Origin: Octopus bimaculoides
Lineage: Eukaryota
DNA length: 63,599 nt
Direction: 5' to 3'
Assembly: GCF_001194135.2 (NCBI RefSeq)
Contig: NC_068985.1
Coordinates: 44,379,664 to 44,443,262, forward strand
The notes under the pieces were generated by a model. It was not told the origin of the DNA. It searched no databases and saw nothing but the letters and a program-made list of their open reading frames with translations. Shown piece by piece: positions 1-63,599 of the stretch. The position numbers were made by a program, and so were the translations under genes. Each line of letters begins with the position of its first letter. Within the stretch, counting starts at the first letter, position 1.

Positions 1-259
1 CATCTTGACATAGCGGAGTCTAGCTGAAGATTGCTCTTCATATTGCATTTAAGGTAATGCTCACATTACTTAAATAAATTGAAGTAGCATGAAACGTGCG
101 TACTGCAATCACTTTTGAAATCCGTGTTGCTTATTGTTTGATTTTAATCACCCATCCTTTTGGGATGCGATATTCGGGTGCCTTCGCATAAGTACCATAT
201 TCAAGCCTTGAATCTATATCTAAACTGTATATATATATATATATATATACACACAAGAT

Positions 260-632
260 GTAGATATGGCTGTGTGGTAGGAAGTTTTCTCCAGGTTCAG
301 TACTCCTGCATGGCACCTTGGGCAAGCACCATCTTGGGCTGACCAGTGTGTTGTGAGTGGATTTGGCAGATGGAAGCTGAAAGAAGCCTGTTGTGTATGT
401 GTGTGTGTATGTATGTATGTATGTGTGTGTGTTTGTCCCACACTATCACTTGACAACTGGTGTTATGTGTGTACATCCTCATAACTTAGCAGTTCAGTAA
501 AAGTGTTCGATGGAATAAGTACCAGGCTTTAAACAAAGTTATAAATACTGGAGGTGATTCATTCAACTAAAATTCTTCAAGGTGGTACCCCCAGCATAAT
601 TGCAGCTAATAACAGAAATAAGCAAAAAATAA

Positions 633-635
<3 letters not shown>
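260..635 (+). mobile_element. tRNA-derived SINE family A with internal (TG)n tract
   Basis: A-box TGGCTGTGTGG, B-box GGTTCAGT, CORE-like ccttgggcaag motif; many near-identical copies in the window. Confidence 0.85.
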
Positions 636-669
<34 letters not shown>

Positions 670-1054
670 CCTAACCAATTCCACTGCACACAGAAGGCAA
701 ACATGTCACAAGTAAATAGTCTCTATATATGAAAAATACTTTACAAAAACATATGAGTTGGTACAAGGGAGAAGTACAGGCAGACACCTCAATGTCTTTA
801 GAACAACATCAACATTGCTGCCTCTGTCTTAGAGGGAAAAAAAACAACAGAAACATAAACAAATAGAATTAAATTATTATAATTTTCACAAGCATTTCTT
901 CTTGTAGTTTTAGTTGTTGTTGTCATTTTACTTATATCTATTTATTGTTTTATTTATTTTTCCGTGCTGCTGTTCGTTGAGGAACTCACAATCATGCCAT
1001 ATAATTAACACCAGGGATAAATGTATGGAGGAAATAGTCATAGGATATCGCAGA

Positions 1055-1085
<31 letters not shown>

Positions 1086-1475
1086 TTGGTGATTATGAAT
1101 CTTGGCACCATTTCACATGTGATCTAACACACTCATACACACACACAGACACAGAAACAAAAGTATGCACACATACAAACACACAAATATATATGTACAC
1201 ACAGACATACACACACACACTATACAAACAGTAAATTAATGATTTAGTCAACAAAGAACCCATCCTGTAATTTAAAACGGTTAAATCACTTCTCACACTC
1301 AGCTGCCGAATTCTATTATTTTTTATTTATTTATCTATTTGCATAGAAACACTTAATTTACAGCACACACACACACACACACGCTGCCATCTCATTTTCT
1401 CCATTTGCATGTGATAGACGGATTAGCGTGGCATCATCCAGTAGAGACTGCTAAATATCCCACCACCACACACAC

Positions 1476-1518
<43 letters not shown>

Positions 1519-2114
1519 ATAAAATAACAGAGGAGTAATTTAGAACATCTAACAGGTGTGGTAAAGGTTCACATACCAGAACTTGTTTAACTGGAGCAAA
1601 CACAGTTGATATTACATCACACATCAGCTTTCTTAAAGTCTATTGCTCTTTTCAACTGATGTACATATTTGAATACACACACACACCTACATATATTTCT
1701 CTGTGTGTGTGTGTGTGTGTGTATGTGTGTGTGTGTTTTAGTCAGGCTCAGACAGGTCTCAGTGACCTTCAACAAGATCATAGTACTCTCAAATGATGAG
1801 GTCTTGATGATGGGCTCTTTCCTGTTTATGGGGTAGATCAGATCAAAAAGATAATGGGGGTGATAAAATATATCATCACTTAGAGGAAGAAGTGTAGTAC
1901 CCTTGACTTTTTACAGAATCTCTGAAATTGGTGGAGGTGGGGGGGGGAGATGGAAGTTATTCTTAGACCATGCACTTGGACCAAATTCTGGAAACAGAGA
2001 ACGAAGAATCAGGTACTGATGTTAAACTGGACAATGCTTTTTATATCAGTTTAGCAGGGGAAGCAAACCACACCAAAGCCATCCATTGCAATCTGGTAGC
2101 ATGTTAGCATGTAT

Positions 2115-2400
2115 TATCATCATCATTATCATCGTTTAACGTCCGCTTTCCATGCTGCCATGGGTTGGACGGTTTGACTGAGGACTGGTGAGCCAGATGG
2201 TTGTACCAGGCTCCAATCTGATCTGGCAGAGTTTCTACAGCTGGATGCCCTTCCTAACGCCTACCACTCCAAGAGTGTAGTGGGTGCTTTTACATACCAC
2301 CGGCACGAAGGCCAATCAGGAGGTACTGGCAATGGCCACGCTCAAATTGTGTTTTTATGCGTCACCTGCACAGGAGCCAGTCCAGCGGCACTGGCAACGC
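2115..2400 (-). mobile_element. RTE-LINE 3' tail element (family E), well preserved
   Basis: catcatc-gtttaacgtccgctttccatgc...ctggatgcccttcctaacgcc motif with a (GAT)n tail; recurs many times in the window. Confidence 0.8.
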
Positions 2401-2494
2401 CCTCGTTCGAATTAATTGCTTTAGGAACCTACATAGTTGCTAGCAGACACAGATGTCTGCTCATCCAGCTTGAGTCAGCAGATCATTTGAGGAT

Positions 2495-3469
2495 GTGACA
2501 ACTGGAGGAACAGAGGGTTGCACCAGCATTCAGCACTCAGACTGGGACATTGAAAATTTGGTAAAATCATGTAGAGGTTTTGCACAAGAAGCCAAGGCAC
2601 CACCAGTGAAATATCAATTATGGCCTGAGATGGATAGACCGTGGTCCAGGGTACATATAGACCACATTGGACCAGTGAATGGCATGTACTACTTGATCAT
2701 TGTTGATAGTGTTACCAAGTAGTCAAAAGTATGTAGATGCAGTCAACCTACCTTGAAGGCAACAATAAAGTTCCTGTACAAACTTTTTGCTAAATACAGT
2801 GTTCGTGAGACCATAGTATCAGACAATGGAACACAATTTACAGGATACGAGTTCAAGAAATTCTGCAAAATGCATGCAATCAAGCACATGTTTACCGCAC
2901 CCTACCACCCGAGGTCAAATGGGCAAGCAAAACGATTTGTAGATACTTTCAAGCAAGCACTAAAAAAAGCAAGGAACAAGTTAGGAAATGATGACATACT
3001 AACTAAATTCTTAAGGATGTACAGAGTAATGCCCAATCCGAATACCAGTTCAGATGAGTCACCTGCAGAGCTAATGTTCACTCAAAAGATTGAATCGATC
3101 TTTGACAAATTGTTGCCAAAGGGAAAACCGTATAGAGAAAATTCAAAAATTCCAACTAAACATTTTGATGTCAAAGACAAAGTCCATTTCAAAGCATACA
3201 AGAATGGTAAAGAGAGTTGGCAGGATGGTGTAGTGACTAAAAGAATTGGAAACATGATGTATTTTATAAAAGGCCAATGATGGGAGCATAAACGACACCT
3301 AAATCAAGTAAAAATCAGACATACAGAAGAAAGGAAGGAAATTCCAATGGGAGTGTTTTACATGTTCAATGTACCAGTACCGAAAGATATGGAACCTAGA
3401 AGGAGCAGTAATAGAAAACATAAACAGACTAAACATTTAGAAATAATTCCTCAGCAGAAAAAGTACTGA
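2495..3469 (+). pseudogene. Ty3/Gypsy (K02A2.6-like) LTR retrotransposon integrase, degraded
   Basis: One frame contains DIENLVKSC, PWSRVHID, IVSDNGTQF, TAPYHPRSNGQAKRFV and KRHLNQ. In-frame stops at 2720-2722 and 3278-3280; frame ends at TGA 3467-3469. Confidence 0.92.
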
Positions 3470-3569
3470 GCTTCCTAAGGAAGCAAAATTTCAAAAAGGG
3501 AGAGGATTTGGAAAGAAAGAAAAAAAACAATTTTGTTTCCTATTTAAGTCAAAATCTCAAAAGGCGATA

Positions 3570-3833
3570 TGTTGTAGCGAGAGTCATGACACCCCTTGCG
3601 AGAATAGACTTGACAGAACGACTATAAATAGTAGTGGTTTGAGTGAGAGACAGAGAGTAGGCGTTAATCACAGGAAATTGTAAGGTGTTGTTTTGGTAGT
3701 TTGTCAGAAAATCATTTGTTGATTCGTGTATAGTTTGTAGAGAGTTTGTTGGATTGTTATGTTGTTACTTTGCTTCAGTATATATTTAATTGTTACTATA
3801 TGGTTATAAATAAGTAGCTAAGATATTGCACCA
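3570..3833 (+). mobile_element. 3' LTR of the Gypsy element
   Basis: Starts TGTTG after purine-rich PPT-like sequence, has a TATAAATA box near 3623 and ends GCACCA (TG..CA termini). Confidence 0.65.
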
Positions 3834-4119
3834 TCTTGCCATGGTACCCCTTGTTAAAATTTGCTGCAGCTGTGTTGTGGTTCTGGACAGTTCTCTTTAA
3901 TCCACATAGCTCTTAGTTCACACAACTTTTGGGAGTACATCTAGGAAAATATTGTTTGCGGTATTAGCAAAGAAATTATGGTTAAGAGTTTGAGTATATT
4001 TGTGAAGACAATATCATCAGCTCTTGTGTGTGTGTGTGTGTGTGTGTGTGTCTATACATATATATATATATATATACGTATATATGTAGTCATTTTAGCA
4101 TCCACTTTTTTTATGTTTG

Positions 4120-4320
4120 GATGGAACAAATGGAATTTATTCCAGAGATAGATTGTTTATAGCCAGATATCCTTCCTGTTGCCAACCATTGTCTATTTGC
4201 AAGCAAAAACTTGCCCCATGGCTGGAGAAGTTTTTGCAGAAGTTTGAAAACAAAGGATTCCAAATGTGTAATGGTCGTACTTGTTTCCAACTATCATGCA
4301 ATATCAACACAAGGAGTGAG
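4120..4320 (+). repeat. Interspersed repeat family H (similar copies near 12900-13130, 49340-49540, 57060-57290)
   Basis: Shared motif gatgcccttcctgttgccaa..cacctgtttccaag..gattggaaa..caactatca..atgtcaa across four loci. Confidence 0.7.
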
Positions 4321-4358
<38 letters not shown>

Positions 4359-6692
4359 TGTGTGTGTATATATGTGTGTAAAAAGATTTGGTGTGGGTAC
4401 TGGTGCCACATAAAAAGCGCTGGTGATGGTGACATAGAAAAAGCATCTAGTACACTCTTGTAAAGTGGTTGGCATTAGAAAGGCCATCAAGCTGTAGAAA
4501 CCAAACCAAAACACTATGGAAGCTGGTGCAGCCCCTGGCCTTGCTAGTTCCTCTCAAGCTGTGCAAAGTATGCCAGCATGGAAAATGGATGTTAGATGTT
4601 GATGATAATGATGTTATATATTTACACACACACACACACACAGAAGCTTCTTCCAGTTTGTGTCTAATAAATTCATTCACAAATTTTGGTCAAGCCAAGA
4701 CTAGATAGCAGAAGACTTTTGCCCAAGGTGCCAAGCAGTGGGACTGAACCTGTAACCACAATATTGTGAAGTGAAATCCTGAACCATACAGCCATGTTGG
4801 CATCTATCTCTATCTCAGAGAGAAATATGGGTTTGGTTGCAGAAAACTCTTCAAAGAAAACACCAAGTGATACAAAACTATCTTAAGCATGTCTAGGAAA
4901 CATCATTCATTTCACCAGTTGATCCTCACAATGAGGAGTACATATGTGTGTGTATGTGTGTGTTACTAACTCACTATCTTGATACTATTTCTTCACCATA
5001 GTAATCCTAAACAGTCATTTAAACAGATGGCAGTTAGTTTGTTGAAATTTACCTGTTGCAGACTGCATAATACATAACTGATCTCTGTCCTAACTATATT
5101 TATAACAATAACAACAGTTTTCTATTGATGAGAGAAATAAAAGCTGTTAGGGGAGGATTTGGAGTGCAAAGCTGATATGAAAAAAAAAAAATGAGGCCAT
5201 TGTTTTCTTTAGTATGTATATGTGTGGGTGGGATGACGAAGAATTTGGCTAACTCAATTGGAAAGTGTCCAAATCAACTAGAACACTCAATGAAATTGGC
5301 AGTTGATGTCTAAAAATTAATGTAGGTTATGAATAAAATAATAATTTCAAAGATAGGCTCAAGTGGCAGGCATGGCTGAGTAGTTTAGAAGTTCACTTTG
5401 CAACCAGGTAGTTTCAGGTTTGGTTCCATTGTATGGCCTCTTGGATAACTGTCTTCTACTGCAGCCTCAGGTTGAATAATGCTTAAGGCAGTAAACTGGA
5501 ATAGTTGATAGAGTATTTCTGACTTTCCATGCTCTGAGTTCAAATCCCACCAAGGTCAACTTTGTCTTCTATTTTTTTTTGGGGGGGGGGTACAAAAAAT
5601 ACCAATCTAGGGTTGAGGATTAGTGAAACTTGAACAACATTAGATTAGATGGTTTGCAAGTATGCACTCTGGCCCTTTGTGTTCTGACAGCAATGTCTAC
5701 TACAAAACTGGGGCTCAAATGTATTGGCTTTGAAGTGGAAACCGTTTCCCTAAATAATGTCAGTGCTATTGAGAGGGAAGGTTTGTATGCTCGGGCAACT
5801 GTTACTCTTTTACAAAAAAACCTTTCTTGGGCCTTCACATATAGATACACATTCAACTCTCACTGATGAAGGCCTCTTGATAAATACCTTGTGAGTGAAA
5901 CAGGTAATGGGAAACAGTACAAAAGCCTATTGTGTGTGTGTGTGAGTGTATTTGTATGGGTGTATGTGTACATGTATGTGTGTCTAGATATCAGTCTTTA
6001 TGTTAACACTATTGAAAATTGCTGTATTTCTTTATGGCCAGGAACTTGTTTATACTCCATAACCTAGCAGTTCAACAAACAGAGAAGAATAAATACCAGA
6101 CTTTAAAATGGAAAAAGTACTGGGGTTGAAATGATTGACTAACACTCTTGAAATGGTTGCAATCTGACGACTGAAACAAGTAAAAGCTTAAAGTCAGAAA
6201 TTGTTTTATAGGCCTTAAATTGTACCTTAAATTGAGCCCATTCTTGACTTGTATTTTATGTTATAAGATACAAATGCTAGTTCAATATTATTGTTTGATA
6301 TCCATCTTCCGTGTTGGCATGGATTGGATGGTTTGAAAGGAACTAAGAAGCCAGAGAATTCTGCTGAGCTCTAATTACCATCTTGTGTTTTAAGTTGTAG
6401 TGAGAAGAGGAAGGGACAATGAGACAATGCCAATGACCCTTTTTGGAGTTTCTGAGAATGATGGTTGGAAAAGAAGGAAGTTTCTCTTAAGCCAGACACC
6501 TGGCCTGAAATGCATGCAGCAGAGTAAACTCTGATAAAGAAACCTGAAGACCAGGCAGGTAGTGGTGTTAGACCAAGTAAGGGATCAAGAACAGGAATAG
6601 TCTCTTTAACAGCTTCCATACAGTTTCTGACTATCAAGTTTTACTCACAAGTTTTTGATTGATTTAAAGCTAGATTGGTATTTTATTGTGAA

Positions 6693-7230
6693 GGCACATG
6701 GCGCAGTGGTTAGCATGTCAGGCTCACAATCATTAGATTGTTGAGATCACATACAACCTGAACTGGGCTGTATGTTGTGTTGTTGAGCAAGACACTTTAT
6801 TTCATGTGGCTCCAGTTCTCTCAGCTGTAGAAATGAGTTGTGACATCACTGGTGCCGAGCTGTACCAGCCTCCAACTTTCCCTTGGACAACATTGGTGTC
6901 GTGGAGAGGGGAGGCTGGTATGCATGAGTGACATGAGGTAGTGAGTTCGATTCCTGGACTAGGCTGTGTGTTGTGTTCGTGAGCAAGACACTTTATTTCA
7001 CATTGCTCCAGTTTGCTCAGCTGTAGAAATGAGTTGCAACATCACTGGTGCCAAGGTGTATCGGCCTTTGCCTTTCCCTTGGGTAACACCTGTGGCATGG
7101 AGAGGGGAAGCTGGTATGCATGGGCGACTGTTGGTCTTCCATAAACATCATTGTCCGGACTTGTGCCTCGGAGGGTAACTTTCTAGGTGCAATCCCATGG
7201 TCATGCATGACTGAAGGGGATCTTCACCCT
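6693..7230 (+). mobile_element. SINE family D, tandem partial dimer
   Basis: tRNA-like head, then gagcaagacactttatttcac..ctcagctgtagaaatgag occurs twice (about 6780 and 6980). Confidence 0.8.
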
Positions 7231-7499
7231 TTACTTTATTGTCCACAGAAGGATGAAATATAAATTCAACCTTGATGAGATTTAAAAAGAAGAAACAAAG
7301 AGCCACAAGTAATTTTCCTGAGTGCTCTATTGTTTCTGTTAGTCATGAGCTTTCAGTATGGGAAAAAATTAATAAAAAAGATAATTATTTTGGAGAGAAA
7401 TGGGTCTGGATCAGCAGATCATCAGGTTAAATGCTGTTTAGTGCTTAATACAGTGCTTTTCACTTGTGATTGTAAGTTAATGGTTTTGTTCCTAGAGTG

Positions 7500-7830
7500 G
7501 GATGAGGTTGACTCTGGAAAACATGGGACAAGGTGATGGAACATGATCTACAGATGTTGAATCTTATCGAGGAGATGACAAATGATCAAGACTTTTGGCG
7601 ATTCACTGTGTTTCAGAACACACATCAAGCCAAGTGAAATTGTAGTCATGGCCAGTGCCAGTGACATGTAAAAGGCACTCACTACATTCTTTGGGTGGTT
7701 AACATTAGGAAGGGCATCCAAGCCAAATCAGATTGGAACCTGGTGCAGCTCTCTGGCTTACCAGTCCCAGTCAAACCGTCTGACCCATGTCAGCATGGAA
7801 AACAGATGCTAAATGATGATGATAATGATG
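7500..7830 (+). mobile_element. RTE LINE 3' end (ORF C-terminus, 3' UTR and (GAT)n tail)
   Basis: Translates KTWDKVMEHDLQMLNLIEEMTNDQDFWRF, similar to RTE C-termini, and is followed by the family E tail. Confidence 0.75.
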
Positions 7831-8169
7831 AGTGAGTGGTACATTGTGTTCTTGAGCAAAACACTTCATTTCATGCTGTTCCAGTCCACTCAGAGATAAG
7901 TGAGTAACCCTGCGACAGACTGGCACTTAATTCTTCATTATCTCCAAAATTAACTGAAACAAAGATAGCATATTTGGACAGAAATGTGGAAATGAACAGG
8001 TTAAAAGAGTACATTGTAATATGACCTAAGTCTGGTTGCTAATTTTAGTAGGTTGAATTACTACATAGGGACACTTTCAGAGTTCAGTAAAGGCAGCCAT
8101 ATTTGACTGAAATCATGTTGGTCTTACTGGATAATCAACTCTGTAACATGTAATTTGGTTTGGAGAGGC

Positions 8170-8623
8170 AGAACTATAAGAAATAAAGGGTAGAGAGAAA
8201 TATATTGATGGGAGGGAAAGGTGGAAGGAGACGGGGTGGAAGGAGACGGGGTGGATGGATGAAGTAGAGAGAGAGAGAGAGAGAGATGAGAAAGAGGAGG
8301 CGGTAGAGAGTGACGGATAGATGAGTAGAGGGAGAGAGCTAGAAAGAGATATGATGAAAGTGGCAGAGGGAAGAGAGAGGAAAGAAGGAGAGAAAGAGAG
8401 GAAGGAGTGAGTAAGGAAAGAAGTAGAGGAAGTTGAGGGAGGAAGTAGGAGGTGGGAAGTAGAGAATTGAAAGGGAATATACAAAAAGTATAGAAAGACA
8501 AGAAAGAGAGATAGAGTAAAGGAGACAGGAGAGGAGAAGCAGAAACAGATAGAGAGTACCTTGAAGTAATAAAAAAAAGGATAATGTGTTGACTGAAAAA
8601 TGAAAATGGAAGGTGGAAAGGAG

Positions 8624-8659
<36 letters not shown>

Positions 8660-8685
8660 GAGAGAGGGAGAGAGAGAGAAAGAAT

Positions 8686-8720
<35 letters not shown>
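8170..8720. repeat. Long polypurine / (GA)n low-complexity tract
   Basis: Almost purely G/A on the + strand, with (GA)n runs. Confidence 0.9.
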
Positions 8721-8724
<4 letters not shown>

Positions 8725-9167
8725 CTGAGGTTGGAAAATCTCTGTAAGAAAAGATAATTTTTTTTTTATAAGTTGGCAGGCATGTTTTACAATCACCAAT
8801 GGTAATTTTTATATTCCACCATGATATTGGCAATGGGTCAAGCATACGAAGGGAGATTAGTTAAATAAAGACTTAGTTGCCTGGCTGGCCAGTTGGTGCC
8901 AAGGATTCATTTAATTTACCATCTGTGTATCTTTCTAAACAAAACAATAACGAAACAATAAGAATTGACCAAATCCAGTCAATCAGACTGCCTGGATGGA
9001 AGACAGCTTACGGGGTATTATTCTAAATCCAAAATTTGTAATATTTTTATTTTCATGTCTTTATTTACAGAGAATTTCACATTGTTTCTCTTTCCACAGA
9101 TAGAAACACAAAAATAAATCAAAAACTTGTGTTAGAACACAAATGAAAACAGTAAAAAAATATTTAA

Positions 9168-9386
9168 CCCTTGAGTATTTAAACCAGCCATATCCAGCCC
9201 AAATATTCTACCTGTTTTGCGTTCAGAATGGCTAGATTTGACCTCTCACACATATCTACAATGTTATTCTAAATATAAACATTTACATCATCAAAATCTT
9301 GAAGCTATGAGATGATGCTTGATTAATTCAAAACAATGAGAAAAAATAAGCATTACATATGACAGAGTAATCTGAATGCTAAAAGG
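9168..9386 (+). mobile_element. piggyBac-like MITE (family G); other copies near 18948-19172 (-), 42578-42775, 55780-55915, 56420-56590
   Basis: TTAA on both sides (9164-9167, 9387-9390); imperfect TIRs CCCTTGAGTATT / AATGCTAAAAGG. Confidence 0.75.
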
Positions 9387-9989
9387 TTAATATTATCTGG
9401 GTTTCATATTTAAGGGGCTATGTAAGGAATGGTGTGGTTATGTGATGAAGAAGGCTGCTAAGCAATCTGAGGATATTAAGTTCGATGCCACTCCATAGCA
9501 TTTTGGTAAGTATCCTTTCTTTTAGCTTTGGGTTTGCACAAAGCTTTGTGAGTGAAATTGTGTAGATTGAAACTATGCAGAAGCCATCAGATGTTCTTGG
9601 GTGATGAAGTATTGCTTGACTTTTGTGAGCCTAATTTAACACCACCACCTGGTCTTTGGGTGTCTTTAGTGAAGTCTACTCTATTGTAAGTAGGTCTCTG
9701 GTTTGAGGGTATAAAAGTTTCTCCCTTCTCTTTATCTCCACTAGCAAAAGCTCTGGAAAGAAAGTCATGAATATTACTTTTGCTCCTCTGATAAATGTAT
9801 TCTGGGATATGAAGATATAGTAACCTACAGACACCCTGCAGTTTTAGTTAGCAGGAAAGAAGACAAGACCCTACTTTAATGAAAGAAATAGCCATGCTTG
9901 ATATGCAAAAATGGAGTACATAGAAATTCAGTATGGTGAACCCACTGTAAACTATGGACATACAAAAGATGTGGCTCATAGGCAATTGA

Positions 9990-10650
9990 TAGCAAAAAAG
10001 GAAGTAGACTTTATATGTATAAGGTCACTGAAGCAGTCAGCAGGAAGATGTGAAATAGATTCTTTTCAATGCATGGGAAACACGCTAGAAATAATTGAAA
10101 GCTTTTTTTTTTTTTTACCCAGGTAACCAGATTAGCAGTGGAGGTAGGGTGTTCTTGAAGCCATCATGGCTGGAGTTTGAACAGGTTTGAAATAATTCAA
10201 TGAGTTGTTACCTCTTCTGGCAATAAGATTTCTCACTCAGCATGTAAAGTAGAATGTATGGTGCATGTGTATAAAGCATGTGTGGAGGATTAATGGTGGT
10301 TAGAAAGAAATGAGGTGAGCATGTTCTGCTGGATGTGTAATGTTGGTGCGCATGAATAGCAGAGCACGGATGATTTGACAAAAAAAAAAAAACAACCTAG
10401 ATTTAAGAGGAAAAAGATGTAGTGTGCAAGAGAGAAGACTGCACTTACGGAGGACGTAAGTTATTAAAGAAATGCAGAGAGCTCCAAGTAGATGAAACTT
10501 GTGGGAAAGGGGCCTACGAAAACATAGAATGAAATTATGAAAACTGATCTCATGAAGTTGGATCTCACAAAGGAGATGATGACTGACCATAATGAGTTGT
10601 GATTGTGATGTCAGAGAAGACATGCATAGCAAAATGGACATTAAGATGGT
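9990..10650 (+). mobile_element. Degraded RTE LINE fragment (post-RT region to ORF end)
   Basis: Frameshifted peptides LEIIESF..GNQISSGG, RNEVSMFCWMCNV, VQERRL and IMKTDLMKLDLTKEMM. Confidence 0.75.
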
Positions 10651-12266
10651 GGTGCTAATGGAGGTTGGCAATTGCCAGCATAATGAAATATGACATCAGC
10701 TTTGTCCATATTCAATTACCTTACTATCACTATTCTTTATCACTAGTCACTACTCTCTCACTACCATTACTCCTGCCTATTGGCACATATCACTCTCTTC
10801 TTTAATTTCTCATATTCCCATTACTCCTTCTTCTATTACCTTATCACCCGCCTACAACTCTCCATTTCTCTCATTACAACATTCATCCTGTTCCAGTATT
10901 CAATCTCCTTACCAACAACCGATATGTAGCTGTCTATCAATGTCTCTTCTTCATCAGTTCTGCTTCTTTTACCCTCTTGATCATGCTATTTTGAGACACT
11001 ATACAGTAAAGAGAAGAGAGGACTCTCTGAGCTCTGCTGGCAACAAGACATCCTCTCCAGTGTTGGTACCGTGATAAATTACATCCTTTACATTTGATAA
11101 AGTAGCTGGCCAGAGAACAGAATCAAGTTACTTTGAGACACTGCAGAGAATAGAAGACTCTGTTGCATTGTATCACAATAAAATACATCCAGTACACTCT
11201 GTACAATGGCTGGTATTGGAAAGAGCAACCAGCAGTAGAAATTATGCCAGAAATGGACCATACATATGTGATATGGTCTCTGACTCATCCACAAGGGTAG
11301 TAATTCCAAAAAAGAATTCAGGCAATGATAACCCATCTAACCCATGTCAGAATTTAAAAAAAAAAAAAAAAAAGACACAAAAATAATGGGAAAAAAAGTG
11401 AACATAAAATAATGATGACGATAAAAATGATATTATATACATTTATATCAATGTTATACTATTGCTGTTATATATTTTATATTGTTGTTATATGCCATTT
11501 GATATAAAAGATATACAGACTTCTAAAAGGAGCAAAAAATAAAGAAGTTCGTATGTGTGGGGGATTCTATAGAGCAGAAAATAGTTATAATATCTAGAAA
11601 ATATATCTGCAATAAAACAACATGAAACTGTTTATAATCAAACCAGCTATTTCAAAATAGAAAATACTTTAAAATTAACACAAAAAAGTTAAAAAAAAAA
11701 AAAGAAAAGAAAACAGTAAGTGAAATATAAACCAACAACACAAAAAATAAAATAATTAATAAAAAGGATTATTCCACCCCATTTTACATACAGATCTACT
11801 AATATGGTAGGGTATAGGGTATATTATTGTTGTTGTTGTTAATGCTGGAGTTGTAGTTTATTCACTTGCTTTTATTTCTTTTGTTTAATAGAGCAGAATA
11901 GAATTAGAGTTAGGAATGAGGCGAAGAAAAAAAATAAAACAATGTTAATACACACACATGTATGTGCATGCGTGTGTGTGTGCGTATGTACATACATACA
12001 TATGTATATATATATATAATACACACACATACATTTGTTTTAAATGTGCTACATTCTTTGTCTTTTTATTATTTATATATACATATATATATATATAAGC
12101 CAATTCAAAGAGGAGGCAGGGAGGGAGGGGGAGAGAGAGAGAGAGTGAGGACGATAAATTACAGCAATAGTCTTCGAGTAAAAAAAAAGATTACTTCAAA
12201 GACAGAGCAATAATACAGTAGGGTAGATTAGAATCTATCAGCTTCCAGTCATGTTGCTGTCTGTCT

Positions 12267-12299
<33 letters not shown>

Positions 12300-12530
12300 A
12301 CGTACATATATAGACACACACACACAAGAGAAAACATGAATATACCACATACATATATCAGAACATGCACATACACAGAGCTACATACACAGAGCTACAT
12401 ACACACATACTAAAGCATGTACATATACACATATGCATACACAGATGCTATTTAATTCACATGGCTTATACAGATGCTGTCAGTAAAAAGAGGAGATATG
12501 GTGATAACAGGTTGTTTGTTGGAGAGAAAC

Positions 12531-12569
<39 letters not shown>

Positions 12570-13159
12570 GAAAATAACTAGAGTTAGTGTTATTTAATAA
12601 GTAGTTATGTGACCTGAAGTTCATAGTTTCAAATCTTACCAGGGCTGCTAAAAAAATCATTACCTTTGCACAGTGTTTAGTTGTAGTCCATTACACCCTG
12701 AGTTCAAATCCTGCTACAGTTGACTTTACTTTTCATTCTTTCAGGGATAACGAAATAATTACTAGAAGAGTTGACTAGTGGGTACCCCTCCATTCCTGTC
12801 ACAACAGTAGAGATGATCACCCATTGTTGGATACTTCTGATTATCAAAATATAAAGTAATTGATTTGTTTTCTACATTAATGTGTGGATAAATCATCATT
12901 GTTTTAATGTCCACTTTCCAAGCTTGCATGGGTTGGAGAGAATTTGTGGATGTAGATTTTCATTACGGCCAGATACCCTACCTGTCACTGACCCTCACCT
13001 GTTTCCAAGAAAATTTTTCACATGACCAAACATGTTTCCATGGAAAATTGGAAACAAAAGACACCACTTGCATGGCAGGGACACTTGTTTACAGCTATCA
13101 TATGATGTCAAAGCAAGGAGACAGTAAAATATAAACATATTTAAACATGGATTACTGAA

Positions 13160-13486
13160 GGCACATGGTTCAGTGGTTAGATCAACGAGCTCACAATCAT
13201 GAGGTAGTGAGTTTGATTCCTGGACCAGGCTGTGTTGTGTTCTTGAGCAAGACACTTTATTTCACATTGCTCCAGTTCACTCAGCTGTAGAAATGAGTTG
13301 TAACATTACTAGTGCCAAGCTGTATTGGCCTTTGCCTTTCCTTTGAATAACATCAGTGGCATGAAGAGGGGAGCCTTACATGCACTGGTGACTGCATGTC
13401 TGCAATAAATAACCTTGTCCAGATTTGTGCTTCAAAGGGTAATTATCTAGGTGCAATCTCATGATCATTAATGACTGAAGGGGGTC

Positions 13487-13490
<4 letters not shown>
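13160..13490 (+). mobile_element. SINE family D, full length; related copies at 30603-30925 (+), 37440-37775 (-), 46080-46375 (+), 48800-49100 (-), 34555-34835 (-)
   Basis: tRNA-like A/B boxes, shared central motif, 3' gactgaagggggtcttta. Confidence 0.8.
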
Positions 13491-13531
<41 letters not shown>

Positions 13532-14157
13532 TCAGTTTCTGTTTACAAAATCCATTCACAAGGCTTAGGTTAACCTGGAGCTATAGCAGAAGACATTTGC
13601 CCAAGGTGTCACACTGTGGGGCTGAACCCAGAACCATGCAGTTGAGAAGCAAGCTTCTTATCGCACAGCCATGCCTGCACTTCATAGTAAGCATATATAA
13701 CACAAACAGAGACGGACATGTAGAGATTTTATACCAATGTTTCCTTAATCTTTTTAAACTATTGCCCTTTCTTTTTCTAACATTTTTTCAATGCCAACCC
13801 CTGCTTGCTATGATTCATAGTTGCCATCCACCACCAATTTTAATGTATGTACACATAATATCAAGTGAGAGAATTTAAGTTCTGAGTACTAGTTTGATGC
13901 GGGTGATGACATACCACAGCACCACTCTACTGTAGGAGAATATTCAACACATCACCTCTTGACCTTAGTTTTTGACCTGACCTTTAAGCACGTGCCTTTG
14001 GCCAGACTGAAGTATGTATTCTTTGTATTTCACGCATATGTTTGTTATTATCAGTTGATATTTATAATTATATCCTGAACCCATGCTAGCATGGAAAGCG
14101 GACGTTAAACGATGATGATGATGATTTATAGTTGTCTTTCTCTTTTCGTCCTTTTAG

Positions 14158-14388
14158 AGACTAGCCAGGCTAATCGGCCTGGTTTCCCGGTTTCAATGGC
14201 GTATGTGTTCCCCAGCAGGACGGGAAGCCAGTCCATCACAGCATTACTCATTTTTGTCAGCTGAGTGGACTGGAGCAACGTGAAATGAAGTGTTTTGCTC
14301 ATGAGTACAACGCGTCACCCGGTCCAAGAATTGAAACCACAATCTTACGATCATGATGCTGACACATTAACCACTAAGCCACGCACCT
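14158..14388 (-). mobile_element. SINE family C; second copy at 25545-25768 (-)
   Basis: Head ggtgcgtggcttagtggttaa..; tail gaaaccgggaaaccaggcc..cctggctag shared by both copies. Confidence 0.8.
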
Positions 14389-14689
14389 CCACATTTATAG
14401 TTGCATTTTCTATATATTTATGCAGTTAGAATCAACAACACCCAAGTATGTACATTTGCATATTTATGCATGTACAAGTTGGAATGATACCTAATGTTAC
14501 AGGTGCAGTGGCTGCCTTTAGTGCATGTATGGAAATACCCAAAACTTTTGACATCTTTTATATTATATTTTAGTTCATTATTTATAATATATCTGCATAG
14601 GTATTATGTATTAAGTTGTGTTTATTTATTTATTCACATTTCAAAGCCTATTGTTATTATTATCATTATTATTATTATCATTATGGCAG

Positions 14690-14880
14690 TGAGTTGGCAG
14701 AATTGTTAGCACATGAGGCAAGATGCTTAGCAGCATTTTGACTGTTTTTATGTTCTGAGTTGTCTTTGCTTTCATCCTTTCGGGGTCGATAAAAAAGTAC
14801 CAGTTGAACACTGGGGTTGATGTTATTGACTTACCCCTCCCCCCAAATTACTGGCCTTGTGCTAAAATTTGAAATCATTA
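14690..14880 (+). mobile_element. SINE family B; other copies at 29935-30145, 47625-47835, 55930-56040
   Basis: Central tttcatcctttcggggtcgataaa..agtaccag motif and tail gccttgtgccaaaatttgaaacc. Confidence 0.75.
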
Positions 14881-15676
14881 TTATCATTGTTGTTATTTCA
14901 ACTGCTGTTGTGATTGTAGACATACACACACTAACACACATGTAGACATACACACATATACACATGTACAGACATAGAAAGCTTTACTTATTATAGAATC
15001 TCTATAAACTAAAGAACTGATAATGATGATGATGATGTTTAGCCCTAGGACAAGACTGACTGAGTACAAACCAAATCATTACTTCTATGACCATATTGCC
15101 CAGTTAAATGTAGGGCTACATTATCTCATGTGCCTCTTATTTAAAACAACAGGGTATGATTTGAAATAGAATTAGCAACTATTTCTAGCAGATTAACCAG
15201 CTACATAGAGGTTCCCTTATTGGCTCATGGCTAAAGCAGTTATTCCTGGAAGATGGGTAGTAAAACTAAGTCTAAAGAAAGGTAAATAACAAAAAATATA
15301 ATAACTACAACAGTAATAACAATAACAATGATAGTTCATGAACAAAATGGTAAAACAGTGATATAGGCTATTCTTCATGAATGGCACAAAAACAAAGAAT
15401 ATATAAATGAATAAATAAAAGATCTCATTAGCGATATATTTTTGTTGGATGGAATAGCAATTAAAATTGGTTGCAGACATGTTTTAAAGATTCTAAGAGA
15501 TACATATAGTTTCAAATACATACATAAATAATATTTGCATAAATAACGAGTATCATATTTAAATAGCTTTTGTTTCTAAATAACATGTAGGTGCAGATGT
15601 GGCTGCATGGTTAAGAAGCTTGCTCCCCAACAATGTGGACTGGGGTTCAGTCCTACTGCTGAAAAGAAGCCCATCA

Positions 15677-15722
<46 letters not shown>

Positions 15723-16346
15723 NNNNNNNNNNNNNNNNNNNNNNNNNNNNNNNNNNNNNNNNNNNNNNNNNNNNNNNNNNNNNNNNNNNNNNNNNNNNNN
15801 NNNNNNNNNNNNNNNNNNNNNNNNNNNNNNNNNNNNNNNNNNNNNNNNNNNNNNNNNNNNNNNNNNNNNNNNNNNNNNNNNNNNNNNNNNNNNNNNNNNN
15901 NNNNNNNNNNNNNNNNNNNNNNNNNNNNNNNNNNNNNNNNNNNNNNNNNNNNNNNNNNNNNNNNNNNNNNNNNNNNNNNNNNNNNNNNNNNNNNNNNNNN
16001 NNNNNNNNNNNNNNNNNNNNNNNNNNNNNNNNNNNNNNNNNNNNNNNNNNNNNNNNNNNNNNNNNNNNNNNNNNNNNNNNNNNNNNNNNNNNNNNNNNNN
16101 NNNNNNNNNNNNNNNNNNNNNNNNNNNNNNNNNNNNNNNNNNNNNNNNNNNNNNNNNNNNNNNNNNNNNNNNNNNNNNNNNNNNNNNNNNNNNNNNNNNN
16201 NNNNNNNNNNNNNNNNNNNNNNNNNNNNNNNNNNNNNNNNNNNNNNNNNNNCATACATGATACAAAGAAAACAAGGATAGGTCATTTAGAGTCTTTGTTT
16301 TCTTTGTATCATCTGTCTGGATGTTTTACGTTCTTGTCCCATTTTG

Positions 16347-16395
<49 letters not shown>

Positions 16396-16504
16396 TATAT
16401 ATATATATATATATGATGGGCTCTCCCGTCGAAAATGATATATGAGTGTTCAGCTTTTGCCAAATGACTTGTACAAATGATTTGTTTATAGTGATCAAAT
16501 ATTA

Positions 16505-16675
16505 GTGCCACACATTAGCTCACTCTCTCCTGGTTGGCGTTATTAAGGGCATCTGGCTGTAGAAACTCTGCCATATCAGATTAGAGCCTGGTGTAGCCAT
16601 CTGGTTCACCAGTCCTCAGTCAAATCGTCCAACCCATGCTAGCATGGAAAGCGGACGTTAAATGATGATGATGAC
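16505..16675 (+). mobile_element. RTE tail element (family E)
   Basis: Ends aacccatgctagcatggaaagcggacgttaaatgatgatg. Confidence 0.8.
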
Positions 16676-17049
16676 ATACATCCATACATATACATCATAC
16701 ATGCTTACATATATTATATATCTTACATACATACATATATTTATTTTTAATATAAGGGAGTAAAATATTAAAGTAATATTTGAAAAAATATATAGAAATA
16801 AAAATATATTTTAAAAATAATAACATAATTATATATATAAATAAGCATAAGTATATCTATTTCCCCTAAAAATAACAATAATGTTTTCAGTCTTCAAGTT
16901 AATGTTTAATAACAATAAGAACAACAAAAATAACTTAAGCAATAAAAAAAGATAATTAAAATTTTCTTCACCTTTTCATCTTGTAATTTTGTTTATAGAA
17001 GAAATATCAGATTGAAAGATGAAAAGAGAGATAACAATAATAAAACAGA

Positions 17050-17530
17050 CGTAGGTGTTTTATTTATCAATTTATCTATCTATCTATCAGTCAATCATAC
17101 ATGTATATAGATATATATACATACACACATATATACATTTATATACATACATATATATGCATAAATACACATACATATACACACGTACATATATATACAT
17201 ACATACACATGCACATATATATCTACACAGACACACACATATATATATCTACATCCACACACACACACACACACATATATATCTACACACAGACGCACAC
17301 ACATATATCTACACACAGACACACACACACATATATAGCTACACAGACACACACATATTTAAATACATATATACATAAATACATATACATACATACACAT
17401 ACAGATATTTAAATACACTCAAACAAATACATACATACACACAAGTGCAGATATCTAAATACACATACATAAACACATACACCCACACAGACATGCACAC
17501 ACACAGACATGCACACGCACAAAAGAAAAT
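17050..17530. repeat. Compound (CA/TA) low-complexity tract
   Basis: Direct inspection. Confidence 0.9.
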
Positions 17531-19519
17531 GAGATGACAAAGGAATAAATGATTATCATATGAACTTCATTAGCTTACAGCTGTTTCTACTATAAGATTC
17601 AGTGGACTCATAGCTGAGTACCTGAGTGACACCTTCCAGCTTCATCAGAGCTTCAAATATGAAGTGCAATTTATTTGGGAAAAGCATTACCAATGAGAAA
17701 GCCAACTCAGATGTGTATAAAGAAGTGTATATCCAGATTTAGATAAATGGTAATTAGCTCTAATATATGAATATACACTCATGTGTGTATATATACATAC
17801 ACACATAAATATATATATACATACATATATATAAATTCATGAACAGTTATACAAATACATGTTATGGGGTGACAGTGCTAAGCACTGATGTGTATAAATA
17901 CAAGGTTATTACCAGTTCAAATATGCTTGAAGTGTACTTGAACCTGTAATAAAGCCATTCACAGTGTTTTGTCAAGGAGAAAATTTTGCACAGTAGACAA
18001 ATGCTGCTTCTAATTCAACTGATTCAGAAGTAGCAAAAAGTTGTAAAGAATTGAAATATATACAGAAAATTATCTCCAGTGGAATGATGGTAATGTTTTA
18101 TTTTAAGATCATTCGCTACTATTGCCATTTAGTGCAAGGTCAGCCCTGATTCAGTAGATTTATGATAAAAGACATTCCACACACGACTATCCATTACACT
18201 TTATATCTAGGATTATTGTCTATTATTGTCTATCCTTCCTATTTGAGGATAGTCACATTTGGCTGCTATTTCTAGCAGGTCTAGTAACTGGCTCAGGTTC
18301 CTGTATTTATCTGCAAAATGGTGATAAGGAACTAATACCAATTTACAGGTTTGGCTTCCTGTTGGAACACACTGTCTTCATTTGTTTGTTAGTTTTTTTC
18401 ACACCTGTTTCGTTGTGCTTGTATGGGTTAAATATATCACTGAGTCATTGTTTTTACAGCTTGATGCCCTTCCTGTTGCTGTCCTGTTTTTAAAGTAAGG
18501 AATGTTTCAAGGTGCAAAACCAGCAAATGATTCACAGGTGGAGGATGACATCATTGCTAATAGCTCAGCAATTTTCAGAGAAATGAACATGTATACAAAC
18601 ACACACACACACATGCATCACACATACATGTGCATAACAGACAGACAGACAGACAGACAGCCAGCCAGCCAGACAGACAGACAGACAGACACACAAAATA
18701 GCTCTTTCATGTTCTGTCAAGCAAATCGAAACACAAGATACTTAGACATGGTTTAACCCAGTGGGATTGAACTCAAAACCACATGGTTGGGAAGCAAACT
18801 TCTTAACACGGACTCATGCAGATGCCTTCATTTTTAGTTTGGAAATGAAGAAGAACTCAGTGAAATAACTTTATCCTTATTAACCTGGTATTTGGAACAC
18901 ATATCAACATGAAATATTGAATCAAAATTTTAATTACAATCACTTCCACTCTTTAGCATTCAGATTATTCTGTTAAATGCATCTCTTATTTATTCACATT
19001 ATTTTGAATTAATCCCACATTATCTTGTAGCTTTGAGATTTCAATGGCATGTTTGTATATTTTTAGAATGACATTGCAGGATAGGTGTGAGAGGCTGGAT
19101 CTGATCAGTTTTAACATAAAACAGGTAGAATATTTGGGATAGATATGGCTGGATTAAATGCTTAAGAGTTAAAACAGGGAGTTTGCATCATAGAACCAGG
19201 GGTGGTCCTAAGTAGGCTAGTATCAAACGGATAATGAAAATTTTTGTTTCTATAGTCTGTAAAAGGGATGGATTGTATCAAAAAACAACAAACCACTGGT
19301 TACCATTAATCTCAAAGTGCTATATATTAGAGTGCTATATGATTAGATATCTGAAATACCTGCCACAACCTTTGAAAAGATTTAAAGGGTACTAGTAAGG
19401 AGCAGTTGGGGTTGTTGTAGTATTAAGTTAATGAAAGATAAATCTTATTGTTAGAGCATTATTTAGGTTTGAATTCAAGATCTCAGCAGGTAAAATATAA
19501 GCATTTTACATTTGCTCCA

Positions 19520-19802
19520 CCACAGCCAATCTGTGTGTATGTGTCTGTGTGTGTGTGTGTGCATTTGGGTCTCTGTGTGTGTATATGTGTATCTGTCTGT
19601 GTGTATGCATGTATGTGATGTATCTGCATGCAAATATGCATCTGTATATATTTATGCCTGTGTGTGCTTTTGTGTGTATATCTGTATATCTAAGTGCATG
19701 TATGTATCTGTACATACCTGGATGCTTGTATGTTTGCATATCTGTGAAATTTTTGCATGTGTGAGTGTATATGTGTATGCCTGTACATATGCATGTATGT
19801 GA

Positions 19803-19842
<40 letters not shown>

Positions 19843-20350
19843 CACACACACACATATATATATATATATGTATAGGAGGCCAAAAGTGTATATACGCTGC
19901 TATATGTATATATAAAATAACAGAACAAAAAATGGAATAAGAAGGTAACAGGCTTATGTGTATATATCTGTACATCTGTGTGCATGTGTGTGCATATATG
20001 TGTACACATCTGGACGCTAGTATATTTTCATATCTGCACAATTTCCATGTGTGTTTGTGTGTGTATGCATGTGTGCATATGGATCTGTGTGTGTGTGTGC
20101 ATATATGTGTAACTATCTGAACATATGCATATATGTGATGTGCTTGCATGCAAGTGTGCATATATATATATATATTTGTGCATATATGTGCTTATGTATA
20201 TATATATCTGTACACATCTGTGCATGTATGTGCATGTGAGTACACATCTGGATGCTTGTGTTTGCATATCTGCACAATTACTGTGTGTGTGTGTGTGTGT
20301 ACTTGTCTCAGTTACTTGTGTTTGTGAGTACATGTGTATATGTATGCTAG
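19520..20350. repeat. Compound (TG/TA) low-complexity tract
   Basis: Direct inspection. Confidence 0.9.
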
Positions 20351-20616
20351 CATCCACAAATAGCTAGCTTCCTTTTCTCTAGTGTGAGTCATCCTCACTT
20401 GTTGAATGTGCAGTAAAAAAACCTATTTCACATCAATTGTTGTTCACTGATATTTTCATTCCTTTCTCTTTCTCTCATCATCCTCCTCAGTAATATTTTA
20501 TGCCTTATTGTAATATACATGAACAAACACACACACATTACATATATACACATCATGCATATACATCACGTATATATCTCGCCTTTTGTAGGTTTGAATG
20601 ACTGTATAACATATAC

Positions 20617-20696
<80 letters not shown>

Positions 20697-20789
20697 GAGA
20701 TAGATAGATAGATAGATATGTATATATAATTTAAGTAATAGAAAAAAATGGAGAAACTGATGTACAGACATCAATTTATTTGAACATAC

Positions 20790-21000
20790 TTAATTCTGTA
20801 CAATTCTGTCATTTGACTGTGGCCATGTTGGAGCACCACCTTAAAGGGTTTTGTAGTCCAAGAAATCAACCCCGGGACTTATTCTTCATCAGCCAAGTAC
20901 TTATTCTATCAGATTCTTTTGCTGAACCACTAAGTTACCAAGACGTAAACACACCCACATCAGTTGTCAAGTGATGGTGGGGGGACAAACATAGACACAA

Positions 21001-21031
<31 letters not shown>

Positions 21032-21135
21032 TATATATATATGTATATATATATANNNNNNNNNNACACACACGATGGGCTTCTTTCAGTTTCCGTCTAC
21101 CAAATCCACTCACAAGTTTTGGTCGACCCATGGCT
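20790..21135 (-). mobile_element. SINE family A, partial
   Basis: Reverse complement of the family A body; small gap inside the internal (TA)n. Confidence 0.8.
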
Positions 21136-21343
21136 ATAGTATATATTGTATAAAAGATTGTGGGTAAGGCCAAAACAATGCGAAGTAAATGCAATACATA
21201 TATATATATTCACTAGATGAAAAGTGTAGGCTGAGTGATATCATTTCACAGAGATTATGAGAAATGCTATCATTCCACCCACACAGAAGTGTGGGTGGAA
21301 TGATAACATATCTCAACCATAATTTATTTCTCCTTCCCTCCCA

Positions 21344-21379
<36 letters not shown>

Positions 21380-23399
21380 TACACACACAGAGGCATATGC
21401 AGTTTTTTTATAACAAGTTAAAGATGGAGCCTCTACATGGTTGCATGACTTGCTAGAAATACCAATCAAATCTCTTACAAAATCTTTACATACTGTCTTA
21501 AAAAAACAGCACTCATCTATGCTTGAACAAAAAAAAAAAAGATACAGGATGGTCATGGTTGGAACTCCTTTAATCATGAGGTATGTTTGAAGGGGGCTGA
21601 CATAAGGCCAAACAGTAACAATATCAACACCATAAACATGATGGGGATGAACAAATATGGGACACACTACATGGTTGCTGCTTCTAGAAATAGCAGTCAA
21701 ATTCCTCCTCAAATCTCAACATACCATATCAATGGATACGGTATGTCTGAATAAAAGGAAGAGTGGTTGTAGCTGGAATGTCTTTCACTTGCCCCTCGTG
21801 AACTTTCCCTGAAGTAAACTGATGACAGGGAACTTATTGGACATGACAAAGTGAACATGCAGATTTCGTTAAAAGAAAGAAGTGTTAACCTAAATGAATA
21901 CCTAGACTGATGCATTGACAGAGGTCGACATGTAGAATTAGTTGAAAGAAAGTGTGGGTGGGGTAACCAAGGTGAACAACTAGACTAATATAAAGAAAAT
22001 GTGTTGACTAAGCGGGATACTCAGATTATAGGAGGAAAGTGGTATTACTTTGCCACAGCTCACATATCCGTGCTCCTATAAAAATGAACAACAGTGTACA
22101 GGAAGATGCATAATGGTAGAATTGGAGAAGTATAAAGCTACACTGGTAATCCAGGTGGAATTTGGCAGTAAAGTGGTTCTGGAGAGGTGGCAATAATCCA
22201 AGTAGTAGGTTGGAAAAAGATGAGATTCCAAGAAAGGCAGGATCAAGCTAGGGTGACTGCAAGAGTGTATATTATATGTATAGGCCGAAAATATATTAAA
22301 AAAAAACACAGAAACAAGTGAAAAAACAACAAACAGAGTGTTTAATGCTCAGGAAACTGGAAGAAGTATTTGACATTTTGAGCCTAGACTCTTCTACAGA
22401 AAGGAATGAAGTGAGAAAACAGATGGAGAGAGGGAAAAAAATGGAGAGGTAAAAACAAGTCTGGATTAACAGTTACTACATGGACTAATACACACACACA
22501 CTATTCCATTTATTGTGAGAATGTCTGTCAGAGTTGATAAGAGGGTGCACAACTATTTTGAAGTTTGATAATCTATATCCTTGTCACTGTCTCATCTGTG
22601 TCAAGCCTATAGCCACTACATTGAAGTAAGTAATCACAGCACAGTGTATAGTTCATGACTATGGACAGGCAGTGGTAGCATTGTCAAACTTGATGACTGT
22701 TGTTTCCATTAAGAGGCAATGCTGAGTTCAAGTCCCTTTGTGGGTCTTAAAAACCAAAGCGGGGAAACTCCTTGACCATGTAGTTCTTCCCTACAGACCA
22801 ATGTGGGAGTCTATGTCATAACTGCTAGAAAATGTGATCAGTTTTGAAAATTAATTTTTCAAAATTAATCACATTTTAACATTTTTAAAATATAGATGCA
22901 CCTAATGGGTAGTGTAGTCAGAAATATACTATGACTGAAAAGACAAGATAGTCATGGTTGAAATATCTTTGAATATAAATTTGTTTAAGCGGGGTTTTTG
23001 AGTTTAAACAACAACAGCATAAACCATAATTTCAGTGCATGCCTAATGATCCTATAGACTTATACTAGAGTTATCATTAGGGTTTTAATAGTGATGCCTC
23101 CAACACCACCACACTAAATACCAACAGGTTTAACAATGATGGCATGGTGGTAGATTCATAAAAAGTTATAAATTGAAAGCAGTTTTCTGGTGTTCTGTGA
23201 GAAGAGAAACAGAAGCATGAAGTGTTGTGGGTTGTAAAGCTGTGTGTCATTGTGAATCAAGAAGTTGGGAAAAAGTGTATGTGGAAAGAGAGTAGTGCAT
23301 CTATCATCACTGACACTGGGAAGAAAGAGGCTTGGAAATGTTAGTACAGAAAGTTGTTGAATGAGAATGCATGGGTTGAGGTGGAGAGAAACTGTACTC

Positions 23400-24450
23400 C
23401 AAGTAGAGCCAACAGGTGTTGGGGCAGCTGGGGGACTAGCAAGTGAAATTAAAAGATATGTGGTCAAAATGGTCATTAAGGACATGAGGGAAAGGAAAGT
23501 AGCTGAACCATTAATAATAGCTGCTGAGATGCTGAAAATATCTTTCAAAGTAGGACATGCATTTGTCATCCACATAATCAATAATGTGGACACAAGGAAG
23601 TGTCATATCCAATGACTGGCATGATAGTGTCATCATCAACTGCTGCAAAAGGCAAAAGAGATGTTCTAAGAAAAAAAAAAAAAAGAAGCAGCTGTAGAGG
23701 TATCAAATGAAAGCTCTGAGTAATGTAAGTGGTAGAAAGAACTACAGTAGGGAGAGAATTAGTTTAGATGAGATGAAGTGCAGTTTGGTTTTGTGCCAGG
23801 CTGGAGTACCACTGATGCCATCTTCTTGATGAGATGACTACAAGAGATGTTTATAGATGAAAATAAGCCAATATGCTTAGTATTCATTAATCTGGAGAAG
23901 GACTATGACAGAGGTCCTATAGACTGTGGCCTACTGTTTGTTCAGGAAACTCAGTGTAGATCAATGGCTTGGGAAAGCCATGTAAGTCATGTACAGGGAT
24001 GCTGTCAGTAAGGTGAGAATAAAAAAAAAAAAATTCCATCCCGTGTACCAAGTGTAAACTATGGGTGCACAAAAGTTGTAGTAGAATAACAGGTAGGCTG
24101 ACAGAGAAGGAAGTGTTTGTAAGTGAGATACACAAGATTAGTTGGTAGTATATGAAATGAATTCTTTCAAATGCTCAGAAATTTCCAAGTAATTGATAGC
24201 TGTTGTTACTTTTGTTACCAAGGTGACCTAATTAACAGTAGAGGTGACTGTTCTAAAAGAATGGCAACTAGAGTGTGAACAGAATGGAGAAACATTTGGA
24301 GTGCTATTACCCCTGCTGGTAACAAAGATATTTTCTCATTGAATGAGTGAGAGGTAGATTGTATGACGCTTGAGTACAAAGTGTGATGCTGCATGGTAGA
24401 GAAACAAAAGCACCAAATTTGAAGGATGTATGAATGCTGGAAATAAAGTA
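23400..24450 (+). mobile_element. Degraded RTE LINE reverse-transcriptase fragment
   Basis: Remnants IKDMRERKVAEPLIIAAEMLK, VFINLEKDYDR (DLEKAFDR-like), MYRDAVSKVR-like and RLYDA..VMLHGRET, with many stops and indels. Confidence 0.7.
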
Positions 24451-24479
24451 GTTGGGCTTGCTCTAATGAATGTATAATA

Positions 24480-26010
24480 TTAGTTTCAAATTTTGGAACA
24501 GGGCCAGCAGTGTTTAAGGGTAGAGTAACTTGATTATATAAACCCCTAATGTTTAACTGGAACTTATTTTCTGGATCCTGAAAAGATGAAAGGCAAAGTC
24601 AACCTCAGTGGAATTTGAACTAAGAACATAGAGACAGACAAAATGCCACTAAGTATTTTACCTGCCATGCTAACAGTTCAGTCAACTCACCACCTTAATA
24701 AGAATAATAATGATATCAAATTTTGGCACAAAGCCAGCAATTTCAGACGCGGGCATAAGTCAATTGCATCAATTCAAGTATTCAGCTGGTACTTATTTTA
24801 TTGATCCTGAAAGTATGAATAGCAAAATTGACCTTGGTGGAATTTGAACTCAGAATGTAAAGATAAATGAAATGTTGCTTAGTATTTTACCAGGCTTGCT
24901 AACGATTCTACCAGCTCACCACCTTACATTGATGATAATAATAGTAATAATAATAATAATAATAATAACAGTAACCATAAGAGCATCACAGCAAACCACA
25001 ATACATAGCCAAGGCACACAGAGCTGCGCTCGGTAGTGAAGTGAAAGCACACTATAAAAATAAAACTACTGAATAATAGTAATAATGGTTTTAAATTTTG
25101 GCACAAGGCCAGCAATTTCGGAGGGAATAAGCTTATATTGACTCCAGTGCTCAACTGGTACTTATTTTATTGATCTCAAAGGGATGGAAGGCAAAGTCAA
25201 CTTTAGTGGAATTTGAACTCAGAGCTTAAAGACAAATGAAATTCCCCTTAGCATTCTGCCCTGCATGCTAACTGTTCAGCCAGCTCACTGCCTTACAATA
25301 GATATATAATATTGGTTTTAAATTTTGGCACAAGGCCAGCAGTTTTGCAGGAGGGGGCCAAGTCGATTACATCGACCCCAGTGCTCAATTGGTACTTATT
25401 TTATTAACCCTGAAAGGCTGAAAGGCAAAGTTGACCTTGGTGGAATTTGAACCCAGAACATAAAGATGGACAAAATGTTGCTTAGCATTTTGCCAGGCAT
25501 GCTAACCAGCTCACCACCTTATAATAAAATAAATGCGCCCTTTTAAAGCCTAGCCAGGCTCATGGGCCCAGTTTCCCGGTTTCAATGGCATATGTGTTCC
25601 CCAGCTGGACAGGATACCAGTCCATCACAGTGTTACTCATTTTACTCACTGGAGCAACGTGAAATGAAGTGTTTTGCTCAAGAACACAACGTGTTGCCCG
25701 GTCCAGGAATCGAAACCACAATCTTGTGATCATGATGTTGACACCCTAATCACTAAGCCATGCGCCTCCACTGCTCACCACCTTACATTGATAATAAAAA
25801 TAATAATAATAATATTGGCATTAAATTTTGGCACAAGGCCAGCAATTTCGGAGGAGGGACTAAGCTGATTATATTGACCCCAGTGTTCAACTGATACTTA
25901 TTTTATCAATCCTGAAAAGGATGGAAGGCAAAGTCAACTTTGGTGGAATTTGAACTCAAAACATAAAGACAAACAAAATGGCCCTAAGCATTTTGCCCTG
26001 CATTGCCTGC
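24480..26010 (-). mobile_element. Cluster of five head-to-tail family B SINEs with a family C SINE inserted
   Basis: aaattttggcacaa..cagcaatt unit recurs at about 24485, 24718, 25093, 25318, 25822. Confidence 0.85.
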
Positions 26011-26247
26011 AAGGCTAGCAATTTCAGCATTCCCACATGCAGACTCATATCAATGCTTACCACCAAAAATAGACAACATCACTATGTCAGTAACAATTAC
26101 ACACATAAACATAAATACTCAAAACACCTTTCTTCCTCCCCTTTAATTTTCTTTGTCATTTGTACTCTGTGTAAGTTAGATCCATTAATATAAATATCTA
26201 TATATTTATACTTAAATAGTCATCATCTTAAAGTCTCTACCTTTTGC

Positions 26248-26295
<48 letters not shown>

Positions 26296-28350
26296 CTTGT
26301 ATTTCATACCCAAACTGTTATATTTAATAGATCTAATTTGTTTATCCACATAATCGCCACCATATCTGTCTCAACTCGATCCCTCTTAAAGCCGTTCTTT
26401 ACCCTGTGGAATTGATCCTCTGTAAAGACATCGGAGACTAAATTTGAATCATTTGAGCACTACTAAGTGTCTTCTATACTAAGAATCTCTGGATCTCATC
26501 TGTTGACAATAAACATAAGTACATAAGTACCAGACAAAAAAAGCTGCAATTGAATGGGGAAAAAATTGAAAAATTAACAAAAATTGAACTTCAATTATTG
26601 TGTTATTGCTACGAAAGTAACTTTTTCAATGTATGTGCATGCATGTGTACACATGTGCAAATATATGTGTATATAATTTGTAGTTCATAGGTCACATTTG
26701 AGAAGATGAAAACTGAAAAACAAGACCCAATATGATGAAGAGTTGTATGTATACTATTTCACGTAACAAAATATAATTGATCAAATATTTCAACACAGTT
26801 CCTCAAAGGACACATACACATACCTTTCTCTCTTTCTATTTCCATCAGTCTGTGTGTGTGTGTATGTGTGTGGGTATGTGTATATGTATGTGTATATATA
26901 TATAAACACACACGCACCAGTTGTATGTAACACCACACTAGCAATATCTATACAGTCACAGAGCAGTGAATATTAATATCTGTACAGTCATACATCTGTG
27001 TTTATAGCATAGCTATACTAACGCACCAGTGTTTATAGTATAACTAAACTAACATACCAGTGTTGATAGTATAGGTACATAAACAGACAATCATTATCAT
27101 TTTTTAATATTCATCTTCCATTCATGCACGGGTAGGATGGTTGACAGGAGCTAGCCAGGTAGGAAATCTACCCAAGGATACTGTGTGTTTTGGCAGGGAT
27201 TTTATGGGGCTGGATGCCTTTCCTAACACCAACCACTCCACATAATGAATTCAGTGCTTTTTATGTGGCACCAGCACAGGCGAAGTTAATTTTGGCAAGA
27301 TTTTTACAATGTCTATATGACGACATTATCCAGTGAAATGACACCACGTTGTTCTTTCAACTAACCTCAGTTCTATTCTATTTCTTTCCTCTAGCCCCAC
27401 CCCTGGAACCAGCAACAACAACAACAACAGACCGTTTCCTTTCCTTTCTTCATTCTCATAGATAATAAGACCCCTCAAAGGTTGAACTTTACATTCTTCT
27501 CATGGGAAATTAGCTTGACCAATCTTGAACTTTCTTTTTCAGTGATTTTCACTAATCCATGCAATCCATCACAAGTCTCCACAAGTTCCAGATTTTAATA
27601 CCTAGCTTTTGTCTTGTCTTACTAATCTGGGATGTTGGATCAGTGAATGTCTGGTAAGTTCTCTGTCATCAATTCACTGCAAGGAAAATTCACCACAGGG
27701 AAAGTTCAAAGTTTTTTTTGTTTTTTTTTTTGCAATAAAATAGTTTTTGACTATTAATGGTGGAATACTATGGATATATTTTCGCGGTGAATTGATGGCA
27801 ATGAACTTACCTGTAATCAAATTAGTGTATTGTTCCAAGACATAAGATTGTCATTGGTTACTTCACAGGTCCAATTGAACAAAGTTGATAAGGTTGTTGG
27901 TAAAAAAAAGGGGGTGGTTTAGCAGCAGCAGTAGCAACAACAAAATGAAAATAGAATTACAAGTGCTGAGAAGAACTCAATGCTAGTATCTAAAAAAAGG
28001 TTAAAAGGTAAGAAATTGAGCTAAAACTGCTGACAGTATGATATTTTCTCAAGCTCTCTCTTTCTCTCTCTATCAGTGCAACCATTCTTGATGGGGAAAA
28101 AAGAGGTGATGATAATAGAGAAACCTCGACATTCTAGTTCTTAAGAAGATCAAAAGCCACCAAGCTGATAATAAAATCTTTGCAGTTTCCTCCTAATTCC
28201 AACAAATTCCAAGAATGCATTGAAGAATTTCTTATTCCTCATAGAAACAACGAAAAGAAAAAAAATTCAGATTTACGTCCAAAATAAACAGAAATTGGAA
28301 AACAAATGGTTAAATACGGAAATATATGTATGTCTGTGTATGTATGTATG

Positions 28351-28395
<45 letters not shown>

Positions 28396-30146
28396 NNNNN
28401 NNNNNNNNNNNNNNNNNNNNNNNNNNNNNNNNNNNNNNNNNNNNNNNNNNNNNNNNNNNNNNNNNNNNNNNNNNNNNNNNNNNNNNNNNNNNNNNNNNNN
28501 NNNNNNNNNNNNNNNNNNNNNNNNNNNNNNNNNNNNNNNNNNNNNNNNNNNNNNNNNNNNNNNNNNNNNNNNNNNNNNNNNNNNNNNNNNNNNNNNNNNN
28601 NNNNNNNNNNNNNNNNNNNNNNNNNNNNNNNNNNNNNNNNNNNNNNNNNNNNNNNNNNNNNNNNNNNNNNNNNNNNNNNNNNNNNNNNNNNNNNNNNNNN
28701 NNNNNNNNNNNNNNNNNNNNNNNATATATATATATTACACACACACACACATATATGTATATAGGTATATTGTCTACACATTCAACTTGGATGAATGATA
28801 TCGCAGTCTACTTACCAGCAGTAATATATTTTTTTTTTTACTTTATTGCAATTTACACCAGAATGAATCCACAATTAAATGTGTATGTATGCCTGAAGAG
28901 ATACAGATGTATATGTGTGTGCATGTACACACGTGTGTATGTGTATATTTATATATATATATATATATATAATACACACACAGGTGTACATACATACATA
29001 CATACATATATATATATCATCAACATCATCGTTTAATGTCCAACTTCCATGCTGGCATGGCTGATGTCTCTGTGTTTATATATATTATACATACATACAC
29101 ACAAGCATACATCTAATACATGCACACACATATATACACATATACATATACACACAGGGATGCATACATACATACATATATATATATACATATACACACA
29201 CACGCACACATTTGTGTGAGAGCACATATATATATAAGCCAAAATTAATCCCAAAACAAAAAAAACAAAAAAAAAAGTAAGATTTTGTGGCAAAGTTTTA
29301 TTTATTTATTGGAATTCTATTATTTCCTCAGAATAATTCTTTAACCATTGTTCTCCTATTGAATATTCCAGCAACTAAATCTAGAGTAATACCAAAATAT
29401 CCATGTGGAATCACAGACATTGTTCTTCAGAGACGAAAGAAATGAAGAAAGAAAATAAGAGTTTCTTCCTTTGTATTTATTTTTAAAGCAAAATCAAATC
29501 AAAGATAAATATGGTGATTAGATTTGCTTAACCCCAAGCCATCCTTGGTTAAAGACATTCCAATCATGACCACCCCTTTGTTTTGCTTATACAGTAAAGA
29601 GAGGCCCAATAAAGATTTTACTAGCATCTTCTGTTGCTCTTCTCTCTCTTTTTAGTTTTGATAGCAGTATGGCACCATTCAGACTTCTTTGACGTGATGC
29701 TTAGTCTGCTATTTATGTAACCTGTGAGGTTTCATTGTTTGCACAATAGGGAAAAGTGTATGTACTGGAGTTCCATCATAGATTGTTGTATTTAAGGCTG
29801 GACACTGATGAGGTGTGATGCACGATTACTTAATGTCTACTTACCTAATTATTTCAGCATTCTGATGAAATGCAGGTATGTCCAATAAAGCTTTGACTAC
29901 CACACCTGTTTTCATGCTTATCATTCCATTATATATAAGGTGGCAAGCTGATACAAACATTACCATGCTGGGTAAAATGCTTAGTGGAATTTTGTCTGTC
30001 TTTACATTCTGAATTCAAATTCTGCCATGGTTGACTTAGCCGTTTATCCTTTCAGGATCAATAAAATAAATATCAGTTAAATACTGGGGCTGATGTAACT
30101 GACTTACCTCCTCTCACCAAATTTTTGGTCTTCTGCCAAAATCTGA

Positions 30147-30287
30147 AGCCTTGCTTCCCAACCACATAGTTTCCAGTTCAGTCTCACTGCATGGCACCTT
30201 GGACAGGTGTCTTCTATAGCTTCAGGCCGACCAAAGCCTTGTGAGTAGATTTGGTAGACGGAAACTGAAAGAAGCCTGTCATGTATA

Positions 30288-30385
<98 letters not shown>

Positions 30386-30595
30386 TATGTATGTATGTAC
30401 GTATATATTTGTGCATCTGTGTTTGTTCCCCCCACCATCACTTGACAGCCGATGTTGGTGTATTTACGTCCCCGTAAGTTAGTAGTCAGGCAAGAGGCCG
30501 ATAGAATAAGTCCTGGGGTCAATTTGTTCGACTAAAGGTTGTGCTCCAGCATGGCTGCAGTCAGATGACTGAAACAAGTGAAAGAATAAAAGAAT
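30147..30595 (+). mobile_element. SINE family A with long internal (TA)n(CA)n
   Basis: Similarity to other family A copies. Confidence 0.85.
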
Positions 30596-31289
30596 ATGAA
30601 GACCCATGGCTTAGAGAATAGAGTGTTAGGCTTACAATCATAAGCGACGAGTTTGATTCCTGGACTGGGCTGTGTGTTGTGTTCTTGAGAAAGACACTTT
30701 ATCTCATACTGCTCCAGTTCACTCAGCTGTAGAAATGAATTGCAATGTCACTGGCGCCAAGCTGTATCAGCCATTGCCTTTTTCTTGGATAACACCAGTG
30801 GCATGGAGTGGGGAGGCTGGTATGCATGAGTGACTATTGGTCTTCCACAAACAACTCTGCCCAGACTTGTGCCTCTTGATGCAATCCCATGATCATTCAC
30901 GACTGAAGGGGGTCTTTACCCTTACTTTTACATACATATACATATATAAGAACAGATGAATATGTCATCTGGTATAACTACAGTTGTTTCGTTAAAAATC
31001 TCTGTGATATAAACATGGTACCATCAGATAACCCATTCATTAGTTCTTACGTTTTTACATCACTTTAAAGTTTCATTTATCATTGGATACTTTCGGATAA
31101 TATTGCAGTTGTGGATTATCTAACAACAGTGAACCACTCTTCCCTTGATACATTCCATGCTATGATAATGGATTACTTGGGTGTGTTTTGCATTACTCTG
31201 TCTTGCCAATTTGTTATATACATTACTTTGATATGTTTCAATCCCCTATGGAAACCCTGTAATCAAAATTATATATATATGCACGCGCG

Positions 31290-31357
<68 letters not shown>

Positions 31358-31819
31358 CATAAGAAATAGAAAGTCTTTGGTAAAGTGCTATATATTTGAA
31401 AAAGTGAATAGAAATGGCTTTTCTGATAATTTTTCCACTTTGATAATTAGATGTTGGTGGATAAATTATCAGAATGCCATTTCTATCCATTTTTACAAAC
31501 ATATATATATATATATATATACTTCGTTTTTGGTTTGGTTTGTAAGATTCTTTATGTGAGTTTGTGTGTTGAAGCATATTTTGTTGTGCCTGAGGAGAGT
31601 CATTCTCCTTTAATCCTTTATTTAACACACTCACCGGTTCAGTTTCCACTCATTTACTTATTTATTTTTTGTTGTGTCTTGCAACCTTTTCAATATACAC
31701 ATGTATATGTACATTAATTAGTGTACTGTTCCATGATGGTAAGATCAACAAAAAAAGTACTCCATCTCGTGAGAGATAAATATTATTTAATACAATATAT
31801 GTAGATAAATATTATTTAG

Positions 31820-32070
31820 TAAATACAATATATTTATGTGCTACTATTAGTGTCATGTGCTGAGAGCATGCCAAACAGTGTTTTTTAACACATCTGGTGT
31901 CCTAGCATGAATATCTGAGACTGCCCACATGTCCCATTTTTTTAGTTTGTTATGCAATGTAGGCAGTGTCTGATGACTGTGCTAAGACATCAGATGTACT
32001 GAAAGACACTGTTTGGCATGCCCTCAGCACATGAAACTAATAGCAACACATAAATACATATATTGTGTTA
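31820..32070. mobile_element. Foldback/MITE-like element with about 90-bp imperfect inverted arms
   Basis: Left arm tatttatgtgctactattagtgtcatgtgctgagagcatgccaaacagtg.. matches the reverse complement of the right arm at about 85% over 78 nt. Confidence 0.75.
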
Positions 32071-32298
32071 ATTATAGTTTATTATATGTATGTGTACTCA
32101 ACGTATCCTACCCTTTAAGACTTCAGAGTGATCTGAGGAGGACTTGGCAGTTATTTTTCATATGTTGAATGATCATTGGAGGAGGGTAATTCTGATAGTT
32201 GACATAATTGTTTGGGGAGGTTGTAGGAATTGAGTAATGGCAAGGAGAAAGAATGTGAGAAATGTGAAGGGAGAAAGATGGGAAAGGAAGAAATAAAT

Positions 32299-32365
<67 letters not shown>

Positions 32366-32559
32366 AGCTGGGTGAGTGGGTCAATAAGGTAGTAGACAAT
32401 CAGCTGAAAGCAGTGGGAATACTGTGAATTTGACAAATGTTCTACATTACTAAATACAAAGTTAGGTTCCACATAAGTAATATATGTGAGTTGAAGAACC
32501 TCAATCAACTGAAATGATTATCTAAGCAAATAGGAAACAAACACTCCCTCTACTATACG

Positions 32560-32835
32560 TTGTAAGTTTTCACCTGTTTTTTCCATATCTTTCTTGGTCT
32601 TACTCTTCCACAAGTTCCTTCCATTTGATTTTCTGGCACTTTTTTAACCAGCGGTCATCCTCCATGCACATCTCACATCTGTACCAGCACAGTCTTCTCT
32701 CTTGCATGTTACATTTAATTTCTCTTACCCGCAATCTTTCTCTCACTTAATTTCTGCTCTATCATTAATGCACTCCAACATTACACATCAAACAGAACAC
32801 GTTCGCCTCATTTCTTTCCAGTTTTGTATATTCTC
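32560..32835 (-). mobile_element. RTE LINE C-terminal fragment
   Basis: Translates LERNEANVFCLMCNV, MQERRLCWY and GTCGRVRPRKIWKK. Confidence 0.75.
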
Positions 32836-33408
32836 TGTCGTCAATGCTTATTAAAGAGCAGATTATATGATGTTTGTGCACTTCAAACAGAAGCATTATA
32901 CAACTGGTACTTCAATCAGAGAAAGAAACATTTTTATTGCCAGCAGAAATAACAGCTTCCTAAACATTCTCCATTCTGTTTTAACTCTAACTACTAGGTT
33001 TTTGGAACACCAACCTCGACTGCTTATTAGGTTACTTAGGCTACAGAAACTGGTGAATATTTTTACTACTGTTAAGGAGCCTTTCCTACATTTGAAAGAA
33101 TTTCTTGCTAGTTACAAGGTTGGACCATAAAGAAAAGCACTCAGTGGATATTGTAAAGTAGTTGGCATGAGGAAGGGTATCTAACCACAGAATCCATGCC
33201 AAAATAGATTTTGTGGTGCATGACTACACCTTTCATCTTGTTTGTCAGATCTTGTAGAAGTGTTCGACCTATGCCAGTGTGGAAAGTGGATATAAAATGA
33301 TGTTGATTATATATATATTTTGTGTTATGCTTAGAAGTGATGCACTTTACTAGAATTTTTTGACTTAGGTCCAGTAAAACAAACAATTCTAAATCTTTGT
33401 TATAGTAT

Positions 33409-33572
33409 GGCATAGGAGTGGCTGTGTGGTAAGTAGCTTGCTTACCAACCACATGGTTCCAGGTTCAGTCCCACTGTGTGGCACCTTGGGCAAGTGTCTT
33501 CAACTATAACCTCAGGCCAACCAAACCTTGTGAGTGGATTTGGTAGACAGAAACTGAAAGAAGCCCGTCGTA

Positions 33573-33647
<75 letters not shown>

Positions 33648-33856
33648 CTGTGTGTTTGTGTTTGTCCCCCCAACATCGCTTGACAACCGATGCTGGTGTG
33701 TTTACGTCCCCGTAACTTAGCGGTTCGGCTAAAGAGACCGATAGAATAAGTACTACGCTTACAAAGAATAAGTCCTGGGGTTGATTAGCTCGACTAAAAG
33801 GTGGTGCTCCAGCATGGCCACAGTCAAATGACTGAAACAAATAAAAGAGTAAAGAG
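33409..33856 (+). mobile_element. SINE family A, full length
   Basis: Complete head, internal (TA)n(TG)n and 3' aaaagagtaaagag tail. Confidence 0.9.
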
Positions 33857-36800
33857 TATCAATATTTGGTTTTACTTCATATACATATATGTTTAGAGAG
33901 AGAGAGAGAGAGAGAATCAACTACTTTATGTGACCAGATGTACCAATGAATAAGATGTCATCCATTTTTACTTTCCCCATGAAATTTCATCCTTTTTCCA
34001 AGTTACAGAGAAGACTTGAGCCAATGAAGAAACCTCTATGCAGTCACGTGACCACATTCCCCTCATACCACACTCCATTGTCTTGGACAAGCAGGGACAC
34101 ATTAGATGATAAAGCCCTACATACACCTTGAAATGATGGTATGGTCATAGCTGGAATGTTTTTGACCATAGGTTTACTTCATAAAGGCTGACATGTGAGC
34201 TAAACAACAACATCTGCAGCAGTAGAATAAGCTGAAACAACACAGAATAAACCAATATTCCCAGAAACATGACAAATCCCTAACAGCAGCCTACATATGA
34301 TACTCAGGTATTATATGTAGAATAGTGCAGCATTTTACTTAGACATTATATATATATTTATTGCATGGTAAAGAAGTTTGGTTTTTTTCATCACATTGTT
34401 CCAGATACAATCCTGCCATGCAGCATCTTTGGCAAGTGTCTTTCATCACATTTTCAAGTTGACCTAATACTTGTAGTAAACAGAAGCTGTAAAAGAAGCC
34501 TGATAGAGTGGCTGTACAGTGTGTGTTATGACACAAGGAGGATCCCATTTGATTCAATTAATAGAACAGCCTGGCTCATAAAATTAACATGCAAATGGCT
34601 GAGCACTCCACAGACATGCATACCCATAATGTAGTTTTTGGGGAGATTCAGCTTGACATAGAATGTGACAAGGCTAGGTCCTTTGAAAGACAGGTACTAC
34701 TCATCTTTTCCAGCTGAGTAGACTGGAGCAATATGAAATAAAGTGTTTTGCCCATGGACACAATGCACTGCCAGGAATCGATCTCATGATCTTACGATCT
34801 TGAGCCAAATACCCAAACCACTCAGCCACACACCTTCACAATTACTGCTACCAATAACAGAGACCCTAAGTAAAGGTCATGAACACAGGTCTTCTTCTAC
34901 TGATTATCTATAAAAATTGAAATAGTTTTTTCTTTTCTTTATCATGTTATTTTTTATCATGTTATTTTTTTTCTTTATCATTTGTTATTTTGATTCTGAA
35001 TTCATTTGACCTATTGTTGACCTACAATAATTTGGAATGAAACCCTATGTGATGACACACTTTTCAGTTTTGTTTTGGCAAATCAAACATTTGATCAAAA
35101 CCCCATCCAAAATCAATGTACATAAACTTCAAACAATGAAAAATTTCCGTTCCACATATATATATAGTGATGTTTTCTCACAGAAATTGACTTTTACACA
35201 AAAAAAAAAAGAAAAAGGGCACACACACACATATAAGCAACTGTGTATATATTCAACTAACATATATTAAGGCCTTCCGCTACTAGCCAATTAATATTAA
35301 ATAGAAAGTGATTAGCTGCATTTTGGTTGGGTTAACGTGACATATTTATTTACTGATGGCATAAAAAAATAGTAACTGCAAAATGATAGTTAGTAATCCA
35401 ACAATAAAAAAAAAAAGAATTGAAGGACTTCAGTGAATTGCTTAATCTATTATTAGCAACGAAGGTCTCCTCTCTTCAAATGAAAGATGCCAGACTAATA
35501 TCAATTATATTTTTCATTATATGGCATATGATGTAATCTATTATGTATGTAAACAGGATTAGTTATGTTTGTATTTTAGATGTATTTATGGCTTATGTTT
35601 GATTATGGATTATTTTCTTTGTCTTCAATGTTCATTGACATGGATGATAATACGATGTTTTGATCGACTCACTTTGATTAAACAAACAGACAAACAGAGA
35701 GAGACACACATAAATGTGTCTATTTCTAAGCTGGTTAGGGATTGAAACTTGAACAGTTATTTAACTGGTGGACAATAAGTTGGTGGTTAGAACTGCAGAC
35801 CTAACAGTCTGCAGATATAAAAGTTCCCTGTTCAATTCTTAGCTTTGTGCAGGAATATATATTCATCATTATCATCATCATTTTTATGTCAATTATTCCA
35901 TGCTGGCATGGATTACATGAAACTTGTTGAATCAGACTTTCTATGTTCAGATACTCTTTCTGTAACCAAGGCTTACTTGTTTACCAAATTTGGTACTTTC
36001 ATTCCACTCATCCTCAGATGTTGAAACGATGAAACATTTTTTTTCTTTTTACTAAAGAATGTAAACAAAGACTTTTTGTTCGAGCAATGTTAATGACACA
36101 TAAAGGATACCTGTACTGGCAACATGTGAGGGGCATCCGGGCCAGCAACAAGTGAGGGAGGAAAAGGAATATTCCATTCTAAACATGTTAATTTGATTTA
36201 GAATGGAATATTCTTAAGTCATTTCCTTATGATAAAGGTGAATCTTATTGTTCGCTCTGTAACAATGAACTGTATTTCATCCTGTTCTCAGGGAATCCTC
36301 TTGTAAACACGTTTAAAGAACACGTTTATCGTTGTAAGCATTGGCAAAAACATACCTTTAGTTCCTATAAGTAATTTCTACCAATATATAGAACTCAAAT
36401 TTTAACTGTTTTCTTACATTTCATATCCACAAAATATATCTATTTCCACACCTTTAAGCTTTATTCCTATTCACCCTCTATATTTCTCCACTGTTAGTTT
36501 TCTGCTAATTTCTCTCTATCTCCTCCTCCTTTTTCTATAAATTGCCTTTAACGTTATATCTATTAATGCTTTTTCTGAAAAAAAAAAAACTTGCCAGCAT
36601 TCCCTTCATTATATACGCAGTCATCACATTCTGTTAAAATGTCATATTAATGTGTTTGGTTTCTTTTTTTCCCCGATGAGAAGATTGCATTGTTTTATGT
36701 CTAGAATAATACCAATGTTTTCTTCGAAACATATGTTAGAAGTATAAAGATTTGGATAACACCTACATTTAACTCCATTTATTTATTTATCTATGCTATA

Positions 36801-36936
36801 CAAAAACATTTCACTTAACCCTGGAATTTCTACCTTTAAAAGTAGGCTGTTACAACCTTGGTACCTATGTGAATTTTTGCTGCCCTGGTAATTATTTATT
36901 TATTTTTTCCATGTGGTTTGTACACATTGAAAAAAT

Positions 36937-36976
<40 letters not shown>

Positions 36977-38790
36977 GTATTTATTCTTTTACTTATTTCA
37001 GTTATTAAACTACTGTCATGCTGGGGCACCGCTTTGAAAAGTTTTAGTTGAACTTATTGTTTAAAGCTTGGTACTATTCTATCCATCTCTTTTGCCACAC
37101 CACTCAGTTACATGGGTGTAAACACACCTAACACTGGTTGCCAAGTGGTATGCATGTGTATGTGTGTGTGTGTGTGGGGGGGGGGCAGACAAACAGACAC
37201 ACACATAATAGGCTTCTTTCAGTTATAAGGTTTTGGTTGGTTCGAGGCTATAGTAGATGAGTATATTAATCATTTACCCAAGGCTCCATGCAGTAGGACT
37301 GAACTCAGAAACATGAAGTTAGGAAACAAATTTCTTACCACACAGTCATGCCTGCACCTTTGAAATATATAAACACGCACACATACACATATTATTAATG
37401 GGATACATTTTTCAAAATAAGACTTCTCAACACAATCAAAGACTCCCTTTGGTAATGAACGACCATGGGTTTGCACCTAGAAAGTTACCCTCCAAAGCAC
37501 AAGTCAGGGCAAGGTTGTTTATGGAAAATCAGCAGTCACCCATGCGTACCAGTTTCCCCTCTCCATGCCACCGATGTTATCCAAAGGAAATGCAAAGGCT
37601 GATACAGCTTGGTACCTGTGACATCACAACTCATACCTACAGCTGAGTGAACTGGAGCAATGTGAAATAAATTGTCTTGCCCAAGAACATAACACACAGC
37701 CCAGTCTAAGAATTGAACTCACAACCTCATGATTGTGAGTCTGATGCTCTAACCACTGAGCCATTCACCTTCACAATTAGCAATATAAGTAAAAGACAGA
37801 CTACACAACATCAAAAGGTAATAAAATATGGCCCCAGTAAATATAGAAGACCTACAGTGGTTGAAGATATATCTGAGAGATGAGCATTGCTTGAACATGA
37901 AAACGATTTGGCAGAAGAGAATTATGAAACCTGTGGGGTATCAAAGTTAAGCTTTTGTTTTGAGGAACATGGGTATGGATACACAACCTGAGACAATGAT
38001 GCTGATAGTAAGTTAGATTAAATGAAATGGCATGAATTAGTAAGGAAAGGTACTCAGTCACAGAATGACTTAACTCTTGTACTTGTAGCAAGTAATAATA
38101 TATTTCATCACAGTAGTTGCAAGTACAGTGAATTCACTGATGACATGGTATCCAGTCTAAGAATGATATAAATCTTGCACCAGGTGATATAGTTCATCAA
38201 CATGGCTGAAAGTACAGTGAAATCTGTAATTCGCTGATGAAGTGAACTAAGAATAAGGCTGAAATATGTCTAGAATTGTTTCCCATTCTTGTTGGAAATG
38301 TGAAATAACATCAGTCATTGATTAATGTTGCTTTGATTCCTTTTCTTCATCACTGCATAATTATTTATAGATTCTTAATGTTGCATTCATTAAATATTAT
38401 CAACATCATCTATTAAGTTAATAGTTGAATCAAAATAACTTTAAAAAGGTTTTATCCACTGAGATAAACACTACTTCAAATGCATGGAAAGATGAAGACC
38501 TGTGCATCCTCTCTAACACTAGAAAACTAGATGTTACGAAACGACGACATGTTTTATAACAATGCTGATAACAATGATGATGATTAGTATATACGCTAAG
38601 AATAATTTCTGCTTTAGTCACTACAGAGACATCCGATAGATTGGTCAGCTAGCATGTAACCAGATACTAACTGGTGGAACAGGTTTTTTTTTCTTTTTAT
38701 TAATGATTTTTCAGTTTGGTCACTATCAGTATGTTTATTGGTCAGCCAACAATTGGAAATAGTGGTCAGTACATTATGGCCTTAAATAGC

Positions 38791-38840
<50 letters not shown>

Positions 38841-38876
38841 CGTCATTATAATTATTATAATTATTATTATTATAAT
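38791..38876. repeat. (ATT)n microsatellite
   Basis: Direct inspection. Confidence 0.95.
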
Positions 38877-39439
38877 TCAGTTTCTGTTTAAACAGACTCT
38901 ACTGAGATAGTAATCAGCTAGCAACTAGAGACAACAGTTTGTGGTAGTGGTGATGGTGATGGGGAAATGACTAATGATTTTGTTTTGGTCTGTAAAACAC
39001 TAGATGTAGCAATCAAAGGTCCAACAGAAAGAGGAGATGGAAATCAGAGAGAACGACTTTAGTAATTTTAATTAACCTCTTAAAACCATGATTCCTGAGA
39101 CATCTAATTAAATTATTAAAAGTGTGAAATAAGTCTTAGGGCTTAAAGGATTAAGGGTGTCGGATGGCAACATTCGGGTGGTAAGTGGATTAAAATACCT
39201 GCAGGTATTTAATAAGGAAGAATTGTTTAAAAGTCAAACAAAATAATTAGTGATATTCAGTTACATCCCTTCAGACTCTGAGTTCAAATCCTACGAGGAT
39301 CAAATTTACTCTTTATTTTTCTAGCATTGATAATTTAAGAACCAGTCAAGTACTGGAGACTGGTTCAATCAAATTTATTCCTTCCCATCAAAATGTGAAT
39401 TTTAAATTAATTAGTAACCATAGAAACATTGATTGCCTA

Positions 39440-39650
39440 GCAACTAGTTACCTTATCAATCCTATGAAGATTTTATGTGGATCACTCAACCTGCTAGAAA
39501 TAGCAGTAAAGTCCCTCTCACATCACAACCCACTATCTTAAGAAAGAAGAACATATTTGATATTGTAGTCCTAGATATGTGTAAAGACAGGATGGTCACA
39601 TCTGGAACATGCTTAATCAGGGTTGATCTAAGGCTAAACAATAGCTTATT
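39440..39650 (+). repeat. Interspersed repeat family F; fragments also at about 15040-15215, 18130-18300, 21440-21630, 22930-23015, 34000-34210
   Basis: Shared cactcaacctgctagaaatagcag..ggatggtca..tggaa..ggctaaacaa motif. Confidence 0.7.
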
Positions 39651-39669
39651 TGGTGATGAGTATATTAAT

Positions 39670-40030
39670 CATCATCATTGTATAATGTTCATTTTTCCCT
39701 TTTCCATGCTGGCATGGGTTGGGCTGCATCAGGCCCCAGCCATCAGTTTTGGCATGGTTTCTACAGCTGGATGCCCATACGCTTTACAGAGTGTACTGGG
39801 TGCTTGTAAGTGGGACTAGCACAGCTGCTTTTTTATGTGGCACCAACATGGGTGCTTATCGTACATGGTGCTGACACAGGTACTTTCTTTATGTGACGCC
39901 AGCACCGATGCTCCTTATGCGGTGCCAGTATGGGTGCTCTTCACGTGGCACTGGCACAGTTGCCTCTATGTGATGCCAGCATAGGTGCCTATTATGTGGC
40001 ATCAGTACTCATGGGGTTACCAAGTGGCTT
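39670..40030 (-). mobile_element. RTE tail element (family E) with internal about 28-bp tandem expansion
   Basis: Family E 3' end followed by about 8 degenerate gtgcttttatgtggcaccagcac units. Confidence 0.7.
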
Positions 40031-40120
40031 GCAAGACAAAGATGTCTCTGTTGAGAGAGGGAAAGGAATTAAGAGAAGTGGCTATGTGCAAGGCGAGAGG
40101 TTAGAATATGATAGAAGGTC

Positions 40121-40341
40121 AGGCGGCGAGCTGGCAGAATCATTAGCACGCCAGGCGAAATGCTTAGCGGTATTTCGTCTGCCACTATGTTCTGAGTTCA
40201 AATTCCGCTGAGGTCGACTTTGCCTTTCATCCTTTCGGGGTCGATAAATTAAGTACCAGTTACGCACTGGGGTCGATGTAATCGACTTAATCCCTTATTT
40301 GTTCCCTCTATGTTTAGCCCCTTGTGGGCAGTAAAGAAATA
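40121..40341 (+). mobile_element. Young family B SINE with target-site duplication
   Basis: CpG-intact copy flanked by agaaggtc at 40113-40120 and 40342-40349. Confidence 0.9.
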
Positions 40342-40427
40342 AGAAGGTCAGGAATAGCTGTCTTACTACAAAGGAGATACTTGGCTACCCCAGTAGGACA
40401 AAGAAGCAGAGGAAGGCAGGAGAGAGA

Positions 40428-40467
<40 letters not shown>

Positions 40468-40647
40468 AAGAGAGAGGGAGAGAGAGAGAGAGAAAGAGAA
40501 AGATAGAAACAGTCAGAGTGAGAGAGAGAGCCTAACCACAGGAACAGTCAGGAGGAGTATAAGTAGAGCAGAAGAGACTAGAGAAACCACAAGTCAAACG
40601 TTGAGGGATCTTTTTTTTATATGTAGTTACCATAGAGACAATTCATT

Positions 40648-41050
40648 ATTGTTGTTACTTAGCCCCAAGTCAATCATGGTCCAGTAGACCAATAGTGTAC
40701 TAACTGGAACCATCCAGACATAGTATATCTAGGAATACATTACTGACTGTTCTATTCCTTGTTGTTTAGCCCCAAGCTAGTCATGATCCAGTAGACCTAT
40801 AAGGATATATCAGCTGGCACCATCCAGACACTGTATAGCTAGGAATACACTACTCACTGTGCCATTCCTTGTAGTTGTTTAGCCTCAAGTCAGTCATGAT
40901 TTAGTAGACTTATTATACCAGCTAAGACTATCCAGACACTATATATCTAGGAGTACATTATTGATTGATACATTCCTTGTTGTAGTTAAGCTTCAGGTCA
41001 ATCACGATCCACTTGACCTATAATGGTGCTCCAGCAGGGACCATCCATAC
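40648..41050. repeat. Tandem array, about 107-113 bp unit, about 3.7 copies
   Basis: Unit anchors (agcccc/agcctc/agcttc) at about 40661, 40768, 40881, 40989. Confidence 0.85.
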
Positions 41051-41274
41051 ATTTGCTCAATTAATGTAACACCAGATTTAATTAAGTTGCTGACCTTGGA
41101 ATGGACAGAATACAATGACCAATGGAGCCTAGTCAGAGCAGTGAATAGCATAATTTATAGAACTATGCAACAGGTGATTTGTGATAGTCACTTCCATTTG
41201 CTTTCAGGTGTAAATAGTACTGACCTCACTTTCCAACCTTCCAGTGGTTTATAAAATAAGGATTGACCAAACCC

Positions 41275-41501
41275 TCTTTTACTCTTTTACTTGTTTCAGT
41301 CATTTGACTGCGGCCATGCCGGAGCACCGCATTTAGTTGAGCATATCAACCCCGGGACTTATTCTTTGTAAGCCTAGTACCTATTCTATTGGCCTCTTTT
41401 GCCGAACCGCTAAGTGACGGGAACATAAACACACCAGCATCGGTTGTCAAGCAATGCTAGGGGGACAAACACAGACACAGACACACAGACACAGACAGAC
41501 A

Positions 41502-41567
<66 letters not shown>

Positions 41568-42030
41568 TGAGGAGGGTATTGTTATTTAACCAAACCCAAG
41601 AGGATACAGGTAATACCGAGTAAGTGCTGTATACCGACTAGTTTGCCCCAGTCGTTGTATGAACAGGATTGGGTATTATAAGTCGTGTATTAGCGTGTGT
41701 ATATGTAAATATATAAAAATAAAAATAAAAAGATAAGGGAAGTACTGGATCTTCCCAGAAACAGCTGTAAGACTCTATCCATAAAATACTTCTCCAACCT
41801 TACCATTGCTCTCTTTATCTTTTTATTTTTATTTTTATATATTTACATATATATATATATATATATATATACATACACATGTATACGACGGGCTTCCTTC
41901 AGTTTCCATCTATCAAATCCACTCACAAGGCTTTGGTTGGCCCGAGGCTATAGTAGAAGACACTTGCCCAAGATGCCACGCAGTGGGACTGAACCCGGAA
42001 CCATGTGGTTGGTAAGTAAGCTACTTACCA
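41275..42030 (-). mobile_element. SINE family A interrupted by a nested insert (41562-41850) in its internal microsatellite
   Basis: The distal half (41275-41540) and proximal half (41870-42030) flank foreign sequence. Confidence 0.85.
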
Positions 42031-42279
42031 CATCATCATCATCATCATCGTTTAACGTCTGCTTTCCATGCTAGCATGGAAAGCGGACGTTAAACGACGA
42101 TGATGTATCTTCCCCAATATTTGTAGCCTTCTGCTTAAGTTTTTAAGAAATCAATCCTCTTTAAGAAGGAAAGGGTTAAAAAAAAAGAGAAAGAAACAAA
42201 TGCAATGCTTTCTTGCTGCCTTCTCCAAGCCTATGTAGGAAAATTTCCTCACAACAATGTATGTTAACAATAAGTGCTA

Positions 42280-42545
42280 TGTTCTGGTTTTGCCTTAGTT
42301 TAGCCTGACTTTGGTCTAGCCTAGCCCAGATCTGATTTAGCCTGGCCTGGGTTTGGTCTAATCTGAATTTGCATTGGTCCAGTCTGGCCTGACTTTATTT
42401 TGGTTCAGTCTAGCCTGATTTTGATCCAGTCTGACTTTGGTCTCTAGTCTGATATGAATCTAGTCTGACCTTGGTCCAGTTTATCACCTGACTTTGGTCT
42501 CATCTACTATGGCTTGGATTGGTCTAGTCTGGCCTGAATTTAATC
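42280..42545. repeat. Degenerate short-period tandem repeat (ctgactttggtc(c/t)agt-like)
   Basis: Repeated ctga..ttggtc..agtct motifs. Confidence 0.7.
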
Positions 42546-43061
42546 TTGTCAAAAATTTCAAAAAGAGTAACTTAATCATTTAGCATTTAAACCAGCCATA
42601 TCAAACCAAAATAGTTAATTTGTTTTATGTTCATACCAGCCAGATCTGGCCTCTCACACCTACCCTATAATACCATTCTAAAAATAAACAGTCATATTAA
42701 CAAAATCTAGGAGTTACAAAATAATGCATGTATAAGCATCACATTTGATAGAGTAATCTGAATAGTAAAGGGTAAAAGTAACATTGGGGCACCCAAATTT
42801 AACAATGACATTATAACATTTACTCTACATCATGTGTTGAATATTCTTTACTTTGTGATAATACTTATATTTGCAAACATAATATAACAATATATATCCA
42901 CCCAATAAGCTTCCACATAAAATTTCAGTCTGCCAAATTCCACTACCAAAGCTTTAGTCAACCTGAGGCTATTGTAGAAGACACTTGTCTAAAGGGCTGC
43001 ACAGTTATCTTGAACCAGGAACCCTGGAGTTGTGGAGAGAACTTCTTAACCACACAACCAT

Positions 43062-43285
43062 AGGAGAGTATTGTAGTTCGCTTGAAGCATTGTGTATTGC
43101 TTGTAAAGAATAAAAAGTTTTGAATGGTACAACAATGCACTATAATACAAAAAATGGACTATATTCCTTAAGGAATTGTATTCCGAAATATCATCGGACT
43201 ATAGATAACTAAATTACAACAGGTATATAGTCCATTTTTTGTATTATAGTGCATTGTTGTACCATTCAAAACTTTTTATTCTTTA
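43062..43285. mobile_element. 224-bp insertion carrying a 63-bp perfect inverted repeat, with 11-bp TSD
   Basis: cacacaaccat at 43051-43061 and 43286-43296; arms at 43102-43164 and 43225-43287. Confidence 0.8.
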
Positions 43286-43732
43286 CACACAACCATGCTT
43301 ATATGCTTGAATGTAAAAAGAAATATATATATATTCTTTATTTGTTATCCTCAAAGATTCTTAGTAGGTAAGTGAACTAGGAAGTTAATGATTGGTTATT
43401 GGAAATAATTCTGAGACTATTAATTATGAGAGAAGGTTCTATTAGGCTTTGTAGATTGGGATTAATTTATTGGTTGATCCAACAGACTGGCTTTAATCCT
43501 GATTTGGTAATCACCATGGAACGCTTGTGAATTGAGGGGTAAATATCTCGGTGGAACTACTCATTTGAATCTATTATTTAGTAATGAGAGAGGTTTCTAG
43601 CAGACTGCCCAATTAGGTGGTACATTATCTGTTGAGGAACAAACTGTGATTGGAGAGGGTGGGGGGAGAAAGAGAGACAGAAAGAGGGAGAAAGAAAGAG
43701 AGCGAGTGGGCTAGTGCTCTTGGGAGATGTAT

Positions 43733-43768
<36 letters not shown>

Positions 43769-43950
43769 CTAGTGCTCCTGGGAGATGCATAGGGTGAATG
43801 AGAGAAAGAAAGACATTAAAAACTGGACAGACAGTAGATGGATGATAGATAGATGGTGAAATATAGAACCAGATAAAGACAGTTAATCATGTATTGGTTG
43901 AGATAGATACAGAACTATAGTTAGATAAAGTAATTACATGTGAACGTGTG

Positions 43951-43991
<41 letters not shown>

Positions 43992-44430
43992 ACACATACA
44001 TATACAATGTATATATGTCTGCCTGTTTCTCACTCTCATACATGGATATGATATGTTGGAGAAAGGCGAAAATGATATTGCACATGAATTCACAAGAACG
44101 GTAAATTATTGGGTAATTATTTTAAGGGAATCAACTCACATGTTTATTTGTACATAAAGGATTACTGCACACATGAAAGAATATCCAACAGTAGACATGG
44201 ATGAATAAAAATATACAAAGATCTGTGCAATTTTCTCTTGTTTGTTAAGACAAACAGGCAGAAAGAAAGAAAGAAATAGTCAGCTAGCTAGAAAGATAGC
44301 TAGCTAGATAAACAGATAGCTAGTTAGCTAGATAGCTAGACAGACAGATAGACAGACAGACAGACAGACAGCTAGCTAGCTAGACAGACAGACAGACAGA
44401 TAGATAGATAGACAGATAGATAGACAGATA

Positions 44431-45587
44431 TCTTTTTATTATAGCCACACAGGGCTAAATACAGAAAATGGACAAATTACAAAGTAGAGCTTTTCTTGGG
44501 GGGGGTGGATAATTTCGATCAAAAGGGATCGCGGGAAGANNNNNNNNNNNNNNNNNNNNNNNNNNNNNNNNNNNNNNNNNNNNNNNNNNNNNNNNNNNNN
44601 NNNNNNNNNNNNNNNNNNNNNNNNNNNNNNNNNNNNNNNNNNNNNNNNNNNNNNNNNNNNNNNNNNNNNNNNNNNNNNNNNNNNNNNNNNNNNNNNNNNN
44701 NNNNNNNNNNNNNNNNNNNNNNNNNNNNNNNNNNNNNNNNNNNNNNNNNNNNNNNNNNNNNNNNNNNNNNNNNNNNNNNNNNNNNNNNNNNNNNNNNNNN
44801 NNNNNNNNNNNNNNNNNNNNNNNNNNNNNNNNNNNNNNNNNNNNNNNNNNNNNNNNNNNNNNNNNNNNNNNNNNNNNNNNNNNNNNNNNNNNNNNNNNNN
44901 NNNNNNNNNNNNNNNNNNNNNNNNNNNNNNNNNNNNNNNNNNNNNNNNNNNNNNNNNNNNNNNNNNNNNNNNNNNNNNNNNNNNNNNNNNNNNNNNNNNN
45001 NNNNNNNNNNNNNNNNNNNNNNNNNNNNNNNNNNNNNNNNNNNNNNNNNNNNNNNNNNNNNNNNNNNNNNNNNNNNNNNNNNNNNNNNNNNNNNNNNNNN
45101 NNNNNNNNNNNNNNNNNNNNNNNNNNNNNNNNNNNNNNNNNNNNNNNNNNNNNNNNNNNNNNNNNNNNNNNNNNNNNNNNNNNNNNNNNNNNNNNNNNNN
45201 NNNNNNNNNNNNNNNNNNNNNNNNNNNNNNNNNNNNNNNNNNNNNNNNNNNNNNNNNNNNNNNNNNNNNNNNNNNNNNNNNNNNNNNNNNNNNNNNNNNN
45301 NNNNNNNNNNNNNNNNNNNNNNNNNNNNNNNNNNNNNNNNNNNNNNNNNNNNNNNNNNNNNNNNNNNNNNNNNNNNNNNNNNNNNNNNNNNNNNNNNNNN
45401 NNNNNNNNNNNNNTGCACAAGTTTGATCCCGGATGGCAGAGCTGTTGTAGAGCTTGGCGACACTCGCGGTGCCAATCGCCCAGTTTCGGTCTCTTCCTGA
45501 TCCATGTTTGCAGTTCGGTGAGTGAGACGAGCTGTGGGAAGGCGTGCCTCACAAACGGCGCCCACACCTGTTCACCGTCGTCAATGA
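44431..45587 (-). mobile_element. Young 5'-truncated non-LTR retrotransposon (tentatively L1/Tx1-like) inside a (GATA)n tract; middle is a gap
   Basis: GC/CpG-rich open frame DDGEQVWAPFVRHAFPQLVSLTELQTWIRKRPKLGDWHRECRQAL; 3' end AATAAAAAG abuts the repeat; (GATA/GACA)n on both sides. Confidence 0.6.
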
Positions 45588-45590
45588 GAC

Positions 45591-45641
<51 letters not shown>

Positions 45642-47320
45642 CAGACAGATAGACAGATAGACAGACAGACAGACAGATAACTTTCTTTATTAGCCACATA
45701 GGGCTGAACAGAGGGGACAAATACAAATCAATAGAAACAACTATCTTACCAGTTACATGATGTCTCTACCTAGCTAAGGACCAACGAGCACACTCCAATG
45801 CACTGTATATGGTGACAAGTAGAAAGCAAGAAAGGTGGATTTGAATAGAGTATAACAGTTGCTGTTCCTCAACATTTGTAATGGTGTGTGAACCTGCAGT
45901 GCTGAGCTCAAATCCTTTATGGCTAAAATCTTGTAGTTTAGTAAGGAGCATTGGTGTATATACAAAGAATGATTAAATCCAACACATTATGTAGAAGGAA
46001 TGCTGGAAAATATTCTAGTTTCACTCACACACATGCACTATGTGTGTGTGTATGAACATGTATGCATATATGTGTATTTAAGGTGTGTAGCTTAGTGGTT
46101 AGGATATTCAATTTATGGTTGTAAGACTGTGGGTTCAATTTCTGGCAGTGCATTGTGTCCTTGAGCAAGACACTTTGTTTTATGTTGTTCCAGTTCACTC
46201 AGCTGGCAAAAATGAATTGTACCTGTAATTCAAAAGGGCCAGCTTTGTCACATTGTGTCACATTGAATCTTCCTGAGAACTATGTTAAGGGTACGTGTGT
46301 CTGTGGAGTGCTCAGCCACTTGCATGTTAATTTCATGAGCAGACTGTTCCGTTGATTGGATCAACTGGAACCCTCATCATTATAACTATCAGTGTCAGTA
46401 TTCACATGTGTGTGTATGTGTGTGTGTGTGCATGAAAACATCAGATTATCACATGAAAACAGAAAGAGTACTTGAATTGTGAGAAGGGGAAAATGAAAGT
46501 TAAGTATTATATCTAAGATGATACAGCTAGATAAACTGGATAAATATTTAGAGTAATGAGAACTGGGTATGTATGTGATCAGATAAAACAGGGAAGAATT
46601 TTGATAACATGAGACTGAGAAAGTCAAACATAACAACCCAAAGATAGCAGATTATATACAATAAAGACATAACAGAAACAGATAAAGCAATTAAACAGAC
46701 TTTCTAATAATCCTTAATTGAATGAGAAGAGGATTGTATCCATAGACTTTAAAGTGGTGAGATAATTAAGAAAGGAATAGATTCATGGCAAGCTAATGCA
46801 AAATTGTGCAAAGGAAATATAATCCAAAAGATTAATCCATTAGCAGATGAGTTGCTACCAAAATGTCTTGTGACATTTCGTTACAGCAACTTTCCCTTTG
46901 AGCTCAAATCCTGAGTTCAAACACATTGCACAATGTAAACTTGAATGAAGAGTTGATCAACGTTGAAATACCTTTCATCATAAGTCAAGATAAAATCTAA
47001 CATGGGGCTCAACAATAACAACAACAACAACCCACTCCTTGAAGTCAGTAGAACTGATCACCCATTACAGGTCAATCAAATGTGTTTAGAATCAATATGT
47101 TTTTAAATAATTTATTCTGACCTATATGCGGTGCCAGATGATCAATGATACCTCATTTGAGGCCTTGTTCCAATGTTGTTCTCACGATGATCAATAATTA
47201 TTAGTATTAATTAAGATAACGAGGACTTATATGATAATTTCAGGTCTCATGAAATAGTTTTGTACTTAACTGACATCACATCAATACTGTTGGTACACCT
47301 GGCTCTGTGTGTGTGTGTGT

Positions 47321-47359
<39 letters not shown>

Positions 47360-49699
47360 CTGGTATGAGTTGGATGGTTCAACATGGAGCTGCTTAGCAG
47401 GGAACAGCTTGAGTCTGCACAGCACCCTGCTAGCCAGCTCTATGTCAAACTGTCCAATCAATGCCAGCATTGAAAACGGACATTAAATGATTATGCTGCT
47501 GCTGATATATATATATGTATGTAAATATATATATATATGACTAGTTGTCTAAAAATCCATAACTCAGAAAAACTGGCACCCATATGTCAGTTAATGGAGT
47601 AGTTACTATCATTATTATTATAATTAGGTGGCGAGCTGACAGATTTGTTACCACACTGGGCAATATGCTTAGCAGTAATTCATCTGCCACTATGTTCTGA
47701 GTTCAAGTTCTGCCAAGGTCGACTTTGCCTTTCATCCTTTTGATAAACTAAGTACTAGTTAAGTCCTGGGGTTGATGCAATTGACTTAGCCCCTCCTTCG
47801 AAATTGCCTTGTGCCAAACTTTGAAACCATTATCATTTTTGTTTAAGCAACCTACTCATTGAATTAGTGTACAAGTAGCAGAGTGTTCCACAGACATATG
47901 TACTTATAATGTAATCCTAAACCATAATCAGTGTTACACAATGAGTGACAAAGTGACATTTAAATATCAAGGTAGAAGCTCAATAAGATGAATTGTACAA
48001 GGTTCTGTCCATCTAATTTCATTCAAATAGCTTGGGTTTACCTGAGGCTATGGTAAAATAACTCTTATGGGATTGAACCCAAGACCTCATGATTACAAAT
48101 CAAGCTTCTTCACTACTCAGCCATATCTGAGCCCATTGTTACTTTTTATAGCTTTAATACAGACACAATAGAATATAACTGAGATCGATAATTCAATACA
48201 CGCAGCAATGAAGAAACAACAAAGCGAGGATTTTTCACATGAGTGATTTGGAATTTCAGAAACCAATTTAAAATTATTAACACTACAACAACAGTATGGT
48301 TTTCATTTATCTGTCATTAGTTGATAGACAACTACTGCATGTTAGTAGTTGTGTGTGTTAACTGACTATGTAATTAACAAAACAATTTCAGTTAATTAAA
48401 ATCACCTTTGCAGTCAGGAGTGTGTGCAGCCAGCAGAACAGAATATTGTTTGTATACTCCTTGAGATAACTATTTGGTTGTTGGTAAGACAGCATAATAG
48501 TTTATACAATATTTTATGAAATATAAATAGCAGTTGTCCCAGGAGGCCAGTTTTGGTCAAAGCAGACTTAATGCATACATATATAATTTATAATGGATAT
48601 TCACACATAAAATGGTGTTAGCTGTAAGATTTCATCTGAGAGAGAGATATAAAAATCGTTATTTTAACCTAGTGCTGTTTGGAATATATATATCAATGTA
48701 ACTTAAACCTTGTCCTTGGTTCAAATATGCAAATGTTTTTGTTTGCTGTTTTCTATGAAGAGATAAATTCTGATTGAGAATGACTGGAGGTGTCTAACAC
48801 TGACTGGCACTCTGCCGGTTACAATGATGAGGGTTCCAGTTGATCTGATCAATGGAAGAAACTGCTGGTAAAAATAACATTCAAGTGGCTGAGAACTCCA
48901 CCCTTAACATAGTTCTCAGGGAAATTCAGAATGACACAGAATGTGACAAGGCTGGCCTTTTAAAATACAGGCACTACTCTTTTTTGCTAGCTGAGTGAAC
49001 TGGAACAAAGTGAAATAAAATGTCTTGCTGAAGGACACAACATGCTGCCAGGAATCAAATTCATGGCCTTTACAATCACGAGCCAAATACCCTATCCACA
49101 CTAAGAAGGCAAAATTAATCCAAAACACCAGTGTTTGATGGTCTACTGATGTCTTTCTGAGTGAACAGTGTTTTTAACACACAAAGTCTCTTCAGAGAAG
49201 TTTCCTTGAGACAAAAATTTTACATCATTATTTTAATATAAAGCACTTTCAAAAGTATACACGTATGTTTTTACACACACCAGTAACAAGCATACTATAT
49301 ATACATATATATCATCATATCATCAACATATTATAATATTTGCAGGGGTCAGATAGAATCCATTGAGGTAGATTTTCTATGTATGTATGCCCATTCTGTT
49401 GCCAATCTTCACCTGTTTCCAAGAAAGGTAATATTTCCCCATGACCAGACAGGTTTTCATGGAAGATTGGAAATGATTGACACAGATTGTGTGATGCTCA
49501 TTTACAACTCTCATGCAATGTCAACATAAAGTGATACAAACACACACACACACACACACACACACATTTATATACACGATAGGCTTCATTCAGTTTCTGT
49601 TTATCAACTCTACTCAGAAGATTGAACATGAGGTTGAGAAACAAACTTCTTAACCAAACAATCTTGCTTATGTCTAACCATGCACAATGTATATATATA

Positions 49700-49862
49700 G
49701 GCGCAGGAGTGGCTGTGTGGTAAGTAGCTTGCTTACCAACCACATGGTTTTGGATTCAGTCCCACTGTGTGGCACCTTGGACAAGTGTTTTCTACTATAG
49801 CCTCGGGCCGACCAAAGCCTTGTGAGTGGATTTGGTAGACAGAAACTGAAAGAAGCCCATTG

Positions 49863-49946
<84 letters not shown>

Positions 49947-50155
49947 CTTGTGTGTCTGTGTTTGTGCCCCCAACATCGCTTGACAACCGATGCTGGTGTG
50001 TTTACGTCCCCTTAACTTAGCGGTTCGGCAAAAGGGACGATAGAATAAGTACTAGGCTTTCAAAGAATAAGTCCTGGGGTCGATTTGCTCGATTAAAGGC
50101 GGTGCTCTAGCATGGCCACGGTCAAATGACTGAAACAAGTAAAAGAGTAAAAGAA
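49700..50155 (+). mobile_element. SINE family A, full length
   Basis: ggcgcaggagtggctgtgtggtaag head through aaaagagtaaaagaa tail. Confidence 0.9.
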
Positions 50156-50252
50156 TAGTACAATGGTCACTGATTCCAGCCAGTGGGCTATGGCTATAAT
50201 GGGGCACTGCATTTCAAAACAACAACAGGTCCATTGTAAAAATCCAAATATA

Positions 50253-51148
50253 TGAGGTCTGATCAATAAATAATTGGACTGTTGCCATAGTAACGAAGCT
50301 AAAGCATGCAAAGTGAAGCTGCTTGGCACAGATTGACCTTGGGCTCCGTTGTGCATACGCACTAAGTTTTAACATTCTAGTTCACTTCCCTTGTTTACAG
50401 TAGCACTTGGAAGGAACATGTGTAGCATGTAATCGTGACATTGACCATGACAGACAAAACTGTCATGGCAATACTTGCTCAGAGGCCTATGCAAAGTTGC
50501 AGAAAGTGTAAGGAGAGGAGTGTATGAGTCACACATAAATGTACGAGTGGTTCAGACGTTTCCAAGATGGCTGAAAAAATGTTGATAGTGATGAGCGTAC
50601 TGGGAGACCTGCAACCAGCAGAACTGAGAAAAAAAAAACATTGCAGATGAGTATGCAGCTGTGAGGAGAAATCGTCGAATCACCATGCATGAGTTATCAG
50701 AGGATGTGCAAATTAGTTATGGTTCAGTTCAGTTCAGTTCATTATCCCTGAAGATTTGGGTAGGAGATGCATGTCTGTCAAGTTTGTGCCAAGACTGCTT
50801 TTAGCTGACCAAAAAAGACACTCAGGTTTCAGTTGCACAAGATCTCCTTGATTGTGTTGAGAATGATGAAAACTTTTTGAAAACTTTGCATAAGTCTCTG
50901 AACAGGTATCACCAAGCTTTTGGCAAAATTTGATGCAGATTCTCTACTCAACTTTCTCGGTCATAGTCAATGCGATGATCACATGCTACACATGTTCCTT
51001 CCAAGCACTGCTGTAAACAGAAGTGAGCTAGAAAACTTAGTGTGCATGCACAGCAGAGTTCAAGGGTCAATCTGTACCAAGTGGCTTCACCGCATGCTTT
51101 AGCTTTGTTACTATGGCAACAGCCTGGATACTTATTGATCAGATAATG
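50253..51148 (+). mobile_element. Non-autonomous mariner derivative with transposase N-terminal remnant
   Basis: TA at both ends; TIR tgaggtctgatcaataa; remnants YEWFRRFQDG, DERTGRP, RRITMHELS and KFVPRLL. Confidence 0.9.
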
Positions 51149-51399
51149 TATTTATATATCAATAAAAATATGTACGTATATATGTGTGCAAATTAAAATG
51201 TACAAATAATTATATATGTATGTGAGTGTATGTGTAAGTACGTGTGTGTGTGTATATATATATATACACACACACACCTTTTTATTGCTAATTAGAAAGG
51301 TCTTTTTTTCTCTATCATATTTTGCTTATATGTCAGGTGGATATAAATATAGGTATATAACTATAAATGTATACATATTCATAGGTGTCTTCACTCACA

Positions 51400-51453
<54 letters not shown>

Positions 51454-52033
51454 GGTGTTTGTGTGAACATGTGCATACAAACATATAAGTATATTCACAT
51501 ATATGCATACATGTGTATATATGTGAAATGCCATCACCATTAAAAAATACACACACATCACATGTGCCTGAATGGCCATGCCATTTCTCTTGCACATATC
51601 ACAGTTGGTAAGGAAATTGGAATTAGGTTCCCATTTGCCTCCATTACCCACACCTGACATATAAACAAAATAGAAAAAAAATACCTTTCTAATTAACAAT
51701 AAAAAAGATATGTGTGCGTGGTTGATTGTATATATAAAAATGAATATAAAATGATGGTGAGTATGAATGCATGCATGCGTGTGTATACATGCATGCACAC
51801 ACAAATTCGTTTATGCATACATACACATGTATACACACACACATATATATATATATAAACTCACACACATGTATAAATGCAATATATGTATCAATACATG
51901 TATATATATANNNNNNNNNNNNNNNNNNNNNNNNNNNNNNNNNNNNNNNNNNNNNNNNNNNNNNNNNNNNNNNNNNNNNNNNNNNNNNNNNNNNNNNNNN
52001 NNNNNNNNNNNNNNNNNNNNNNNNNNNNNNNNN

Positions 52034-52076
<43 letters not shown>

Positions 52077-52939
52077 TATACACACATATATATATACTTA
52101 CAATAATACAGATTTCATATATAGGTATATCTATCTACATATATATATATATATATATATATAAAGTATGTATGTGTGTATGTGTCTATATATGTATGGG
52201 TGTGTATGTATATATGTGTGTGTGTGTGTGTGTGTGCATTTCTGTGTGTGTATAAATATACATTAAATGTATACATACATCCAAATACACACACACACAC
52301 TCATTCATACAAGAGGAGATTAGTAAATCCTTTCTCGTCATGAGCAGAATGAGTCATTTCAACACAGACCAGATATATGACTTTTTTTTATTTATTTCTT
52401 CTTTCTTTCTGAACAAAACAGTGGAATCAATAATCTATTGATTAGATGTAGTTCAATACTCTATGTAGAAATCAATGTAGATATAATAACTGGCTAGTTT
52501 GGTACAAGAACTTTACCTAATCATTGAACTGATGTGAAAGAAAGAAAGAAAGAGCAGGAGAAAAGGACAAGAGCAAACAACATCAGCAACAATACTGTAT
52601 GTGTATGCACATGTGTGTATATATATATATATGCACACACACACACATCCATATACACTTTATGTATAAGGTGCATGTGTATGAGTAGACAGATGTAGAT
52701 GAGTTCAACAAAAGGTGAGACCAAAAAAAGATGTTTTGTTTCATTGGAGAACGCATTCTAAGTGCCTTTGCTATGGCTCCTTGACTAGGTAACCCTGGAA
52801 TGTATTCTGCATACACACACAATACATACACATCTTTCTACACATATAAATACACTTTATACAATTTGTTGGTGTGTATGTGTGTATATATTGCCATGTT
52901 GGGCTGCTGAACTCTACACAGTTTTTCTCTTGTTGTTTT

Positions 52940-53100
52940 TTCTTTCTCTCTCCATTTTTTCCTCTTATTCCTTTCTGTCAAAGAGCATAGGCTCAAAATA
53001 TAAAAGACTTTTCCATTTTTCCCAAGCATTAAACTAATACACCTGCTTGTTGTTCCAACACTTGTCCTCGTCTTTTGTTTTTCTGTAAATTTCAACTATA
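52940..53100 (+). mobile_element. Possible Penelope-like 3' fragment; related piece at 22300-22440 (-)
   Basis: ttctg..aagag..taggctcaaaa motif shared by both loci and resembles PLE terminal-repeat motifs. Confidence 0.4.
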
Positions 53101-53126
53101 CAAACACACACACACACACACACATA

Positions 53127-53609
53127 CTCTTTTATTTGTTTGTCATTTGACTACGGCCATACTGGAGCACTACCTTTAGTCGAGCAAATTGACCCCAGGA
53201 CTTATTCATTGTAGGCCTAGTACTTATTCTATCGGTTTCTTTTTGCTGAACCGCTAAGTTACGGGGACGTAAACACACCAGCATCAGTTGTAAGCGATGG
53301 TGGAGGGACAAACACAGACACACAAACACACACATACACACGCGCGCACTCTCTNNNNNNNNNNNNNNNNNNNNNNNNNNNNNNNNNNNNNNNNNNNNNN
53401 NNNNNNNNNNNNNNNNNNNNNNNNNNNNNNNNNNNTATATATATATATATATATATGCATATGTACGACGGGCTTCTTTCAGTTTCCGTCTACCAAATCG
53501 GCCCGAGGCTATAGTAGAAGACACTTGCCCAAGGTGCCGTGCAGTGGGACTGAACCTGGAACCATGTGGTTGGTAAGCAAGCTACTTACCACACAGCCAC
53601 ACCTGCGCC
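53127..53609 (-). mobile_element. SINE family A, full length, gap in internal microsatellite
   Basis: Reverse complement of the family A consensus. Confidence 0.88.
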
Positions 53610-54964
53610 TATATATAAATAAATAAATAAATAGAAGTGAAATTCTGTCTCTCTGGGACCCCTGTATCTCAGTCTACATTTGCTCTCAATATATTTGAAA
53701 GTCTATGAGAATTACTTAATACAGTTTTTGAAGAGTAAAGGTGATTTAAAAAAAAAAAAATTTATGAAATCTTTTATAAGGATGTTACTAACCTTTTGGG
53801 AAAAAGTTTTTTTTCTAGAGTGTGAGTGCTTTCATTTAACCTTTTCAAACATGTGCTATATATATATATAATTATATATACAAGCAGATTATCATATAGA
53901 TGTATGTGTGTGTAAGTAGTCCCCACCATTACTTGACAATTGGTGATGGTTTGTTTACATCCACCATGGCTAAGTGGTTCAGTAAAACAGACCAATAAAA
54001 TAAATACTAAACTTAAAAAATAAGTACTGGAGACAATTTGTTTAACTAAACCTTTCAAGGTAGTACCCCAGCATGGCTGCAGTCCAATGATTGAAATCGG
54101 TGAAGTAAGAAGAGAGTGATGGTAGTGGTGATCGTGGGGTGGGGGAAGAGGAGAAAAAAAAGAACGAAGGACGTAATTTGTGAATAAGATCAGTTTAACA
54201 AACATCACTGACATTTCATCTGAGGCATTGTAAAAGGACAAAAACCATTTACGGAAGTTAATAGAATCTTAATGATTCCACAGAGCAAAGTGTGTGTGTG
54301 GGGGAGGGAAAAGAGAGGCAGAGTTTCATTTACCTATATGTGTCTGTACATGTGTGTATGCGCATGTGTATGGATAAATGTGACACACACATACATACAC
54401 GTAGTAAGTACAGTGTGTGTGTGTGTGTGTATGTATGCGTGAGTAAGTGAGTGAGTGTGCATATATATGTGTGCATGTGAGTGAGTGTGTGTGAGTATAT
54501 GCATGTGTGTGTGTATGAGTGTATGTATATGTGTGTGTGTGTGTGTATGCATGCGTGTGTGTGTGTGTGTATGAGTGAGTGTTTGTATATGTGTGTATTT
54601 TCAATGGGTGAGTAACATCATGAGATGGTACTATCAAATAAAAGTTCCCGTGAGCGACTTTGTTCTCTTTTTCTGTCTTAAAGGGGTATTTTGCATCATA
54701 CTATTACCCCGTATTATTTATATAATTTCATTTGCATTTGTGCAACTATGTTAAAAAAAAAAAAGACAAATTTATTTGCCTATTAATATAAACGATCTGC
54801 AGTTTGCAACAAAATAATTTAATATGTATTTTAATAATTCACTTAGGCATAGTGAGACTAATAACCTGATGTAGAACTCAATATATGGATGATCAAGAAC
54901 ACAATGTTATATAAGTATAAAGTGGTAACAGAAAACAAAGAGATGACACTGGAAAAACCAAATG

Positions 54965-55075
54965 TTACCTAATGAACTTCATTAGCTTACAGCTGTTTCT
55001 GCTGTAAGATGTGGTGGACTCTTAGTTGAGTACCAGAATATCATCCTATCGCTCTATCAGAACCTTGAATATGAA
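54965..55075 (-). repeat. Interspersed repeat shared with 17545-17670 (possibly Penelope-like)
   Basis: atgaacttcattagcttacagctgtttct..taagat..gtggactc..gagtacc is near identical at both loci. Confidence 0.6.
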
Positions 55076-56186
55076 GTGTATATGTATTTATAACAGAATT
55101 AGAGAAAAAAAAGCTAGAAACGAGAGCTGGCATGGTAAACTTAGCAAAAATTAAAGTATTAGCAAGTAGGGGAGAAAACAGAACCACAGTACTATGAGAG
55201 AAATGGCTTTGTACAATATACATCACCTTTGTTTAGAATCATTATACCCTCTCTTTTATTCTCCTTTAGTTAAAAGTGGTCACTTTAGGTCCTTAATTTT
55301 GCAACCCCACTAGTGCAGGCGACAAGAGACAAAATACATTCTGTAAAGTGGTTGACATTAAGAAGTGCATCTACCTTTAGAAACCATGCCAAAGTAGACA
55401 TTGAAGTTCAAAGTAGTCCTCCATCTTGTTGGATCCTGTTGAACAGTCCAGCCTTTGACAGCATGGAAGATGGAACTCATGCCAGTTAAACAATGATAAT
55501 GATAATGATGTTAATTTATATGATATATAAAATATATTGTGGTTAGTAAATATTGTTTATTATAGTTTAGCTGTGACATTATATATGAACTTTTACATTC
55601 TGATATCAACTTTGCCCATCATCTTTGTGGGGTCTGAGGTCGAAGGGGTCAATAAAATACAGTACCTGTCAGATACTGGGGTCAATACATTTAGCTGGTA
55701 CAGGTGAATTTCAAGTTTCTTCAACAAGATATTATGGCTAAGAATCTCATACAAATCAGCAAAATGTTGTTTGTACTTTAACCATTAAGCATTTAAACCG
55801 GCCATATCCGGTCCAAATATTTTACTTGATTTATGTTCAAATTCACCAGATCCACCCTATCACACATACCCTAAAATGTCATTGTAAAAATAAATAACCA
55901 CATCATTGAAACCTCCTGACATTTCGTCCATCTGCACGACCTGAATTCAAATTTTGCCAAGGTTGACTTTGCCTTTCATCATTGACTTATCTCCTCCTCC
56001 AAAATTGCTGGCCTTGTGCCAAAATTTGAAAACCATTATTATTATTTCCCTATTTTCACACCATACTATTGATTTTACTTTGAAAATGGATATACAATAT
56101 ACAAAATACAAAAATGAATTTACCATTCATAAGTTTAGAGTTGAGATTCTGAATTTATGAATGGAGAAAATAGTAAAAGAATTTAC

Positions 56187-56279
56187 CTGTTTCTTGCTTC
56201 TTCTCTTCATAATTCTTGAGGAAATCTCGAATAGAACCATTCCTCCAGCAGCCATTAATTGGTAAGTTTTTCGGACCAC
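56187..56279 (-). CDS. Internal coding exon of a selenoprotein J / J1-crystallin-like ADP-ribosylglycohydrolase family gene
   Basis: Acceptor ttgtgtttaatcAG and donor CAG|GTAAAT. 93 nt, phase 1-1, open frame GPKNLPINGCWRNGSIRDFLKNYEEKKQET(G). This resembles the remembered SelJ/J1-crystallin block GGP..LPIxGPWRxxSxKxFLKN....KxETG. Confidence 0.75.
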
Positions 56280-57339
56280 CTGATTAAACACAACAACATT
56301 AATTATTTTGGATCCAGTCTAGTCTAGTGGTGGTCTGCTCTTGGGCAGATCGTTGCATGTAAACCTTTACCAGCACTTTCTGTACAACCAGAGAGGTTCT
56401 GTAACCCTCCCCTGCCACATTAACATTTAAACTAGCCATATCCAGCCCAAATATTCTACCTGTTTTATGTTCAAACCACCCATATCTGGCCTCCCATACC
56501 TACCTAACAATGTCATTCTAAAAATATACAACCACATCATCAAAATTTCAAAGGTATGAGATAAGGTATGATTAATTTCTAAACAATATAAATAAATAAG
56601 CTATACATTTGACAGAAAATACTGGAGTGGTTTCCCATTGCCTTCTCTAGGCAGATTGGATTTGAACTCAGAATGTAAACAGCTAGAAGATATACTGCAA
56701 AGCATTTCTGCCACTCTTACATGCACAGAGCAATGTGAAATGAAGTGTTTTGCTCAAGAACACAACATGCTGTTTGGTCTGGGAATTGAACCTATCATCC
56801 AGTGATTGTCAGTGCAACACCCTAACCACTAGGCCACACTTAGTGGTTAGGGTATTGCACTCACAATCACTTTCAAAAGACCGAATTAACTGGGTGCAGG
56901 AATGGTCGATTGGTAACCACATAGTTCCAGGATTCTGTTCCACAATGTGTCACATTAGGTAAGTACCTACTACTGTAGACACAAACTGACCAAAAGCCTT
57001 GTTGATAGATTTGGTAGTCAGAAACTGAAAGGAGTTTGTCTGTGTGTGTGTGTCACTGCCTTGACATTATGCGATGATTGTTCTAAACAAGTGTCATCAT
57101 CTTCTAAGTGTTGTTCATTTCCAGTCTTCCATGAGAAATATGTCTGGCTATGGGGAAAATATTATCTTCCTTGGAAACAGAAGAGGGCATCCAGCTGAAG
57201 GAAACCTGCCTCAACAAATTCTGTCTAACCCATGCAAGCATAGAAAAGTGGAGGTTTTCATGCAAGGAAACTACAAGTGGCCAGCACCACTGGTTTTACA
57301 TAATCATTGTTTAACATCTCTTGTTAAGATTATCATCAT

Positions 57340-57960
57340 CATCATTGTTTAACGTCCATTTTCCATACTGGTATGGGTTTGACGGTTTGACTGAGGTCTG
57401 GAGAGCCAGCGGCTGCACCAAGCTCCAATCTGATCTGGCAATGTTTCTACAGCTTGATGCCCATCCTAATGTCAACCACTCTGAGAGTGTAGTGGGTGCT
57501 TTTTACGTGCCATTAGCACAGGAGCCAGTCAGATGGACCAGGATCGACCATGTTTGGATGGTGCTTTTTATGTGTCACTGGCACAGGAGCCAGTCAGGTG
57601 GCCCTGACATTGATCACGTTTGCATAGTGTGTTTTATGTGGCACCAGCATGGGAGCCAGTCAGGTGGCCCTGGCATTGATCACATTTGGTTAGTGCTTTT
57701 TATGTGCCACCAGCATGGGAGCCGGTCAGGGGCTACTAGCATCGGCCACACTCGGATGGTTCTTTTTTAGGTGCCACCAGCACAGGAGCCAGTCAGGTGG
57801 CCCTGGTATTGATCACGTTTGTGTACTGGGTGCTTTTAAGTGCTACTGGTATGGGTACTTCTATGTGACACAGGCACAAGTGCATTCCTTTAATGTAACA
57901 CTGACATGAATGCATTATATGTGGCACCAGCATGAGTGCTTTTTACGTGGCACCTGGTAT
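57340..57960 (-). mobile_element. RTE tail element (family E) with internal about 65-bp tandem array
   Basis: Unit starts at about 57496, 57561, 57627, 57693, 57759, 57830. Confidence 0.8.
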
Positions 57961-60479
57961 ATATAAAATATGGCTGTGTGATTAAGAGGTGTACTTTTCA
58001 ACCATATGGTTTCAGGTTCAGTTCCACTAAGCAGTATCTTAGGCACCTGTGCTGACCAATGTCTTGTGAGTAGATTTGGCAGACAAAAACTGAAAGAAGC
58101 TCATTGTGTGAGTGTGCGCACACACACACCCACAAAACAAAAGATGGGATGCCTGGCAATATGAGGTTCTCAGAAAGATATGTCCTCTTCAGTTAAACTG
58201 AATTCTGTAACTACTATGTATATTGTACTTTTCACCCACCCTTGCCACAGCCAAATTACCTCTCACTGTGCACTATACCAACCTCTTCCCAACCTTGGTT
58301 CCTGCAAACGACCCAGCCATGTCCTTTCTCTCTTGTCCTGTTGCTTGTCCCCCACCCCATGCCACCACACTCTCTCCTGCATTTCTCTGTCTTCCCCCAA
58401 CTCTTGGCTCACTGATCATCCACCCTTCAACCCTATCCAATTTTTACAGTTGCAGTCTGCTTCCTCAGCCCTTCATCTCCTGCTCCCTGCACAATCTTGC
58501 AAATCACCCACTTCTACTTACCATGTGCCTTGATGGTTCACTGGATTCATTGTCACTATCTTTTCCTTTTATTTTTTTTTTGGTTTGTACAGATCATTCC
58601 TCTTTTCTCCTTCCACTCTCCTACAAACTGTGAGTGGTCATGCAGATCCTCTACAACTTGCTCTCATCTCCCCTCCTTCTCATACCCTCATCCCCTAGCA
58701 TAAAGCTGACCCCCCCCCACCTTCCCTGGGGTTCATAGTCCTGCAAGCTTCATTGTGACCTCAATAGTGCTTGTTGCATGAAAAAACAAACAAACACCCA
58801 GTACACACTGTAATGTGGTTGGCATTAAAAAGGGCATCCACCCATAGAAACCATGCAAAAGTGGACATTGGAGCATGATGCAAACCTTGGATCCAACAGA
58901 TCCTGTCAAACTGTCCAACTCAGGCCAGCATGGAACATGGATACTAAACGATGGTCATGACGATAATATCTGCCAAGAGAACAGAAACTTTAAACTAAAC
59001 TAATAAAGAATATAATGTACTGTTTGCTGGAGAATTGAATACTCTATCCTCTACTATAAGCCTTACTCCCACAAACAAACCGACAGTATCACACACACGA
59101 TTCTGGAAATTTAAACCAACAGGATCACCCACACACAAACACACATACAATCCTGGAAGTGGAAGGGAACTGTGTATACATCTGTATATATATATATAAA
59201 AGAGAGGATGCATGTGTGTGTGTGTGTGTGTGTGTACGTGAATGTAGTTTATGCACGTCCACAAATTAGCACGCATGTCGCTCCAATTTTAGGAGGAGAT
59301 GTGTCATGACCTTATGTGCATTTTCGCCAAGTTTTTGTCTCAGAGGCACCCGTGTATAGCTGTAAAAATCGATAATCTTTTACCAATTTTGAAGTTTGTT
59401 GACAAACTGAAGAAAGAAATAGTGTGTTTGTGACGGGGGGAGACATACAGTGTTTGCTAGCGTCCNNNNNNNNNNNNNNNNNNNNNNNNNNNNNNNNNNN
59501 NNNNNNNNNNNNNNNNNNNNNNNNNNNNNNNNNNNNNNNNNNNNNNNNNNNNNNNNNNNNNNNNNNNNNNNNNNNNNNNNNNNNNNNNNNNNNNNNNNNN
59601 NNNNNNNNNNNNNNNNNNNNNNNNNNNNNNNNNNNNNNNNNNNNNNNNNNNNNNNNNNNNNNNNNNNNNNNNNNNNNNNNNNNNNNNNNNNNNNNNNNNN
59701 NNNNNNNNNNNNNNNNNNNNNNNNNNNNNNNNNNNNNNNNNNNNNNNNNNNNNNNNNNNNNNNNNNNNNNNNNNNNNNNNNNNNNNNNNNNNNNNNNNNN
59801 NNNNNNNNNNNNNNNNNNNNNNNNNNNNNNNNNNNNNNNNNNNNNNNNNNNNNNNNNNNNNNNNNNNNNNNNNNNNNNNNNNNNNNNNNNNNNNNNNNNN
59901 NNNNNNNNNNNNNNNNNNNNNNNNNNNNNNNNNNNNNNNNNNNNNNNNNNNNNNNNNNNNNNNNNNNNNNNNNNNNNNNNNNNNNNNNNNNNNNNNNNNN
60001 NNNNNNNNNNNNNNNNNNNNNNNNNNNNNNNNNNNNNNNNNNNNNNNNNNNNNNNNNNNNNNNNNNNNNNNNNNNNNNNNNNNNNNNNNNNNNNNNNNNN
60101 NNNNNNNNNNNNNNNNNNNNNNNNNNNNNNNNNNNNNNNNNNNNNNNNNNNNNNNNNNNNNNNNNNNNNNNNNNNNNNNNNNNTCTAACGGTTTTTGTGT
60201 GTTATTTTAAATGGCTTATAAACACCTTCCACGCTACATTAAATAAAGTTTGATACTTTATAAGCATGAAAATAAAATAAAGACAAAATGTGTAAATATT
60301 TTTTTCTGATCTAGGATGTGAGTGTAAAAAGGTTGATAGCAAAATTGAGACTTAGTCTCTCTCTATCACCTTTCAACAAAAATATATATTAGGAAACAGT
60401 AGAACAAAGGCAAGTGTTAACAATTAACAACATAATAAAATAAGTTTTATTTTGGTGATGCTTGGCTTTACAAAACCTG

Positions 60480-60730
60480 TATCATTCAGCCTGGTCGCTG
60501 CTGGTTAAATTGTAATCAGCATCTGGAGTTTAAGAGATTCGTTGAGGCATCCCAGAGGAGCGAGTGTTGTCACATCGAAAGCATCGTGCTGAAGAGGCTC
60601 AGAAAACGCGCGAAGCGCTTTAAGTACGGGTTTACTACGCATGCACACTCGAGGGGCTTCTGGGAAGGCAAGTCTCTTGCGCATGCGTAGATTGAACTTC
60701 CTTAATGGCGGCCATAATTTCGCGCCACTA
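60480..60730. promoter_or_regulatory. CpG-rich promoter-like region
   Basis: High CpG density; TGCGCATGCG (NRF1/Ewg-like) at 60678-60687; AATGGCGGCCAT (YY1-like) at 60704-60715; TTTCGCGCCA (E2F-like) at 60718-60727. Confidence 0.65.
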
Positions 60731-62493
60731 CATGAGCTTATAAAGTATCAAATCTCAATTTAATTTAAAGCAGTAATGGTTGTTTTAAGTTAGGCGGGGA
60801 GAAAGTAGAGATTGAAGGATGTAATAAGATTTGAACAAATGAGCATTTCGTCAGTAATCCAACACCTCATATTCCAACTGGTAAAAATAACAAGAGTAGG
60901 TAGGAGATTAAAATTCCCTAAGCGAAACAAATTTAATAATATAACGTAAATAATTAAGAAATACTAATAATTCTTTTCCTAAATATCGAAGAAATGNNNN
61001 NNNNNNNNNNNNNNNNNNNNNNNNNNNNNNNNNNNNNNNNNNNNNNNNNNNNNNNNNNNNNNNNNNNNNNNNNNNNNNNNNNNNNNNNNNNNNNNNNNNN
61101 NNNNNNNNNNNNNNNNNNNNNNNNNNNNNNNNNNNNNNNNNNNNNNNNNNNNNNNNNNNNNNNNNNNNNNNNNNNNNNNNNNNNNNNNNNNNNNNNNNNN
61201 NNNNNNNNNNNNNNNNNNNNNNNNNNNNNNNNNNNNNNNNNNNNNNNNNNNNNNNNNNNNNNNNNNNNNNNNNNNNNNNNNNNNNNNNNNNNNNNNNNNN
61301 NNNNNNNNNNNNNNNNNNNNNNNNNNNNNNNNNNNNNNNNNNNNNNNNNNNNNNNNNNNNNNNNNNNNNNNNNNNNNNNNNNNNNNNNNNNNNNNNNNNN
61401 NNNNNNNNNNNNNNNNNNNNNNNNNNNNNNNNNNNNNNNNNNNNNNNNNNNNNNNNNNNNNNNNNNNNNNNNNNNNNNNNNNNNNNNNATGGCCAATGCT
61501 GATGACTTGTGAGTTTTCCTATGAATAAAATATTTAAAATTTTATTATAAAATATTATATTTTAAATACATTTAAAAGAAGAAAATGTTCGTTGGGATTC
61601 ATATATGTGTAAGAAATTGCAGTATCACTGAGCAGAAAACATAATTATATGAAGCACCATAGTTCAATACAATTTCATTTAGTGAATTTCCTAAACATTT
61701 AACGTAGATGGCATTAATCTATGCAAATTTAAAAAGAGCCAGATGTTAGCTACATATCTCCTTTATTGCAAGTCACCTATTTCTGTCCCTCTACCCAAAC
61801 ACTAACCTTTCATTTGGCAAATAGTCACCTTCCCCAGTACTACTCTCCACTCAGCTGAGGGAATCTTGTTTTGAAAATTATTTGGTGATCACACTGTTGC
61901 TGGTGCCATGTAAAAAGCACTCAGTACATACTATAAAGTGGTTGGTGTTAGGAGACTGAGCTGTAGAGACCATACTAAGCAGACAATGGTGTTTGGAGCA
62001 GTCTCCTGACTTGTTAGCTCCTGTCAAACCATCCAACCCAGGCCAGTATGGAAAATGGACGTTAATTGATGAATGAAAATGAAATGGATGATGTTGGAAG
62101 GGATAGTGTTAGAAGACATGGATAATAAAAACCAAACCATTGCATAAAAATTAGCTTCTCTTTCATTAAAATAATTGGCTGTTTTTAATTAAATAATTTT
62201 CCTGGATAAAAAATGGGTAGGGGTGTTTGTGAAACGCCATTTGGAGTGTGGAGGTGTTGAGCTACAAAGTGCTGAAAACCCCTCCTTAACATAACAAATG
62301 AGACTTGAGTATACTATGAAAAATTATACACGCATATATTATCTTCCATTCTCTCAGCTTTTCCCTGTCTATTGTATTATTATTATTCTATTGTTCTTCA
62401 CCCCTTCTATAGTGTCAGTCAGCACAAACTCTTCTGAATTTCCCATCCAACACATCTGTAGCACTGATCATCCTCCATCATTTACTATATTCA

Positions 62494-62659
62494 CAGAGCA
62501 GGCTCAAGGCACCAGCAACTTGGGCAGTGACCTGGAGCCCCATGTGCTAGGGGACGCCAAGGAGGGCATGACAAAGATAAGGAAATTTCCATGACTGTCA
62601 GCTTGTACATACCAAAGTTCAGCTTGCCCGGGGAAGCAGCAACCCTAGGGCCAGCCCTG
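62494..62659. mobile_element. hAT-type MITE
   Basis: 8-bp TSD tatattca (62486-62493, 62660-62667); imperfect TIRs cagagcaggc / gccagccctg. Confidence 0.8.
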
Positions 62660-63454
62660 TATATTCACCCCTTAACCTTACTCAAACTCTATTCATCATC
62701 TACTCTCCCCTACATTCCATTTAACTCTTATTTATCATCAAGCCCCATTCAACCCTTGTTTAGCATTTGGTATATTCATCCCATCCTACCCTATATCTAA
62801 ACCATCCCTCACATAGTCTTGCAACTTCTTGTTCATCAATTCCCAGATACCTTGTCACTAATTTTTATTGTTCTTTCCAGCTTCATCCATATAGCAAGAT
62901 ACTTGTTCTGGACTCTTCCTCCATACATCTTTTTATCACCAATCACAAAGCAGTCTAGTGCCATGGAAAACTATGCAGTACCCTCTGTAAAGTGGAAAGG
63001 GTATCAAAACAAACTCCCTTATAGACATCATGTTACATAAGCTCTTACTAGAAAAATATATAAATTTATTTTAAAATAACACCTACCAAGAAGGACAAAT
63101 GAATAAACAGGACAAGAGGAGGCATGGGACAGAGAATCACTGCTGAGGTCACAGAATGTGTGACAAAAGAACATTGACAGTCATATAAATTAAAAGTAAA
63201 ACAAATAAAAACTAAAGTGAATATCAAATAAATAGTGTGCTTAATTAGCAAGAAAAAAGATCATTCACAAGTATAATAATAGCCACAGTTGCTACAAGAA
63301 TATAATCTGTAAACAATGCAGCACATTGGATGATAAACGAAAAGATATGTAGTGAAACTACCTATCGTCACTAGATACAAAACTACTATCGCCATTACAT
63401 ACTATCTTCTCATTTAAATATAAATAAATGTGAGCGTAGTAGAGAACCCATTCC

Positions 63455-63599
63455 TTGTCATCACGTGACTGATTATTATTCGAATCAGCAACTTCTTCGA
63501 ACCGTTCCCGCCAGAACGCAAACTGACCAATCACGGCCCCTAATAAGGTCACGTGATAGAGTAAAATTCTGAAGGCATTTGGAGCCCTCTTAACGCTAT
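63455..63599. promoter_or_regulatory. CpG-rich promoter-like region at the window end
   Basis: TCACGTGA E-boxes at 63461 and 63549; TTCCCGCCA at 63505; CCAATCA at 63527. Confidence 0.6.

What the first reader, a model, noticed from the sequence alone, without database searches (positions are those of the whole stretch)
56187..56279. Orphan SelJ/J1-crystallin-like exon: possible cephalopod selenoprotein or crystallin-related gene
This is the only convincing host coding exon, and it is below the ORF track threshold. SelJ is a patchily distributed ADP-ribosylhydrolase-family selenoprotein related to jellyfish lens J1-crystallins. From memory (unverified), the Sec/Cys residue lies just after the ETG motif, which would be the first full codon of the next exon. 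This copy has GCW where relatives usually have GPW. No other exon was visible. They may lie in gaps (e.g. 59466-60183) or outside the window, or this may be a stranded duplicate.
Basis: partly seen in the sequence, partly recalled or inferred. Interest (0 to 1): 0.75.

Follow-up and report, generated by a model that had tools for sequence, protein, structure and literature searches.

The report
Octopus selenoprotein J gene exon
The 93-base stretch is a real coding exon (exon 4) of the octopus gene that databases call "crystallin J1A"; it looks alone only because the gene's introns are huge, and the gene is very probably a selenoprotein J whose database model stops too early at its selenocysteine codon.

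Summary
Observation confirmed. Window 56187-56279 (minus strand) is a 93-nt open interval between an AG acceptor and a CAG|GTAAAT donor. Its peptide is 33/33 identical to residues 107-139 of XP_014782921.1, "crystallin J1A [Octopus bimaculoides]". The same 93-nt exon, with the same borders, is present in Argonauta hians.

It is not an orphan. The annotated coding range is 103 kb in O. bimaculoides, 131 kb in O. sinensis and 402 kb in O. vulgaris. In Argonauta the intron after this exon is 64% of the gene. So a 63.6-kb window holding one exon is expected.

The SelJ/J1-crystallin assignment is right, but the remembered Sec position is wrong. The residue after ETG is Ser in Octopus and Cys (TGT) in Argonauta and fish. 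The Sec codon lies about 115 codons downstream, at the annotated "stop" (…FKNN-TGA).
- Two cephalopod-type transcripts read through that TGA for 79 more conserved codons and carry a SECIS-like 3'UTR element.
- A fish SelJ transcript has TGA at the same column; salmonid SelJb and Lingula have Cys there.
- Argonauta and Pomacea both have TGA-C|GTAAG, a conserved splice donor right after the TGA.

Sec use in Octopus itself is inferred, because that exon lies outside the window. A lens role is untested.

The parts
56187..56279 (-). Coding exon, 93 nt, with phase-1 introns on both sides. It is exon 4 of the O. bimaculoides 'crystallin J1A' / SelJ gene. It encodes (S)GGPKNLPINGCWRNGSIRDFLKNYEEKKQET(G), residues 107-139 of XP_014782921.1.
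   Evidence: Sequence and translation. 33/33 identity to P0022. Orthologous 93-nt exon in Argonauta at L006 25587-25679 with the same borders. Includes 3 of the 20 invariant residues of the family (P, W, R).
56280..56300 (-). 3' end of the upstream intron (intron 3). The AG acceptor is at 56281-56280, preceded by a T/G-rich tract (tgttgttgtgtttaatcAG).
   Evidence: The Argonauta orthologue has ttttaatAG|GTGGTCC at the same place.
56181..56186 (-). 5' splice donor GTAAAT of the downstream intron (intron 4). The junction reads CAG|GTAAAT.
   Evidence: The Argonauta orthologue has the identical CAG|GTAAAT.
1..56180 (-). Inferred interior of the very long intron 4. It holds interspersed repeats, microsatellites, six assembly gaps and a retrotransposon integrase remnant. 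No further SelJ exon was found.
   Evidence: tblastn with Octopus, Argonauta, squid-type, Lingula and fish proteins finds nothing else. Argonauta intron 4 is 30.6 kb of a 47.9-kb gene. The O. bimaculoides coding range is 103 kb. Gaps.
56301..63599 (-). Inferred part of intron 3, 7.3 kb with two assembly gaps (59466-60183 and 60997-61488). Exon 3 was not found.
   Evidence: Argonauta intron 3 is 3.5 kb. Scaled by 103/48 this gives about 7.5 kb, just beyond the window edge. This is inference.

Best explanation
The stretch is exon 4 of the single-copy Octopus bimaculoides gene that RefSeq annotates as 'crystallin J1A' (XP_014782921.1). This gene is the cephalopod orthologue of selenoprotein J (SelJ/SELENOJ).

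The exon is spliced through a canonical AG acceptor and a CAG|GTAAAT donor. It contributes 31 codons plus two split codons that form the subfamily-specific segment LPI-G(P/C)WR-x-SI(K/R)-x-F-x-KN...ETG. In a high-confidence model of a full-length relative this segment is a loop, an 11-residue helix and another loop.

The exon stands alone in the window because octopus introns are huge. The rest of the gene lies more than 7 kb upstream and more than 56 kb downstream.

The full protein has an ADP-ribosylhydrolase (ARH) fold in which the canonical metal-binding GGDTDS motif is replaced by GGCNAS. It therefore probably does not act as a classical Mg-dependent ADP-ribosylhydrolase.

The annotated stop (…FKNN-TGA) is most likely a selenocysteine codon, followed by a phase-1 intron and at least two more exons (about 79 codons) and a SECIS element in the 3'UTR. 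The database proteins would then be truncated.

Shown: exon identity, orthology, splice-site conservation, the gene span, and the TGA plus readthrough in relatives. Inferred: that O. bimaculoides itself keeps the Sec codon, the C-terminal exons and the SECIS; the biochemical function.
For: Identity and orthology:
- 33/33 identity to P0022, O. bimaculoides; 32/33 to O. vulgaris P0014.
- Family hits in the exhaustive search carry PF03747 and source names crystallin J1A-like or Selenoprotein J.
- Argonauta has the same 93-nt exon with the same borders, and conservation is confined to the exon.

Gene span:
- Coding ranges are 103 kb, 131 kb and 402 kb in three Octopus species. Argonauta intron 4 is 30.6 kb of 47.9 kb.

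Sec site:
- Two cephalopod-type transcripts have in-frame TGA after FKNS/FKNN, then 79 conserved codons up to TAG/TAA.
- A fish SelJ transcript has TGA at the same column, and so does a gastropod-type transcript.
- Salmonid SelJb and Lingula have Cys there. [quoted passage not shown]
- 32 of 64 family proteins end at this F-x-x-x position. They come from cephalopods, gastropods, bivalves, fish, amphioxus and a sea urchin.
- Argonauta reads AAC TGA C|GTAAGT and Pomacea reads AAC TGA C|GTAAGA. Pomacea's next exon starts AT TTG CCT GGA, giving H-L-P-G, and further C-terminal exons follow.

SECIS:
- A conserved 3'UTR block AUGAC-helix-AAAAA...helix-UGA is present in both cephalopod-type transcripts.
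- Rfam SECIS_1 is the top family at that block, at 17.7 and 12.6 bits. The fish SelJ positive control scores the same, 14.8 bits.

Fold:
- AlphaFold model of salmon SelJb: pLDDT 93, pTM 0.93. Best structural matches are ARH-fold proteins (MJ1187, DraG, ARH3) at TM 0.6-0.8.
- GGDTDS aligns with GGCNAS.
Against: - No DNA of the other O. bimaculoides exons could be fetched because the gene range exceeds 100 kb. So the TGA, the C-terminal exons and the SECIS are not shown for this species.
- In Argonauta no C-terminal exon was found within 10 kb downstream of the TGA.
- All SECIS_1 scores are far below Rfam's gathering score of 35. SECIS_1 was not among the matches in the gastropod-type 3'UTR.
- The species of the two cephalopod-type transcripts is not stated. 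It is inferred from 73-74% identity to Octopus proteins and the shared short loop.
- No expression data were available for the window's exon.
Confidence: 0.9

Rival explanations
1. The gene is real, but in Octopus it is not a selenoprotein. On this view TGA after FKNN is a true stop, and the protein is the 254-aa truncated 'crystallin J1A' exactly as annotated, the C-terminal exons having been lost in octopods.
For: All three Octopus models and the Argonauta model end at FKNN. No C-terminal exon was detected within 10 kb downstream in Argonauta. No Octopus transcript was available.
Against: The same truncation is seen in fish, amphioxus and sea-urchin entries, which are lineages with Sec-SelJ (PMC13134290; PMC3473315). 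Argonauta keeps TGA followed immediately by a consensus donor, C|GTAAGT, at exactly the position of the Pomacea intron that precedes the C-terminal exons. Cephalopod-type transcripts read through the TGA. Annotation pipelines routinely stop at Sec codons (PMC12822975).
Confidence: 0.15
2. The exon is a stranded duplicate or pseudo-exon. On this view it is a copy of exon 4 left behind by segmental duplication or retrotransposition, and it is not spliced into any mRNA.
For: No other exon of the gene is in the 63.6-kb window. The exon is flanked by interspersed repeats.
Against: The peptide is 100% identical to the annotated protein, with an intact frame and both splice sites. Splice sites and exon length are conserved with Argonauta. 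The annotated coding range of 103 kb and the proportions of the Argonauta introns predict exactly this isolation. The flanks carry introns, so it is not a processed copy.
Confidence: 0.04
3. The exon is a chance open reading frame that only resembles ARH or SelJ proteins.
For: Thousands of AG...GT open intervals of this size exist in the window. The peptide alone gives no Pfam hit. Its PDB hits are spurious repeat matches.
Against: E=2e-18 with 33/33 identity to a same-species protein. Five independent family members align at the same position in a 1.84-billion-protein search. The exon is conserved at DNA level with Argonauta.
Confidence: 0.01

Closest known systems
Selenoprotein J (SelJ/SELENOJ) of ray-finned fishes, sea urchins and amphioxus (Castellano et al. 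2005, as cited in PMC13134290 and PMC3473315)
   Same: Same subfamily: about 45-50% identity over the whole length. The exon-4 motif LPI-GPWR-SIK-F-KN-ETG is shared. In-frame TGA sits at the same alignment column (F-x-N-x-U-x-LP) in a fish transcript and in cephalopod-type and gastropod-type transcripts. The database models are truncated in the same way.
   Different: Lineage: the literature I could read lists fishes, sea urchins and amphioxus, with Cys forms in cnidarians, and found none in the limpet Lottia (PMC13134290, PMC3473315, PMC3828610). After ETG, cephalopods other than Argonauta, and gastropods, have Ser where fish have Cys. Octopus has GCW instead of GPW. Cephalopods have a shorter loop before the motif. 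Octopus introns are tens of kb long.
J1-crystallins (J1A/B/C) of the box jellyfish Tripedalia cystophora
   Same: This is the source of the database name 'crystallin J1A(-like)' given to the Octopus, Argonauta, Lingula and many fish proteins. It is described as forming one subfamily with SelJ (PMC13134290).
   Different: J1-crystallins are lens structural proteins and, per the literature cited, Cys forms rather than Sec forms. No evidence was obtained here for lens expression in cephalopods.
ADP-ribosylhydrolases with solved structures: MJ1187 (1t5j), DraG (2woc, 3g9d), human ARH3 (2foz, 6d36)
   Same: Same all-helical ARH fold. Pfam PF03747 matches at E=9e-41 for the Lingula member. Foldseek TM is 0.6-0.8 for the SelJb model. 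The profile search hits 1t5j at E=2e-14.
   Different: Only 13-18% identity. The exon-4 segment lies between the two stretches that align to MJ1187 (profile 91 to 146), so it is specific to the subfamily. The GGDTDS metal-binding motif is GGCNAS in the cephalopod-type proteins, so classical catalysis is doubtful. None of these enzymes has Sec.

Membership tests
SelJ / J1-crystallin subfamily | Sequence similarity to named SelJ or J1-crystallin-like proteins, at the homologous position | tested here: met
   The exon peptide aligns at 61-72% identity to the same segment of reedfish 'Selenoprotein J', Lingula and Argonauta 'crystallin J1A-like'. The full Octopus protein groups with fish SelJ in the profile search.
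SelJ (as a selenoprotein) | In-frame UGA at the conserved Sec column, followed by conserved coding sequence | tested here: inconclusive
   Met in two cephalopod-type transcripts, a gastropod-type transcript, a fish transcript and the Pomacea genome. Argonauta has TGA plus a conserved donor. For O. bimaculoides only the protein end ...FKNN is known; the DNA lies outside the window and could not be fetched.
SelJ (as a selenoprotein) | SECIS element in the 3'UTR | tested here: inconclusive
   A conserved block has the AUGA / AA / GA core and a 9-bp helix in L001 and L005. SECIS_1 is the top Rfam family there, but at 12.6-17.7 bits against a gathering score of 35. The fish SelJ control scores 14.8 bits. 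No SECIS was found in the window, as expected if the 3'UTR lies elsewhere. SECISearch3 was not available.
   That codon is Ser in Octopus, TCT in L001, and TGT in Argonauta. It is Cys in 30 and Ser in 28 of 64 relatives. The Sec column is about 115 residues further on.
SelJ (as a selenoprotein) | Actual selenocysteine incorporation | not testable with these tools
   Needs 75Se labelling or mass spectrometry.
ADP-ribosylglycohydrolase family (Pfam PF03747, ARH fold) | Match of the protein to the family profile, and the ARH fold | tested here: met
   The gene product is listed with PF03747. Relatives match at 2e-18 to 9e-41. The SelJb model matches ARH structures. The 33-aa exon peptide alone gives no Pfam hit.
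ADP-ribosylglycohydrolase family (catalytically active members) | Conserved acidic and Thr residues of the binuclear metal site, such as the C-terminal GGDTDS-type motif | tested here: not met
   MJ1187 GGDTDS aligns to GGCNAS in the cephalopod-type proteins and GGCTCS in fish; only Lingula and P0126 keep GGDNCS. The N-terminal motif is CYGDQ. Judging it against the canonical Ser/Thr-Asp-Asp rests on my own knowledge.
Lens crystallin (taxon-specific structural protein) | High abundance in lens | not testable with these tools
   No expression data available. The name 'crystallin J1A' is a similarity-derived label.

The most novel reading that the evidence does not exclude
Octopus, cephalopods and molluscs in general may carry a genuine Sec-containing SelJ that every database entry examined here truncates at the UGA and labels 'crystallin J1A(-like)'. 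That would move SelJ from a 'patchy fish / sea urchin / amphioxus' family to one already present as a selenoprotein in the bilaterian ancestor, with a conserved phase-1 intron right after the Sec codon. In Octopus, the lineage-specific Pro-to-Cys change in the invariant GPWR motif of this exon could add a second redox-active residue; its position relative to the Sec site was not measured. The first part has good comparative support. Whether it is unpublished is uncertain, because Castellano 2005 and Baclaocos 2019 could not be read here. The Cys idea is pure speculation.
Probability: 0.6. Interest if true: 0.4.

Novelty: new member of a known kind. Interest (0 to 1): 0.3.

Why it matters
For the window, the result is mundane. 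The one 'orphan' exon is explained by an already annotated gene with introns of tens of kb. This shows that in cephalopod genomes a 60-kb window can hold a single 93-nt exon.

The wider point is annotation quality. The Octopus, Argonauta, gastropod and bivalve 'crystallin J1A-like' entries, and many fish 'Selenoprotein J' entries, end at the same column. Transcripts show an in-frame UGA there, followed by about 79 conserved codons. These entries therefore probably lack about a quarter of the protein, including the Sec residue and the GGC(N/T)xS motif.

Correcting them would widen the known distribution of SelJ. It would also supply invertebrate material for a selenoprotein whose function is still unknown.

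Tried and rejected
- Pfam scan of the 33-aa peptide at E<=10 gave no family. The segment is subfamily-specific and lies between the parts that align to other ARH proteins.
- phmmer of the peptide against PDB sequences gave only designer pentatricopeptide-repeat proteins. Their scores are sums of about 2-bit repeats, so they are spurious.
The 42-aa stop-to-stop ORF found no candidate. The exhaustive HMMER search was needed.
- In that search, P0002-P0004 are low-complexity or repeat bacterial-type proteins hitting NG(T/C)W...NG, and were rejected as chance.
- tblastn of Octopus, Argonauta, squid-type (including the C-terminal extension), Lingula and fish proteins against the window found no second exon. 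The weak hit HGLDGLTEDW at 2159-2188 is on the wrong strand and inside a dispersed repeat.
- DNA for the O. vulgaris, O. bimaculoides and O. sinensis genes could not be fetched because the ranges exceed 100 kb.
- Rfam on five transcripts together showed no SECIS at E<=1, only sub-threshold miRNA-like scores on a long hairpin. SECIS_1 appeared only when the search space was narrowed.
- SECIS_1 was not among the matches in the gastropod-type 3'UTR L008.
- A first guess at a SECIS around ATGGATGATG in L001 was dropped, because it lacks a 3' GA and a proper helix.
- Rfam on the whole window at gathering thresholds found nothing.
- The papers PMC1283428 (Castellano 2005) and PMC6885538 (Baclaocos 2019) are not held.
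- Literature searches for cephalopod or mollusc SelJ found nothing specific.

Full report
**1. The observation**

On the minus strand, window 56279->56187 is a 93-nt stop-free interval. It is preceded by ...tgttgttgtgtttaatcAG and followed by GTAAAT. In the relevant frame it reads (S)GGPKNLPINGCWRNGSIRDFLKNYEEKKQET(G). The first two bases complete a codon and the last base starts one, so both flanking introns are phase 1.

The stop-to-stop frame is only 42 codons (56283-56158) and has no ATG/GTG/TTG start. That is why the ORF list does not show it.

Exon-like shape alone is worthless here. About 2,570 AG sites in the window open an interval of at least 93 nt that ends at a GT. The window is AT-rich draft eukaryotic sequence with eight N gaps. 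The 370 bp around the exon (56047-56417) are single-copy within the window and sit between dispersed repeats.

**2. Is the homology real?**

Three quick tests gave nothing useful:
- The peptide alone gives no Pfam hit.
- It gives only spurious repeat-summed hits to PDB sequences.
- The word-indexed search found nothing.

An exhaustive HMMER scan of 1.84 billion representatives gave eight hits at E<=1e-3. Five of them align to the whole peptide at 61-72% identity. Three of those five are PF03747 (ADP-ribosylglycohydrolase) proteins. Their source names are crystallin J1A-like [Lingula anatina], Selenoprotein J [Erpetoichthys calabaricus] and crystallin J1A-like [Argonauta hians].

Searching with the Argonauta protein found 'Crystallin J1A' of Octopus vulgaris. 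Its 90% cluster also holds the O. sinensis and O. bimaculoides proteins. The window peptide is 33/33 identical to residues 107-139 of O. bimaculoides XP_014782921.1 (E=2e-18). It is 32/33 identical to O. vulgaris. The window is therefore O. bimaculoides or something extremely close to it, and the exon belongs to an already annotated gene.

**3. Why it looks orphaned**

No other part of any family protein matches the window. The annotated coding ranges are very large:
- O. bimaculoides: 103,237 bp for 254 codons.
- O. sinensis: 130,587 bp.
- O. vulgaris: 402,279 bp.

In the more compact Argonauta genome the gene could be read (L006). Its exons lie at about 10001-10063, 20283-20465, 22038-22121, 25587-25679, 56330-56488 and 57746-57943. 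The fourth exon is the orthologue of the window's exon. It is 93 nt with ttttaatAG|GTGGTCC...CCAG|GTAAATtcc, the same borders and phases.

Window-to-Argonauta DNA similarity is confined to the exon plus about 10 nt on each side (78% over 113 nt, E=1.7e-21). The intron after this exon is 30.6 kb, or 64% of the Argonauta gene.

Scaling by 103/48 predicts about 66 kb for intron 4 and about 7.5 kb for intron 3 in O. bimaculoides. The window offers 56.2 kb and 7.3 kb. Finding only one exon is therefore the expected result. Exon 3 could also sit in one of the two upstream gaps; this cannot be decided.

**4. What the exon encodes**

In a 64-sequence family alignment only 20 columns are invariant. Three of them (P of LPI, and W and R of GPWR) lie in this exon, along with seven nearly invariant columns.

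The Pro of GPW is Pro in 58 of 64 sequences. The Cys is shared by all three Octopus species; Argonauta has Gly. So GCW is a lineage-specific substitution and not a sign of decay.

A profile search of PDB sequences aligns family positions up to 91 and from 146 onward to MJ1187, but not the exon-4 segment. The segment is therefore specific to the SelJ/J1 subfamily, which explains the missing Pfam hit.

An AlphaFold model of full-length salmon SelJb (pLDDT 93.1, pTM 0.93) places the equivalent residues (about 115-146) as loop, helix 129-139, then loop. The model's best structural neighbours are ARH-fold proteins (MJ1187, DraG, ARH3; TM 0.6-0.8, 13-18% identity).

**5. The selenoprotein question**

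That codon is:
- Ser in the three Octopus proteins (GSESDEQ).
- TCT in a cephalopod-type transcript.
- TGT (Cys) in Argonauta.
- Cys in fish.
- Across 64 relatives: Cys in 30 and Ser in 28.

So it is not the Sec site.

All annotated mollusc proteins stop at the same place...F-K-N-N. Two transcript contigs from public RNA-seq assemblies were examined (L001 and L005). Their species is not given. They are 73-74% identical to the Octopus proteins and share the cephalopod-specific short loop. In both, that stop is TGA, and the frame continues for 79 codons. In L001 these read VLPQALQAALHGLLKSHDFVSGVNTTIQAGGCNASRAGFIGACMAAQYGLENVPENWRKQ...; L005 differs at a few residues. The frame ends at TAG/TAA. 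This extension is homologous to the C-termini of Lingula and fish proteins.

Further evidence at the same alignment column:
- A teleost SelJ transcript (L009) has FPNT-TGA-GLPGAF, and a gastropod-type transcript (L008) has FRKD-TGA-HLPGSF.
- Salmonid 'selenoprotein Jb' and Lingula have Cys there. [quoted passage not shown]
- 32 of 64 family entries, from cephalopods, gastropods, bivalves, fishes, amphioxus and a sea urchin, end at this position. This is the usual mis-annotation of Sec codons (PMC12822975).

Genomic DNA agrees. Argonauta reads AAC AAC TGA C|GTAAGT and Pomacea reads AAG AAC TGA C|GTAAGA. Pomacea's next exon starts ...tcactag|AT TTG CCT GGA, giving U-H-L-P-G. Further C-terminal exons lie at L007 16179-16315 and 16865-16957. 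A phase-1 intron immediately after the Sec codon is thus conserved between a gastropod and an octopod.

**6. SECIS**

The two cephalopod-type 3'UTRs share a strongly conserved block about 95 nt after the true stop. It contains AUGA-C, then a 9-10-nt helix strand, then AAAAA, then the complementary strand, then UGA. The helix is perfect in L005 and has two mismatches in L001.

Rfam's SECIS_1 is the best-scoring family on that block over its full length. It scores 17.7 bits (E=0.31) in L005 and 12.6 bits (E=8) in L001, against a gathering score of 35. The fish SelJ transcript, used as a positive control, scores 14.8 bits. So the model under-scores SelJ SECIS elements in general.

I call the element SECIS-like, not proven. 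SECIS_1 was not among the matches in L008, and nothing reached a gathering score in the window. The latter is expected, because the 3'UTR is elsewhere.

**7. Likely function**

The protein has an ARH fold, but the C-terminal metal-binding motif (GGDTDS in MJ1187) is GGCNAS in the cephalopod-type proteins and GGCTCS in fish. I infer that classical Mg-dependent ADP-ribosylhydrolase chemistry is unlikely. The Sec lies in a loop between two helices (residue 262 of the salmon model), which suggests a redox or other Sec-dependent role. This is inference. SelJ is functionally uncharacterised (PMC13134290). A lens-crystallin role in cephalopods is untested; the name is similarity-derived.

**8. Comparison with what is known, and novelty**

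The literature available here lists SelJ in actinopterygian fishes, sea urchins and amphioxus, with Cys homologues in cnidarians. It found none in the limpet Lottia (PMC13134290, PMC3473315, PMC3828610). I found no paper describing a cephalopod or mollusc Sec-SelJ. Two key papers could not be read, so prior description cannot be excluded.

The exon itself is already in RefSeq. What may be new is that the cephalopod and mollusc 'crystallin J1A' genes are Sec-SelJ genes truncated in annotation. That makes this a new member of a known kind.

**9. Verdict**

The family and the selenoprotein hunch are right. 'Orphan' and the Sec position are wrong.
- Interest is modest (0.3).

Noticed in passing
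window 2753-3280 (+): A 175-aa ORF matches the retroviral or retrotransposon integrase core domain (Pfam rve, E=1.9e-8). It is probably an LTR-retrotransposon remnant inside the long intron.
   Followed up: partly
window 57496-57821; related copies at 2116-2396, 16531-16674, 7652-7829, 4438-4612: A 66-bp tandem array of 4.9 copies at 78% match lies 1.2 kb upstream of the exon. It belongs to a dispersed repeat family seen several times in the window.
   Followed up: partly
window 55777-55915 and 56418-56617; copies at 18968-19165, 9177-9366, 42572-42706: The exon is bracketed by two copies, in the same orientation, of one interspersed repeat about 79% identical to other copies in the window. 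Many ORFs across the window share motifs such as ...GTEPGTMWLVSKLLTTQP..., which suggests an abundant SINE-like element.
   Followed up: no
window 15723-16251, 21056-21065, 28396-28723, 44540-45413, 51911-52033, 53355-53435, 59466-60183, 60997-61488: There are eight assembly gaps (N runs). Most are flanked by TA/CA/GA microsatellites. Exon 3 of the gene could be hidden in one of the two gaps upstream of the exon.
   Followed up: partly
P0014 (O. vulgaris CAI9723581.1) and its gene range: The O. vulgaris model spans 402 kb and ends in ...PKQLTFALCFPSRPTWVAV instead of the conserved ...DLDTALVSHLQKV...FKNN. Its last exon is probably wrong.
   Followed up: no
P0012, P0079, P0080, P0096, P0114 and other 'full-length' family models: Several fish and mollusc gene models reach the C-terminus only by skipping or re-splicing around the Sec codon. 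Examples are Polypterus ...MVAA|LPGAF and Bradybaena FKNN|YLPEAM. This is a second type of selenoprotein mis-annotation.
   Followed up: partly
L001 1623-1729 and L002 1636-1720: A long near-perfect hairpin sits in the distal 3'UTR of the cephalopod-type SelJ transcript. It gives sub-threshold miRNA-precursor scores, for example MIR5565 at 35 bits against a gathering score of 80. Its meaning is unknown, and it is not the SECIS.
   Followed up: no
L006 1-7119 (-) and L007 2507-9563 (-), 17444-21452 (-): The neighbours of the SelJ gene differ between species. In Argonauta the upstream neighbour is an F-actin capping protein alpha gene. In Pomacea the flanking genes encode an F-box/WD40 protein and an ankyrin-repeat protein.
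   Followed up: no
P0001 (ENA contig, 12.8 kb) and P0005/P0009 (ENA contigs, 0.9-1.6 Mb): These are junk 'proteins' called across the homologous exon in other unannotated eukaryotic assemblies. They were the best hits for the peptide. This shows that such mis-called ORFs can flag real exons.
   Followed up: no
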